Part shown: positions 1-28,372 of the stretch, one piece after another | How positions within the stretch are numbered: position 1 is the first letter of the stretch | Layout: every line of letters starts with the position of its first letter | Assembly (NCBI RefSeq): GCF_003086415.1 | Contig: NZ_QEFP02000010.1 | Coordinates: 1-28,372 of the forward strand | Direction: 5' to 3' | DNA from: Candidatus Nanobsidianus stetteri | GTDB lineage: Archaea; Nanobdellota; Nanobdellia; Nanobdellales; Nanobdellaceae | Length of the DNA: 28,372 nt | Translations under genes and position numbers: made by a program | Notes under the pieces: model-generated | What the model was told of the DNA's origin: nothing | The model's database searches: none | The model's input: only the letters and a program-made list of their open reading frames with translations

Positions 1-20
1 TAATTCTCTACCTAAGAGAT

Positions 21-620
21 CTAATTCTTCTTTACATTCTTCTTTAACTTTTTTGCTAATTCTTTAAAGTTTTTTTCATCTAATTTTCCATCAAACATTT
101 TTTTATCTCTATAAAAATTATAACCCCAAGTATCATTTATTATGTTAAGTGGTGATATGCCTTTTGTAGCATCTTCCAAGATACTTGTAAGCAAACCTAT
201 AAATACTAAAAACTCAAAAACCTTGTAAAGCTCTTTTTCATCCATATATTTTCCATATTTTTCCTTTATATCATTCCAAAACATTTGAAAAATAGGATCT
301 GATAGAAGTTTATTTAGTATACTCTCAAAACCAAATATATTTGCAGTTATTTGGATCTCTCCATCATTAAAAGGCGAATCATAAAGAAAAAGAGTAATAT
401 TTACACCCATATCCTTCTTATTATTATCATCATTATCATCATTTGTAATTCTATTTATAATCCTTGCTACTTTTTCTACAACCATAATTCTCTTAAAATA
501 TTCTATTATGTGTTTCGGAGATCCATAACTCATATATATTGTGTTTATAATTTCATTTATAAACTTTTCTAATTTTTCTTCAGATAAATATTTCATTGAA
601 GCATAACTCATATATACCAT
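21..620 (-). CDS. hypothetical protein (199 aa)
   Basis: Long ORF with non-repetitive, protein-like composition. It lies 126 nt downstream of the P-loop NTPase ORF on the same strand. No motif recognised. Confidence 0.45.
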   Translation of the reverse strand: MVYMSYASMKYLSEEKLEKFINEIINTIYMSYGSPKHIIEYFKRIMVVEKVARIINRITNDDNDDNNKKDMGVNITLFLYDSPFNDGEIQITANIFGFESILNKLLSDPIFQMFWNDIKEKYGKYMDEKELYKVFEFLVFIGLLTSILEDATKGISPLNIINDTWGYNFYRDKKMFDGKLDEKNFKELAKKLKKNVKKN

Positions 621-746
621 AGTATCTTCTACACTGGCTTTTTTAATAGCCTTTGCTATAAATACATATCCTAATGTATGTGGGTTTATTTGCAGTTTAA
701 AAGGTTAAAAATTAAAAATTTAGGTTATGATATATTTTTAGAGCCA

Positions 747-2063
747 TTAATGTAGTCTCTCATATAGTTGTGATCTTTTTTCAAGCGTTTCATGACAATG
801 CTTTAAGAAATTATAAATATAAGAATTTATAGAATAGATCTTAATTTTAGGACTTTCTTCATAAATTTCTTTTATGTATGTTGAGTTTTTATATATCTTT
901 CTTGTTTGTTTAATGGGAGGTTCCAGGTGTATATTTCCAATGTTTTGCAAAGCATCGAAATCTTTTTTATTGCGAATTTGGAAATCAAGTGGAGGGTTTA
1001 CTATATAAAAGCCTTTAGAGTCTACTTTATCAGTTATCCTATCAAAATTTTTATTTAGTTCAATTAGAATTCTTAAAAACAAGCGTTCTTGGGACTCTTC
1101 TATTTTAAGATCCTCTTCATTATCATAATAATGCTCTATTGATAAACTACAACATTTTATATCTTTATATGCTTTTCTTAGATCAGATATCTCATGTAAA
1201 ATTAATAACATTGGAAAGACATAATCAGGCTCAAATTTTGCTAAGATATTAATTTCGTCAATATTTTTTCGATTTTTTATGATATATCTCATAACTTCAT
1301 GGGCTTTATCTTCTCCATAAAATGCACCCCACAAGAAATCGACATCCTTATTATTGTAGTTAGCTTCATGATTTTTATTTAGCACATTTTTCACATAGCT
1401 TAAGTAAGTTTCTTCCATATTAGGTGTCTCATTACTGCCAATACTGATAGGTTCTTTCCATAAAATTATCAGTGAACGCATCCTCATTATAGCTCTTCGA
1501 GCTAATGATAATGAAAACTGATTATTAACAATATGTGCTAATCGATATTCTCCAATTTCCCATATTTTACTTAGTAATTTTCTTGTAGTACCGATGATAC
1601 CTCTATTAAATACACCAAATAAATGATAAGCATCATCTAATATAATAGGGTGTGGGAATGATTTACCTTTTTCTTCTATTTGTTTTCCATGTAGCATAAT
1701 TCTACCCAAGTAATCATAAGGTAAATAGCAAAAGTCTAAATATATAGAATTTTTAATTTGTTCATCAGTGTAACCTAGATTTTTCATAATATGCTTGTAA
1801 ATTGCTATAGATAATGTAGACTTGCCTGCACCAGGTCCACCTAGAATTAATAACCAATAATCTGTATCAAAAGCCGAACTTATTGAGTCAGTAATATACT
1901 TAGAAATGTCTCTTAAAAAGGTTATCGGATTTACAAAAATATCTGTTTTAATGTTCTGGGCTTTGGTAGATAATAATTTGAAAGCTTTTGTTTCTTTAAA
2001 TAAATTTAATATATCTATAGATGTTAATCTTTCTATATCCGAAATGTTTTTTATATCTACCAT
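747..2063 (-). CDS. P-loop (AAA+-like) NTPase of unknown function (438 aa)
   Basis: Walker A GGPGAGKST at residues 75-83. Walker B-like strand IILDDA at residues 140-145, an AAA+-like spacing. The C-terminal roughly 250 aa are unrecognised. Confidence 0.65.
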   Translation of the reverse strand: MVDIKNISDIERLTSIDILNLFKETKAFKLLSTKAQNIKTDIFVNPITFLRDISKYITDSISSAFDTDYWLLILGGPGAGKSTLSIAIYKHIMKNLGYTDEQIKNSIYLDFCYLPYDYLGRIMLHGKQIEEKGKSFPHPIILDDAYHLFGVFNRGIIGTTRKLLSKIWEIGEYRLAHIVNNQFSLSLARRAIMRMRSLIILWKEPISIGSNETPNMEETYLSYVKNVLNKNHEANYNNKDVDFLWGAFYGEDKAHEVMRYIIKNRKNIDEINILAKFEPDYVFPMLLILHEISDLRKAYKDIKCCSLSIEHYYDNEEDLKIEESQERLFLRILIELNKNFDRITDKVDSKGFYIVNPPLDFQIRNKKDFDALQNIGNIHLEPPIKQTRKIYKNSTYIKEIYEESPKIKIYSINSYIYNFLKHCHETLEKRSQLYERLH

Positions 2064-2113
2064 AATATATTATTATTTTGGAATTTTTAAATTTTTGTGA
2101 ATTTTATTTAAAG

Positions 2114-2340
2114 ATTTTTATAAAAAATATAACTTCGAACTATAAGTTAAGAAAAGTCGTTTCCTTTATACTTTCAAAAACTATTAAAGATACAGTTTCT
2201 TTTACTCCTTTAATTTCTCTTATCTTATCTAAAACTGCTTTTCCTAAACCCTCAACATCTTTTTCTCTAACCTTTGCAATCATATCCCAATCCCCAGCTA
2301 TTATATGGACTTCTTGAATTTCTGGTAAGTTTGCAATTTT
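2114..2340. repeat. 227-bp perfect direct repeat, copy A (identical to 5893-6119)
   Basis: Base-by-base comparison shows identity at a constant offset of 3779 nt. Identity ends sharply at 2340/6119 and decays upstream of 2114/5893. Confidence 0.95.
2140..2340 (-). pseudogene. truncated Lrp/AsnC C-terminal fragment (last 66 codons plus stop), duplicate of the 3' end of the gene at 5919-6377
   Basis: Lies inside the 227-bp repeat and corresponds to 5919-6119. There is no N-terminal HTH region and no start codon. Confidence 0.9.
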
Positions 2341-2371
2341 CTTAGAATCTTTTTATAATTAACGATAAAAT

Positions 2372-2503
2372 TTATTTTCCAGAAAGTATATTCATTAATT
2401 CTCTAAATCCTTCTAATTCTTCTTTAGAAATTCCATATAATCCAGCAACTACTAAATCAATTTCATCTTCAACTTTTTTAAGTTCTTCTTTTGCATTAAT
2501 ATT
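2372..2503 (-). pseudogene. orphan C-terminal fragment (NINAKEELKKVEDEIDLVVAGLYGISKEELEGFRELMNILSGK) resembling the C-terminal helix of Type II/IIG methyltransferase-specificity proteins
   Basis: About 90% nucleotide identity to 8442-8573. Only the last 43 codons of track ORF 2372..2683 are conserved between the two copies. The ExxIDxxVxxLYGIxxEE pattern is typical of R-M enzyme C-termini, judged from memory without a search. Confidence 0.5.
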
Positions 2504-2572
2504 TTTACAATAATCAGGTTTATTATTGGAATATATGCATTTTGCTAATTCATGATTTTTTAAATAAATCAA

Positions 2573-2760
2573 CAATAATATAAATACAAGAGAAATATTA
2601 GAGAATCTAAAAGAAAAATTAAAAGAAAAATCTGAATATTTAAATTTAGATATAAAAAAATAAATATTATATAATATTTGCAAAGAGTTTTAAAGAAAGA
2701 ATTAAAGATGATAAAACATATTTATTTGATTTAAAAGATTTAGAAAATATAATGTATTGA
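2573..2760 (+). pseudogene. degraded 3' tail of an archaeal ATPase/DUF234-type gene (paralogous to 15885-16060)
   Basis: Nucleotide homology to the end of the 15824..16060 ORF (..EKSEYLNLDIKK.. versus ..EKSEYINLDIKNKYYIIFAKSFKERIK..). It is broken by a frameshift and premature stops. Confidence 0.6.
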
Positions 2761-2871
2761 ATATAAGAATTAAATAATTTGTTATCGGTTAATTTCATAA
2801 TATTTTATTGGATATATTATAAAATTATCAATTAAAAAATTTTTAATTTGTTAGAATAATAATAAATTACT

Positions 2872-2903
2872 TTTGAAATAAAAATCTAATAAAGGCTAAA
2901 AAA
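2872..2903 (-). terminator. conserved T-rich 3' flank module of cassette P1
   Basis: Plus-strand TTTGAAATAAAAATCTAATAAAGGCTAAAA lies just below the stop codon. On the coding strand it reads ..TAGCCTTTATTAGATTTTTATTTCAAA with oligo-T runs. The module recurs after most cassettes. Confidence 0.45.
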
Positions 2904-2910
2904 GTTAAAT

Positions 2911-3564
2911 TTAGAGGACCCCTCGCTGCAAAGATACTTTCATATAAAATATACCCTCGTCATAAATAGCCGAATTACCATTTATACTTAATTCTGGAAT
3001 TGCTTTTTTTGGCTTATCTAGATCCATAGAGATATCTGTACGTGTATGATACTCAGGTAATTTTAGATATAATATTTTATGAATATCTAGAATTTTCTCT
3101 TTTATACTGTCTATGAAAGAAGTGATTTGATGAGAATATCTAAGTCTTTTATCATCATGATGAGGGCATTCAATATGATAAGGTGAATGTTGTGTGTCTA
3201 AAAGACACAGAAATTCTTTATCTTCATAAAGGTACATTATAATATCATTTTCACATAATATAAGTTCATTACTAAATTTCTTACAATACGAATATGCTAC
3301 TGTATTGGATTTTTTTATTTCAGATATATCAGTCTTTTCTTTTACATATTCATATATTTCATTAAATAATTCCTTTAGACCTTTTACATGATCTCTTATA
3401 CGATATTTTAATTCCCATATATTAAGGTTTTCCATTATCTCAAATATTTTTTCAGAGCTTTTATTTAATTGTTGATCGTATTTTTGACTTTTATCAGTTT
3501 CTTTTAGATGTTCCTCAATTATTTTCATTAAATCCTTTCTTCCATATAGCTGTTGGCTATCCAT
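2911..3564 (-). CDS. cassette-family protein P1 (217 aa; subtype B, 4-Cys; duplicated N-terminal module)
   Basis: MDSQQ start, a helical ..VKEKTDISEIK segment, and a Cys ladder C-x9-C-x15-C-x12-C. It has the conserved 5' and 3' flanks shared with the other cassettes. Confidence 0.8.
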   Translation of the reverse strand: MDSQQLYGRKDLMKIIEEHLKETDKSQKYDQQLNKSSEKIFEIMENLNIWELKYRIRDHVKGLKELFNEIYEYVKEKTDISEIKKSNTVAYSYCKKFSNELILCENDIIMYLYEDKEFLCLLDTQHSPYHIECPHHDDKRLRYSHQITSFIDSIKEKILDIHKILYLKLPEYHTRTDISMDLDKPKKAIPELSINGNSAIYDEGIFYMKVSLQRGVL

Positions 3565-3582
3565 ACTATTATACTATATAAA

Positions 3583-3596
3583 AGATTTGTAAATTT
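3583..3596 (-). promoter_or_regulatory. TATA-like promoter core of P1 (AGATTTGTAAATTT)
   Basis: A variant of the family palindrome, centred about 25 nt upstream of the ATG at 3564. Confidence 0.5.
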
Positions 3597-3870
3597 ATCT
3601 TATATTATAATCATGTAATTGTAATGGGCAAATATTTTAAAAATAAAATATCTATAATTATAAACTCAAAAATAAAAATTAGCAAATGAATAATTAAAGA
3701 TTATCCATATTTAAGTTCTATAGATAGTATATTAAATAATTTAAATATTAGAGCGTGATATAAAATTCTTGAAAATTAACGTATAGAATATAATAAGAAT
3801 TAAATAATTTGTTGTTATCAATTATTGAGCTAAATAGATTAGCATTAATATACTCTTTAATATAATTATT

Positions 3871-3901
3871 TTTGAAATAAAAAATCTAATAAAGGCTAAA
3901 A
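3871..3901 (-). terminator. conserved T-rich 3' flank module of cassette P2
   Basis: TTTGAAATAAAAAATCTAATAAAGGCTAAAA lies immediately below the stop at 3905. Confidence 0.45.
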
Positions 3902-3904
3902 TAG

Positions 3905-4576
3905 TTATGACTTAGGACGAAGATAACGGTACCAACGTATTGAAATTTTATATATACTATCTATATATTCAAATTTATGTCTACTTATACTTATTTTTGG
4001 ATTCTCTCGTATTCGCTTTTTTAAATCTATAGAAGCATCTGCGAATATATTCATATATTGATCGCCCATATTCGTAAGTTCTCTCGGATCTAATAATATA
4101 TCATCTAATATATTTAAAACTGATTTTTTTATACCTTCTGGGAAAGGACATTTTTGAAGAGGATCAGATAATATAAATGTCTTACCATCATAATCAAGGC
4201 ATTCAATTTTATAAGATGTTCGGTCTAAACTACACAAAATATGTACATTTTCATCTTCATCATATTTATAATGATGATAATAAATATATGTTAGAAGATG
4301 ATTGTATACACTCCTATTATAAATATCTGACGTAAGATAATTATATTCGGGTCTCATATATTCATTAAAAGGTTCATTAGCATCTTTATTATAATGCAAA
4401 CCTACGTATGCTTCGAGTCTTTTTGCTTCAGATATACCAGCCTTTTCTAGTGCTTTTTCAACCAATTCGTTTAATGAGTCCTTTAGTTCTTCTATATCAT
4501 ATACTACTCGTTCCTTAAGTTCTTCTATTAAATTAAATGTTTTTTTATAACTTTTATCCGGTTGTTGCTTGTTCAT
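3905..4576 (-). CDS. cassette-family protein P2 (223 aa; subtype A)
   Basis: MNKQQ start, IEELKDSLNELVEKALEKAGISE, a Tyr/Asn-rich insert, KIEC..DGKTFILSDPLQKCPFPEGIKKSVLNIL, NMGDQY and ENPKISI. Paralogous to P5 and P7. Confidence 0.8.
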   Translation of the reverse strand: MNKQQPDKSYKKTFNLIEELKERVVYDIEELKDSLNELVEKALEKAGISEAKRLEAYVGLHYNKDANEPFNEYMRPEYNYLTSDIYNRSVYNHLLTYIYYHHYKYDEDENVHILCSLDRTSYKIECLDYDGKTFILSDPLQKCPFPEGIKKSVLNILDDILLDPRELTNMGDQYMNIFADASIDLKKRIRENPKISISRHKFEYIDSIYKISIRWYRYLRPKS

Positions 4577-4593
4577 ATTATTACATTATATAA

Positions 4594-4606
4594 AAATTTT
4601 AAATTT
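4594..4606 (-). promoter_or_regulatory. TATA-like promoter core of P2 (AAATTTTAAATTT, 13-nt variant)
   Basis: Occupies the same position as the family palindrome, centred about 24 nt upstream of the ATG at 4576. Confidence 0.45.
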
Positions 4607-4702
4607 ATATTGTATTCTAATTATATAATTGTAATAAACAAAAAATATAAATTCAAAGATAAAATTGACGACTATATAATTATAGAATAATAATAAATCA
4701 CT

Positions 4703-4735
4703 TTTGAAATAAAAAAAATCTAATAAAGGCTAAAA
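4703..4735 (-). terminator. conserved T-rich 3' flank module of cassette P3
   Basis: TTTGAAATAAAAAAAATCTAATAAAGGCTAAAAA lies just below the stop at 4740. Confidence 0.45.
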
Positions 4736-4739
4736 ATAG

Positions 4740-5552
4740 TTATGACTTAAAAGAATCATAAAAGGGTGTGGTCACATCAGTATAATATCTGCCAAAGACC
4801 AAAATTAGCCTGGCCTTTAATGGACCTTTGTCATATTCAATTTCATAAGTATTGCTACTTGTTTTATGTGTACTTATTCTTGCATTCTCCATTGTCTGCT
4901 TGTTTAAATCCCTAGAAATCTCTCCATATATACGTATATACTTATATATCTCATCCATCTCCTTAAGTACAGGGTCTACTGTAGATAATGTATAATATAT
5001 ACCTTTAAATGGACCTATTATACTGTTTATATCGTTTATGGGAGAACTAGACTTGGGTAACTCAAATGCTGATTCAAAAATATAGCGAATACTATATTGA
5101 ATGCATCTAAATCTATCATAATAATCTCTTGAGTTTGAATAACACTCAATTATTTTAGTACTATAAGACTGTATTTTAATATAATGACTTTCACAGTGCA
5201 GGCCTCCGTAATCCTGTTTACTAAAAATCAAGTCTACTCTTGCATCATATATTCTTATTTCAGGTAGATTAGTCGCTTCTTGTACTTTTTTAACAATTTT
5301 GTCTAATGCTCCCTCTAGTTGCATTATAGGAAATCTTAATCCGCTATTTAACTCTGGTATTTTTTTAGAACTTTTATCAGTTTTTTCTAACCATTTATCA
5401 ATTCTTTTCCCTATATCAGATATTTTTTCAGAATTTTTATCTGATCTTTGATTAGATCTTTTACTTTTATCAGTTTTTTCTAGCCAGTCATAAACGCTTT
5501 TTAATATCTCAGATATTTTTTCAGATTTTTCATCTGATTGTTGATAGTCCAT
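4740..5552 (-). CDS. cassette-family protein P3 (270 aa from the conserved ATG; subtype C; internal tandem repeat)
   Basis: The track ORF starts at a GTG at 5561. The ATG at 5552 gives MDYQQ and sits in the conserved CCATACTA context used by the other copies. The motifs YGGLHC, IIECYSNS and RFRCIQYS are shared with P4. Confidence 0.8.
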   Translation of the reverse strand: MDYQQSDEKSEKISEILKSVYDWLEKTDKSKRSNQRSDKNSEKISDIGKRIDKWLEKTDKSSKKIPELNSGLRFPIMQLEGALDKIVKKVQEATNLPEIRIYDARVDLIFSKQDYGGLHCESHYIKIQSYSTKIIECYSNSRDYYDRFRCIQYSIRYIFESAFELPKSSSPINDINSIIGPFKGIYYTLSTVDPVLKEMDEIYKYIRIYGEISRDLNKQTMENARISTHKTSSNTYEIEYDKGPLKARLILVFGRYYTDVTTPFYDSFKS

Positions 5553-5572
5553 ACTACACACTATGTAGGAAA

Positions 5573-5586
5573 AAATTTATAAATTT
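5573..5586 (-). promoter_or_regulatory. TATA-like promoter core of P3 (perfect palindrome AAATTTATAAATTT)
   Basis: Centred about 27 nt upstream of the ATG at 5552. Identical 14-mers occur upstream of P4, P5 and P6. Confidence 0.55.
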
Positions 5587-5892
5587 ATCTTATACTATAA
5601 TTATATAATTGTAATAAATAAATATTTTTAAAAATAAAATATCTATAATTATAAACTCAAAAATAAAAAATTAATGACTAAATAATTAAAGATCAATCAA
5701 TATTAAAAGTAATTTGGTTAGATAAAAATAAACAGAACTTAATGTAAAAGCTAATACTATTCTAAGAATTTCTGATACTATTATATTTATCATTATTATC
5801 ACAATAATATAAGTAAAACATAAAAATGAATATTTTGACCATGTTGCTTTCTATAAAACCTATTTCACAGTAAAAATAAACCTTATTCAAAT

Positions 5893-6119
5893 ATTTTTAT
5901 AAAAAATATAACTTCGAACTATAAGTTAAGAAAAGTCGTTTCCTTTATACTTTCAAAAACTATTAAAGATACAGTTTCTTTTACTCCTTTAATTTCTCTT
6001 ATCTTATCTAAAACTGCTTTTCCTAAACCCTCAACATCTTTTTCTCTAACCTTTGCAATCATATCCCAATCCCCAGCTATTATATGGACTTCTTGAATTT
6101 CTGGTAAGTTTGCAATTTT
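5893..6119. repeat. 227-bp perfect direct repeat, copy B (identical to 2114-2340)
   Basis: Covers 26 nt downstream of the lrp stop plus the last 201 nt of the lrp CDS. Confidence 0.95.
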
Positions 6120-6377
6120 TTCTGCAACTTCTCTTTGTTTAATACCTGCAGAGGGATCATATTTTATTAAAACAAAAGCCAAAACATTTTTACCAATAGC
6201 TTTAGGATCTAAAATTGCTCTATATTCTTTTATTATTCCTGCATTTTCTAATCTCTTTATTCTAGCGAAAATTGTAGTCTCTCTCATTTCTGTAATTTGA
6301 GAAAGTTCTCTTAATGAAAGTTTGCAATTCTTCTGTAAAAGTGAGAGTAATTGTTTATCCTTTTCATCTATCTTCAT
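5919..6377 (-). CDS. lrp: Lrp/AsnC-family transcriptional regulator (152 aa)
   Basis: N-terminal HTH (LSLRELSQITEMRETTIFARIKRLENAGII) followed by a C-terminal AsnC/RAM-type effector domain. The length is typical for the family. Confidence 0.9.
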   Translation of the reverse strand: MKIDEKDKQLLSLLQKNCKLSLRELSQITEMRETTIFARIKRLENAGIIKEYRAILDPKAIGKNVLAFVLIKYDPSAGIKQREVAEKIANLPEIQEVHIIAGDWDMIAKVREKDVEGLGKAVLDKIREIKGVKETVSLIVFESIKETTFLNL

Positions 6378-6580
6378 AAAAAATTAATATTTTTTTAAAG
6401 TTTAAGTATTTTATTCAAAATACCTTTAAACTTTATGAAATTTATACATACTATATCCTATCAATTGGTAAATTAAATTTTGAAAAATATTCAATTTTTA
6501 TATAGAATTTAAGTAATTTTTTGAATACCTTTCAAAAAATTTTATAAAAAATTTAAGAACAGGTAATACAAATATTAACA

Positions 6581-7513
6581 ATGGCGGTAGAAGAAATGAT
6601 ATCTCACCTAAAAGAAATGAAGCCAATACTAAGAATACAGACAGTAGTACTGAAGGAAATGCAGTCATTCATGGTAGGAAGAGGCTTTGTACAACTACTA
6701 CCAATAGTAACATCAAAATTTACAGATCCATTGGCACCAGATCCAGGATCCAGCGTTATATTCACACCATCATTCGAGTATTATTCGCAGAAACTAGTAA
6801 TAACACAGAGTATGATTTTGCATAAGCAGCTATCCCTTATAGCAGCAGATAAAATATTTATATTCTCACCAAACGTTAGATTAGAAAAGAGTGAAAGAGG
6901 TAAAACAGGAAAGCATGCTTTTGAATTTACACAAATGGATTTCGAAATGGCATATGCAAAGATGAAGGATGTAATGGATTTAGTAGAAGATTTAGTAATA
7001 CATGTAATCAAAAAAGTTAAAGAAGAATGTAAAGAAGAATTAGATCTCTTAGGTAGAGAATTAAGAGTTCCTTCAAAACCATTCAAAGTTTATAGATATT
7101 CGGAAGTTTTAGAAAAATATGGTAGTGATGATGCTTTAAGTGAAAAAGAGAAAGATCCATTCTGGATTATTGATATAAAAAGAGAGTTCTATGATAAAGA
7201 AGATGAAGAACATCCAGGTCATTATTTAAACTATGATTTGATTTTGCCAGAGGGATATGGAGAAGTTTTATCTGGAGGAGAAAGAGAATATAAATATGAG
7301 AGAATTATGGAAAAGATGAAAGAATTAGAAAAAGAAGGTAGAGATTATTCATCATATAAAGACTATTTAGAAGTTGCTAAAATGGGATTATTAAAACCAA
7401 GTGCTGGAGGAGGAATTGGTGTTGAAAGATTATTGAGATTCTTAACAGGAAAGAGACATATAAAAGATGTTCAATTATTCCCAAGAATTCCTGGCGAAGA
7501 AGTAGTTTTCTAG
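6581..7513 (+). CDS. asnA: AsnRS-like class II synthetase core without anticodon-binding domain; probable archaeal-type asparagine synthetase A
   Basis: Class II motif-2-like FEFTQMDFEMAY and motif 3 GGGIGVERLLRFLTG, in a protein of only 310 aa. Divergent from an Lrp/AsnC regulator. Confidence 0.7.
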   Translation: MAVEEMISHLKEMKPILRIQTVVLKEMQSFMVGRGFVQLLPIVTSKFTDPLAPDPGSSVIFTPSFEYYSQKLVITQSMILHKQLSLIAADKIFIFSPNVRLEKSERGKTGKHAFEFTQMDFEMAYAKMKDVMDLVEDLVIHVIKKVKEECKEELDLLGRELRVPSKPFKVYRYSEVLEKYGSDDALSEKEKDPFWIIDIKREFYDKEDEEHPGHYLNYDLILPEGYGEVLSGGEREYKYERIMEKMKELEKEGRDYSSYKDYLEVAKMGLLKPSAGGGIGVERLLRFLTGKRHIKDVQLFPRIPGEEVVF

Positions 7514-7753
7514 ATTTTTCTTTAATAAATTTTTTATTTTTAATAAATATTTTAGAAAAATCAAAAAGGTTAGAAATTGCAATTTATTAAACTAGATAAT
7601 GAGAAAGGTTTATTAATAGAAAAATTTTTATATAAGTAAATACAAAATTTGATATAAGCTTTAGTATAGTATAGTTAAATGAATAATATTTAATTAAATA
7701 ATATAAAAAGTATTATCGACATAATAAAAGTTATAGATTATCTATATAAATGC

Positions 7754-8248
7754 TTATTTTGCATAGTTTAATGCACAACAGATTTGAGAAGGAAAAAGAA
7801 TATTATAAAGGGATAGTGCAATAATAATAAAAATAATATAAGCAAAAAAAGTCGCAAATGACATAAAAATAGCTACTCTTAAATTTACATTGGACAGAAA
7901 TTTATAAGCAATTAGATTTGTTATAAAAACCGAAATTAGAATTACTAAAATGACTGTAAATATTTCTAAGGTTATTATGGTTGCATCAATAGGGTATGAA
8001 GAATATATAAAGTTAAAGATAATTATTGTAAAAATAAAAATTATAAAAGATGATATTCCTGAAAGAGAAGTAATAGTCCAAGTTCTAGAAAATGATATAT
8101 TTAAATTAAAATAACTTTTAGCAAATGAATAAATAAGTTTTGAAAATATATATGAATATCCGATCCAACCTAACATAAAAGGTGACAAGAATATTAGAAG
8201 GTTTTTTACTGCAATAATTACTGATGTTATCATGCTTAAACTAGCCAT
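7754..8248 (-). CDS. hypothetical integral membrane protein (164 aa, about 5 hydrophobic segments)
   Basis: The ORF contains repeated stretches of 20 or more hydrophobic residues. No motif recognised. The AT-rich background makes Ile/Phe-rich ORFs less reliable. Confidence 0.45.
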   Translation of the reverse strand: MASLSMITSVIIAVKNLLIFLSPFMLGWIGYSYIFSKLIYSFAKSYFNLNISFSRTWTITSLSGISSFIIFIFTIIIFNFIYSSYPIDATIITLEIFTVILVILISVFITNLIAYKFLSNVNLRVAIFMSFATFFAYIIFIIIALSLYNILFPSQICCALNYAK

Positions 8249-8441
8249 TTTATAATATATTATTGCCTTATATATAAATATATTTTGAGGATTATTAGAG
8301 TGTTATTATTGTTATAATTGAAATATCTATGTCTATGAAGAATTTTATCAAAAATAATTTAGTGAGAGTAATATTATTTATTTATATTAATTGAATAAAA
8401 TTGGTTATGAAAAATATTTATGTTCTTATAATTAATAAAAT

Positions 8442-8573
8442 CTATTTTCCAGATAATATATTCATTAATTCTTTAAATCCTCCCAATTCTTCTTTAGAAA
8501 TTCCATATAATTCAGCAACTGCCAAATCAATTTCATCTTCAACTTTCCTAAGTTCTTCATTTGCATTAATAGT
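8442..8573 (-). pseudogene. orphan C-terminal fragment (TINANEELRKVEDEIDLAVAELYGISKEELGGFKELMNILSGK), second copy of the 2372-2503 module
   Basis: About 150 bp (8428-8575) aligns with 2355-2512. The upstream part of track ORF 8442..8648 overlaps the metallopeptidase gene and is not conserved. Confidence 0.5.
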
Positions 8574-8574
8574 T

Positions 8575-8925
8575 TTAAAGTAGTTTAGTTCTAAGATTAG
8601 ATTTTTGTATTGCACTATATATTTCTGTTTCATATTTAGTAATTTCATCCATACTATAAATAGAAAGAAGTTTATTTAGAAATTTTGCTCCATGACCTTT
8701 GGTGTTAGTTAATTTATGAATTACTTCATGAACTATAATATATGTAAGACAATCTTCACTAACATTTTTGAAAATATCTTCGTTTATTACAATAAGATCT
8801 TTTTCCCAATCATAATATGCTATCGCTCTAATTTTTTTAGTTAATATTTTAATTGAATCAACTTTTGTTAAATCTATTACTTTAGATTTTATATTTTCAA
8901 TATCAATTTTTGTTGTCATTTTCAT
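8575..8925 (-). CDS. small HExxH zinc metallopeptidase-like protein (DUF45/YgjP-like), last gene of the Type I R-M operon
   Basis: VHEVIHK (HExxH) followed by GHGAKF. It overlaps the hsdR 3' end by 23 nt. COG1451/DUF45 proteins are commonly linked to Type I R-M loci. Confidence 0.6.
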   Translation of the reverse strand: MKMTTKIDIENIKSKVIDLTKVDSIKILTKKIRAIAYYDWEKDLIVINEDIFKNVSEDCLTYIIVHEVIHKLTNTKGHGAKFLNKLLSIYSMDEITKYETEIYSAIQKSNLRTKLL

Positions 8926-11900
8926 ATAACCATCTAATTATCTGATCCTTTATTTTCTCAACTAATTCGACTTTAATATATCTGTCTTCTATTTTTATAT
9001 TTTTACAGTTCTTTACAATATCTATCTTTAATAGCTTTTCTAGCTCGCTTTCTTTGCTATCTATAATATATTTTGCATCTTTGAAAGATTTATTTTTTAT
9101 CATATCTTTTATCTTATTTAGAAAATCTGATAGCTTATTGAAATTTATTTCTTTACAAGATTCGCCAAATTCTTCAGTTAATGCTAATCTTATAGAATAT
9201 AGTATTTTATCTATATCATTCATTTTATTTCTATTTTCAGAATATTTCGTTATTTGATCATAAATTGATTTCAATTGACGTAATATCTCTTTAGTATCTT
9301 GTTTTCTAGCAATCCAGTCTTCTTCTAATTTATTTAATATTTCCGATACTTTTTTATAAAAAGGATCAATGTCTATATCTTCTTCTATTTTCTTATGTAT
9401 TACTAGAAAATATGCATATGTTTTATTTTTAATCTCTTTTTCAGATATTTCAGCCATTTTTTCTAAGATTTTATCATTAATAATTGCACTTTCATCTTCT
9501 TTAAATCTTTCAATTTCCGTTTTATCGTAGATCAAATCTAGTATTTCGTTGAGTAATTTATTTAAACCTTTTATTTTTTTATTTTGTTGACTATTTATTA
9601 ATCTTAATAAAATTTTAACTGTATCTATATCATCTTTATATATTATTTTAGTTGAGGAATTATTATATGGAGATAGAGAATTATAGAATTTTATAACTTT
9701 AACTAAACTATTTATTGTAGACTTTAAATTACTAATTTGTTTTGATAAATTTTCATCATATATAGAATCTAAGTTGTTGAAATAATAATAAAATCTTATT
9801 TTTCTTATTTTATCTTCATATTTTTTTATCCAATTTTCTGTCGATTTTATATCTCTTTTAAGTTCATCCAAATCTATACTTAAATTTTCTCCATTAACAT
9901 ATAATGATTTTAGATTATTTTTAACTTTATCAAAGCATTTCTTAAAATTCTCTTCTTCAGTATTTTCATCTTTTAGAGTAGTTTCTAATTCTTCTTCTAT
10001 ATTTTTTATATCTTTTTGTTGCGATAGCAATCTATTATATTTAATTAGTGTCTTCTTTAAATTTGGTAAAAGACCTATAGAATCTACAACTAATCCCGTT
10101 TCTTTTCCAGGGAAGGGTCTATTCACTCTTCCAATAGCTTGAAGTAATTTGTGACTATAAATTGGTTTATCTAAATACATAACTCTTAATTTAGGATAAT
10201 CAAAACCTGTAATAAGCATATCTGTTACTATTAAAATCCTTGGATCCGATGAATTCTTGAAGTTATCTATAATATTAGAATTAATTTCATCAAAATCTTT
10301 AATTCCGTATTTATTTCTTAATTCTTCCATATATTGTCTAATATCAGGATCTGTTTCATTATAATTATATGTCATTACTATTTCAGACCAATTTTTAGCT
10401 TGTTCTCCAAATGTTTCAATTAGATGTTTATCAAGATATCTTTTCATTAATACACATGCTTTTCTATTAGCCATTACTATCATAGCTTTAAATCTAAATT
10501 CTGGTATTTTAATATTAAAATCCTTTGATTTATTGTTTATATCTATCGTTTGTGTATCTTCTAAAATATGTTCTGTAATATATTTGGCCAATGCATCAAT
10601 TCTTTTTGGATTTAGTAGAAATACTTTTATTTCATTTATTATATTTTTTAACTGCTTATCAGAGATATTAATATTATCTTGTTCAAAATATTCACTAATA
10701 TCTTTTCCTTTTCTTTCATTTTTCAAATATTCTTCTATATATTTTTCAATTTCATTTTCATCTAATTGGAATCTTATACTATTTTCTCCTTCCTTTATAG
10801 ACTTATATATTATTGGTAATGTAGCCCCATCTTTAATTGAATCATTTATAGAATAGGCATCTAAATAAAATTCATTCAGATCTGGATAAGAAAATTCTTT
10901 CAGAGTGTTTTTATCTTCATTAAGTATTGGTGTTGCGGTAAAACCTATAGTTATAGCATTGGGAAATGCTAATCTTCTAACAGAAGCTAGTCTACCATAT
11001 TGACTTCTATGTGCTTCATCAATTAAGAATAATATTTCTTTTTTATTGGGAGCTCCTAATTTAAAACATTCTTCAATTTTATTCTTATCATTAAGTTCTG
11101 AACTCTTTATCTTTTCGTATTCTGAAGGATTTGATGTTTTAAGATAATCCAAATATTCATCTTTTAATTTACAAAGAAGATTAATTATTCCTTCTCTTTC
11201 TTCGTTTTCTAAATCTCCTTTTTGAAATTTTTGTATAGTTACTATATAAATTCCACGGGGAGCAGTTTTACCATTGGAAAATTCAGATTCTTTAATTTGT
11301 TTTATTAAATGATGAAGTTCAGAGATACTATTAATCTTAGTAATATTTTTATAATTAGTTAAAAGTTTATCATGTATTTTAGAAAAGGTATCTGAATGTT
11401 GCTTTTCTAGATCTTGTCTATCTACAACTATAAAAATTATAGGACTTCTATCTGAATAATTAAGTAAGAACTTGTAAGCTATAAAGAACATTGTATAAGT
11501 TTTTCCACTTCCAAGCCAATGCCAAATTAAACCTCTATTTTTATTCGATTTTTCATCTAGATATTCTTTTATTCTATTAAAAGATTTTTCTGCAGCTCTA
11601 TATTGATAATATCTGGCAGCTATTCTATAATAATTATTGTCAGATTTTATTACAAAGACATAATATTTTAAAAAATTTAATAAAGTAGTAGGATTTAAAA
11701 GATCATATATATTATCTTTTCCATCTATTTTCCAGATTTGTAGATTTTTTTCTCTAGGTTTATTATCATAATTTGGAAAAATAGGTACATAACCTTTTTC
11801 CTTACCAATTGCAAATCCTATATGAGTCATTTTGGCAAGCTCTGGGGCTTTTATTTCATATATAGAAAGTTGATTTAATGCTTCGTATTCGGTATCTGGA

Positions 11901-12367
11901 AGTTCTCTTTTTATTTCTACTAAAGCTAATGGAATACCATTTATAAATAATGTAAAATCAGGTTCAATAATATCTATACCTTTAAATTTTAATTCATGAG
12001 CATAAATAAATGAATTTTTTGATATATTATCATAGTCAATAAGTTTTAAATTAAGACTAGTAGATGGGTCTTCAGGATTATCAAAGGTTATACCATGTTT
12101 TATATAATCGGAAAATTCTGATAAAGTAGAATTTTGGATTTTTCTTTTTATTTCATTTAAAATCTTATTTATACTATTGTTAGATAATTTATTAAATATA
12201 TCCTTATTTATTTCTCTTATTTTTTTATCTAGTTCTTCCTCTATGATATATGAAGGAGATATACTATGTTCTTTAAGATCAGGATAAGAATTAGTAATAT
12301 TTTTCCATCCTAGCTTTTCGATATTCTTTATAAAGTGATTATGATCTACTGAAATCTCTAGTCTCAT
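8903..12367 (-). CDS. hsdR: Type I restriction enzyme, R subunit (1154 aa)
   Basis: N-terminal PD-(D/E)xK-like motif (IEPDFTLF..LALVEIKRE), helicase motif I LGSGKT and DEAH box LIDEAHRSQ. Its start overlaps the hsdS stop in a 4-nt ATGA. Confidence 0.92.
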   Translation of the reverse strand: MRLEISVDHNHFIKNIEKLGWKNITNSYPDLKEHSISPSYIIEEELDKKIREINKDIFNKLSNNSINKILNEIKRKIQNSTLSEFSDYIKHGITFDNPEDPSTSLNLKLIDYDNISKNSFIYAHELKFKGIDIIEPDFTLFINGIPLALVEIKRELPDTEYEALNQLSIYEIKAPELAKMTHIGFAIGKEKGYVPIFPNYDNKPREKNLQIWKIDGKDNIYDLLNPTTLLNFLKYYVFVIKSDNNYYRIAARYYQYRAAEKSFNRIKEYLDEKSNKNRGLIWHWLGSGKTYTMFFIAYKFLLNYSDRSPIIFIVVDRQDLEKQHSDTFSKIHDKLLTNYKNITKINSISELHHLIKQIKESEFSNGKTAPRGIYIVTIQKFQKGDLENEEREGIINLLCKLKDEYLDYLKTSNPSEYEKIKSSELNDKNKIEECFKLGAPNKKEILFLIDEAHRSQYGRLASVRRLAFPNAITIGFTATPILNEDKNTLKEFSYPDLNEFYLDAYSINDSIKDGATLPIIYKSIKEGENSIRFQLDENEIEKYIEEYLKNERKGKDISEYFEQDNINISDKQLKNIINEIKVFLLNPKRIDALAKYITEHILEDTQTIDINNKSKDFNIKIPEFRFKAMIVMANRKACVLMKRYLDKHLIETFGEQAKNWSEIVMTYNYNETDPDIRQYMEELRNKYGIKDFDEINSNIIDNFKNSSDPRILIVTDMLITGFDYPKLRVMYLDKPIYSHKLLQAIGRVNRPFPGKETGLVVDSIGLLPNLKKTLIKYNRLLSQQKDIKNIEEELETTLKDENTEEENFKKCFDKVKNNLKSLYVNGENLSIDLDELKRDIKSTENWIKKYEDKIRKIRFYYYFNNLDSIYDENLSKQISNLKSTINSLVKVIKFYNSLSPYNNSSTKIIYKDDIDTVKILLRLINSQQNKKIKGLNKLLNEILDLIYDKTEIERFKEDESAIINDKILEKMAEISEKEIKNKTYAYFLVIHKKIEEDIDIDPFYKKVSEILNKLEEDWIARKQDTKEILRQLKSIYDQITKYSENRNKMNDIDKILYSIRLALTEEFGESCKEINFNKLSDFLNKIKDMIKNKSFKDAKYIIDSKESELEKLLKIDIVKNCKNIKIEDRYIKVELVEKIKDQIIRWLYENDNKN

Positions 12368-13656
12368 TTTAGGTCACCTATTGCGATCGAATTTACCCTT
12401 ATCTTGCCCGTCATTAAAGCCGCTAATAATTTTTCTTTCAATTTCTTCATATAATCTAAATATTTTGTTTCAGTCTCAATTTTGTTATCGATTGTTGAAA
12501 GTATTTCTGCTATTTTCTTCTGTTCTTCTAATGGGGGTAGAGGTATCTTAATTGATTTTAATTTGGATGCTTGGATAGTTTTAATGGTAGTTTGTGATGA
12601 AATATTATCCAAATTTTTCTTAAAAAAATCTGATAGGAAAAACTGTTTAAAAAATGGAGGATAGCATCTTAAACGATTGAGCGAAATTTTCATTAAATTA
12701 GCCGTTATGTTTGCTCCTTCTAGAAATTTAGGAACTATAGCAACTTTTCCCAAAGTTCCTCGTACTGATAGAACAAAATCACCTTCATTTAAGATAGTTC
12801 TATAAAATCTTTTAGAAGTTTCTTTTGAAATAAATCTATATTTACTTAGATCGTCTTCAAGTTCTCCATTTTCTTTTATAAGTTCTGCTCTAACTTCCGG
12901 AACCCCTTCATTCATTCCTACATATTTAATATTGTAATAGGTAGGATACCTATATATATCTATAGCTATCTCTTCAAGCTTAACAATTTCCCAATTCTTT
13001 GGTATCTTTCCAATCTCTGTATCTTTAAATTCTTTATGCCATATTTTCCCAGTAATAAGTAAATTTAATGTTTTTTCTTTTAATATTTTTAGTTTTTCAA
13101 TTAAATTTGTTGTATCTATAATTATAGTATCTACAGTATTAAGAATTTCAACAATCTTTTTTTGTTCCTCTAATGGAGGGATAGGGACTGAGCTATTTAA
13201 AACTATTTCAAGTGTAAGATTGGGTTGAGTACTCTTTTTAATAAATTTACTCCAATAAGGTTTGAAGTATAGATACCAATAATATAAAAATTCTGTATCT
13301 ATAATATTCTTATTAGGTATTATTCCTACAATTGCTTGATTTGTCGTTACTGGTATTTTATTAATTGCAACAAATCCTATAGAACCATAAATTGTTAATA
13401 GTAAAGAATTCTCTGGAACTATCCAAGCATTAGAATTTTCTAATCCTTTTTCAGTAATGAATTCTTCAGTATTATATAGATACTTACTAGATTTCGTTAT
13501 ATCTTGTGCCTTTACAAATGGAATATTTCCGTTCCAATACTCGGGAACATTTGTTCTAGGTGTTCCTCCAGATTTTGCTTTTATTATAACATCTTTTAAT
13601 TTTCTTACTTCCCAATCTTTAGGAAATTTTATAAATTCATCATTATATTCACTCAT
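12364..13656 (-). CDS. hsdS: Type I R-M specificity subunit (430 aa, two target-recognition domains)
   Basis: Two TRD halves are each followed by a conserved helix: PIPPLEEQKKIVEILNTVD and PLPPLEEQKKIAEILSTID. It overlaps both hsdM and hsdR. Confidence 0.92.
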   Translation of the reverse strand: MSEYNDEFIKFPKDWEVRKLKDVIIKAKSGGTPRTNVPEYWNGNIPFVKAQDITKSSKYLYNTEEFITEKGLENSNAWIVPENSLLLTIYGSIGFVAINKIPVTTNQAIVGIIPNKNIIDTEFLYYWYLYFKPYWSKFIKKSTQPNLTLEIVLNSSVPIPPLEEQKKIVEILNTVDTIIIDTTNLIEKLKILKEKTLNLLITGKIWHKEFKDTEIGKIPKNWEIVKLEEIAIDIYRYPTYYNIKYVGMNEGVPEVRAELIKENGELEDDLSKYRFISKETSKRFYRTILNEGDFVLSVRGTLGKVAIVPKFLEGANITANLMKISLNRLRCYPPFFKQFFLSDFFKKNLDNISSQTTIKTIQASKLKSIKIPLPPLEEQKKIAEILSTIDNKIETETKYLDYMKKLKEKLLAALMTGKIRVNSIAIGDLK

Positions 13657-15205
13657 TTTTATTAACTATAATTCTAATTATCTCTTTCAATTCCTTTTCC
13701 TTTTCTTCCCTTTCTTTTTTAATCTCTTCTATATTTTTCCATAATTCTTTTATTTCATCTATACTTACAGAATTATTATTCTGAATTTTTGTAACATAAT
13801 TGGATACATTTAAATTGTAATCATTTTTTATTATTTCTTCTATGTCTACTACTCTAGAAAAACCAGGTATTGTTTTAAATTCTTTATATATTTCTACTAT
13901 TTTTTGTATATGTTCATTGCTTAGTTTATTTAATTTTCTAACTTCGAGATGTTTAACATAAAGATCTGTTGCATCTATAAAAAGAATTTTTCTTTTTCTA
14001 TCTTCTTGTTTTTCTTTATTAAATATTATTATTATTCCAGATGCTTGAGTATTATAAAATAATTTTTCTGGAAGTAGAATTATTGCTTCTATCAGATCAT
14101 CATTAACAATTTTTTCTCTGATTGCTTTTTCTTTTCCCTCTCTAAATAAAGCACCTTGATCTAGTATAACTCCAACTTTCTTTTTAGCATAATATAACAT
14201 CAACTGTATCCACGCCCAATCTGCAGTATTATTTGGGGGAAAGCCATATTTGTAAATTTTGCGTAAACTAATATCATTACCCAATATTTCTTCACCATAT
14301 CCATCTTGATTCCATGGAGGATTGGCTACAACATAATCAACTTTAAATTGTGAATTTTCATCAAACTTAAGCTTTTTTAGACTATCTCCTACCTGAATTT
14401 TTATTAAATTTTTTTCAATTCCATGTAATATAAAGTTTAATTTAGCTATTGCTGCCATATCTGGATTATATTCTTGTCCAAATAGACCAACTCTACTAAC
14501 TCCACCTTTTTCTTTTGTATATTTATAAGCTTCTATTAACATTGCTCCAGATCCCATGGCAGGATCTAATATATCAGACCCAGGTTCTGGGTCAATTAAT
14601 CTTATTAATAATTTAATTACTTCATATGGTGTATATACCTCTCCTTCTTTACCTTTGGTTGGAGCAAATTGAGCTAAAATATACATGTAAGCATCTCCTA
14701 TAATATCATAATCAACGTTAGAAAAATCCAACTTATCAAATATTCTTTTTATTTGATCGAGTCTGGCTTTATGTTCGCTTTCCAAATGTGAAATTCCTAA
14801 TTTATCTAATAGAGCTTTCATTAAATCTTTGCTTATAATATCAGGATTTAATTCAGCAAATTTTATTAAAGCATTTTGGAATTCTTCTAAATAATTACTT
14901 TTCTTAGTTATTTCTTTCCATGTTATTAATTCTCTATTATTTTCATCATACATCTTAAAATCAGAGTTTGCTATAATATAAGCTTCTTCTCTAGATAGTC
15001 CTTCTTCTTTAATTATTCGGTTAACTTCACTTTCATATCTATCACTTATGGCTTTATAGAAAAGAAATATTAATAGTGATCTATAATCTAAACCTGTTCT
15101 AATTAAATCAGCACCTTGCTTCAAAGTTGTAAATAAATCTTTTTTTGATAATTTAGTAGAATTATTTAAGTAATCATTAATTGTCTTTTCCATATATTTT
15201 ATCAA
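13649..15205 (-). CDS. hsdM: Type I R-M N6-adenine DNA methyltransferase subunit (518 aa)
   Basis: SAM-binding motif I DPAMGSGAML and catalytic motif IV VVANPPWN. It is the first gene of the overlapping hsdM-hsdS-hsdR operon. Confidence 0.92.
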   Translation of the reverse strand: MIKYMEKTINDYLNNSTKLSKKDLFTTLKQGADLIRTGLDYRSLLIFLFYKAISDRYESEVNRIIKEEGLSREEAYIIANSDFKMYDENNRELITWKEITKKSNYLEEFQNALIKFAELNPDIISKDLMKALLDKLGISHLESEHKARLDQIKRIFDKLDFSNVDYDIIGDAYMYILAQFAPTKGKEGEVYTPYEVIKLLIRLIDPEPGSDILDPAMGSGAMLIEAYKYTKEKGGVSRVGLFGQEYNPDMAAIAKLNFILHGIEKNLIKIQVGDSLKKLKFDENSQFKVDYVVANPPWNQDGYGEEILGNDISLRKIYKYGFPPNNTADWAWIQLMLYYAKKKVGVILDQGALFREGKEKAIREKIVNDDLIEAIILLPEKLFYNTQASGIIIIFNKEKQEDRKRKILFIDATDLYVKHLEVRKLNKLSNEHIQKIVEIYKEFKTIPGFSRVVDIEEIIKNDYNLNVSNYVTKIQNNNSVSIDEIKELWKNIEEIKKEREEKEKELKEIIRIIVNKNE

Positions 15206-15365
15206 TCTATTAAGGGTTTATAAAGATAAAAGTAATATTCATAATTAAAATAATTCTGCTCTAAAGATTAGAACATTATCCTATAGTTTTTATTGATATA
15301 AATTCTCTTATCTGATATGATCCACTATTTTATTATTGTTTAAATCTTTCTGAGAAAGAAAGTAA

Positions 15366-15554
15366 TTATTTGCATCAAAATTTATATCAAAATATAATGA
15401 ATATCAAGAAAGAGCAAAGAAATTATTAGAAAATGCATATCCTGAAATAAAGGATAAAGTAGAAATATTAGATGCAAATAAAATAAAAGGATTAAAAAAT
15501 ATACTAAGTAAATATGGAGATGAAATAAAGAAATTAATAAATTTGGGAAAGTAA
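15366..15554 (+). pseudogene. orphan protein-like C-terminal fragment without a start codon (..NEYQERAKKLLENAYPEIKDKVEILDANKIKGLKNILSKYGDEIKKLINLGK*)
   Basis: The frame is open from the stop at 15363 to the TAA at 15552-15554. Composition is charged and non-repetitive, but there is no ATG, GTG or TTG. The track's antisense ORF 15382..15591 is low-complexity. Confidence 0.3.
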
Positions 15555-15677
15555 ATATTAAGATCATACAATTTTTTAGTCCTTTAAACATATTATCTTA
15601 AGCTATAGATTTACATTATAAAGGGTAATTTAAACGATAATAAACTTTATATATGTATAATTACAATTGGTATAATT

Positions 15678-16060
15678 ATGATTATACAAAATTTCAAAGA
15701 TAGAAAAGAAGAATTAACCTAGGATATGTTTTTGAAGATATAGCAAAACAATTTTTAATAAAAAGCAAATTATTTAAATTTACAAAAATTGGAAAATGGT
15801 GGTATAAAGATAAAGAAATAGATTTGGTTGCATATAATGAAAATACAAAAGATATATATTTTATAGAATGTAAATATTCTGATAATATAAATGCAAAAGA
15901 AGTATTGGAAGATTTAAAAGAAAAATCTGAATATATAAATTTAGATATAAAAAATAAATACTATATAATATTTGCAAAGAGTTTTAAAGAAAGAATTAAA
16001 GAGAATAATTTACATTTATTTGATTTAAAAGATTTAGAAAATATAATATATCGAATATAA
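15678..16060 (+). pseudogene. gutted archaeal ATPase (Arch_ATPase/DUF234-type) gene: 14 N-terminal codons joined out of frame to the C-terminal DUF234-like tail
   Basis: MIIQNFKDRKEELT* (15678-15722) resembles the F-x-[DN]-R-x-x-E-L start of archaeal ATPases. From 15722 another frame reads GYVFEDIAKQFL..IGKWWYKDKEIDLVAY..FIECKYSD.., which is DUF234-like. The P-loop core is absent. Confidence 0.6.
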
Positions 16061-16167
16061 GAATTAAATAATTTGTTGTTATCAATTAATTTCATAATAT
16101 TTTATTAAATATTTTGCAAAATCATCAATTAAAAAATTTTCTAATTTGTTAGAATAATGTAATTATT

Positions 16168-16197
16168 TTTGAAATAAAAATCTAATAAGGGCTAAAA
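16168..16197 (-). terminator. conserved T-rich 3' flank module of cassette P4
   Basis: TTTGAAATAAAAATCTAATAAGGGCTAAAA lies below the stop at 16210. Confidence 0.45.
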
Positions 16198-16209
16198 AAT
16201 TATAGCTTA

Positions 16210-16758
16210 TTAATAATATTGGTAGTGTATATTAATATTAGGTTCTTCCTTTCCATGTCTAGAAGCAGTTACTGTTATACGCATTCTTTGCTGATCACCC
16301 ATATCTGTAAATGCTTCTGGCTTTGATACACCTAATGCAATTAGAACTAAATATTTCATACCATCTAGGAAATTAGCGATTTGGGGCAAATCAGATAATT
16401 CAAATGATGACTTACTGCTATAATGAGTGCAGCGAAGTTTATTAGGTGAAAATGTAGAGTTCGAATGACATTCAATTTCATCCTTGTCTTTTAGAGAATT
16501 AAGAACGTATAATGTAAAATCATAGTTATCGCACTGAATACCTCCATACATACCTTTACGACAATCCAAACTACCTGCTAAAGAGTATCCTCTCACCCCA
16601 AATTCTTTTATTCCAAAGTCGTTGGTAGCCTTTTCTTTCACATATGCAGCCGTTCCTAGTAATAAGCTATCTAGTTGGCTTCCAATAAGTTGTAACCCTT
16701 TATTAATTTTTTCTCCCTGTATTTTTTCAGGTTCTTTATATAGTTGTTGGCCGTCCAT
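16210..16758 (-). CDS. cassette-family protein P4 (182 aa from the conserved ATG; subtype C, 4-Cys)
   Basis: The ATG at 16758 gives MDGQQLY in the conserved CCATACTA context; the track start at 16770 is less likely. Cys ladder C-x9-C-x20-C-x12-C. The motifs YGGIQC, EIECHSNS and LRCTHYS are shared with P3. Confidence 0.8.
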   Translation of the reverse strand: MDGQQLYKEPEKIQGEKINKGLQLIGSQLDSLLLGTAAYVKEKATNDFGIKEFGVRGYSLAGSLDCRKGMYGGIQCDNYDFTLYVLNSLKDKDEIECHSNSTFSPNKLRCTHYSSKSSFELSDLPQIANFLDGMKYLVLIALGVSKPEAFTDMGDQQRMRITVTASRHGKEEPNINIHYQYY

Positions 16759-16777
16759 ACTATATATCATATGAGAA

Positions 16778-16791
16778 AAATTTATAAATTT
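16778..16791 (-). promoter_or_regulatory. TATA-like promoter core of P4 (AAATTTATAAATTT)
   Basis: Perfect 14-bp palindrome centred about 26 nt upstream of the ATG at 16758. Confidence 0.55.
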
Positions 16792-16900
16792 ATCCTACAC
16801 CATAGCTATATAATTGTAACAAACAAATATTTTTAAAAATAAAATGTTTGTGATTATAAATTCAAAAAATAAAAGATAATAATAGAATAATATAACTACT

Positions 16901-16930
16901 TTTGAAATAAAAAATCTATAAAGGCTAAAA
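16901..16930 (-). terminator. conserved T-rich 3' flank module of cassette P5
   Basis: TTTGAAATAAAAAATCTATAAAGGCTAAAA lies below the stop at 16936. Confidence 0.45.
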
Positions 16931-16935
16931 AATAG

Positions 16936-17613
16936 TTATGACTTAGAAGAGCGATTTAAGTACCACCAGGTAATATTAACATTAAATCCATTCTCATTAT
17001 ATTTAAATTCATTATTATATTCACTTTTATGTATACTTATTAATGGATTTGCTTTTATTTGATTGTCTGGATACCCCGAAGCCTTTATGACTATATTCAT
17101 ACTTTTATTACCCATATTTGTAAGTTCTCCTTGATCTAATATATCATATAATATATTTAGAGTTGATTTTTTTATATCTTCTGGGAAAGGACATTTTTGA
17201 AGAGGATCTGATAACGTAAATTTTTTACCATTATAATCAGAGCATATAATTTTATAAAGTAGTGGGTTTAAATGACATGAAAGTACTTTTCTATTACCTT
17301 TTTTATTATAATAAATATATATTGTAAGATAACCATATTCACCTTTATTATAAAAGTCTTCTATAAGATATGTAAGATAATTATATCCATGCCTCTTAAG
17401 TTTACTAGTAATTTCATTAAAATCAAAATATTTAGGGTAACTTAAACCTATGGATGCATCGAATATTCCTATTTCAGATATGCCAACCTTTTCTAGTGCT
17501 TTTTTAACCACTTCACTTAATGAGCTCTTTAGTTTTTTTATATCATATTCTAGTTCCCATTGTTTAATTTTTTTCATTAAATCGGAACTTTTATATAGAT
17601 ATTGACTGTCCAT
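16936..17613 (-). CDS. cassette-family protein P5 (225 aa; subtype A)
   Basis: MDSQYLY start, IKKLKSSLSEVVKKALEKVGISE, a Tyr-rich insert, KIICSDYNGKKFTLSDPLQKCPFPEDIKKSTLNIL and NMGNKS. It has the conserved flanks. Confidence 0.8.
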   Translation of the reverse strand: MDSQYLYKSSDLMKKIKQWELEYDIKKLKSSLSEVVKKALEKVGISEIGIFDASIGLSYPKYFDFNEITSKLKRHGYNYLTYLIEDFYNKGEYGYLTIYIYYNKKGNRKVLSCHLNPLLYKIICSDYNGKKFTLSDPLQKCPFPEDIKKSTLNILYDILDQGELTNMGNKSMNIVIKASGYPDNQIKANPLISIHKSEYNNEFKYNENGFNVNITWWYLNRSSKS

Positions 17614-17633
17614 ACTATTACATTATATAAGAA

Positions 17634-17647
17634 AAATTTATAAATTT
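17634..17647 (-). promoter_or_regulatory. TATA-like promoter core of P5 (AAATTTATAAATTT)
   Basis: Perfect palindrome centred about 27 nt upstream of the ATG at 17613. Confidence 0.55.
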
Positions 17648-18077
17648 ATCTTATACTATAGTTATATAATTGTAACAAACAAATATTTTTAAAAATAAAA
17701 TATCTATAATTATGAAATCAGGGCATAATAATTATTTGATAGTCTAATCGTCTTCTATTTAAGTTCTCTGGATAGTTGTTAAATAATTTAATATTAAAGT
17801 ATGATATAAAATTCTTGAAAATTAATGTATAAAATATAAGAATTAAATAACTTGTTGTCAATTCTTGAGTTAAATAGATTAGTATTATACTTAACCAGAT
17901 CTCTTTACTTTTTCGGCAAGTCAAAGTTCTAAGCGTTTTTGGCCAATCTGTAGTATGTTAGCATACTTCTTGAAGATAATCTCAAATAAAGATCTATTAT
18001 CATCTAGACTAGGTTATCTAGTCAGGCAACTAAGAGTTCTTTATCATAAAAGTTAAGGTACCTTACACTAAGTCTCT

Positions 18078-19166
18078 CTATTCTTTACTATCTCTTTTAG
18101 TGTCAACCGGTCTGCTATCTTCTTGCGAATGATGAATATCTTTTCCCAACCTCTTAAAGAGCTCTGAAATAGTTTCTATCGCAATCTTTCTTGCTATAAA
18201 AGCGTAAGGGTTATTTTTTTGGATCTCCATTACTATGTCCTCCTGAGAGCTCACTCTATTTATAATCCTCATCAGATCCTTGAAGGTCACAGTTTTCATG
18301 ACTTCTATCTCTTTCTTGACACCCAATACTTTTGCCAACTTATTGTAACTTTCCTTCAAGGCCAGCAAATAAAAGTGAGAAAGTACCTGAACTACTGCCA
18401 TAGCCTTATCGTGCTTCTCAGGGTCGCTAATGATAACATTCAATCCAGCCGACTTCCAGAAAGAGATAACGTCGCTTATGTCTTCACTAGTTTTAGAGGG
18501 TATGACTACTATATCCTCTCCTATTGGGTTTGATTGGGGACCGAAGAGAGGATGAGTGGAGACGAACCGGAAAGATTCCTCAATACTGATTCTCTCGAGG
18601 AAGTCAAAGTTGTCTCCCTTAACGGAGAGGATGTCCATCACAGTCTTTCCTCTTAATGCAGTCTTCAGGTTAAAGAAGTAATCTCCCTTGATTGCCTCGG
18701 GTGGTAGGGCTAAAATTATGTAATCCCCCCATTTCAGAGCTTCATTCTGGGGCATATAGACGCATCCAGATTCCTTTGCAACATTCTCAGCTTTATCAGA
18801 GTTCCTGCCCGTTATTACCACATTGTGTCCGGCTGAGGTGAGAAGCTTGGCCAAAGCTTTGCCCATGCCTCCATATCCTACTATAGTTACTCTCTTGGGA
18901 TAGGAATTGGTAAGCTGAACTTTCTTAGAGTAATACAAAATGGAGTTTACAAGTTCTCTTGCCAATTCTTCAGGAACATTCAGTTTTTTGGAATTTTCGA
19001 CCCAATTCTTTAGTACTTCTGCTTCCCTAGTCTCATCTTTAATAGGTAAACCTAACATATTCTTAATCTCAGCTATTTTTCTAGAAATCAAAAACCTTTG
19101 AGAAATTAAATAAAGGATCTGATAATCTATCTCATCTATTTTATCTCTCAGTTCTTTCAGGCTCAT
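18078..19166 (-). CDS. tyrA: bifunctional chorismate mutase / prephenate dehydrogenase (362 aa)
   Basis: N-terminal AroQ-type chorismate mutase helix (LRDKIDEIDYQILYLISQRFLISRKIAEIK). This is followed by a Rossmann VTIVGYGGMGKALA and the prephenate dehydrogenase signature STHPLFGP. Confidence 0.85.
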   Translation of the reverse strand: MSLKELRDKIDEIDYQILYLISQRFLISRKIAEIKNMLGLPIKDETREAEVLKNWVENSKKLNVPEELARELVNSILYYSKKVQLTNSYPKRVTIVGYGGMGKALAKLLTSAGHNVVITGRNSDKAENVAKESGCVYMPQNEALKWGDYIILALPPEAIKGDYFFNLKTALRGKTVMDILSVKGDNFDFLERISIEESFRFVSTHPLFGPQSNPIGEDIVVIPSKTSEDISDVISFWKSAGLNVIISDPEKHDKAMAVVQVLSHFYLLALKESYNKLAKVLGVKKEIEVMKTVTFKDLMRIINRVSSQEDIVMEIQKNNPYAFIARKIAIETISELFKRLGKDIHHSQEDSRPVDTKRDSKE

Positions 19167-19324
19167 TTTATTAACTCAATGTGGATTGGTTTATGATGCT
19201 CTCCAATCTTCTTATTCAGTGATATCCTCATCAAAGTTTTATTATTGATGGTCTGATGATTGGAACTGTTAGGTGCGTCGTTGTATCTGGAGTGAACAAC
19301 TATAAACTTCACTTCTAGGTTCAT
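19163..19324 (-). CDS. small ORF (53 aa, MNLEVKFIVVHSRYNDAPNSS..) translationally coupled to tyrA; possibly the tail of a truncated upstream gene
   Basis: Not in the ORF track. Its stop overlaps the tyrA start in an ATGA (19163-19166). It has the GC-richer composition of the island and begins exactly at the junction with the cassette remnant. Confidence 0.3.
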   Translation of the reverse strand: MNLEVKFIVVHSRYNDAPNSSNHQTINNKTLMRISLNKKIGEHHKPIHIELIK

Positions 19325-19443
19325 CACGATATGACAGTCTTTGATTGTGCATTTTCAGCCATTTCGTTTAATGAGTTCTCTAAATGTTTTATGGGAAAAT
19401 CAAATATTTTTTCAGAACTTTCATATAATTGTATATTTTCCAT
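19324..19443 (-). pseudogene. 5' remnant of a cassette-family gene (MENIQLYESSEKIFDFPIKHLENSLNEMAENAQ..)
   Basis: The N-terminus is homologous to family members (M-x-x-x-Q-L-Y-x-S-S, then ..SLNEM..). Homology stops after about 34 codons at the GC-rich segment. The proximal promoter module, about 50 bp including the palindrome, is deleted; only the distal module remains (19444-19500). Confidence 0.75.
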
Positions 19444-19557
19444 AATATTGTAATAAGCAAATATTTTAAAAAATGAAGTATCTATAATTATAAAGTTAAA
19501 AATAAAAATTAACGGCAAAATAATTATGAAATAATAATATAGTACAATCCAGAAGGG

Positions 19558-20181
19558 CTAATATAAGTTACAAAACATTGTAATAGTAGATCTACCATTG
19601 TAATAAATAAATATATTATCATCTATAATTATTACTGGATTCTCTATTCTTTGCTTATATGGATCTGTAGAAACAGTTGCTCTCATGTGTATATATTGAT
19701 TACCCATATGCATAGGTACAGCTGGATGTAATGTATTATGTATACTTCGAATTGAATCTTTTATACCCTCCCTAAAAGAAAAGCCTCTAGGATTTTGGGG
19801 AGAATCTTGGGGAGGATCATATAACTCAAACGATTTACCAATATAATCGGTACATTTAATTTTATAAGATATTGTGTTTGAACGACACTCAGCTAATTTA
19901 TATTTATCTTCATTATAAAAGGATGTTGTAATATCGTATCCGCACAACATAAGTCCATCACTATGCTTATGGCAACCCATATCTATTTCGGTAAGGTTTT
20001 TTCTTATTTCAGATAAATAAGTCTTTTCTTTTACTTCTTTAGTCATCCACTTTAATAAGTCCTCTAATTTTTTTATATGATCATTTAGTCTTTTTTTAGT
20101 TTCTTCTTCCGACAATCTATTAATTTTTTCCATTAAATCAGATATATTTTCAAAACTATTAACCGGTTGTTGATCATTCAT
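19558..20181 (-). CDS. cassette-family protein P6 (207 aa; subtype B, 4-Cys)
   Basis: MNDQQ start, IKKLEDLLKWMTKEVKEKTYLSEIR, cysteines at residues 70/80/99/110 (C-x9-C-x18-C-x10-C), HMGNQY and ENPVIII. Confidence 0.8.
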   Translation of the reverse strand: MNDQQPVNSFENISDLMEKINRLSEEETKKRLNDHIKKLEDLLKWMTKEVKEKTYLSEIRKNLTEIDMGCHKHSDGLMLCGYDITTSFYNEDKYKLAECRSNTISYKIKCTDYIGKSFELYDPPQDSPQNPRGFSFREGIKDSIRSIHNTLHPAVPMHMGNQYIHMRATVSTDPYKQRIENPVIIIDDNIFIYYNGRSTITMFCNLY

Positions 20182-20200
20182 ACTATTATACTATATAGAA

Positions 20201-20214
20201 AAATTTATAAATTT
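20201..20214 (-). promoter_or_regulatory. TATA-like promoter core of P6 (AAATTTATAAATTT)
   Basis: Perfect palindrome centred about 26 nt upstream of the ATG at 20181. Confidence 0.55.
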
Positions 20215-20308
20215 ATCTTATACTATAGTTATATAATTGTAACAAACAAAATTATAAAGTCAGAGACGGAAATTAATAACAAAATAATTATAGAATAATA
20301 TAATCATT

Positions 20309-20338
20309 TTTGAAATAAAAATCTAACAAAAGTTAAAA
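20309..20338 (-). terminator. conserved T-rich 3' flank module of cassette P7
   Basis: TTTGAAATAAAAATCTAACAAAAGTTAAAA lies below the stop at 20365. Confidence 0.4.
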
Positions 20339-20364
20339 AATTATAACTTAAGAGGAATATAAAT

Positions 20365-21045
20365 CTACAACAAAGTAATCTCAATCTTAAATATACCCCC
20401 ATCGTATTCAAATCTAAATTCATTATCATATGTACTTCTAGATATACTTATTTTTGGATCCTCTTCTGTTTGATTTTTTGAATTCATAGAAAAAATTGCG
20501 ATCATATTCTTATATCGATTACCAATATTCATAAGTTCCCCTGGATATAATATATCATAATATAATATATCTAGAATTTTCTTTTTTATATTTTTTGGGA
20601 AAGGACAACTTTGATGAGGATCTGATAAACTAAATGATTTGCCATCATGACTATCACATTTAATTTTATCAACTAGATAATCTAAACTACATGAAATTAT
20701 ATCATCTCCGCTATAAAAGTTTGCTGTAAAATAATTATATTTAATCTTATTATAAAAGTCTTCTGTAAGATAATTATTATTATAATTATTATAAAAGTAG
20801 TCTGTTATACTATAATATTCCTTCCCTATAGATCCATTAAAATTTTTATCTTCCCTGCGATGCAAACTCATGGATATATAGAATTCTTTTATTTTAGATA
20901 TATGAGCTATTTTTTCTACTTCTTTAGTCATTTCGTTTAACGAGTCCTTTAGTTCTTCTATATCATCTCTTAGTTTCCATATGTTAATTTTTTCTATTAA
21001 ATCAGATGTTTCTTTAGAACTTTTATTTAATTGTTGATTATACAT
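20365..21045 (-). CDS. cassette-family protein P7 (226 aa; subtype A)
   Basis: MYNQQLNKSS start, IEELKDSLNEMTKEVEKIAHISKIK, a Tyr/Asn-rich insert, KIKCDSHDGKSFSLSDPHQSCPFPKNIKKKILDIL, NIGNRY and EDPKISI. Confidence 0.8.
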   Translation of the reverse strand: MYNQQLNKSSKETSDLIEKINIWKLRDDIEELKDSLNEMTKEVEKIAHISKIKEFYISMSLHRREDKNFNGSIGKEYYSITDYFYNNYNNNYLTEDFYNKIKYNYFTANFYSGDDIISCSLDYLVDKIKCDSHDGKSFSLSDPHQSCPFPKNIKKKILDILYYDILYPGELMNIGNRYKNMIAIFSMNSKNQTEEDPKISISRSTYDNEFRFEYDGGIFKIEITLL

Positions 21046-21063
21046 ACTATTATACTATATAAA

Positions 21064-21077
21064 AAATTTGTAAATTT
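21064..21077 (-). promoter_or_regulatory. TATA-like promoter core of P7 (AAATTTGTAAATTT)
   Basis: The G-variant of the palindrome, centred about 25 nt upstream of the ATG at 21045. Confidence 0.5.
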
Positions 21078-21174
21078 GTATTATATTTTAGTTATGTAAA
21101 TTGTAATAAACAAAATTATAAAATCTCAAAGATAAAAATTAACAACTTAATAATTTTAGAATAATATAATCATT

Positions 21175-21203
21175 TTTGAAATAAAAAATCCATAATGGTT
21201 AAA
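21175..21203 (-). terminator. conserved T-rich 3' flank module of cassette P8
   Basis: TTTGAAATAAAAAATCCATAATGGTTAAA lies below the stop at 21214. Confidence 0.4.
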
Positions 21204-21213
21204 GACGTAAAAG

Positions 21214-21895
21214 TTAAAAGTACTCCAAATATGATGGTTTAAAGACATCAAAGTAAAAAGTAATCTGAATATAAGATCTACCATTGTAAAAGTTTATAGA
21301 ATTTTTACCTATTTTCATTTCTGGATTCGCTTTTGTTGGATGGTCTGGATTCGTAAAAGCATCTGTTTTTATATGTATAACCCTATATTCCAGCCTATAA
21401 CTTTCAAGTAACTTTCCAAACCTTAGCATACTAAAGGCAGATAGAATAGAGCTTTCTACTCTCTTTATGAAAGAAAAGGGATCTTCAAAATAAAATAAGG
21501 GCTCATAACCATCATGAGTGCATCCAAAATTATAAGGTGAACCATCCCAGCCTGTATAACACATAATTACTTTATTTTCTTCAATATGAAGGCGTGCATC
21601 AATATAACGTTTACAAGACAAAGACAAATCATCAAATTCTAGACATATCAAATCTATTAATGTATGAGCTTTTTTTATTTTAGATATATTAGCTTTCTCT
21701 TGTGCTTTTTTAACCATTTCGGATAATGAGGCATCTAGTTCGCCTATGGAAGATTTTACGTACTGCTTAAATTTTTCTTCTTTAGAACTTTTATATGAAT
21801 ATTGATCATATTTTTGACTTTTATCTATTTTTTTTTATATATTTATCAATTATTTTCATTAAATCGGGTTTTCTATATGGCTGTTGGCTGTCCAT
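21214..21895 (-). pseudogene. cassette-family gene P8 (subtype B) interrupted by a frameshift in an A9 tract; the track shows only the 167-aa downstream part (21214..21717)
   Basis: The ATG at 21895 in the conserved context gives MDSQQPYRKPDLMKIIDKYIKKNR*. The next frame continues KKIDKSQKYDQYSYKSS..SLSEMVKKAQEKANISKIKK.. into the annotated ORF. The frames switch inside the T9 run at 21828-21836 on the plus strand. Removing one base gives a 226-aa protein collinear with P1. Confidence 0.75.
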
Positions 21896-21913
21896 ACTAT
21901 ATATTATATAAAA

Positions 21914-21927
21914 AAATTTGTAAATTT
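21914..21927 (-). promoter_or_regulatory. TATA-like promoter core of P8 (AAATTTGTAAATTT)
   Basis: Centred about 25 nt upstream of the ATG at 21895. Confidence 0.5.
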
Positions 21928-22014
21928 ATCTTATATTATAATCATGTAATTGTAATTGACAAACATTTTTAAAAATAAAATATCTATAATTATAAATTTA
22001 AAGATGTAATCATT

Positions 22015-22040
22015 TTTGAAAAATTTAATAAAAGGTAAAG
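22015..22040 (-). terminator. diverged T-rich 3' flank module of cassette P9
   Basis: TTTGAAAAATTTAATAAAAGGTAAAG lies below the stop at 22053. Confidence 0.35.
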
Positions 22041-22052
22041 GTCATAAAAGTC

Positions 22053-22649
22053 TTAAATCTCCAAAATATTAGATCCACCGAGGGTTACATATATCTTGAT
22101 ATAGCGTATATCATCGTAATATTCAATTGTGTAACTGCTTTCATCTATTTTACGTTTACTTATTTCTGGATTCTCTTTTGTTTGCCCCTTTGAATCAGTA
22201 TATGCATCTAAATTTATAAGTATATCTCGATCATTCGATTTCTTAAGGACTTCTGGAAATGCTGCATAAAATATATTTAGAGAGTTATCTTTTATCTTTT
22301 CTAAGAAAGAAATGGTTTGAAGAGAATCAAATAACTCAACTGATCTATCGTTATCCTCAGTGCATTTAATTTTAGAAGGAAAATATGGCATGTCAGAATA
22401 ACACATAATTTCCCTATCCTTATAATAATGGTGCGATTTGACGTTATGTTCACACAGAATAGATTCGCTACCGGATTTATGACAATACGAATTTATTGAT
22501 GTAATAGAACTTTCTATTTTGGGTAGATTAAAGTTTTCTTGTACTTTTTTATACAAGTCGTCTAATAAGTCTCCCAAATCTTTTATGTGATCTTTTAATT
22601 TTTTAATATCCTCTTGTTCAGAACTTTCATCTGATGGTTGACCACTCAT
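22053..22649 (-). CDS. cassette-family protein P9 (198 aa; subtype B, 4-Cys)
   Basis: MSGQP start, IKDLGDLLDDLYKKVQENFNLPKIE, Cys ladder C-x9-C-x16-C-x12-C and ENPEIS. It has the conserved 5' flank. Confidence 0.75.
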   Translation of the reverse strand: MSGQPSDESSEQEDIKKLKDHIKDLGDLLDDLYKKVQENFNLPKIESSITSINSYCHKSGSESILCEHNVKSHHYYKDREIMCYSDMPYFPSKIKCTEDNDRSVELFDSLQTISFLEKIKDNSLNIFYAAFPEVLKKSNDRDILINLDAYTDSKGQTKENPEISKRKIDESSYTIEYYDDIRYIKIYVTLGGSNILEI

Positions 22650-22669
22650 ACTATTCTATTATATAAGAA

Positions 22670-22683
22670 AAATTTGTAAATTT
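22670..22683 (-). promoter_or_regulatory. TATA-like promoter core of P9 (AAATTTGTAAATTT)
   Basis: Centred about 27 nt upstream of the ATG at 22649. Confidence 0.5.
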
Positions 22684-23011
22684 ATCTCATATTTTAGTTA
22701 TGTAATTGTAACAAACAAAATTAGAAAATCAAAGATAAAAAATTAACAACTTAATAATCAAAGATCAATTTAGATTAAATGTAAAAAAGGTTTAGATTAT
22801 ATAATGGGATTATAAATGAAAATAAAAACTGTTTATAATGAAAATTATAAAATATATCTAAAATAATATATACAGTATTTAACAATATTAGATAGTAATA
22901 TTATAAAAAGAATTATTCAGGCATTGTTATATTTATCCTTTAATAAATATAATTATATGAATTTGGAAATAAATGATCATTTTTAAAATAAATTTTTATA
23001 ATATCCTTATA

Positions 23012-23060
23012 ATGAAGAAAAACTCATCGGCTGATAAATGATGAGGGTCTTGAGCTCAGA
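23012..23060 (+). ncRNA. candidate C/D box sRNA (degenerate terminal boxes)
   Basis: Layout: ATGAAGA (C-like, 23012-18), 12 nt, CTGA (D', 23031-34), 3 nt, ATGATGA (C', 23038-44), 12 nt, CAGA (D-like, 23057-60), then T6 (23061-66). The two 12-nt spacers match archaeal C/D architecture. The element is intergenic and locally GC-richer than its surroundings. Confidence 0.35.
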
Positions 23061-23090
23061 TTTTTTAATATTTTTATAAAATAATTATTA

Positions 23091-23312
23091 ATGGAGGAAG
23101 AATTATATGCAACAAAATATGAACTTTATATTTCTTTAATAATTACATTGATAACTATTGCAATTATATTGAGTACTCTATCTTATTCTCCAAATAAAAA
23201 TTTATACTATATGTCAACATTAATCATATTAATATTAATTATTATAGATGTCTTTGTATATTTATCATATAAAGGAAAAATACCTTTATATAAAGTAAAG
23301 AAAAAAGATTAA
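23091..23312 (+). CDS. small hypothetical membrane protein (73 aa, two hydrophobic helices)
   Basis: The ORF has two segments of about 20 hydrophobic residues and a basic C-terminus. Short ORFs in AT-rich DNA are uncertain. Confidence 0.35.
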   Translation: MEEELYATKYELYISLIITLITIAIILSTLSYSPNKNLYYMSTLIILILIIIDVFVYLSYKGKIPLYKVKKKD

Positions 23313-23644
23313 TTCTTTTTAGATTTCGCAATATCTAAAGCTCTTATTTTAACTAAATCTTCAATTCTATCATATAATAAAGATTCAGCTAGCTTATATT
23401 TATATTCAATATCTTTATATACTATATAAGCTTTCTTTATTTGATTATTCCTTATATATTCATCAAATATTTTCTTTCTTTCAACAATATCTTCCAAAAT
23501 ATTTAATATATCATTATCTTTAAATGACATTAATAATAACATCTTTGCCTCATTATCTTGTATTTTATTAAATAATTTTTTTGCATGTAATCTATACAAT
23601 CCAATTAACATGACTAAATTGTTAATCATTTTGTCAATCTTCAT
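23309..23644 (-). CDS. hypothetical helical protein (111 aa)
   Basis: The ORF lies 34 nt downstream of tyrS on the same strand. Composition is helical and charged. No motif recognised. Confidence 0.45.
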   Translation of the reverse strand: MKIDKMINNLVMLIGLYRLHAKKLFNKIQDNEAKMLLLMSFKDNDILNILEDIVERKKIFDEYIRNNQIKKAYIVYKDIEYKYKLAESLLYDRIEDLVKIRALDIAKSKKN

Positions 23645-23678
23645 AAATTATCATTGATAAAAAAATTTATAAATGTAA

Positions 23679-24953
23679 CTACCTAGTGATCTTAACAGAA
23701 TCTAATTCTTCTTTATATTTCTTACCAGGTCCTTCAGTAAAATATTTATATACAGGTTCTAATTTATTTGCTAACCATTTTCCAACAGCTTTCTTTAAAT
23801 CCAATGGGTGTATTTTTCCCTCAACCCAATCTTTTCTTAAATCCCATAAATTATTATATACTTTTCTTTCCCCAGTTTTTTCATTAATTATCTCAAATTC
23901 AATATCTTTATATGAATATTTATATAATTCATTAGATTCTTTATCAATTATTTTATATACATCATTCCAATTTATTTTATTTTTATTCTTTGATTCTTCA
24001 TATATATCATAATTTATTTTTTCAACATTTTCTACTTTATATAAATTATTTTCATATAAATATTTTATTATCCAATAATTTTCTTGATCCCTAAATATTA
24101 AATATTCAATTATTTCCCATATTGGATTGAATTCTAACTCTCTTTGAGGACAGAATGCTTTATTTATCTTATCAATAATTTCTGAAGGACTATCATGAAC
24201 AAATATTGCAGAACCTGGTATAGATTTTGACATTTTTAGTTCAGACAATTCTTCTTTAGCTTCTTTTATATTTCCAGATTTTAATTTTTGAAATGTTTCA
24301 TATGGCAATTGTAGGTTTGTTATTAATTGATGATGTACTGCAATTAAATTATAATTTATTTTATCAGCATATTCAATTGTAATTACGTGAATCTTTCTCT
24401 GATCAATTCCGGCATGTGCAATATTTATTTTTTGAAATATTATATCTGCAGCCTGCATTAATGGATATATTAAATTTGCAGATGGCATTGATTCTTCATA
24501 TTTTCTTCCCATAATTGTAATAGATCTTAATAATCTATTTAATGTAGTATTTTTTCCAATTTTAATTACTTCTGCCCAATAATCATCATTATATATTTCA
24601 GATGCCAAAACAAATTTTACTTTATTAGGATCCCCACCCAAAGATTTTATTGTTTGTTTCATTGCTTCAGTAAAATATCCCTTTGCAATTCTTTTAATTA
24701 CTTCAGGATCCCCACCCAATTTATTATTTATTACTGAATGCCAATCTGCTAAAAATACTTCTGTTTCTGCAAAATTCATAAAATCAATTAATTTATATCC
24801 AGATACAACTGCAGTACCTAAATGGACATATCCTGATATTTCATATCCTATATAATGCCTGAAATTATTTATCTTATTTGCCTTTTCTTCATTTAATACT
24901 TCTATTGCTGGCTTTTTCCATAAAAGTAATTTTATAATATTTTTATCCATCAT
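23679..24953 (-). CDS. tyrS: tyrosyl-tRNA synthetase, archaeal type, with low-complexity insertions (424 aa)
   Basis: HIGH-like HLGT, YPLMQAADI, AGIDQRKIHV, KMSKS, FNPIWEI and HPLDLKKAV are collinear with my recollection of M. jannaschii TyrRS. Confidence 0.85.
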   Translation of the reverse strand: MMDKNIIKLLLWKKPAIEVLNEEKANKINNFRHYIGYEISGYVHLGTAVVSGYKLIDFMNFAETEVFLADWHSVINNKLGGDPEVIKRIAKGYFTEAMKQTIKSLGGDPNKVKFVLASEIYNDDYWAEVIKIGKNTTLNRLLRSITIMGRKYEESMPSANLIYPLMQAADIIFQKINIAHAGIDQRKIHVITIEYADKINYNLIAVHHQLITNLQLPYETFQKLKSGNIKEAKEELSELKMSKSIPGSAIFVHDSPSEIIDKINKAFCPQRELEFNPIWEIIEYLIFRDQENYWIIKYLYENNLYKVENVEKINYDIYEESKNKNKINWNDVYKIIDKESNELYKYSYKDIEFEIINEKTGERKVYNNLWDLRKDWVEGKIHPLDLKKAVGKWLANKLEPVYKYFTEGPGKKYKEELDSVKITR

Positions 24954-25028
24954 AATTATTTATAACAAAAATTTTTGCCTTTTTAATACCGATCCATAAT
25001 TAAATTAATCTCAAGAAAAATTTATTAA

Positions 25029-26705
25029 TTATACTGAAAATGGTAATGATGAAGGTCCATTTATATAGAAATTCTTCAGTATTTCCCATACTTCAAAGAA
25101 ATCAAATATCTCATATTCAACCATCTTTTTTAATATCTTAGCTCTATAATCTAATATCTGATATATTTTTCTTTTATCATCAATTTTCATTAATGGTGCA
25201 ATTTTTCTTTCCAATATATAACTATTATATTTTCCAATAAACATATGTTTATCTTGTACGGAATTCCATGTAAATACATTCCTAACAGCAACCTTCTTTA
25301 TCTCAGCAATATATTTTTCTATTTCATATATATTTGTTACTCTTCTTTCATATCTTCCCTTTATTGTTACAGATGTTGTAAATACAGCAATATTTAAGTT
25401 ATCTATAAATGTAATTGGTATATTTATTGGTTCTCCAGTCAATCTTTCTATTAATGAAGTTATATTACCTGAGTGGAATGTTGTCATAACAGGATGACCT
25501 GTTTGCATTGCCTGGAATGCTACATATCCCTCTTTACCTCTTATCTCACCTATTAGTATATAATTTGGTCTAGATCTTAATGCTGCTCTTAATAGATCAT
25601 ACATAGATACATCTGCACTTTTTCCAACTTCTCTTGTAATTAATCTTTGCCATATATTATGTGGTATATTTAATTCAGGTGTATCTTCTACAGAATAAAC
25701 CTTTGCATCAGGTTTAATAAATGTAGCTAATGCATTTAATAATGTCGTTTTTCCTGATGCAGTTTCTCCAGATACTACTATGTTCATTCCATTTTCAATT
25801 GCTAGCCATAAATAAGCAGCTTCCTCCGGAGAAATTGTACCAAAAGAAATTAATTGTGTTATACTCAATGGTTTTGCAGAGAATTTTCTTATTGTAAATG
25901 AAGATCCATGCAAAGATATATCTTTACCATATATAAAATTAACTCTTGATCCATCTGGTAATATTGCATCAACTATTGGTCTTGTTTCTGATGCTGGCCT
26001 ATCAACTATTTGTGAATATTTAATTATATATTTATTTAAATCTTCTTCATTTTTAAATTCTCTATTTGTTTTAAGCATTCCAAATATTTTATGTACAACA
26101 TAGATTGGACCTAAACCCAATATATGGACATCCTCTAAATAAGGATCTCTTAAAAATGGTTCTAAAAAACCATAACCAAATCTTTCCCTAATTAAGAAAT
26201 ATAATAACTTATCATATTCTTCTTTATTTTTTATATATACTTTATCAGAAAATAATTTTCTTCTTTGAAAATCAATAACCTTATTAAATAGATCAATTAT
26301 GTACCTTCTTACTTCTTCAACATTATTAAAGTTAATATCTTCTATTGCATATTTAACAATTTTTGTTTGTATTTGTTCCAATTTTTTCTTTTCATTATCA
26401 TTTAATTCAGGTTCTATTACATTATATAATGTTTCTCCAGATGGTAATTTATATATATGAATAAATATCGGATCTCCAACAGGATATAATATATTAAATT
26501 CAGTTCTAGATCTTAAAGAAAAATCTAGAGAAGTCATCCATTCGGGAGGACCAATTTTTAATGATATTTCATTAATATAATTTCTAAGATGCTCATATTT
26601 ATTCAATGCTTCATCAAATGATGTAGTTATATCATTAGTTATTACTTTTGCATTTTCCCTTTTTATTATATATTCTTGTTTTGTTTCTTGTATTTGTTCA
26701 GGCAT
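25029..26705 (-). CDS. arlI: archaellum assembly ATPase ArlI/FlaI (558 aa)
   Basis: Type II/IV secretion ATPase fold markers: Walker A GETASGKTT, Walker B ILIGEIRG and His-box TGHPVMTTFH. Its start overlaps the arlH stop. Confidence 0.9.
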   Translation of the reverse strand: MPEQIQETKQEYIIKRENAKVITNDITTSFDEALNKYEHLRNYINEISLKIGPPEWMTSLDFSLRSRTEFNILYPVGDPIFIHIYKLPSGETLYNVIEPELNDNEKKKLEQIQTKIVKYAIEDINFNNVEEVRRYIIDLFNKVIDFQRRKLFSDKVYIKNKEEYDKLLYFLIRERFGYGFLEPFLRDPYLEDVHILGLGPIYVVHKIFGMLKTNREFKNEEDLNKYIIKYSQIVDRPASETRPIVDAILPDGSRVNFIYGKDISLHGSSFTIRKFSAKPLSITQLISFGTISPEEAAYLWLAIENGMNIVVSGETASGKTTLLNALATFIKPDAKVYSVEDTPELNIPHNIWQRLITREVGKSADVSMYDLLRAALRSRPNYILIGEIRGKEGYVAFQAMQTGHPVMTTFHSGNITSLIERLTGEPINIPITFIDNLNIAVFTTSVTIKGRYERRVTNIYEIEKYIAEIKKVAVRNVFTWNSVQDKHMFIGKYNSYILERKIAPLMKIDDKRKIYQILDYRAKILKKMVEYEIFDFFEVWEILKNFYINGPSSLPFSV

Positions 26706-27409
26706 TATACATATGAAGATATTTCAATTATTAGCCCTATATTTGGCTCTACTCTAAATGGTATTAATGTACTATATATACCCATTGGATATCTAAATCT
26801 CTTTACCTCTATTATTTTTAATAAAGATGATTCTCCAATGGAAGAAAACCTTAAATTAAAGTATATATCTGCAATTCTCCTTATATTTCTTACAAAAAAT
26901 CTATTTATTTCTGAAGGATTATATGTTAAAATAATTGTTTTATCCAGATTTTTTATTTTACTTAAAAATTCAATTAATCTTATTGAATCCATTTTATCTA
27001 ATCCATTTATTAATGGATATGATAAAGAATCTAATATTATTAACTCATTTTCTAATAATTTTTTAGATTTTTCTTTTGTTAGTTCAAATATTAAATTTTC
27101 TTTTTCCTTTATTCTATTAAATAAGTTAAGTGTTGGTATAAATAATAATTTTTGATTTAATAAATAATCTTTTATATCATAACCCAATGATTCCATTTGT
27201 TTAATAAAGTCTACAACTGATAACTCTGTAGAAATATAGGTTGCAGTATGATTATTTGATAGAGCTCCATATAATATTCTTTGGCATATTATACTCTTTC
27301 CAGTCCCATTTTCTCCTTCAATTATAAATATACTACCTTTTGGAATTCCCCCTCCGATTCTATTTGAAAATTCATCCCTATCTAAATAAACATTAATATA
27401 TTCTACCAT
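26705..27409 (-). CDS. arlH: archaellum protein ArlH/FlaH (RecA/KaiC-like, 234 aa)
   Basis: Walker A GENGTGKS in a KaiC-like protein sitting directly upstream of arlI. It has single-base TAATG overlaps on both sides. Confidence 0.85.
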   Translation of the reverse strand: MVEYINVYLDRDEFSNRIGGGIPKGSIFIIEGENGTGKSIICQRILYGALSNNHTATYISTELSVVDFIKQMESLGYDIKDYLLNQKLLFIPTLNLFNRIKEKENLIFELTKEKSKKLLENELIILDSLSYPLINGLDKMDSIRLIEFLSKIKNLDKTIILTYNPSEINRFFVRNIRRIADIYFNLRFSSIGESSLLKIIEVKRFRYPMGIYSTLIPFRVEPNIGLIIEISSYV

Positions 27410-27795
27410 TATGGGCTAATATAATATAAAGATGATTGGCCATTACAAAATGTTATTGTTAAATTATCCCCAGCATTTACTGGATAACTTACATTCAATT
27501 CTATTGTATACTGATTTAATACTTTATATGTAAAGTTAACCATTGTATTTCCTACCTCTATATTATTTATACAATTAGATGGATTTATATTCTGTACCAA
27601 ATACAATATTGAATAATTACCATAATTATTATAATTTACTATATAATTTACTTGACTTTCATATGTTGGGTTTGTTATATTTGATATTTCATTTGCAATT
27701 ATTTTTCCTGCTGAAGAGTAAAAGTTGAAAAATGAACTTAATACGAAATATCCAGCTACAAATAGAATAAATAAATATATTAATTCTCTTATCAT
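27409..27795 (-). CDS. ArlF/ArlG (FlaF/FlaG)-family archaellum protein (128 aa)
   Basis: An N-terminal hydrophobic helix (LIYLFILFVAGYFVL) followed by a beta-rich domain. It sits between the arlD/E-like gene and arlH. Only one F/G-type gene is present here. Confidence 0.55.
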   Translation of the reverse strand: MIRELIYLFILFVAGYFVLSSFFNFYSSAGKIIANEISNITNPTYESQVNYIVNYNNYGNYSILYLVQNINPSNCINNIEVGNTMVNFTYKVLNQYTIELNVSYPVNAGDNLTITFCNGQSSLYYISP

Positions 27796-28372
27796 CTTTT
27801 TATTGGTGATATATATCCTTTTTGAATTAGCTCATTATATAGATCTTTTAATCTCTCAATATTATTTGAACTACCTATCTGTGCTAATTTTGATATTATA
27901 TATAGACTTACTATATGATCCATTGGTAATAACTTTTTATTTTCTCCCTCAACATTCTTTAATCCATTTAAATATTCCTTTAATTTTATTTTTACTTTTT
28001 CAGTTATCCAATTAATTGATTCATAATAATCCAATGCATCATCTACTTCTTCTACATTTGATTTTTTAACTAAATATGCTAACCAACCAATTATAATTGA
28101 AGAAACAGTTGGATTATCATCAAGCTTACTTAATGGTAATATATTATTTTCTTTATTTTCTTCTTTATTTTCATTTATAACTTGAACATTTGATTCTTCT
28201 TTTTTTTCTTCTTCTACAAATGGATTATAACTTTTTATTAGCATTTCATATATAGAAAAAATTTTCTCTAAATTATTTTTAATACTATTTATTTCATTTT
28301 GATGACTTTCTATTGCAGAGTTAATATTTGAAATATTACTTGAAATTTCAGATACTTTATTCTCTAGTTCTC
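27792..28372 (-). CDS. arlD: ArlD/E (FlaD/E)-like archaellum protein, 5'-partial (open to the window edge)
   Basis: The C-terminal region LDDNPTVSSIIIGWLAYLVKK..ALDYYESINWITEKV matches the FlaD/E domain pattern. The frame stays open upstream of the track ATG (28244) to position 28372, reading a coiled-coil-like ELENKVSEISSNISNINSAIESHQNEINSIKNNLEK. Confidence 0.6.
   Translation of the reverse strand, partial: ELENKVSEISSNISNINSAIESHQNEINSIKNNLEKIFSIYEMLIKSYNPFVEEEKKEESNVQVINENKEENKENNILPLSKLDDNPTVSSIIIGWLAYLVKKSNVEEVDDALDYYESINWITEKVKIKLKEYLNGLKNVEGENKKLLPMDHIVSLYIISKLAQIGSSNNIERLKDLYNELIQKGYISPIKR

Follow-up and report, generated by a model that had tools for sequence, protein, structure and literature searches.

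A perfect direct repeat of the lrp 3′ end around a cassette array in Candidatus Nanobsidianus stetteri, probably an old segmental duplication with recent gene conversion

The 3′ end of lrp is repeated without a mismatch on both sides of a cassette array in Candidatus Nanobsidianus stetteri, and the best explanation, to which we give a probability of about 0.6, is an old segmental duplication that decayed and in which the truncated lrp copy was recently overwritten by gene conversion. The perfect identity in the present genome is secondary, since the structure is old and copies have diverged elsewhere (the repeats of the metagenome contig L020; other duplicated modules at about 89–90% identity). 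The DNA analyzed, referred to as the window, comprises 28,372 nt (NZ_QEFP02000010.1) and is a complete contig from a short-read assembly whose final k was 55, as seen from the 55-nt overlaps at many contig ends.

The repeat and the DNA that it brackets

The two copies, R′ (2114–2340) and R (5893–6119), both read on the minus strand, were identical at 227/227 positions in a repeat search, a pairwise alignment and a BLASTN search of the window against the whole assembly. R forms part of the lrp gene, which is intact here, and of its terminator region. This gene (5919–6377, minus strand) is predicted to encode a 152-aa Lrp/AsnC-family regulator (Pfam HTH_AsnC-type and AsnC_trans_reg) and is divergent from an AsnA-like gene at 6581–7513; Lrp orthologues were 91–100% identical in four genomes (G003, G004, G007, and G008) and 80 metagenome contigs. 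R′ is the truncated 3′ end of lrp and gave a tblastn match to Lrp residues 85–152. It has no usable start codon and is therefore a pseudogene fragment. The sequence-only reading had described the repeat as mismatch-free, as covering the final 201 nt of lrp and the 26 nt downstream of it, and as ending abruptly at 2340/6119, with partial similarity over some 13 nt beyond the other side; the alignments and the minus-strand ORF agree with all of this. The extension (2101–2113 versus 5880–5892) showed 9/13 matches, each copy retaining the sequence characteristic of its flank type, and the comparison extended to 2104–2340 versus 5883–6119 showed 99.2% identity over 237 nt.

To the left of R′, a P-loop NTPase gene (747–2063) is followed by a short flank (flank1, 2064–2113; 747–2113 on the minus strand). 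Inside the bracket, R′ abuts the 3′ tail of a Type IIG (Eco57I/MmeI-like) methylase-endonuclease gene with 31 nt downstream of it (2341–2576, minus strand), recognized by similarity and Pfam. The stop codon lies at 2372–2374, and at the 2340/2341 boundary an old deletion has joined lrp codon 85 to a point just past this stop. Intact methylases of 1114–1157 aa are present in other strains (Pfam on the intact G004 protein), and the tail (2576–2350) showed 93.5% identity to positions 6779–7007 of L014 from G007. Through a second deletion at about 2575/2576 the methylase tail is joined to the 3′ tail of a DUF234/ATPase_2 gene (2575–2907, plus strand), of which G007 contains an intact 442-aa homologue. 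Array 1 follows (2911–5561, minus strand), with three cassette ORFs, P1–P3 (2911–3564, 3905–4576, and 4740–5561), which by BLASTN belong to the same family as those at 16210–22649. The last segment (flank2, 5696–5892, minus strand) consists of intergenic DNA downstream of lrp and a 5′ remnant of approximately 45 codons (about 5713–5826) of gene Z. The full-length Z is a 410-aa multi-pass membrane-protein gene, which adjoins lrp intact in G004, L018, L030, and L044. The bracket had earlier been said to hold only the methylase tail, the DUF234 tail and P1–P3; all of these are present, but the Z remnant had been missed.

Colinear paralogues, related strains and lrp-tail alleles

The DNA between the repeats has decayed but is paralogous to, and colinear with, the region on its right, which contains lrp, asnA, a Type IIG methylase, a DUF234 ATPase and cassettes. 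Both copies contain an lrp tail, a methylase tail, a DUF234 tail and cassettes in the same order and orientation. The right-hand methylase tail (8420–8577, minus strand) was 88.8% identical to the left copy (2347–2507), has a different cut point and abuts a SprT-like gene and a Type I R-M operon (8575–15205). The right-hand DUF234 tail (15720–16202, plus strand) exceeds the left copy in length and precedes cassette array 2; its part at 15882–16202 was 89.6% identical to 2575–2907. Besides, the order lrp, asnA, intact methylase and intact or remnant DUF234 was found in G007, G004, and L017, in G007 followed by cassettes. Thus, the debris in the bracket derives from neighbouring genes. The lrp-tail repeat is not a cassette flank but marks the outer boundary of a duplicated array-bearing block.

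Comparison with related genomes, which the sequence-only reading had named as a check, did reveal the same structure with diverged copies, clearly in L020 and loosely in G004. L020, an independent JGI metagenome contig, shares the junction between lrp interior and methylase tail with 2340/2341 (39/40 nt). Its order is Z, a flank2-like segment, R′, methylase tail, DUF234 tail, two cassettes, flank2 and lrp, and its direct repeat is 431 bp long and 90.3% identical. G004 contains a decayed lrp relic (88%), with a repeat of about 128–180 bp. Repeat length therefore varies by carrier, and only the inner repeat boundary is common to the present genome and L020. In at least 10 contigs, DUF234-tail debris also marks the far end of array 1. 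The diverged repeat copies count against a young att-type insertion, but they do not dispose of the perfect identity in the present genome.

In the preferred reading, 2114–2340 would represent the distal end of an old, local segmental duplication, which may have arisen as a tandem duplication or, with the same outcome, through homologous recombination in a Campbell-type insertion-duplication. Ancestrally, the unit would have comprised lrp, asnA, possibly a membrane gene, the Type IIG methylase, the DUF234 ATPase and a cassette array. In the left copy, one deletion would have taken out everything between lrp codon 85 and a point immediately beyond the methylase stop codon, and a second the DNA from the methylase body to the 5′ part of the DUF234 gene, leaving the lrp tail, the methylase tail, the DUF234 tail and P1–P3. 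The duplication and the deletions probably predate the divergence of the sampled strains, because the paralogous pieces are approximately 90% identical and L020 has the same junctions with diverged repeats. Later, the lrp tail fragment would have been overwritten from the intact lrp by gene conversion, giving 227 identical bp; no site-specific recombinase would be involved.

Campbell-type insertion-duplication, and tandem segmental duplication followed by decay, are known routes, and the end product here fits either. As expected from both, the direct repeats run from inside lrp to, in L020, inside Z, each gene has one intact and one truncated copy, and the inserted DNA shares homology with the chromosome next to it. 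The left flank goes beyond these routes, being NTPase here versus Z in L020, and at least one further recombination event is therefore needed. The region is a mosaic: in L018, Z separates lrp from the array, and about nine contigs have methylase-tail pieces immediately following lrp; a single clean duplication is thus a simplification. Since the debris modules showed 85–95% identity to other strains, a range in which orthologues are not separable from paralogues, the age and order of the events are only roughly constrained.

The other paralogous modules of the window are 88.8% and 89.6% identical, and the perfect 227-bp identity is therefore an outlier, as conspicuous as had been claimed from a background of about 85–90%. 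The repeat contained 0/227 differences versus 49/460 in the other modules (Fisher p = 1.5e-9), and versus about 10 (10/227) within the same 227 nt of L020 (p = 0.002). Just after the stop codon, both copies in the present genome carry CTTCGAAC. All four strains with the NTPase flank (G007, L027, L083, and L095) carry AATCTCTAC or a near variant instead, and five flank2-type or other contigs carry CTTCAAAC at this site. The fragment beside the NTPase-type flank thus has the derived allele of its own lrp, not that of its positional orthologues, only 19 nt inside the repeat boundary. An allele shared by both copies and absent from the four strains that have the left copy's flank points to gene conversion from lrp to the fragment, the direction and recency of which are inferred. 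The identity tract, which lies within diverged paralogous DNA, is shorter than the homologous region and ends where the 13-nt extension keeps its flank-type versions, which is what conversion should leave. Homology limited to a 227-bp island amid non-homologous DNA is a small target for a tract that covers it fully. The sequence-only reading had offered recent duplication or gene conversion as one option; of the two, the duplication proved to be old, and recent gene conversion is the best reading.

In bacteria and archaea, rRNA operons and duplicated genes are well-known examples of concerted evolution of duplicated segments by gene conversion. The present case resembles these in that two identical paralogues in one genome share a derived allele, neighbouring modules and the pair of another lineage are about 10% diverged, and the identity tract stops within a slightly longer homologous region. 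It differs from them in that one copy is a non-functional 227-bp fragment with no apparent selection for identity, and in that the tract fills a homology island bounded by unrelated DNA.

Array-free sites with an intact lrp and the NTPase block directly downstream, equivalent to 2113 joined via one repeat copy to 6120, were found in G007, L027, L083, and L095. The identical copies would now be a substrate for RecA/RadA-type recombination, by which array 1 may be deleted or excised as a 3,779-bp circle. The array-free sites fit the earlier suggestion that the repeats allow loss of array 1, and we infer that they arise through recombination between the repeats; deletion and a state before insertion would both give this arrangement.

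Alternative explanations

The alternative that survives best, which we nevertheless regard as unlikely, is a recent homologous (Campbell-type) integration, in which array 1, the debris and one lrp tail travelled as a circle. Such a circle, released for instance when the repeats of an L020-like chromosome recombined, would have entered the lrp 3′ end of an NTPase-type chromosome (orf199, NTPase, lrp) by a crossover, the repeat being the stretch shared by both. The limits of the repeat do coincide with the limits of homology between the NTPase-type locus and the L020-type array module: the left limit is the point at which flank1 and flank2 diverge and the right limit the old lrp/methylase-tail junction. 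The NTPase-type empty sites in four other strains fit this route as well, and so does the array content, which differs between strains with identical Lrp protein (in L021, P1 and P2 at 98% precede other cassettes; those of L020 and L019 are limited to P1-like and P3-like ones). However, a crossover between two different tails would give two reciprocal hybrids and not identical copies, so that conversion, or identical parents, would still be needed, and all known NTPase-type strains have a different allele 19 nt inside the boundary. Moreover, a circular form was not observed, the order cassette, flank2, R and methylase tail with an outer-side cassette was found in none of the contigs, and the segment is without replication or transfer functions.

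Quite unlikely too is an assembly effect, in which the graph held one repeat edge with 2341–5892 as a loop and the contig is its only linear path. The underlying DNA would then be a chromosome with 2113, the repeat and 6120 plus a free circle, or two strains joined via the repeat, or two copies whose central differences were merged by bulge removal. The k of 55 is shorter than the repeat, and the A-R-B-R-C connectivity rests on this graph, in which the repeat was probably one edge traversed twice. Five contig ends, the left end of the window included, are joined to a 55-mer that lies inverted a few kb off, which suggests foldback chimeras in the library; positions 1–55 are the exact reverse complement of 7009–7063 inside the AsnA-like gene. 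This graph link shortens a 199-aa ORF; it lies outside the repeat but bears on trust in the assembly. The bin is also 66% complete, in 20 contigs, and in metagenomes from the same sources several strains co-exist that share an identical Lrp but differ in their flanks. Against an artefact, all four junctions were found naturally in other assemblies: flank1 to repeat in G007, L083, and L095, repeat to methylase tail in L020, flank2 to repeat in more than 40 contigs, and repeat to the 5′ part of lrp everywhere. The integrated form in L020 is unambiguous because its repeats differ. By graph logic, differences within 55 nt of either boundary would not be merged, and at least 110 of the 227 nt should therefore be truly identical, where L020-like divergence predicts about five differences; the assembler may have produced the identity of the central approximately 117 nt but not that of the outermost 55 nt on each side. 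In addition, 55-mers linking flank1 to CTTCGAAC must be in the reads, which excludes a simple chimera with a typical NTPase-type strain.

Unlikely as well, on our assessment, is the broader proposal that arrays move between nanoarchaeal chromosomes without a dedicated recombinase, with lrp-tail recombination excising a circle that re-enters any lrp tail, cycles of which keep the copies identical. If true, the repeat would be a 'homology att site' for population-level exchange of a hypervariable protein repertoire.

An integrase-mediated integrative element, with the 227-bp repeats as attL and attR and a replacement 3′ end for its target lrp, is highly improbable and close to refuted by the missing recombinase, tRNA and mobile genes and the colinear chromosomal cargo. 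Archaeal integrated elements with attL/attR at gene 3′ ends are tyrosine-recombinase elements known from Sulfolobales, Thermococcales, and Methanococcales. The present locus resembles them in its direct repeats (227/227) of a gene 3′ end around extra DNA, the intact target gene (5919–6377) and the empty sites in related strains, and DNA beyond the lrp terminator is hypervariable between strains (75 metagenome contigs). It is unlike them in its long repeat of variable length and its cargo of decayed chromosomal DNA and cassettes, which is colinear with the adjacent region (8420–17900); at its inner boundary, the repeat adjoins part of a chromosomal gene from the neighbourhood. Pfam detected no recombinase on all ORFs from 21 to 8925, and a PF00589 search of the whole assembly matched only a XerA-like tyrosine recombinase on another contig (C3, 7171–7629), in line with the earlier statement that no integrase is present. 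No tRNA gene was found in the window, no rep, viral or plasmid gene in the bracket or window, and no relative of the lrp and NTPase proteins in a viral-contig collection. Neither mobile-type cargo unrelated to the flanking chromosome nor the same att core and boundaries in independent carriers were found. The att-like option of the sequence-only reading, an insertion into lrp with regeneration of its 3′ end, is accordingly not supported as a site-specific event.

Implications for a reduced genome

The structure is ordinary in kind and a useful recombination marker. Annotators are cautioned against taking every perfect gene-end repeat around additional DNA for an att site. Events at a recombination hot spot of a very small, host-dependent, AT-rich archaeal genome can now be dated and placed in order: an old duplication would have seeded a second cassette array beside lrp, followed by strain-specific decay and, in this genome, by recent homogenisation of 227 bp. 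The finding provides direct sequence evidence that homologous recombination and gene conversion are active in a reduced genome, and recombination between the repeats is a concrete, testable route by which a whole fast-evolving gene array may be gained or lost.

Structure and content of the repeated region

The stretches 2114–2340 and 5893–6119 were shown to be identical over 227 nt by repeat search, pairwise alignment and BLASTN. The repeat, as the sequence-only reading had described it, consists of the final 201 nt of lrp (5919–6377, minus strand; Lrp/AsnC regulator of 152 aa by Pfam) and 26 nt downstream, with an abrupt end of identity at 2340/6119 and 13 further partly similar bases on the left (9/13 matching). 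Its perfect identity does stand out against the other repeats of the region, which showed 88.8% (2347–2507 versus 8420–8577) and 89.6% (2613–2907 versus 15908–16202) DNA identity; differences were found at 0/227 positions in the repeat and at 49/460 in the other repeated modules (p = 1.5e-9). The truncated lrp copy at 2114–2340 was also considered as a stand-alone RAM-domain protein and rejected, as no start codon in its 70-codon open frame would yield 50 aa or more.

The nearest genomes found (G003, G004, G007, and G008) belong to the same genus and show about 91% DNA identity at the lrp locus. Read in the orientation of the window, G007 carries an NTPase gene, lrp, an AsnA-like gene, a 1121-aa Type IIG methylase-endonuclease (Eco57I/MmeI-type domains by Pfam in the G004 orthologue), a 442-aa ATPase_2/DUF234 protein and cassettes, and the methylase is also intact in G004 and the contigs L017, L028–L030, L067, and L073. 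The bracketed DNA (2341–5892) contains debris of these genes. Positions 2341–2576 match the last 227 nt of the methylase gene plus downstream bases and are fused at about 2575/2576 to the final ~330 nt of the DUF234 gene (2575–2907), which is followed by cassettes P1–P3 (array 1, 2911–5561). Thus, 2340/2341 is a deletion junction that joins lrp codon 85 to a point about 31 nt beyond the methylase stop codon. The contents had been listed as the two tail fragments and P1–P3 only; these were all found, but a remnant of Z, a 410-aa membrane-protein gene, is present as well. It lies in a 197-nt segment (flank2, 5696–5892) between the P3 upstream region and the repeat, made up of the lrp downstream spacer and the first ~45 codons of Z, the remnant itself (5713–5826, minus strand) ending in a stop codon. 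Z is intact beside lrp in G004, L018, L030, and L044, and array 1 occupies the expected place of the Z body in this genome and many contigs.

To the right of intact lrp, the lrp tail, methylase tail, DUF234 tail and cassettes recur in the same order and orientation. On that side, a SprT-like gene and a Type I R-M operon have taken the place of the methylase and DUF234 bodies. The methylase tail extends as far as the equivalent of 2576 on the left and only to that of 2507 on the right, and the right DUF234 tail begins about 190 nt earlier than the left copy; as their cut points differ in this way, the two copies must have decayed independently after duplication. G007, G004 and several contigs have the methylase-endonuclease (1114–1157 aa) and the DUF234 ATPase in intact form, and only their 3′ tails are found here (8420–16202 compared to 2070–6985 of the G007 locus L014 and 13751–17137 of the G004 locus L013). 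It looks as if defence genes had been swapped at a fixed site.

Age of the duplication and variation after lrp

An exact look-up of the 152-aa Lrp protein gave six independent metagenome contigs, including L020 from JGI metagenome 3300033830. In the orientation of the window, L020 contains intact Z, a flank2-like segment, the lrp tail, the methylase tail, the DUF234 tail, a P1-like and a P3-like cassette, the Z remnant with flank2, and lrp. Both deletion junctions are present in a colinear alignment to 2104–3649, with 39/40 nt shared at 2340/2341. The direct repeat of L020 is 431 bp long, has one end within Z and the other within lrp, and is 90.3% identical, with about 10 differences within the 227 nt. 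A shorter and more decayed lrp 3′ relic was found in G004 (128 nt at 88% plus about 50 nt of flank2-like sequence; L013 8130–8297), 2.9 kb beyond lrp. Between this relic and lrp lie two genes for multi-pass membrane proteins (313 and 414 aa) and no cassettes; no families were found in these two ORFs by Pfam, and they were rejected as recombinases on their sequence. Among 90 loci searched by tblastn, L020 and G004 were the only others to show lrp fragments, many of the contigs being too short to tell. Besides, at least 10 further contigs have DUF234-tail debris at the distal end of the array nearest lrp, and one of them (L038) has also kept the methylase tail, without an lrp tail. Identities of the methylase and DUF234 tails across strains were all 84–95%, with no clear grouping into orthologues and paralogues.

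Since L020 shares the junctions and carries diverged repeats, and decayed pieces occur in other relatives, the duplication dates back roughly to the time when these strains diverged. This excludes a recent duplication, one of the origins proposed from the sequence alone; the repeat is an old segmental duplication with decay. The left flank is of NTPase type here versus Z in L020, and at least one further exchange must thus have occurred at the fragment.

Of 80 metagenome contigs retrieved with an lrp orthologue, 75 had enough post-lrp sequence to be classified: flank2 followed lrp in 41, the NTPase flank in three, a methylase-tail-like piece in six and other sequence in 25. The point of divergence is a nearly invariant terminator motif, ATTTTTATAAAAAATATAA, just past the lrp stop codon. 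The DNA beyond this motif is hypervariable (window 5880–5915 and the same site in L013–L102), and a conserved backbone picks up again at the genes for a 327-aa protein and a 450-aa class II aaRS. A third kind of lrp/methylase-tail juxtaposition was seen in L042, L049, and L055, in which the last few methylase codons and their downstream region follow directly, some 15 nt beyond the lrp stop codon. Contigs with the identical Lrp differ in their cassette sets: L021 has P1 and P2 at 98% and then others, L019 and L020 are limited to P1-like and P3-like cassettes, and L017 and L022 have other members. The empty site that the sequence-only reading proposed to look for, 2113 joined to 6120, exists in relatives, as G007, L027, L083, and L095 carry exactly 2113, one repeat copy and 6120; a flank2-type empty form, lrp followed by intact Z, is found in L018, G004, L030, and L044. 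Such variants are consistent with the array being gained or lost through recombination in the lrp tail, and either state may be ancestral. The repeats are a plausible substrate for loss of array 1.

Origin of the identity between the two copies

In both copies of this genome, CTTCGAAC directly follows the stop codon. Strains with the NTPase-type flank (G007, L027, L083, and L095) have AATCTCTAC or a near variant, and CTTCAAAC was found in five contigs with other flanks. The fragment adjoins an NTPase-type flank, yet 19 nt inside its boundary it has the allele of its own lrp, and flank-specific versions persist in the 13 partly similar bases beyond the tract. This is the pattern of a tract copied from lrp, which supports gene conversion, also raised in the sequence-only reading: a conversion tract from lrp to the fragment would have homogenised the 227 nt recently. 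If a circle carrying the excised array had recently integrated into an NTPase-type locus by homologous recombination, the repeat boundaries would be neatly accounted for; however, conversion, or identical parents, would still be needed for the copies to be identical.

The source assembly (449 kb, 20 contigs, 25% GC, 66% complete; the window is contig C7 in full) showed exact 55-nt overlaps between many contig ends, which indicates a de Bruijn graph assembly whose final k, 55, was smaller than the repeat length. In such a graph, copies differing within 55 nt of either boundary should be unable to merge and would stay part of diverging edges, so that the reads themselves must contain identical sequence over no fewer than 110 of the 227 nt. 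If the copies had diverged as in L020, these outer zones should show five or six differences, and none was seen; in the central ~117 nt, bulge removal could have produced the identity. The repeat is real, and perfect or near-perfect. In the assembly graph, 2341–5892 forms a loop on the repeat edge and the contig is the sole linear path through it, and a cell holding a chromosome with one repeat copy between 2113 and 6120 plus a free 3,779-bp circle would give the same contig. An integrated segment is much more likely, since L020 has the integrated form with repeats that differ and all four junctions were found in other assemblies. A strain-chimeric join at the repeat is weakened by the linkage of the NTPase-side flank (2064–2113) to the CTTCGAAC allele within one 55-mer.

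Window positions 1–55 are the exact reverse complement of 7009–7063 inside the AsnA-like gene, and truncate a 199-aa ORF (21–620) whose L083 homologue runs on beyond the equivalent of position 49. In four other contigs of the assembly (C10, C12, C14, and C18), the two ends are joined to the same 55-mer in opposite orientations. These inverted links resemble foldback library chimeras, for instance from whole-genome amplification, or unresolved inverted repeats.

Site-specific recombination

No recombinase domain was found by Pfam in the ORFs of 21–8925, in agreement with the earlier statement that an integrase is absent, and PF00589 matched only once across the assembly, at a 279-aa ORF of contig C3 that is probably XerA. 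No tRNA genes were found in the window, and no relatives of Lrp or the NTPase in a viral-contig collection. An exact look-up of the NTPase protein gave no record, and PADLOC showed nothing beyond P-loop-level noise for the NTPase, the 199-aa ORF, two cassettes and the SprT-like ORF. Together with a repeat length that varies by carrier, the lack of a recombinase in these ORFs, of tRNA genes and of viral relatives leaves the att-like architecture unsupported. An old duplication that has recently been homogenised without an integrase is known in kind, and the finding is of modest interest.

Follow-up and report, generated by a model that had tools for sequence, protein, structure and literature searches.

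Two tandem arrays of one gene family

The 28,372-nucleotide stretch analysed here (the window) contains nine cassette genes, P1 to P9, in two tandem arrays. A family profile matches all nine cassettes (E 1e-48 to 1e-85) and one 5′ relic, and these are its sole matches in the window. P1, P2 and P3 of array 1 sit where an earlier reading of the sequence alone (the sequence-only reading) had placed them, all on the minus strand; P3 has the family-type ATG at 5552, and the ORF lister begins at an upstream GTG at 5561. The genes of the two arrays are as follows (labels beginning with L denote related genomes or contigs).

2911-3564, minus strand: P1, cassette gene, 217 aa, in a clade shared with P8
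3905-4576, minus strand: P2, cassette gene, 223 aa, P5/P7 clade
4740-5552, minus strand: P3, cassette gene, 270 aa, 93% identical to its L018 ortholog
16210-16758, minus strand: P4, cassette gene, 182 aa from the family-type ATG at 16758; L024 ortholog 90% identical
16936-17613, minus strand: P5, cassette gene, 225 aa, P2/P7 clade, yet with a type I promoter
18078-19166, minus strand: chorismate mutase/prephenate dehydrogenase (CM/PDH) gene, 40% GC, inserted in array 2
19324-19518 (profile match 19327-19557), minus strand: cassette 5′ relic, cut by the CM/PDH insertion, its promoter with an internal deletion
19558-20181, minus strand: P6, cassette gene, 207 aa
20365-21045, minus strand: P7, cassette gene, 226 aa
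21214-21895, minus strand: P8, cassette whose frame is shifted by +1 in an A9 run (21828-21836); L015 ortholog intact
22053-22649, minus strand: P9, cassette gene, 198 aa, modelled with AlphaFold2

The CM/PDH gene is foreign cargo. The metagenomic protein P0001 shares 96% identity with P1. P2 is distinguished by a Tyr/Asn-rich insertion and by the absence of the first cysteine pair, and P3 has at its N-terminus two helical repeats of 31 aa, for which a 93-nt tandem repeat (5370-5545) codes. The three genes of array 1 had been assigned to different subtypes, and with pairwise identities of 26-32% they are indeed unlike one another; a scheme of three subtypes, however, is too small for a family that falls into 75 clusters at 50% identity. 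The closest groupings in the window are P2 with P5 and P7 (45-51%) and P1 with P8, P3 being without a close partner. The family is confined to Nanopusillus-type Nanoarchaeota.

Promoter and terminator modules

A cassette is complete in itself: a promoter module (about 110-150 nt) precedes an ORF of 180-270 codons, and a T-rich terminator module some 50 nt long closes the unit. The modules of array 1, and the corresponding upstream end of array 2, are the following.

2861-2910 (core 2872-2900), minus strand: P1 terminator module, with the TTTGAAATAAAAAWYYWAWMARRGYTAAA pattern
3565-3700 (core 3585-3624), minus strand: P1 promoter module, type I, with the TATA box TTTACAAA centred some 27 nt 5′ of the ATG
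3861-3904, minus strand: P2 terminator module (2860-2907 matches 3858-3907 at 92%)
4577-4739, minus strand: tight junction, P3 terminator module followed directly by the P2 promoter module (type II)
5553-5712 (core 5575-5614; boundary 5670-5712), minus strand: P3 promoter module, type I, and upstream boundary of array 1
22650-22784, minus strand: P9 promoter module, type II, and upstream boundary of array 2

That P1, P2 and P3 carry the same flank modules as array 2 is borne out by the module copies and by pattern counts: the 116-nt upstream module is present in nine copies, its 40-nt core pattern occurs at seven sites in the window versus none in 100 shuffles, and the terminator pattern occurs at five sites with none expected. 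From -67 to +5 relative to the ATG, the cassettes share a mean pairwise identity of 0.83-0.89, and from +8 to +55 past the stop codon one of 0.75-1.0; at the ORF edges identity falls steeply, to 0.4-0.6 within the cassette ORFs. Relative to a composition-matched null the flanks surpass the ORFs only moderately, with an excess of +0.20-0.22 versus +0.16-0.18, the contrast arising mostly from the core modules. The conserved segment that the paralogs share comprises the intergenic sequence and reaches about 40 nt into the 5′ end of the ORF; more than 60 cassettes of several lineages, Nst1 included, keep the same promoter core. Promoter module and start codon are present in all nine cassettes, and the frame is intact in eight, the exception being the frameshifted P8. 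From the position of the TATA box, centred some 27 nt before the ATG, each cassette gene would be transcribed separately as a predicted leaderless mRNA, and a near-invariant TTGTTTRTTACAATTA element may be a candidate common operator.

The histories of ORFs and flanks, which the sequence-only reading had proposed to compare, were set against each other by Mantel tests on similarities. ORF, upstream-module and downstream-module similarities are uncorrelated (r = 0.10, -0.08 and 0.08, none significant). Module type and ORF clade are likewise mixed, P5 carrying a type I module and its nearest ORFs, P2 and P7, type II modules.

Array 1 as a probable copy of the array-2 segment

Similarity between the two arrays extends beyond the cassettes to a number of relics and spacers.

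2104-2340: Lrp/AsnC 3′-end relic plus 36 nt downstream, 99.2% identical over 237 nt to 5883-6119
2347-2507: 3′-end relic of a type IIG restriction-modification gene, 88.8% identical to a second relic at 8420-8577
2575-2860, plus strand: 3′-end relic of a DUF234 ATPase gene, forming the downstream boundary of array 1
3690-3860: spacer tail′ of array 1, a vestige with a core like the DUF234 3′ end, aligning with 17740-17900
15824-16060, plus strand: DUF234 ATPase gene shrunk to a 78-aa tail (DUF234 Pfam match), forming the downstream boundary of array 2
17740-17900: spacer tail′ of array 2

As had been suggested, the arrays share both their boundaries. At the downstream end, 2575-2903 matches 15882-16199 with 85.9% identity over 333 nt, the match stopping about 8-11 nt before the stop codons of P1 and P4; these two genes both lie beside the DUF234-tail module but are of unlike type, as the earlier reading had noted, with a mutual identity of only 34%. 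At the upstream end, 5670-5712 aligns to 22742-22784 at 35 of 43 positions, and the latter is the best match for this query in the whole window. Chance similarity of AT-rich sequence had been named as a possible objection, but the alignment scores 27, a value that not one dinucleotide shuffle out of 2000 attained (12.5 +/- 2.1 for the shuffles). The upstream likeness ends at about 5712 and 22784, short of the 5725 and 22800 first proposed, and part of the stretch that had been quoted for it is generic module sequence found upstream of P1 as well. In N. acidilobi, with no cassettes at the array-1 site, homology extends from the Lrp side to 5696, and at the array-2 end the conserved flank stops at 22772 in most relatives (L002, L004, L027, L029, L033 and L035).

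The Lrp relic and its source form a direct repeat (2104-2340 and 5883-6119) that flanks array 1 on both sides. The type IIG gene is intact in relatives (1114-1142 aa, with Eco57I/MmeI-type domains), and the relic at 2347-2507 is 87-92% identical over 62 residues to the C-termini of the full-length genes in L017, L019, L028 and L035. The DUF234 ATPase gene, too, is full length (442-444 aa) in L004, L030, L031 and L035. Within the arrays, 2727-2786 matches 17802-17859 at 83%. Shared boundaries, relics and spacer give one layout for both arrays, i.e. tail, cassette(s), tail′, further cassettes and upstream boundary, and the order and orientation of the Lrp relic, type IIG relic and internal spacer match the surroundings of array 2. 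The two collinear relics, together with the boundaries and spacer, thus indicate that array 1 is an internally deleted copy of the segment from Lrp to array 2. This agrees with the segmental duplication proposed earlier, but a single event is not readily reconciled with the relics, whose identity to their sources is 99%, 89% and 86%; copying was therefore probably not one recent event. In L019 a P1-like cassette lies in an array-2-type context, so that the source of the array-1 segment may have been the allele that another lineage has at the same locus.

Cassette turnover among related genomes

Between orf73/TyrRS and DUF234, where array 2 lies, the number of cassettes varies from none in N. 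acidilobi 7A and one in L030 to three in Nst1 and L031 and 3-5 in L004, L015 and L002. The window has six and a relic, and the synteny comparison recommended by the sequence-only reading shows that cassette order differs as well among relatives. Array 1 is missing in N. acidilobi; L018 has it, with another cassette in the middle. The same flanks enclose P1 in array 1 and the P4-P5 pair in array 2, and the same positions hold other cassettes in related strains. In contig L008, P8 is absent and a P8-type promoter is joined to the P7 ORF by a crossover within shared sequence immediately 5′ of the ATG; this is the one breakpoint resolved to the nucleotide. The occupation of equivalent positions by other cassettes, the L008 crossover and the uncorrelated similarities of ORFs and flanks all support the earlier proposal that ORFs are exchanged within fixed flanks. 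Between the window and L018, dS is 0.026 for P3 and 0.25 for the adjacent Lrp gene, which points to recent cassette exchange, although a chimeric join could mimic this contrast.

The two arrays are probably two copies of a hypervariable tandem cluster, made up of an orphan gene family whose cassettes are diversified by recombination between modules. The engine would be homologous recombination between shared modules, by unequal crossover and gene conversion, which would delete, duplicate, replace and move cassettes and at the same time hold the modules alike. Array 1 would have arisen when an array-2-type segment (Lrp, type IIG restriction-modification, DUF234, cassettes) was copied beside Lrp; redundant genes would then have been lost, with the cassettes of each array turning over independently.

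Selection and predicted protein structure

Cassette orthologs have dN/dS values of 0.54-1.09 in 14 pairs and 2.5 in one pair, compared with 0.04-0.24 for TyrRS, FlaI, FlaH, Lrp, an aaRS-like gene and orf111, so that cassette ORFs evolve 6-10 times as fast as neighbouring genes at the amino-acid level; values near 1 are also expected under relaxed constraint. Nevertheless, 63 ORFs are open, each spanning 150 or more of the 219 positions in the profile, and random placement of the observed differences would have kept the frame open with a probability of 0.0008-0.006 in diverged pairs, indicating that selection keeps the cassette frames open.

The cassette proteins represent a new family, and a recombination-diversified array is new for Nanoarchaeota. 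Pfam searches of the cassettes gave nothing above family cut-off, searches with PHROGs (3 cassettes) and PADLOC (6 cassettes) only marginal matches (E 0.004-0.005) that are not credible, and the best matches in a PDB profile search were coiled-coil noise (E at least 0.1). The family has two invariant cysteines. AlphaFold2 predicted an α/β fold for P9 (pLDDT 85, pTM 0.82) and the same core for P3; a structural search with the models yielded no significant match. The LolA/LolB superfamily was among the top Foldseek matches for both models (E 1e-4 to 1e-3), with an antiparallel curved sheet and helices on one face as the common trait, but it was rejected: TM-scores of 0.14-0.20, against a threshold of more than about 0.5, and an rmsd of about 16 Å do not amount to a fold match, and there is no sequence similarity to the cassette proteins. 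Reading the sequences by eye revealed no signal peptide, lipobox, transmembrane segment or C-terminal anchor; the N-termini are hydrophilic (MDxQQ...SEKIS), with no hydrophobic segment seen. The cassette genes thus appear to encode soluble α/β proteins.

Alternative explanations

The flanks could instead be alike through purifying selection on promoter and terminator in an ordinary tandem family, subject to plain duplication, divergence and random deletion. Conservation does peak in the BRE/TATA-to-ATG region and the T-rich terminator, and the promoter core is shared across lineages as a regulatory element would be. Yet the 110-150 nt conserved go far beyond the needs of an archaeal core promoter, the variants I and II of the module do not track ORF clades, orthologous ORFs bear unlike module types, and the deletion in L008 fuses promoter and ORF of different cassettes within shared sequence, all of which makes this explanation unlikely. 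That the cassettes are non-functional, neutral relics of duplicated genes heading for loss would accommodate dN/dS values of 0.5-1.1, the frameshift in P8, one truncated cassette and the lack of cassettes at both sites in N. acidilobi; it is very hard to reconcile with the 63 open ORFs and the low probability that frames in diverged pairs would be kept open by chance, as well as with the confident fold prediction obtained from the family alignment and the two invariant cysteines. A similarly small chance attaches to the idea that cassette order and exchange, possibly in the window itself, reflect assembly chimeras at the repeated 110-150 nt modules. These repeats are 75-90% identical and exceed many k-mers in length, and a chimeric join would explain the P3/Lrp contrast in L018, but independent assemblies repeat the same adjacencies, namely P9-P8-P7 (L015), Lrp-P3 (L018), P5-spacer-CM/PDH-relic (L001) and DUF234-P4 (L024), and the Nst1 single-cell assembly, checked by PCR and Sanger sequencing by its authors, has its three cassettes at the site.

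Could the arrays be part of a mobile element such as an integrated virus or plasmid? The variability of the region, the foreign gene of 40% GC inside array 2, a P-loop ATPase gene of unassigned family (747-2063) adjoining array 1 and the 99% direct repeat around it might be taken to say so. Capsid, integrase and replication genes were not found, however, both the promoter pattern and relatives of the P1 clade are absent from 2.9 million viral contigs, and the same chromosomal sites with conserved housekeeping genes on either side are occupied in several genomes, and we give this origin very little credence. Even less probable is an integron-like, site-specific system in which a recombinase moves cassettes at a conserved flank site. 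The exchangeable single-gene units, fixed boundaries and strain-variable content are reminiscent of integrons, but neither an IntI tyrosine recombinase nor any other integrase or recombinase was detected among the window ORFs or the genes flanking those related loci that were examined, and tRNA or structured RNA is absent. The terminator module is T-rich and, read by eye rather than by an inverted-repeat search, has no palindrome of the attC type. Every cassette, moreover, has its own TATA promoter, all belong to one protein family in a single orientation, and the single resolved breakpoint lies in long homology instead of a short core site. Silent-cassette antigenic variation, with one expression site and promoterless donors, seems just as improbable: diverged tandem paralogs, conserved flanks and an obligately symbiotic organism would suit it, but the promoter module is found in every one of the nine copies, eight of which also have an intact frame from the ATG, no distinct expression locus is present, and by eye the proteins have neither signal peptide nor membrane anchor.

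Comparison with known variable gene clusters

In its evolutionary mode, the recombination-diversified cluster seems to resemble the lpl cluster of Staphylococcus aureus, tandem lipoprotein-like paralogs of the νSaα island in which a conserved segment is a site of homologous recombination, strains differ by rearrangements, adjacent segments have incongruent phylogenies and a role in host interaction is presumed (Tsuru and Kobayashi 2008, PMC2568036). Here, too, a segment is conserved in every paralog (0.75-1.0 in modules versus 0.4-0.6 in ORFs), a strain rearrangement has its breakpoint, resolved at nucleotide level in the one case of L008, within the conserved segment, and histories on either side of conserved sequence are uncoupled, as judged by the Mantel tests and the mixing of module types within clades. 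The two differ in that the conserved lpl segment lies mid-ORF, the unit being a 3′ ORF part, the intergenic region and a 5′ ORF part, whereas in the nanoarchaeal arrays the conserved part is the intergenic promoter and terminator and the variable unit the whole ORF. Furthermore, lpl proteins are lipoproteins with signal peptides from a bacterium, whereas no signal peptides were seen in the cassette proteins of the nanoarchaeon.

The vlp genes of Mycoplasma hyorhinis and vsp genes of M. bovis are also diverged and clustered, with near-identical 5′ upstream regions and strain-variable cluster size, in host-dependent organisms with small genomes. Their products are lipoproteins whose signal peptide is conserved and whose C-termini are repetitive, and the genes are switched by the length of a promoter poly(A) tract or by site-specific inversion. 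The frameshift in the A9 run of P8 recalls a homopolymer run switching a copy off, but the lipoprotein, repeat C-terminus and switching features were not seen in the cassettes. In defence or conflict islands, arrays of polymorphic immunity or orphan genes likewise code for small soluble proteins; their diverged tandem paralogs lack signal peptides and turn over rapidly among restriction and other defence genes. The cassettes, in tandem, without evident signal peptides and among restriction/defence genes, are similar in these respects, but no toxin gene or domain is linked to them and no similarity to immunity families was found with PADLOC or Pfam.

Genomic context and possible role

A type I restriction-modification system is present in the window, and relatives have a type IIG restriction-modification system or McrBC, together with the full-length ATPase_2+DUF234 gene. 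In our reading, the arrays are independently transcribed, recombination-diversified tandem genes within a restriction/defence island. Diversifying evolution, presence/absence polymorphism, the constant place beside the DUF234 ATPase-nuclease gene and the restriction-system island suggest a putative role in conflict or partner recognition, directed against viruses or towards the crenarchaeal host. DUF234 has been classed as a PD-(D/E)XK nuclease domain (PMC3424549); both arrays in the window adjoin only a truncated copy of the gene, and dependence on DUF234 in cis is therefore impossible there.

It is a speculative and rather unlikely extension that the cassettes form the partner-specific repertoire of an obligate ectosymbiont, whose TTGTTTRTTACAATTA-co-regulated products would be passed to, or bind molecules of, the crenarchaeal host and so set host range or counter defences of host or virus. 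The adjacent Lrp-type regulator would perhaps act via the TTGTTTRTTACAATTA operator. If real, such a repertoire would be the first "contingency" system of variable genes to be described for Nanoarchaeota. One possibility under it is that the proteins are LolA-like carriers of host lipids; Nanoarchaeota reportedly do not make their own.

The cassette family

A family profile run against the window picks up the three genes of array 1 (P1-P3), the six genes of array 2 (P4-P9) and one 5′ relic, with no further members elsewhere in the window. The array 1 genes and the relic are located as follows.

2911-3564, minus strand, ORF of cassette P1
3905-4576, minus strand, ORF of cassette P2
4740-5552, minus strand, ORF of cassette P3
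19327-19557, cassette 5′ relic matched by the family profile

Pairwise identity among the nine cassette proteins is 25-51%. Two cysteines are invariant in all nine, and a further pair is either jointly present or jointly absent. P2 clusters with P5 and P7 (45-51%) and P1 with P8; no other cassette in the window is close to P3. Array 1 thus holds one member per type, as the sequence-only reading had proposed; its division into three subtypes holds for this array but not for the family as a whole, which falls into 75 clusters at 50% identity when 1.84 billion representative proteins are searched exhaustively with the profile. Members spanning the whole profile are ∼190-280 aa long, and shorter matches are fragments. 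All 27 matches of a word-indexed search came from metagenome or sequencing-run collections; divergence within the family alignment is too great for scanning genomes with a degenerate pattern.

Nine copies of this orphan family take up about 8 kb, roughly 1.3% of a 0.6-Mb genome. Cellular genomes of Nanoarchaeota are among the smallest, and their paralog densities are among the lowest in Archaea (PMC3655853); it is because these densities are so low that a multi-copy family is conspicuous. Neither the cassette family nor variable arrays in Nanopusillus or Nanobsidianus are described in the literature searched.

P8 (21214-21895, minus strand) carries a +1 frameshift in an A9 run at 21828-21836. 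Removal of one A from this run restores a family-typical N-terminus (...YIKKIDKSQKYDQ...), and the P8 ortholog in the related contig L015 is intact. P8 could be a pseudogene or a slippage-type on/off switch, and the shift could also be a sequencing error in the homopolymer.

Sequence-profile searches of Pfam, PHROGs, PADLOC and the PDB gave no credible match to the cassette proteins. The AlphaFold2 model of P9 obtained with the family alignment is confident (pLDDT 85, pTM 0.82), with a long N-terminal helix followed by five strands, two helices and four strands; that of P3 shows the same core, with two additional helices in front of it that match a 31-aa repeat. Foldseek searches of the PDB and BFVD with the two models returned no match with a TM score above 0.34. 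LolA/LolB entries recur at E values of 1e-4 to 1e-3 and were rejected as fold matches at TM scores of 0.14-0.20, so that the likeness of the modelled proteins to LolA/LolB is only a lead; MHC-I-like matches were likewise rejected. The N-termini read as hydrophilic, and no signal peptide or membrane segment was evident on reading the cassette sequences by eye.

Conserved flanks and variable reading frames

Each ORF lies between an upstream promoter module and a T-rich terminator module. The upstream repeat is 116 nt long and present in nine copies in the window; its 40-nt core (TTACAATTAYAT...GATAAATTTAYAAAT) occurs 7 times, compared to 0 in 100 shuffles, and the terminator core 5 times with none expected, confirming that both arrays carry the same flank modules. 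In an aligned identity profile (small indels blur ungapped versions fixed at the ATG and at the stop codon), the stretch around the ATG (-67 to +5) averages 0.83-0.89 in pairwise identity, and the sequence farther upstream, out to -112, averages 0.73-0.76. Mean identity is ∼0.66-0.70 over the first 40 coding nt, 0.5-0.6 deeper in the ORF and 0.4-0.6 ahead of the stop codon, then 0.75-1.0 at +8 to +55 past the stop. Relative to composition-matched nulls, excess identity is +0.20-0.22 in flanks and +0.16-0.18 in ORFs; the contrast between the two therefore lies mainly in the core modules.

Direct reading of the sequence places the centre of a TATA box (TTTATAAA or TTTACAAA) ∼27 nt upstream of the ATG, so that leaderless transcripts, one per cassette, are predicted. 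In related contigs and strain Nst1, the same promoter core, with the near-invariant element TTGTTTRTTACAATTA, lies ahead of more than 60 cassettes. The exact promoter pattern is absent from GTDB genomes, though cassettes with slightly different promoters occur there. The element lies ∼60-75 nt upstream of each ATG (e.g. at 3585-3640, 5575-5630 and 17636-17690), its outer half-sites, TTGT...ACAA, are palindromic, and it is a candidate operator. A gene for an Lrp/AsnC regulator, at 5919-6377, lies directly upstream of array 1.

The histories of ORFs and flanks are uncoupled, as anticipated from exchange of ORFs within fixed flanks: within the window, similarities of ORFs, upstream modules and downstream modules are uncorrelated, and ORF clades mix promoter variants I and II.

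Array boundaries and the origin of array 1

Both arrays had been suggested to share their two boundaries, and both similarities proved real. Upstream, 35 of 43 positions are alike between 5670-5712 and 22742-22784, which is more than expected by chance for AT-rich sequence (z ∼6.9; none of 2000 shuffles scored as high), and the latter segment is the best match to the former in the whole window. The likeness ends near 5712/22784, and synteny with relatives breaks close by, at 5696 in N. acidilobi (array 1) and at 22772 in most relatives (array 2). Downstream, 2575-2903 matches 15882-16199 at 85.9% over 333 nt; the match halts ∼8-11 nt before the stop codons of P1 and P4, two different cassettes that are just 34% identical.

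Three more array 1 markers keep the order and orientation of the chromosome stretch from Lrp to array 2.

2104-2340 and 5883-6119, Lrp 3′-end copies, 99.2% identical
2347-2507 and 8420-8577, 3′-end relics of a type IIG restriction gene, 88.8% identical
3690-3860 (between P2 and P1) and 17740-17900 (upstream of P5), matching spacers termed tail′

Both tail′ spacers hold a core resembling the 3′ end of the DUF234 ATPase gene, whose relic is termed tail. Array 1 reads tail - P1 - tail′ - P2 - P3 - boundary, and array 2 tail - P4 - P5 - tail′ - (cassette relic with inserted chorismate mutase/prephenate dehydrogenase gene) - P6 - P7 - P8 - P9 - boundary. Since both follow one composite plan, segmental duplication is strongly supported by sequence organisation. 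The collinear markers thus bear out the duplication suggested earlier but not its origin in a single recent event, against which the unequal identities of the relics (99%, 89% and 86%) argue.

In the related contig L019, a P1-like cassette occurs in an array 2-type setting (type IIG gene - orf69 - DUF234 tail - P1-like - P7-like), which suggests that array 1 descended from another lineage's version of the array 2 locus. Array 1 is absent in N. acidilobi. In L018 it reads Lrp - P3 (93%) - a different cassette - a frameshifted P1-like copy - DUF234 tail.

The Lrp 3′-end copies form a 237-bp direct repeat on both sides of array 1. This repeat is far more recent than the remaining relics, and L018 does not show it after array 1; it is a possible trace of a recent rearrangement by which the genes at 21-2063 arrived. 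These comprise a 199-aa orphan (21-620), a homolog of which (52% over 104 aa) adjoins a DUF234-plus-cassette unit in L014, and a 438-aa P-loop NTPase (747-2063) with only weak nSTAND3 and DnaC-like matches, at the Walker A motif. Neither 2372-2683 nor 2078-2317 is a gene: both ORFs are artefacts that run across relic fragments.

Cassette turnover among relatives

The array 2 site, between orf73/orf111/TyrRS and the DUF234 gene, was compared across relatives.

Content of the array 2 site
N. acidilobi 7A: no cassette
L030: one cassette and a glycosyltransferase gene
L027: glycosyltransferase gene, a distant family relative (hhalign E = 5e-4) and an unrelated ORF
Nst1 and L031: three cassettes each
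L004: three cassettes
L015: four cassettes
L002: five cassettes
Window: six cassettes, a relic and a foreign gene

Cassette content between fixed flanks thus varies from 0 to 6 among close relatives, in line with the expected exchange. Order is conserved only in part, with boundary-side P7-P8-P9 in L015 and P7-P9 in L008; in L002 and L004 another cassette separates the P9-like copy from the boundary. L008 tracks the window from the P9 end through the P8-type promoter and at the ATG changes to the P7 ORF. This junction is a deletion, or the insertion reciprocal to it, via crossover in shared promoter-proximal sequence.

Selection on cassette genes

Cassette proteins evolve fast but under constraint. 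Between the window and related contigs, dN/dS of cassette orthologs is 0.54-1.09 (2.5 for P4 and its L024 counterpart, from few changes), compared to 0.04-0.24 for TyrRS, FlaI, FlaH, Lrp, the aaRS-like gene and orf111 against close Nanopusillus relatives. Absolute dN of cassettes is 6-10 times that of neighbouring genes when the closest pairs are compared. With the observed differences placed at random, an open frame in diverged pairs has a probability of 0.0008-0.006, and open frames number 63 in total among ORFs that span 150 or more of the 219 profile positions. Because open frames are so improbable by chance, the genes are not decaying, and selection keeps their frames open.

P3 and its L018 ortholog differ at a dS of 0.026 and the adjoining Lrp genes at 0.25 (L018 376-2014, window 4740-6377), which would reflect either recent cassette exchange between lineages or a chimeric metagenome assembly. 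Variability within the P9 clade peaks in the central helices, one strand and the last strand, a pattern too weak to name a binding face.

Mechanism and alternatives

Conserved modules flank variable ORFs with uncoupled histories, a polymorphism between strains has its breakpoint in a module, and the relics are collinear. Homologous recombination between modules would drive the turnover of cassettes and homogenise the modules, and array 1 would be an array 2-type segment that was copied and then internally deleted. Regulatory constraint alone, as the reason for the likeness of the modules, fits this set of observations less well, and so does an integron-like system. Cassette orders created by assembly chimeras, a reading entertained for the P3/L018 pair, also fit less well across the arrays.

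Nor are the other readings of the cassettes themselves as apt. Decay fits less well in view of the improbably open frames and the 63 open ORFs. Silent cassettes are a poorer fit than a model in which every cassette would be an independent leaderless transcription unit, possibly with a common regulator. Arrays acting as a mobile element also fit less well, and a viral form of this reading was rejected, viral contigs having neither the promoter pattern nor a P1-clade relative.

Among described systems, the nearest in evolutionary mode is the lpl tandem paralog cluster of S. aureus, with recombination among paralogs sharing a conserved segment (PMC2568036). That segment lies mid-ORF, whereas in Nanopusillus promoter and terminator modules flank the whole variable ORF; recombination between these modules would make the arrays a clear archaeal example of whole-ORF shuffling. 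Fast evolution, selection-kept frames and 0-6 copies per site are the mark of genes in ongoing conflict or partner recognition, and it is tempting to assign the cassette proteins such a role. Host specificity, viruses and CRISPR-less defence are the least understood biology of these obligate symbionts, for which the family offers concrete candidates in N. acidilobi/Acidilobus and related co-cultures.

Genomic neighbourhood

The window has 24% G+C and codes for archaellum FlaI, FlaH and FlaD/E among other archaeal genes, a class I Tyr/Trp-type tRNA synthetase, an Lrp/AsnC regulator, a class II aaRS-like protein and a type I restriction-modification operon; it contains no tRNAs or Rfam families. 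FlaI shares 94-97% identity with its counterparts in Candidatus Nanopusillus acidilobi 7A, Candidatus Nanobsidianus stetteri Nst1 and several Nanopusillus MAGs, and its flanking genes are syntenic with theirs, so that the window belongs to a Nanopusillus-type nanoarchaeon.

At every locus with a visible downstream array end (∼20 loci in three or more genomic contexts), the terminal cassette directly adjoins the 3′ end of a convergent ATPase_2 + DUF234 gene, DUF234 being classed as a PD-(D/E)XK nuclease domain (PMC3424549). This gene is full length (442-444 aa) in Nst1, L031, L030 and L004, lies at 16525-17850 in L035, and is cut to a 78-aa tail in the window (15824-16060; relic 2575-2860) and in N. 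acidilobi. The arrays also adjoin interchangeable restriction systems (type I, type IIG and McrBC). N. acidilobi, Nst1, L017 and L019 have an intact type IIG Eco57I/MmeI-like enzyme (1114-1142 aa); in the window, type I hsdR/S/M genes take its place, with its 3′ relic left behind. With such neighbours, the arrays are situated in a defence-type variable island. One chromosomal slot holds different restriction systems (window 8420-15205; L028 14974-18357; L035 18072-21434; L014 1725-5100), and McrBC stands beside another DUF234-plus-cassette unit in L014 and L016.

A zinc-ribbon N-terminal sequence, MVKCPFCNSEDLTLISSWKYGAFDVYRYKCNKCGNKF, is conserved at the head of a 201-204 aa ORF in some genomes and also heads an McrB-like AAA_5 protein in L014 (L028 14158-14760; L014 1725-3770; L016 2747-3358), a distribution which suggests gene fusion or fission in the island.

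Besides exchanging restriction systems, the array hotspot has captured a host-type metabolic gene. The bifunctional chorismate mutase/prephenate dehydrogenase gene (18078-19166) has ∼40% GC in this 24% GC genome and lies within array 2 where a cassette is truncated, with the relic (19324-19518) alongside. Outside Nanopusillus-like contigs its nearest homologs are in a Thermoprotei MAG (64%) and Sulfolobaceae (43-48%), so that a crenarchaeal, host-like lineage is its probable source. L001 carries the same insertion at 93% identity, with a dN/dS of 0.39.

Follow-up and report, generated by a model that had tools for sequence, protein, structure and literature searches.

The window, a complete 28.4-kb contig (28,372 nt) of the hot-spring symbiont Candidatus Nanobsidianus stetteri (Nanoarchaeota), whose records its proteins match exactly, carries two arrays of a single gene family. 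Searching its six-frame translation with a family HMM revealed exactly 10 family loci (eight intact, one frameshifted and one remnant), with seven in array 2 and three in array 1, and the cassettes occupy 21% of the contig. The minus-strand ORFs listed in the original prediction were present at the coordinates given, and the array 2 members among them were confirmed by the HMM. The accompanying claim that the span contains no minus-strand ORFs other than cassettes failed for one ORF, an inserted chorismate mutase/prephenate dehydrogenase gene. The features are the following:

2104..2783, no strand: boundary-fragment mosaic at the edge of array 1 (repeat families D9, D17 and D18)
2911..5718, minus: array 1, three cassettes (2911-3564, 3905-4576, 4740-5552) with flanks as in array 2 (repeat families, flank alignment, HMM)
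15824-16060, plus: truncated DUF234 ATPase fragment (DUF234 match), abutting the distal boundary of array 2
16061..16209, minus: array 2 distal boundary, 3' flank motif at ~16150-16203 below the stop of the last cassette (repeat families D10/D15)
16210..16758, minus: cassette ORF P4, 182 aa, type T22, conserved MDGQQ start at 16758
16759..16935, minus: intergenic module, P5 3' T-rich motif plus P4 upstream element and predicted BRE/TATA promoter (promoter pattern at 16782-16819)
16936..17613, minus: cassette ORF P5, 225 aa, type T43, subtype with Tyr/Asn-rich insertion
17614..17780, minus: predicted P5 promoter module, TATA octamer TTTATAAA at 17637-17644, 23 nt before the ATG
17900..19320, minus: foreign insert, not a family member, GC 30-50% versus ~24%, replacing most of one cassette
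18078-19166, minus: chorismate mutase/prephenate dehydrogenase gene within the foreign insert, ~40% GC
19324..19443, minus: cassette remnant, part of the N-terminal helix only (HMM positions 42-80), TATA segment lost from the upstream flank
19558..20181, minus: cassette ORF P6, 207 aa, type T30, the copy chosen for the structure model
20182..20364, minus: intergenic module, putative P7 terminator motif plus predicted P6 promoter (promoter pattern at 20205-20242)
20365..21045, minus: cassette ORF P7, 226 aa, type T04 (ORF call, type assignment)
21046..21213, minus: intergenic module, one of two homology tracts around P8, which is present or absent between strains (window versus L024, 180-nt overlap)
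21214..21895, minus: cassette P8, type T21, frameshifted in an A9 run at 21828-21836
21896..22052, minus: intergenic module, putative P9 terminator motif plus predicted P8 promoter (promoter pattern at 21918-21955)
22053..22649, minus: cassette ORF P9, 198 aa, type T10 (ORF call, type assignment)
22650..22800, minus: predicted P9 promoter module and array 2 proximal boundary (promoter pattern at 22674-22711)

The frameshift proposed for P8 was thus located to a single homopolymer, where removal of one A gives back a reading frame of 226 aa; the resulting protein and an intact copy at another locus (L033) are 75% identical. On its proximal side, array 2 begins with P9 and meets a conserved 73-aa gene, a 111-aa gene, TyrRS and the adjoining archaellum operon. 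The other neighbours of the arrays are restriction-modification systems, an ATPase_2/DUF234 gene, which is truncated in the window and intact in relatives, and a P-loop NTPase. The setting had correctly been described as an accessory region beside restriction-modification genes, and the island also varies among strains: the window has a Type I system, strain Nst1 one of Type IIG. Any argument from such a defence island is one of guilt by association. Array 1 lies between a 438-aa P-loop gene and an AsnC gene, a junction that strain Nst1 possesses without the array, and the mosaic at its edge duplicates boundary fragments (2104-2351 resembles 5883-6130 at 97%, 2365-2512 resembles 8435-8582 at 90%, and 2655-2783 resembles 15949-16077 at 93%). 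These duplications identify array 1 as a secondary, transposed copy of the array 2 end.

Comparison of the units bore out the predicted conservation of both flanks. The 5' flank forms a repeat family of nine copies in the window (116 nt), the 3' flank recurs in five to six copies with a T-rich motif after the stop codon, and a 38-nt degenerate promoter pattern matched the window eight times, with none expected from 100 shuffles. Between paralogs, matches per length reached 0.83 in the 75 nt upstream of the ATG, compared with 0.67 in the ORFs and 0.60 in a shuffled control, so that the flanks are indeed the better conserved part. This conservation extends into approximately the first 45 nt (~15 codons) of the ORF, and the intergenic modules of ~160 nt are alike in all copies. 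As expected of individually promoted cassettes, every intact copy has its own TATA octamer. Of 76 unique contexts, 53 have this box 22-23 nt ahead of the ATG and 67 have it within 19-27 nt; the 111-aa and 164-aa genes are among the other window genes with this spacing. Since the box stands so close to the ATG, its position implies a promoter with transcription starting at or adjoining the start codon, which would yield leaderless mRNAs; an alternative P4 start at an upstream ATG (16770) would fall outside any such transcript. The P5 octamer is embedded in a 30-nt near-palindrome (17626-17655). The T-rich 3' motif is probably a terminator, judging from its conserved sequence and position. Neither an attC-like hairpin at cassette ends nor a stem-loop in the intergenic modules was found.

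The encoded proteins share the predicted M-D-x-Q-Q start and NP.I motif, together with two invariant and two frequent cysteines. In agreement with the earlier failure to name a domain, searches of Pfam, NCBIfam, PADLOC, PHROGs and PDB returned no named domain or homolog, and the proteins resembled no immunity, defence or effector family. Signal peptides, TM segments, class III pilin signals and lipoboxes were absent from all 123 members identified here (see below), and the first 25 residues have a median hydropathy of -1.17, which upholds the prediction of proteins lacking signal peptides and TM helices. Structure prediction and structural similarity searches, as had been advised, gave a confident AF2 model of P6 (pLDDT 86.7, pTM 0.80), in which two helices (a long one at the N-terminus and a second) are predicted to pack on an antiparallel sheet of nine strands, with two invariant cysteines; this fold had no structural match, BFVD included. 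In the model, variation falls mostly on the exposed face of the sheet, where entropy at strand positions is 2.61 bits in the exposed phase versus 1.72 bits in the buried phase (p = 3e-6). Higher variability at exposed positions is expected for any amphipathic sheet.

The family is narrowly distributed. Only 75 matches were found among 1.84 billion representatives, with no relatives outside the clade, and the members looked up, Nst1_145 among them, all came from Nanopusillus/Nanobsidianus sources. The promoter pattern occurred in one of 185,579 GTDB species genomes and in 38 metagenome loci. In the sister species (TyrRS ~78% identical) the island is absent at this locus, and the family HMM found no member in the one sister-species region searched (L053). 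Within the clade, 48 related loci yielded 123 family genes, tandem and co-oriented in every case, with 102 unique sequences in at least 53 types (clusters at 70% amino acid identity) that are mutually only 20-45% identical. The three subtypes originally described for the window understate this wider diversity. Most resolvable loci occupy one chromosomal hot spot, where strains carry one to nine copies. Most comparison arrays are metagenome assemblies in which conserved flanks could in principle give chimeric joins, a risk limited by the longest exact match between window flanks (54 nt) and by several cassette orders that recur in independent samples.

Between strains, the repertoire turns over. 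Strains whose TyrRS, FlaI and FlaH agree at 93-98% identity have cassettes whose best matches lie mostly at 30-46%, and almost no common cassette exceeds 45% identity. Types also change neighbours between arrays (T00, for example, follows T09, T08, T50 or T03), and indel junctions fall in overlaps of 165-180 nt inside the conserved intergenic modules. These observations strongly support the predicted cassette exchange, and such long overlaps are what would be expected of homologous recombination. Gene conversion within ORFs fared less well. The 31-nt patch shared by 4135-4165 and 17178-17208 is identical as claimed, but by itself it is no sign of conversion because it sits in the best-conserved motif of one subtype; beyond this, a single clear mosaic between different types (a common 194-nt 5' segment at 96% identity) was found among 102 unique genes.

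Could the arrays instead derive from, or travel with, an integrated mobile element (virus, plasmid or integron-like) and owe their movement to a site-specific recombinase? The island is missing from the sister species, the second array has been transposed along with boundary fragments, a nearby P-loop protein has a weak DnaC-like match, and recombinase-associated cassette arrays have similar repetitive sequences between their genes (10.1101/471110). However, no integrase or recombinase domain was found among the window ORFs scanned, no tRNA gene was found, PHROGs and IMG/VR (by DNA pattern or protein) gave no match, and BFVD gave no structural one. Together with the missing attC-like hairpins and the long junction overlaps, this renders such an origin highly improbable.

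Allelic dN/dS had a median of 0.74 and exceeded 1 in 21% of pairs, which are non-independent and in many cases carry few substitutions, compared with 0.04-0.18 for neighbouring housekeeping genes; genome-wide pN/pS in related Nanoarchaeota is 0.159 (PMC6142677). The predicted diversification is thus supported, both by these rates and by the different cassettes lying between near-identical flanking genes. A dN/dS near 0.7, with many pairs below 1, also fits relaxed constraint, as do the frameshifted copy and the remnant. A young orphan family could drift with little or no adaptive role, its flanks kept alike by promoter constraint and by homogenisation through unequal crossing-over, and the foreign gene dropped into the array and copy numbers down to one would suit that view. 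We nevertheless consider it unlikely: more than 120 ORFs stay intact across 53 types of only 20-45% identity, the fold signal suffices for a confident model with buried positions and two cysteines conserved, a fifth of the contig is devoted to the family, and promoters of useless genes would not persist.

A possible, though less probable, role is that of effectors or specificity factors passed or displayed to the Sulfolobales host at cell-cell contact, with the repertoire setting host range in a symbiont-host arms race. The organism is an obligate ectosymbiont (PMC3655853), population data point to putative interaction proteins evolving rapidly in Nanoarchaeota (PMC6142677), the array adjoins the archaellum operon, and the family is clade-specific, highly polymorphic between strains and elevated in dN/dS. 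However, the fast-evolving classes in the literature are surface-exposed, whereas none of the 123 cassette proteins has an export or membrane signal; a predicted promoter at every intact copy fits joint expression of the repertoire better than variation of one copy at a time, and restriction-modification and ATPase genes are the immediate neighbours at the opposite end.

The cassettes resemble several known systems in part. Like the PeSL modules of T4-like phages (PMC2839356, PMC4122927), they combine small conserved terminator/promoter composites with highly variable genes, each a likely autonomous transcription unit, and undergo insertion, deletion and replacement between close relatives with junctions in the motifs. 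Unlike PeSL, they lie on a cellular archaeal chromosome, have predicted BRE/TATA promoters and leaderless mRNAs, contain no detected stem-loop and shuffle members of a single paralogous family, whereas the PeSL genes are unrelated ORFans. The vsp/vlp genes of Mycoplasma and vls of Borrelia are variable multigene families of reduced-genome, host-associated bacteria and likewise comprise tandem paralogs with conserved 5' regions and divergent bodies, occupy much of a small genome and owe their repertoire to recombination. They encode surface lipoproteins with signal peptides and depend on a single expression site or invertible promoters, whereas the cassettes have no export signal and a predicted promoter of their own per intact copy. 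The AID/rAID-1 orphan immunity-gene arrays of Bacteroidales (10.1101/471110) also hold strain-variable small cytosolic proteins and repetitive intergenic sequences in accessory regions, with many genes expressed together as a protective repertoire, as the cassettes may be. The rAID arrays mix many unrelated families, whereas the cassette arrays hold one, which matches no immunity family; no recombinase was found among the window ORFs scanned. To our knowledge, no toxin system is known in these archaea. Finally, targets of diversity-generating retroelements in DPANN/Nanoarchaeota (PMC5006420) show massive variation of binding proteins on a conserved fold in nano-sized symbiotic archaea. The cassettes differ in that no reverse transcriptase or template repeat was found among the window ORFs scanned, and variation spans the whole ORF and is stored as many germline paralogs instead of one rewritten variable region.

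Here, the original overall reading is supported, gene conversion inside ORFs being its weak part. We regard as probable an account in which autonomous shuffling cassettes encode diversified binding proteins that form an immunity- or neutraliser-type repertoire. Each cassette would be a full transcription unit (upstream element, BRE/TATA promoter, ~200-aa ORF and T-rich 3' motif). Because the intergenic modules and first ~15 codons are alike in all copies, they would serve two purposes, expression of every copy and direct-repeat homology, through which recombination (homologous or unequal) may insert, delete or reorder whole genes, both inside a strain and from one strain to another. The ORF bodies would be much less constrained, or in part positively selected, yet retain a single fold, and each cell would carry, and probably co-express, one to 10 of the at least 53 types. 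The products may be soluble intracellular binders of variable partners, most likely serving biological conflict (immunity-type or host interaction), with neutralisation of variable antagonists (toxins, viral or host factors, for example) the likeliest role. The relative Nst1 has very few paralogs and no CRISPR (PMC3655853), and an immunity-type repertoire would suit an organism with a CRISPR-less relative. The population of this symbiont holds at least 53 versions of a protein without known relatives, and whole genes are swapped between strains.

Exactly 10 loci of the cassette family were recovered when its HMM was run on the six-frame translation of the window. Array 2 contains seven copies, of which five are intact, one is frameshifted and one is a remnant, and array 1 (2911-5552) contains three intact copies; the array 2 reading frames named in the original prediction exist. 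The flanks of these genes form true repeat families, with nine copies of the 5' flank and five or six of the 3' flank, and alignment delineated an upstream block common to the cassettes, terminating in ...TTACAATTAYATAACTATRGTATAAGATAAATTTAYAAATTTTTCTTATATAATRTAATAGT-ATG, as well as a common 3' block, TTTTAGCCTTTATTAGATTTTT(T)ATTTCAAAAATGATTATATTATTCTA. In this AT-rich window (GC ~24%), a degenerate 38-nt pattern of the promoter block was matched 8 times, compared with 0 matches in 100 shuffles. The impression, originally gained by eye, that the flanks are better conserved than the ORFs proved correct, since matches per length, measured alike, were 0.83 in the 75 nt before the ATG, 0.67 in the ORFs and 0.60 in shuffled controls. 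This flank conservation continues into approximately the first 15 codons, and the 31-nt patch said to be identical between divergent genes was found as described. As in integrons and rAID-1-type arrays, repetitive intergenic sequence separates the cassettes. The lesion of the frameshifted copy (21214-21895) lies in an A9 homopolymer at 21828-21836, where deletion of one A restores the frame and a full-length protein; the run may mean that the gene is truly a pseudogene, that the sequence contains an error, or that slippage in the tract still permits some full-length product.

Each intact copy in the window carries its own promoter, which is absent only from the remnant, whose TATA segment is lost. 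The distance from the end of a TATA-like octamer (typically TTTATAAA) to the ATG is 22-23 nt in 53 of the 76 unique cassette contexts and falls within 19-27 nt in 67, and the same spacing occurs at other window genes, such as the 111-aa and 164-aa genes. Archaeal TATA boxes are centered ~26-27 nt upstream of the transcription start. Since the TATA-ATG geometry fits this distance, cassette transcripts would start at the ATG and be leaderless, judging from sequence. The conserved 3' motif is T-rich and holds T runs, the usual archaeal termination signal, and is a putative terminator; T runs are also frequent by chance in DNA as AT-rich as this window. A conserved composite module of putative terminator and promoter, of the PeSL type, is thereby placed between the variable genes. 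The inverted repeats found are all AT-rich palindromes, and the sole recurring one is the promoter core rather than the 3' end. At 17626-17655 this core, TATAAGATAAATTTATAAATTTTTCTTATA, is a 30-nt near-palindrome (28/30 positions) with the TATA box at its center, an element that recurs in other cassettes and could serve as a site for a dimeric regulator or direct divergent transcription into the upstream cassette. At the related locus L001 (7270-10003, cassettes at 7388, 8322, 9064 and 10001), some promoters have a 10-nt deletion in which GATAAATTTA is lost and TATAATAAATTTTT is left, a variant that may alter promoter strength or spacing.

Related DNA was gathered via two family proteins, the promoter pattern (in genome and metagenome collections) and divergent members. 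The resulting 49 sources contained 123 family genes with 102 unique sequences, which fall into 53 types at 70% amino acid identity, and the three subtypes originally discerned are a small sample of this far larger diversity. In all 49 sources the family genes are tandem and on one strand, and in every locus with enough flanking sequence the array is preceded by archaellum genes, TyrRS, a 111-aa gene and a 73-aa gene, in this order, and followed by an ATPase_2/DUF234 gene. Arrays at this common chromosomal address have one to nine copies. TyrRS, FlaI and FlaH are 96-98% identical between the window and L001, whereas the best cassette matches are mostly 31-43% identical, with a single one at 62%. 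The neighbors of a given type also differ by array, as type T00 follows T09, T08, T50 or T03, and T01 is found in four contexts.

Comparison of arrays that differ by one cassette (locus L017 vs L013; the window vs L024) revealed alignments that overlap by 165-180 nt inside the intergenic module, and these overlaps are a signature of homologous recombination between direct repeats. The junctions between close relatives fall in the modules, as in PeSL shuffling. An assembly artefact was judged unlikely, since exact inter-flank matches do not exceed 54 nt and several orders recur in independent samples. Gene conversion or cassette exchange had both been proposed as sources of this turnover; whole-cassette exchange is upheld by the junctions in the modules and the changing neighbors, whereas intragenic conversion as the main process was rejected, given a single clear mosaic between types (a 194-nt 5' segment at 96% identity). 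The two genes involved, L037 4432-5175 and L033 1710-2474, belong to different types and have their first 194 nt in common. A ~30-aa N-terminal module (QQxxKSSEKISE...WLEKTDKS.KYN) occurs in none to two extra copies, many members having one or two, and because of the 194-nt share together with this variable module number, the 5' end seems to be exchanged apart from the body. Separately, the NCBI protein record P0029, on a 759-bp contig, is a 121-aa ORF that joins the N-terminal part of a family protein to the DUF234 ATPase C terminus, apparently a product of recombination where the array ends.

The window belongs to a hot-spring ectosymbiont, and the genes surrounding its arrays are archaeal and include FlaH, FlaI and other archaellum genes, TyrRS, an AsnC-type regulator and an AsnA-like synthetase. 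The region was originally described as accessory DNA next to a Type I restriction-modification operon, and this operon is indeed present and includes an SprT-like gene. The features considered here are:

21-620, minus strand, 199-aa protein, no match
747-2063, minus strand, 438-aa P-loop protein, weak matches only (nSTAND3, DnaC-like)
8903-15205, Type I restriction-modification operon
15824-16060, ATPase_2/DUF234 gene fragment
18078-19166, minus strand, bifunctional chorismate mutase/prephenate dehydrogenase gene, on an insert (17900-19320) of 30-50% GC inside the 24% GC array

The related strain Nst1 (locus L049) has a three-copy array, after which come an ATPase that is intact and a Type IIG (Eco57I-like) restriction-modification gene in the corresponding place (12346-17261), and then the AsnA-like, AsnC and 438-aa genes. 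The window differs from Nst1 in three respects: it carries the Type I rather than a Type IIG system, it has a truncated ATPase, and a second array lies between AsnC and the 438-aa gene, a junction that holds no array in Nst1. The defense genes beside the array thus differ between the two strains. The 438-aa and 199-aa genes lie at the outer margin of the variable region, and the former is conserved in the equivalent position of Nst1. At its left edge (2104-2783), array 1 is a patchwork of copies of 5883-6130 (97%), 8435-8582 (90%) and 15949-16077 (93%) (repeat families D9, D17 and D18), one source being the DUF234 fragment that bounds array 2. Because duplicated pieces of three other parts of the window border it, array 1 looks secondary, a transposed or duplicated piece of the array 2 end. 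Array 2 itself had been taken to consist of cassettes at every minus-strand ORF, which does not hold for the chorismate mutase/prephenate dehydrogenase gene. Its higher-GC insert took the place of most of one cassette and looks like foreign DNA captured at a hot spot. The organism is thought to be without amino acid biosynthesis, and such a gene is odd there. The same protein was seen on seven short metagenome contigs, one of which (L011) also carries the cassette promoter.

An exhaustive search by profile of 1.84 billion representative proteins returned only 75 relatives, all similar in size, and repeating the homolog search from a broader alignment of 63 sequences gave fewer matches rather than more, owing to a word-index limit. 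The members looked up were of Nanopusillus/Nanobsidianus origin, with Nst1_145 from the original Nst1 genome among them. In the GTDB collection the promoter pattern was found in one species genome only, a Nanopusillus MAG, at the same locus. Three sister lineages (TyrRS ~78% identical) keep the archaellum-TyrRS-110-aa synteny, followed by housekeeping genes, and the family HMM found no member in the one sister-lineage region searched. Since the sister lineages carry housekeeping genes at the locus and the searched region has no family member, the island is, in the available data, restricted to one species-level clade. A mobile-element origin of the arrays fits less well: a viral link was sought in BFVD, PHROGs and IMG/VR (the last scanned by both promoter pattern and protein) and was not found, Rfam and tRNA scans of the window gave no match and no tRNA gene, and no recombinase domain was present in the neighboring window ORFs or in related loci with precomputed Pfam matches.

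The original prediction of a protein without a nameable domain was supported by every search. When the paralogs were scanned against Pfam, NCBIfam, PADLOC and PHROGs, all matches fell far below the cut-offs, and the best hit of a PDB sequence profile search (E-value 0.028, to designed coiled coils) was noise. AlphaFold2 with the family alignment nevertheless produced a confident model (pLDDT 86.7, pTM 0.80), in which a 42-residue N-terminal helix is followed by five antiparallel strands, a second helix and four more strands. Foldseek comparison of full-length and domain-only models with the PDB and BFVD gave a best TM-score of at most 0.36, compared with the ~0.5 or more expected of a known fold, and matches to LolA/LolB and the MHC platform were not accepted as fold assignments. 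The JGI names 'soluble cytochrome b562' and 'predicted nucleic acid-binding protein' (records P0003, P0004 and P0076) had no support in any search. Most proteins have four cysteines, of which two are invariant and two common among the 51 type representatives. In the strands, entropy was 1.72 bits at buried-phase and 2.61 bits at exposed-phase positions (p = 3e-6); the fold is therefore kept while one sheet face varies almost freely. As originally proposed, the proteins carry no signal peptide or transmembrane helix: a hydrophobic N-terminus or transmembrane segment was found in 0 of the 123 members, the median hydropathy of the first 25 residues was -1.17, and the maximum 19-aa hydropathy had a family median of 0.73 vs 2.5-2.9 for membrane-protein controls in the window.

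The proposed diversification was assessed by Nei-Gojobori dN/dS. Allelic family pairs (70-99.5% amino acid identity), which are not independent and in many cases have few changes, gave a median of 0.74, with values >1 in 21% of pairs, vs 0.04-0.18 for the neighboring TyrRS, FlaI and FlaH and 0.12-0.35 for the 111-aa gene. The genome-wide pN/pS of a related Nanoarchaeota population is 0.159 (PMC6142677). Given this non-independence and the few changes per pair, we read the cassette ORFs as being under strongly relaxed or partly positive selection, positive selection not being proven. Neutral decay of the family, a rival explanation, fits less well than an intracellular repertoire of binding proteins.

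Comparison with known systems identified PeSL modular shuffling of T4-like phages (PMC2839356, PMC4122927) as the nearest mechanistic parallel; here, however, no G+C-rich hairpin or stem-loop was found in the intergenic module, and the context is cellular rather than phage, the locus having TyrRS and archaellum genes as its chromosomal neighbors. The nearest functional parallel is provided by the orphan immunity arrays of gut Bacteroidales (10.1101/471110). Unlike integrons and rAID-1, the arrays have no tyrosine recombinase of the IntI/XerD family among the neighboring ORFs scanned, and the cassette ends lack the attC-like imperfect inverted repeat of integrons. Antigenic or phase-variable surface families differ in having an export signal (signal peptide, lipobox or transmembrane anchor) and in relying on one expression site, the other copies being silent, or on a promoter that can invert, whereas the intact cassettes are all promoted. 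The linked toxin gene with a variable C-terminal domain that marks polymorphic toxin-immunity loci was found neither in the window nor in related loci. Diversity-generating retroelements (DGRs) are likewise unlike the arrays, as no reverse transcriptase domain was seen among the window ORFs scanned and the repeats are whole-cassette flanks rather than a template/variable repeat pair. The cassette-shuffling principle has precedents, but the protein family itself is new, and a literature search found no published description of it. Taken together, the genetic mechanism is well supported: the cassettes would be autonomous, with promoter/terminator modules that double as tracts of homology through which whole genes are gained, lost and reordered, and this module-borne exchange would go together with rapidly diverging ORF bodies whose fold is conserved.

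As to function, we favor an intracellular, co-expressed repertoire of specific binding or neutralizing proteins that would act in conflict. This reading is preferred because no family protein has an export signal, because a promoter at every copy suits simultaneous expression rather than one-at-a-time variation, because restriction-modification and NTPase genes share the strain-variable island in which the array lies, and because the related strain Nst1 lacks CRISPR (PMC3655853). The main rival, that the cassettes form a host-directed effector or specificity repertoire, agrees with the symbiont's lifestyle and the polymorphism of the family, yet the missing secretion signal weighs against it. 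We tentatively consider, as a possibility that we deem rather unlikely, an undescribed archaeal diversity system in which portable promoter-terminator modules serve as recombination handles and each cell co-expresses a set assembled from a large pool in the population, where one binding protein of novel fold exists in at least 53 types. Such a set might constitute the innate recognition repertoire of a nanoarchaeon with a CRISPR-less relative, directed against viruses or toxins or fixing which host cell can be exploited.

The feature is a real, well-delimited new protein family, organized as a cassette-shuffling array in an archaeal symbiont. Nanoarchaeota genomes are among the smallest and most paralog-poor known, and Nst1 has few lineage-specific expansions according to Podar et al. 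(PMC3655853); about a fifth of the window contig is spent on one fast-turning family that no database recognizes. The arrays also offer a clean archaeal case of regulatory modules that double as recombination sites, a principle recorded to date chiefly for T4-like phages. The family is directly testable, since its structure is predicted with confidence, its conserved and variable surfaces are defined and its place on the chromosome is fixed. The cassette set is near-wholly different between strains whose flanking housekeeping proteins are 93-98% identical, which makes it the most obvious candidate for a determinant of strain-level success, and such success could mean host specificity, virus resistance, or competition between symbionts.

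Follow-up and report, generated by a model that had tools for sequence, protein, structure and literature searches.

Nanoarchaea of the Nanopusillus/Nanobsidianus type have been characterised in published work as obligate ectosymbionts with almost no biosynthesis of their own; Nanoarchaeota were described as drawing all building blocks from the host, with gene exchange between host and symbiont almost absent (PMC3655853, PMC4935971). In 2013, aroD from the host operon that is also the subject of this study was reported in Nst1 (PMC3655853). Crenarchaeal hosts and their ectosymbiotic nanoarchaea have further been documented to exchange genes, the kind of event to which the tyrA gene described here also belongs: lateral gene transfer has been reported for the pair Nanoarchaeum equitans and Ignicoccus hospitalis (PMC6142677, citing its ref. 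7), and four unannotated proteins are common to Thermocladium and clade-2 Nanoarchaeota (PMC6142677). In contrast to these cases, the tyrA locus allows a direct reading of the donor operon, of the two junctions, of how the flanks decayed and of the amelioration, and the tyrA product has a clear enzymatic annotation, whereas the Thermocladium cases lack functional annotation (PMC6142677). The aroD gene comes from the same donor lineage and operon as tyrA, being the last gene of that operon and tyrA the third. Like tyrA, the aroD copies of Nst1 and AB-777-O03 share 82-84% nucleotide identity with the host at a lowered G+C content (40% vs 52-56%) and remain intact ORFs in many variants, with 104 GC→AT (S>W) changes against 5 in the opposite direction (W>S). 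Unlike tyrA, aroD lies outside the paralog array, flanked by a gene for a dNK-like kinase and one for PAP2, and encodes a different enzymatic step that is not adjacent to tyrA in the pathway. PMC3655853 makes no mention of tyrA, the Nst1 loci that we examined did not yield the gene, and our literature search returned no report of a nanoarchaeal tyrA, chorismate mutase or prephenate dehydrogenase; host-to-symbiont transfer is a known kind of event, and this instance seems not to have been described before. With aroD already known, tyrA is a second relic of that host operon. Operon, breakpoints, deletions, drift and the survival of one gene make a transfer from a known host lineage readable from end to end.

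A foreign segment drifts towards the base composition of its recipient, most strongly at third codon positions, as described in the amelioration model of Lawrence and Ochman. The tyrA segment follows the same drift across an unusually large contrast (52-55% vs 24% G+C), and it can be polarised site by site because a close donor relative is available, providing a natural, polarised measure of the biases in mutation and deletion of an archaeon with a reduced genome. In the mealybug/Tremblaya/Moranella system, a reduced symbiont keeps or gains isolated amino-acid steps and its partner encodes the rest. That system consists of endosymbionts in a eukaryote, with transfers mostly to the host nucleus, whereas in the present case an ectosymbiotic archaeon would have taken a gene from its archaeal host; a sharing of intermediates comparable to the mealybug-type patchwork can be surmised only.

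The window (the whole 28,372-nt stretch analysed) belongs to a contig of a Nanopusillus/Nanobsidianus-type nanoarchaeon with about 24% G+C. Its flaI region is 94-97% identical to those of N. acidilobi 7A, Nst1 and Nanopusillus MAGs, and synteny with nanoarchaeal relatives extends across 22,950-28,372. The foreign segment, delimited to 17,891-19,326 (±3), sits in array 2 (Table 1), whose units are divergent paralogs of one family, each with its own conserved promoter-like upstream module; the family gave no significant match in Pfam and NCBIfam, and at the syntenic site other genomes have up to three copies, with none detected at the lower end. The original prediction, made from the sequence alone, had aligned 17745-17890 with 3705-3855 and had seen this homology end at about 17891. 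Indeed, blastn aligned 17614-17887, the upstream region of the family gene at 16936-17613, with 3565-3847 (79.8% over 287 nt, E = 2e-60), where the homology ends, and the module lacks its last ~57 nt, which in array 1 run to the stop of the next gene. On the right side, the predicted remnant of a family gene at 19324-19443 stands, with 39 codons and a TGA stop instead of the suggested 34 or so codons; family homology spans 19328-19443, including a D3 repeat copy at 19328-19392, with protein and junction alignments in agreement. The proposed loss of its proximal promoter was also confirmed, in that the remnant lacks a ~52-nt module that precedes each of the nine full-length family genes, whereas the distal module of the disrupted cassette is found here and in the metagenome contigs L001, L029 and L031. 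Compared with the array-1 homologue, ~610 bp of the cassette has been replaced, close to the ~600 bp estimated before.

Table 1 Coordinates of the features at the tyrA locus (window positions).
Feature	Position	Strand	Description
Array 2 (recipient locus)	16210..22649	-	Six divergent tandem paralog-family genes and one disrupted
Inter-cassette module (upstream region of a family gene)	17614..17887	-	Homologous to 3565-3847
Left junction	17888..17893		Foreign DNA/recipient cassette; microhomology at most ~4 nt (GTAT)
DAHP synthase (DAHPS) relic, pseudogenised	17891..18139	-	Codons 1-49, ~350-bp gap relative to donor, codons about 167-194
tyrA, intact chorismate mutase (AroQ/CM_2) and prephenate dehydrogenase	18078..19166	-	362 aa, 39.6% G+C, GC3 0.43
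Transketolase C-terminal-subunit relic (TKT_C)	19163..19327	-	Codons 98-137, ~490-bp gap relative to donor, last ~13 codons
Right junction	19325..19328		Recipient cassette/foreign DNA; microhomology at most ~4 nt (TGAA); three-way comparison
5' remnant of paralog-family gene	19324..19443	-	39 codons (MENIQLYESSEKIF...), then TGA stop at the junction
Distal (upstream) promoter module of disrupted cassette	19444..19540	-	Member of repeat family D1; alignment of ten upstream regions

The right junction was placed by comparing the window with the donor-type contigs L021 and L027 and with the family paralogs, and in blastn the donor homology on this side begins at 19325. The microhomology of at most ~4 nt at both junctions, together with the lack of a tRNA gene within the window, of an integrase or transposase domain in any ORF scanned near the segment and of an att-like flanking repeat at either junction, agrees with the illegitimate recombination that had been proposed. 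A classical genomic island or integrative element was rejected on the same observations. An integron-type cassette array is likewise unlikely, as no integrase was found, the units carry their own promoter-like module and they form one divergent paralog family, not a set of unrelated cassettes.

In base composition the segment is clearly set apart from the contig: 17891-19325 has 38.3% G+C, compared with 24.4% on average (SD 2.1, maximum 29.0; z = 6.6) in all remaining windows of 1,435 nt along the contig. The figure of 43-50% G+C initially given holds for the core of the segment, where 100-nt windows peak at 44-50% against 14-24% in the flanks, and not for the segment as a whole. At third codon positions, tyrA also lies far outside the GC3 range of 0.11-0.24 found in 17 other ORFs. 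As anticipated, tyrA encodes a complete bifunctional enzyme, with CM_2 (PF01817, residues 6-84; 70 bits vs a cut-off of 27), PDH_N (PF02153; 43.7 bits vs 26.5) and PDH_C (PF20463; 29 bits vs 22) domains and a match to NCBIfam TIGR01791 CM_archaeal (73.6 vs 66.95). The chorismate mutase residues R7, R24, K35, D44 and R47/E48 are kept, the nucleotide-binding GxGxxG motif reads GYGGMG (residues 97-102), and this motif together with the SVK, THPLFGP and HD..Q..SH motifs aligns to the soybean prephenate dehydrogenase structure 5T95. H205, P206, F208, G209 and P210 of the catalytic-His HP(L/M)FGP motif are invariant across the nanoarchaeal TyrA copies. TyrA is likely to be functional and is predicted to be an active chorismate mutase/prephenate dehydrogenase.

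On either side of tyrA lie relics of the two genes that flank it in the donor-type operon, TKT_N-TKT_C-tyrA-aroG-aroB-aroE-aroC-aroK-aroA-aroD, of the Sulfolobales Acd1 lineage (52-55% G+C); donor gene order and both gene overlaps are preserved. The TKT_C relic was recognised in tblastn from residues 98-137 at 19205-19324 (50% identity, E = 4e-8), and 19208-19325 is about 77% identical in blastn to 3353-3470 of the donor-type contig L021. Its last ~13 codons are frame-shifted, with the frame restored by a 2-nt indel. The 53-aa ORF that had been seen as coupled to tyrA by an ATGA overlap does exist and is open in all five contigs that carry the segment (53/54 aa), but it is a neutral relic of the donor transketolase C-subunit gene and not a gene, and the ATGA overlap is inherited from the donor operon. 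A role as a leader for translational coupling finds no support: 20 of its 22 codons changed relative to the donor are nonsynonymous and two synonymous, and the probability of its being open by chance is 0.44. The DAHPS relic, identified by tblastn with the DAHPS proteins of the donor-type contigs L002 and L032, contains stops and a frameshift within codons 1-49 and overlaps the 3' end of tyrA by ~62 nt, as in the donor; 17912-17975 is 80% identical to 5525-5590 of L021 (blastn). No further relics of the aro operon were found in the window or in 17 nanoarchaeal loci.

Positions 17979-19205 of the window are 83-85% identical at the nucleotide level to the Acd1-type operon contigs L002 and L021-L024, and tyrA itself shares 84.4% nucleotide and 82.9% amino acid identity with Acd1 host tyrA on the Obsidian Pool host contig L032. 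Judged by its name and source, this contig, JGI 'OBHost_10009' (848,744 bp; from JGI sample 3300000539 and likewise in NCBI), corresponds to the Acd1 assembly of PMC3655853. PVU73078.1 of 'Sulfolobales archaeon SCGC AB-777_J03', labelled Acidicryptum in the supplement of PMC6142677, falls in the same 90% cluster as the donor-type TyrA. Acd1/Acidicryptum ('Acidicryptum nanophilum') is a documented host of Nst1 and clade-1 Nanoarchaeota. In a bootstrapped neighbour-joining tree on Kimura distances, 100% support was obtained for the clade of nanoarchaeal TyrA, for that of the Acd1 type and for the two combined, all nested within Sulfolobales-type TyrA; the nanoarchaeal clade stands as a sister beside the sampled Acd1-type cluster and does not fall inside it. 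Seven distinct nanoarchaeal-type TyrA sequences are known; a protein homology search found no nanoarchaeal homologue outside this seven-member cluster. Composition, phylogeny, gene-order relics and absence at related loci all bear out the horizontal acquisition into the array that had been proposed, and the segment almost certainly derives, as a fragment, from the aromatic-amino-acid operon of the Acd1 lineage of Sulfolobales. As its donor lineage is a documented host of close relatives, we refer to it as putatively host-derived.

The physical attachment and co-sequencing of host and symbiont would favour an assembly or binning chimera, in which Sulfolobales host reads were mis-joined or host DNA contaminated the single-cell/MAG assembly; this risk was raised in the review of PMC3655853, and repeated cassettes assemble poorly, with related contigs breaking there. 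However, four contigs from four other metagenome assemblies of different samples (L001, L029, L030 and L031) have the same two junctions at 93-94% identity and differ in their further neighbours, so that the segment is not an assembly chimera, and the 5-7% mutual divergence of the five contigs excludes a single mis-assembled reference. Nor is the segment host sequence: host-type tyrA copies are 96-99% identical to each other and the segment is ~84% identical to every one of them, its 40% G+C is intermediate, GC→AT changes strongly prevail, and the flanking host genes are deleted and pseudogenised. The probability of a chimera is accordingly negligible. The original prediction had left open whether a piece of an aromatic operon was foreign or relocated, and the first of these stands. 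The relics of the operon and the direction of the substitutions refute a tyrA that is native, whether ancestral or relocated within the genome, or that went from nanoarchaeon to host: the Sulfolobales-type genomes hold tyrA within a complete ten-gene operon and the window holds fragments of exactly two neighbouring genes, the substitutions point to a GC-rich ancestry, TyrA is nested within Sulfolobales diversity, and tblastn gave no tyrA match beside the syntenic flaI block at 13 loci in 12 related nanoarchaeal assemblies. Highly expressed or conserved genes can be GC-richer, as may be seen in the asnA-like gene of the window (32% G+C), but the GC3 of tyrA is far beyond the native range, and we give this reading virtually no weight. 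A donor other than the symbiont's own host, be it a different Sulfolobales-type archaeon that has not been sampled or an intermediate virus or plasmid, would fit the sister position of the nanoarchaeal clade and a best match of only ~84% nucleotide identity. This alternative is nevertheless improbable. No closer lineage was found among 5.8 billion proteins, the next TyrA relatives being 64% and 58% identical, and no tyrA relative was found in a viral contig collection; contigs with the same JGI project number (JGI20129) include both nanoarchaeal and donor types, and Acd1-type cells were co-sorted with such nanoarchaea (PMC6142677). Moreover, most of the 16% divergence consists of GC→AT changes on the nanoarchaeal branch, which places the ancestral sequence much nearer to the Acd1 type. 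It should be noted that, with the closest donor only ~84% identical, the actual source could be a sister lineage of Acd1 that has not been sampled.

The captured segment is drifting towards the AT-richness of its recipient, from 52% to 40% G+C. Substitutions between tyrA and the donor comprise 152 S>W and 17 W>S changes (p = 3e-28), those polarised to the nanoarchaeal branch 63 and 4, respectively, and the GC3 of tyrA has fallen from 0.68 in the donor to 0.43. Whether the gene is more than a neutral passenger of a real transfer, functionless, still intact simply for want of time and bound to decay like its neighbours, was judged from its survival under this drift. Published nanoarchaeal genomes lack the shikimate pathway, leaving a lone TyrA with no obvious substrate or outlet in the cell; the proximal promoter of the cassette is deleted, tyrA was not found at the loci examined in Nst1 and N. 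acidilobi, and the TKT_C relic ORF illustrates that short frames can survive neutrally. The 362-codon frame of tyrA is a different matter: when the 180 observed substitutions, some of which arose on the donor branch under selection there, were placed at random, it stayed open in 0.02% of 5,000 simulations (mean 6.1 stops). All seven known variants are full-length, and five lineages show no indel over 1,089 bp, while both flanks have acquired deletions, frameshifts and stops. None of the 59 sites conserved at 90% or more in the family is fixed-changed in nanoarchaeal TyrA, replacements favour variable sites (mean conservation 0.38 vs 0.56 overall), and divergence from the donor is 27% in the TKT_C relic against 16% in tyrA. 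Within tyrA, codon position 3 has diverged by 6.6-8.5% and positions 1 and 2 by 3-4.7%. The dN/dS of the window against the nanoarchaeal contig L001 is 0.39 (Fisher p = 0.002), a relaxed value that would suit a passenger, compared with 0.125 against the donor-type contig L002. Because the frame has stayed open and the 59 family-conserved residues have been kept despite the GC→AT drift, we infer that tyrA appears to be under purifying selection, if somewhat relaxed, and consider a functionless passenger fairly unlikely. The roughly threefold higher dN/dS within the clade than along the donor path indicates relaxed constraint, and tyrA could be early in decay.

The account that we favour, of capture, decay and retention of tyrA, is as a whole very likely to be correct. 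Host DNA reaching at least from TKT_C codon 98 to DAHPS codon about 194 would have entered the array; as each relic carries an internal deletion, the incoming piece must have measured at least 2.24 kb. Entry probably took place when illegitimate recombination at the level of microhomology joined this DNA to one gene of the hypervariable tandem paralog array, with ~0.6 kb of the recipient cassette replaced; the case shows such arrays to be sites at which foreign DNA lands and persists. The truncated flanking genes have since accumulated stops and frameshifts and lost ~490 bp and ~350 bp in internal deletions, and tyrA alone has stayed full-length with every family-conserved residue intact. Its transcription probably starts from a leftover cassette promoter or occurs by read-through. 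TyrA would most plausibly act on host chorismate or prephenate and raise the tyrosine or 4-hydroxyphenylpyruvate of the symbiont, a role that we propose tentatively, as a possibility somewhat short of even chances. It leads to the testable prediction that chorismate or prephenate, and not only tyrosine, crosses the cell-cell junction.

A further and rather doubtful suggestion concerns why TyrA, and AroD in related strains, might have been kept: the proteome of an AT-rich genome may need about twice as much Tyr and Asn as that of the host. If so, chorismate or prephenate, not only finished amino acids, would cross the nanoarchaeon-host contact site, and the mismatch in base composition between the partners would shape the capture and retention of host genes by a reduced symbiont. 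In the genes sampled, Tyr accounts for 5.5-7.6% of residues in the symbiont vs 3.5% in the host, and Asn for 6.1-7.5% vs 2.9%. On this suggestion, AsnA and TyrA would be the only amino-acid-forming enzymes of the symbiont, topping up Asn and Tyr, respectively.

The stretch 17,891-19,325 has a G+C content of 38.3%, compared with a mean of 24.4 ± 2.1% and a maximum of 29.0% in the other 1,435-nt windows (z = 6.6), the total for the window being 25%. Its left flank (17,614-17,887) matches an array-1 spacer (3,565-3,847) at 79.8%, and this homology ends at 17,887. On the other side, the 5' remnant of a paralog-family gene survives, and alignment of upstream regions demonstrated that the ~52-nt proximal promoter module found before every full-length family gene is absent there. 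The original prediction of a compositional shift, of array-1 homology breaking off at the left edge, of a remnant with deleted proximal promoter and of a complete tyrA was thus borne out, except that the remnant retains 39 codons instead of about 34. Contigs from four other assemblies (JGI 3300003607, 3300045866 and 3300045864; ENA ERZ27249339) match 17,608-19,539 at 93-94%, spanning both junctions, with the same GC profile as the window and different cassettes beyond the junctions. The segment is therefore not an artefact and reflects one single event. No tyrA was found in the 13 related nanoarchaeal loci fetched, some of which hold one to three paralog-family genes at the syntenic site.

Coordinates of features in the window and of the host-derived aroD genes in two other nanoarchaeal genomes
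Feature	Position	Strand	Remarks
Array 1	2,911-5,561		tandem divergent paralog-family genes
Lrp/AsnC-family regulator	5919-6377	-	divergent from asparagine synthetase A gene
Asparagine synthetase A, archaeal	6581-7513	+	NF005054, 414 bits (cut-off 309)
hsdR	8903-12367		type I R-M operon between arrays
hsdS	12364-13656		type I R-M operon between arrays
hsdM	13649-15205		type I R-M operon between arrays
Array 2	16,210-22,649		tandem divergent paralog-family genes
tyrA	18,078-19,166	-	complete CM_2 + PDH_N + PDH_C, 362 aa
TKT_C relic	19,208-19,325		internal codons 98-137, upstream of tyrA; ~77% nt, 50% aa identity to donor
Paralog-family gene 5' remnant	19,327-19,443		first 39 codons
Tyrosyl-tRNA synthetase and flaI, flaH, flaD/E	22,950-28,372		right-hand end; archaellum genes
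Tyrosyl-tRNA synthetase	23679-24953	-	inside conserved syntenic block
aroD, Nst1 (APJZ01000001)	L034 10001-10627		host-derived
aroD, SAG AB-777-O03 (QEFH01000001)	L036 10001-10627		host-derived

Seven distinct TyrA sequences, each 362 aa long, make up the nanoarchaeal-type cluster. The closest TyrA proteins outside it belong to a second cluster, with 82-83% aa identity and encoded on contigs of 52-55% G+C in the operon TKT_N-TKT_C-tyrA-DAHPS-DHQS-aroE-aroC-aroK-aroA-aroD. It includes the 848,744-bp JGI/NCBI contig OBHost_10009, whose name and source fit the assembly of the Obsidian Pool host Sulfolobales Acd1 (1.51 Mb, 52% G+C; Podar et al. 2013, PMC3655853), and PVU73078.1 from Sulfolobales archaeon SCGC AB-777_J03, which Jarett et al. 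2018 label 'Acidicryptum AB-777-J03' in their supplement (PMC6142677); these observations tie the donor type to the Acd1 host lineage. Acd1 ('Acidicryptum nanophilum') is known to host Nst1 and has also been co-sorted with clade-1 Nanoarchaeota (PMC6142677). The window tyrA shares 84.4% nt and 82.9% aa identity with the OBHost copy. In a neighbour-joining tree, nanoarchaeal TyrA, Acd1-type TyrA and their union each received 100% bootstrap, nested among Sulfolobales-type TyrA, and assemblies named for JGI project 20129 contain contigs of both types.

Pieces of the donor operon persist on both sides of tyrA. After codon 137, the TKT_C relic shows a ~490-bp gap relative to the donor and resumes with the last ~13 codons, where the ATGA overlap with tyrA is that of the donor. 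The 53-aa ORF originally noted as coupled to tyrA by an ATGA overlap is present, but as this relic of donor TKT_C and not as a gene; it differs from the donor by 20 nonsynonymous and 2 synonymous codon changes, and the probability of its being open by chance is 0.44. Downstream, the DAHPS relic comprises codons 1-49, with stops and a frameshift, followed after a ~350-bp gap by codons ~167-194, ending at 17,894. Given relic extents from TKT_C codon 98 to DAHPS codon ~194, the host DNA that entered spanned at least 2.24 kb. Microhomology at the junctions (19,325-19,328 and 17,888-17,893) is at most ~4 nt, and neither an integrase nor a tRNA gene nor a flanking repeat turned up. Together with the operon relics, this supports the proposed entry of a foreign aro-operon piece by illegitimate recombination. 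In donors, the LVDP motif (TyrA residues 353-356, window 18078-18100) is at least 90% conserved and overlaps the DAHPS gene start. This site varies among nanoarchaeal copies (PVDT in the window), consistent with a loss of constraint from the overlapping gene.

Relative to the donor type, the window tyrA carries 152 GC→AT and 17 AT→GC changes (p = 3e-28), or 63 versus 4 on the nanoarchaeal branch when polarised with outgroups, and GC3 has fallen from 0.68 to 0.43. Although such drift readily creates stop codons, tyrA shows constraint. Random placement of the 180 observed substitutions left the ORF open in only 0.02% of 5,000 simulations (mean 6.1 stops). Comparison with the donor type gave a dN/dS of 0.125; within the nanoarchaeal clade the ratio was 0.39 (Fisher p = 0.002). 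Replacements fall at variable sites, none of the 59 sites at least 90% conserved across the TyrA family being replaced, and the catalytic and cofactor motifs align with a solved prephenate dehydrogenase. Divergence from the donor is 27% for the neighbouring TKT_C relic versus 16% for tyrA. From these sequence comparisons, we concluded that nanoarchaeal tyrA has been under purifying selection, though more relaxed than in the host.

AroD was previously listed among only three Nst1 candidates for direct Nst1/Acd1 transfer (Podar et al. 2013, PMC3655853). The nanoarchaeal and Acd1 aroD genes share 82-84% nt identity at 40% and 56% G+C, respectively, with 104 GC→AT and 5 AT→GC changes in the former. 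This case resembles tyrA in its origin from the same host operon (a non-adjacent gene) and in its degree of amelioration, but lies at another locus, between a dNK-like kinase gene and a PAP2 gene rather than in a paralog array. The evidence supports transfer of a gene to an ectosymbiont from a lineage hosting its close relatives; this kind of event is already known. The tyrA transfer is unusually legible and apparently unreported so far; our literature search found no report of tyrA, chorismate mutase or prephenate dehydrogenase in terrestrial Nanoarchaeota.

TyrA would convert chorismate to prephenate and then to 4-hydroxyphenylpyruvate. According to the literature, this recipient type is without the shikimate pathway, so the substrate would have to be host-supplied, and a transaminase would be required to finish tyrosine. 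One possible rationale can be put in numbers: in the sampled genes, Tyr makes up 5.5-7.6% and Asn 6.1-7.5% of nanoarchaeal proteins, versus 3.5% and 2.9% in Acd1. Asparagine synthetase A, likewise encoded in the window, is AsnRS-like without the anticodon-binding domain, is among the very few amino-acid-forming enzymes of these symbionts, and shares with E. coli asnC-asnA the divergent regulator/synthetase layout. As Tyr and Asn are over-used by the AT-rich proteome, AsnA and TyrA, the only amino-acid-forming enzymes in the window, would top these up. Circumstantially, host TyrA is ~2-fold up-regulated with the symbiont attached in the N. equitans system (PMC3149612). A distal TATA-like element (TTTTTTAAAATA, 19444-19470) lies ~20-28 nt from the remnant ATG after the 52-nt deletion. 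It could be a putative replacement promoter for the remnant-relic-tyrA string; tyrA transcription may begin there or come by read-through.

Arrays 1 and 2 together hold nine paralog-family genes and one remnant, each gene preceded by a conserved two-part promoter-like module. The proteins (167-273 aa, mean 30% aa identity) have two near-invariant Cys residues and an N-terminal helical/charged region, and searches with them gave no Pfam or NCBIfam match. The family was also noted in three related nanoarchaeal loci (L006, L007 and L011). With none detected to three copies at the syntenic site in other Nanopusillus/Nanobsidianus genomes versus seven here, this looks like a hypervariable locus. 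Array 1 is bracketed by a 237-nt direct repeat (2104-2340 and 5883-6119, 99.2% identity), part of which is the final 67 codons of the Lrp/AsnC-type regulator gene. Such bracketing suggests that the entire array is a recent product of segmental duplication or of insertion. Two array-1 flank pieces ~100 nt apart (2347-2507 and 2613-2907) recur with 89-90% identity at 8420-8577 and 15908-16202, there split by 7.3 kb with the type I R-M operon, so that the R-M system resembles an island that has entered a duplicate of the array flank. The whole 8577-22968 stretch is missing from N. acidilobi 7A.

Nanoarchaea of the Nanopusillus/Nanobsidianus type have crenarchaeal partners and an obligate ectosymbiont lifestyle. 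The right-hand block is syntenic with N. acidilobi 7A, Nst1 and several Nanopusillus MAGs (91-95% nt identity; FlaI protein 94-97%), and synteny to all related genomes stops at ~22,950, leftwards of which the window is mosaic. The acquired tyrA and the tyrosyl-tRNA synthetase gene lie 4.5 kb apart, probably by coincidence, since the synthetase is part of the conserved block.
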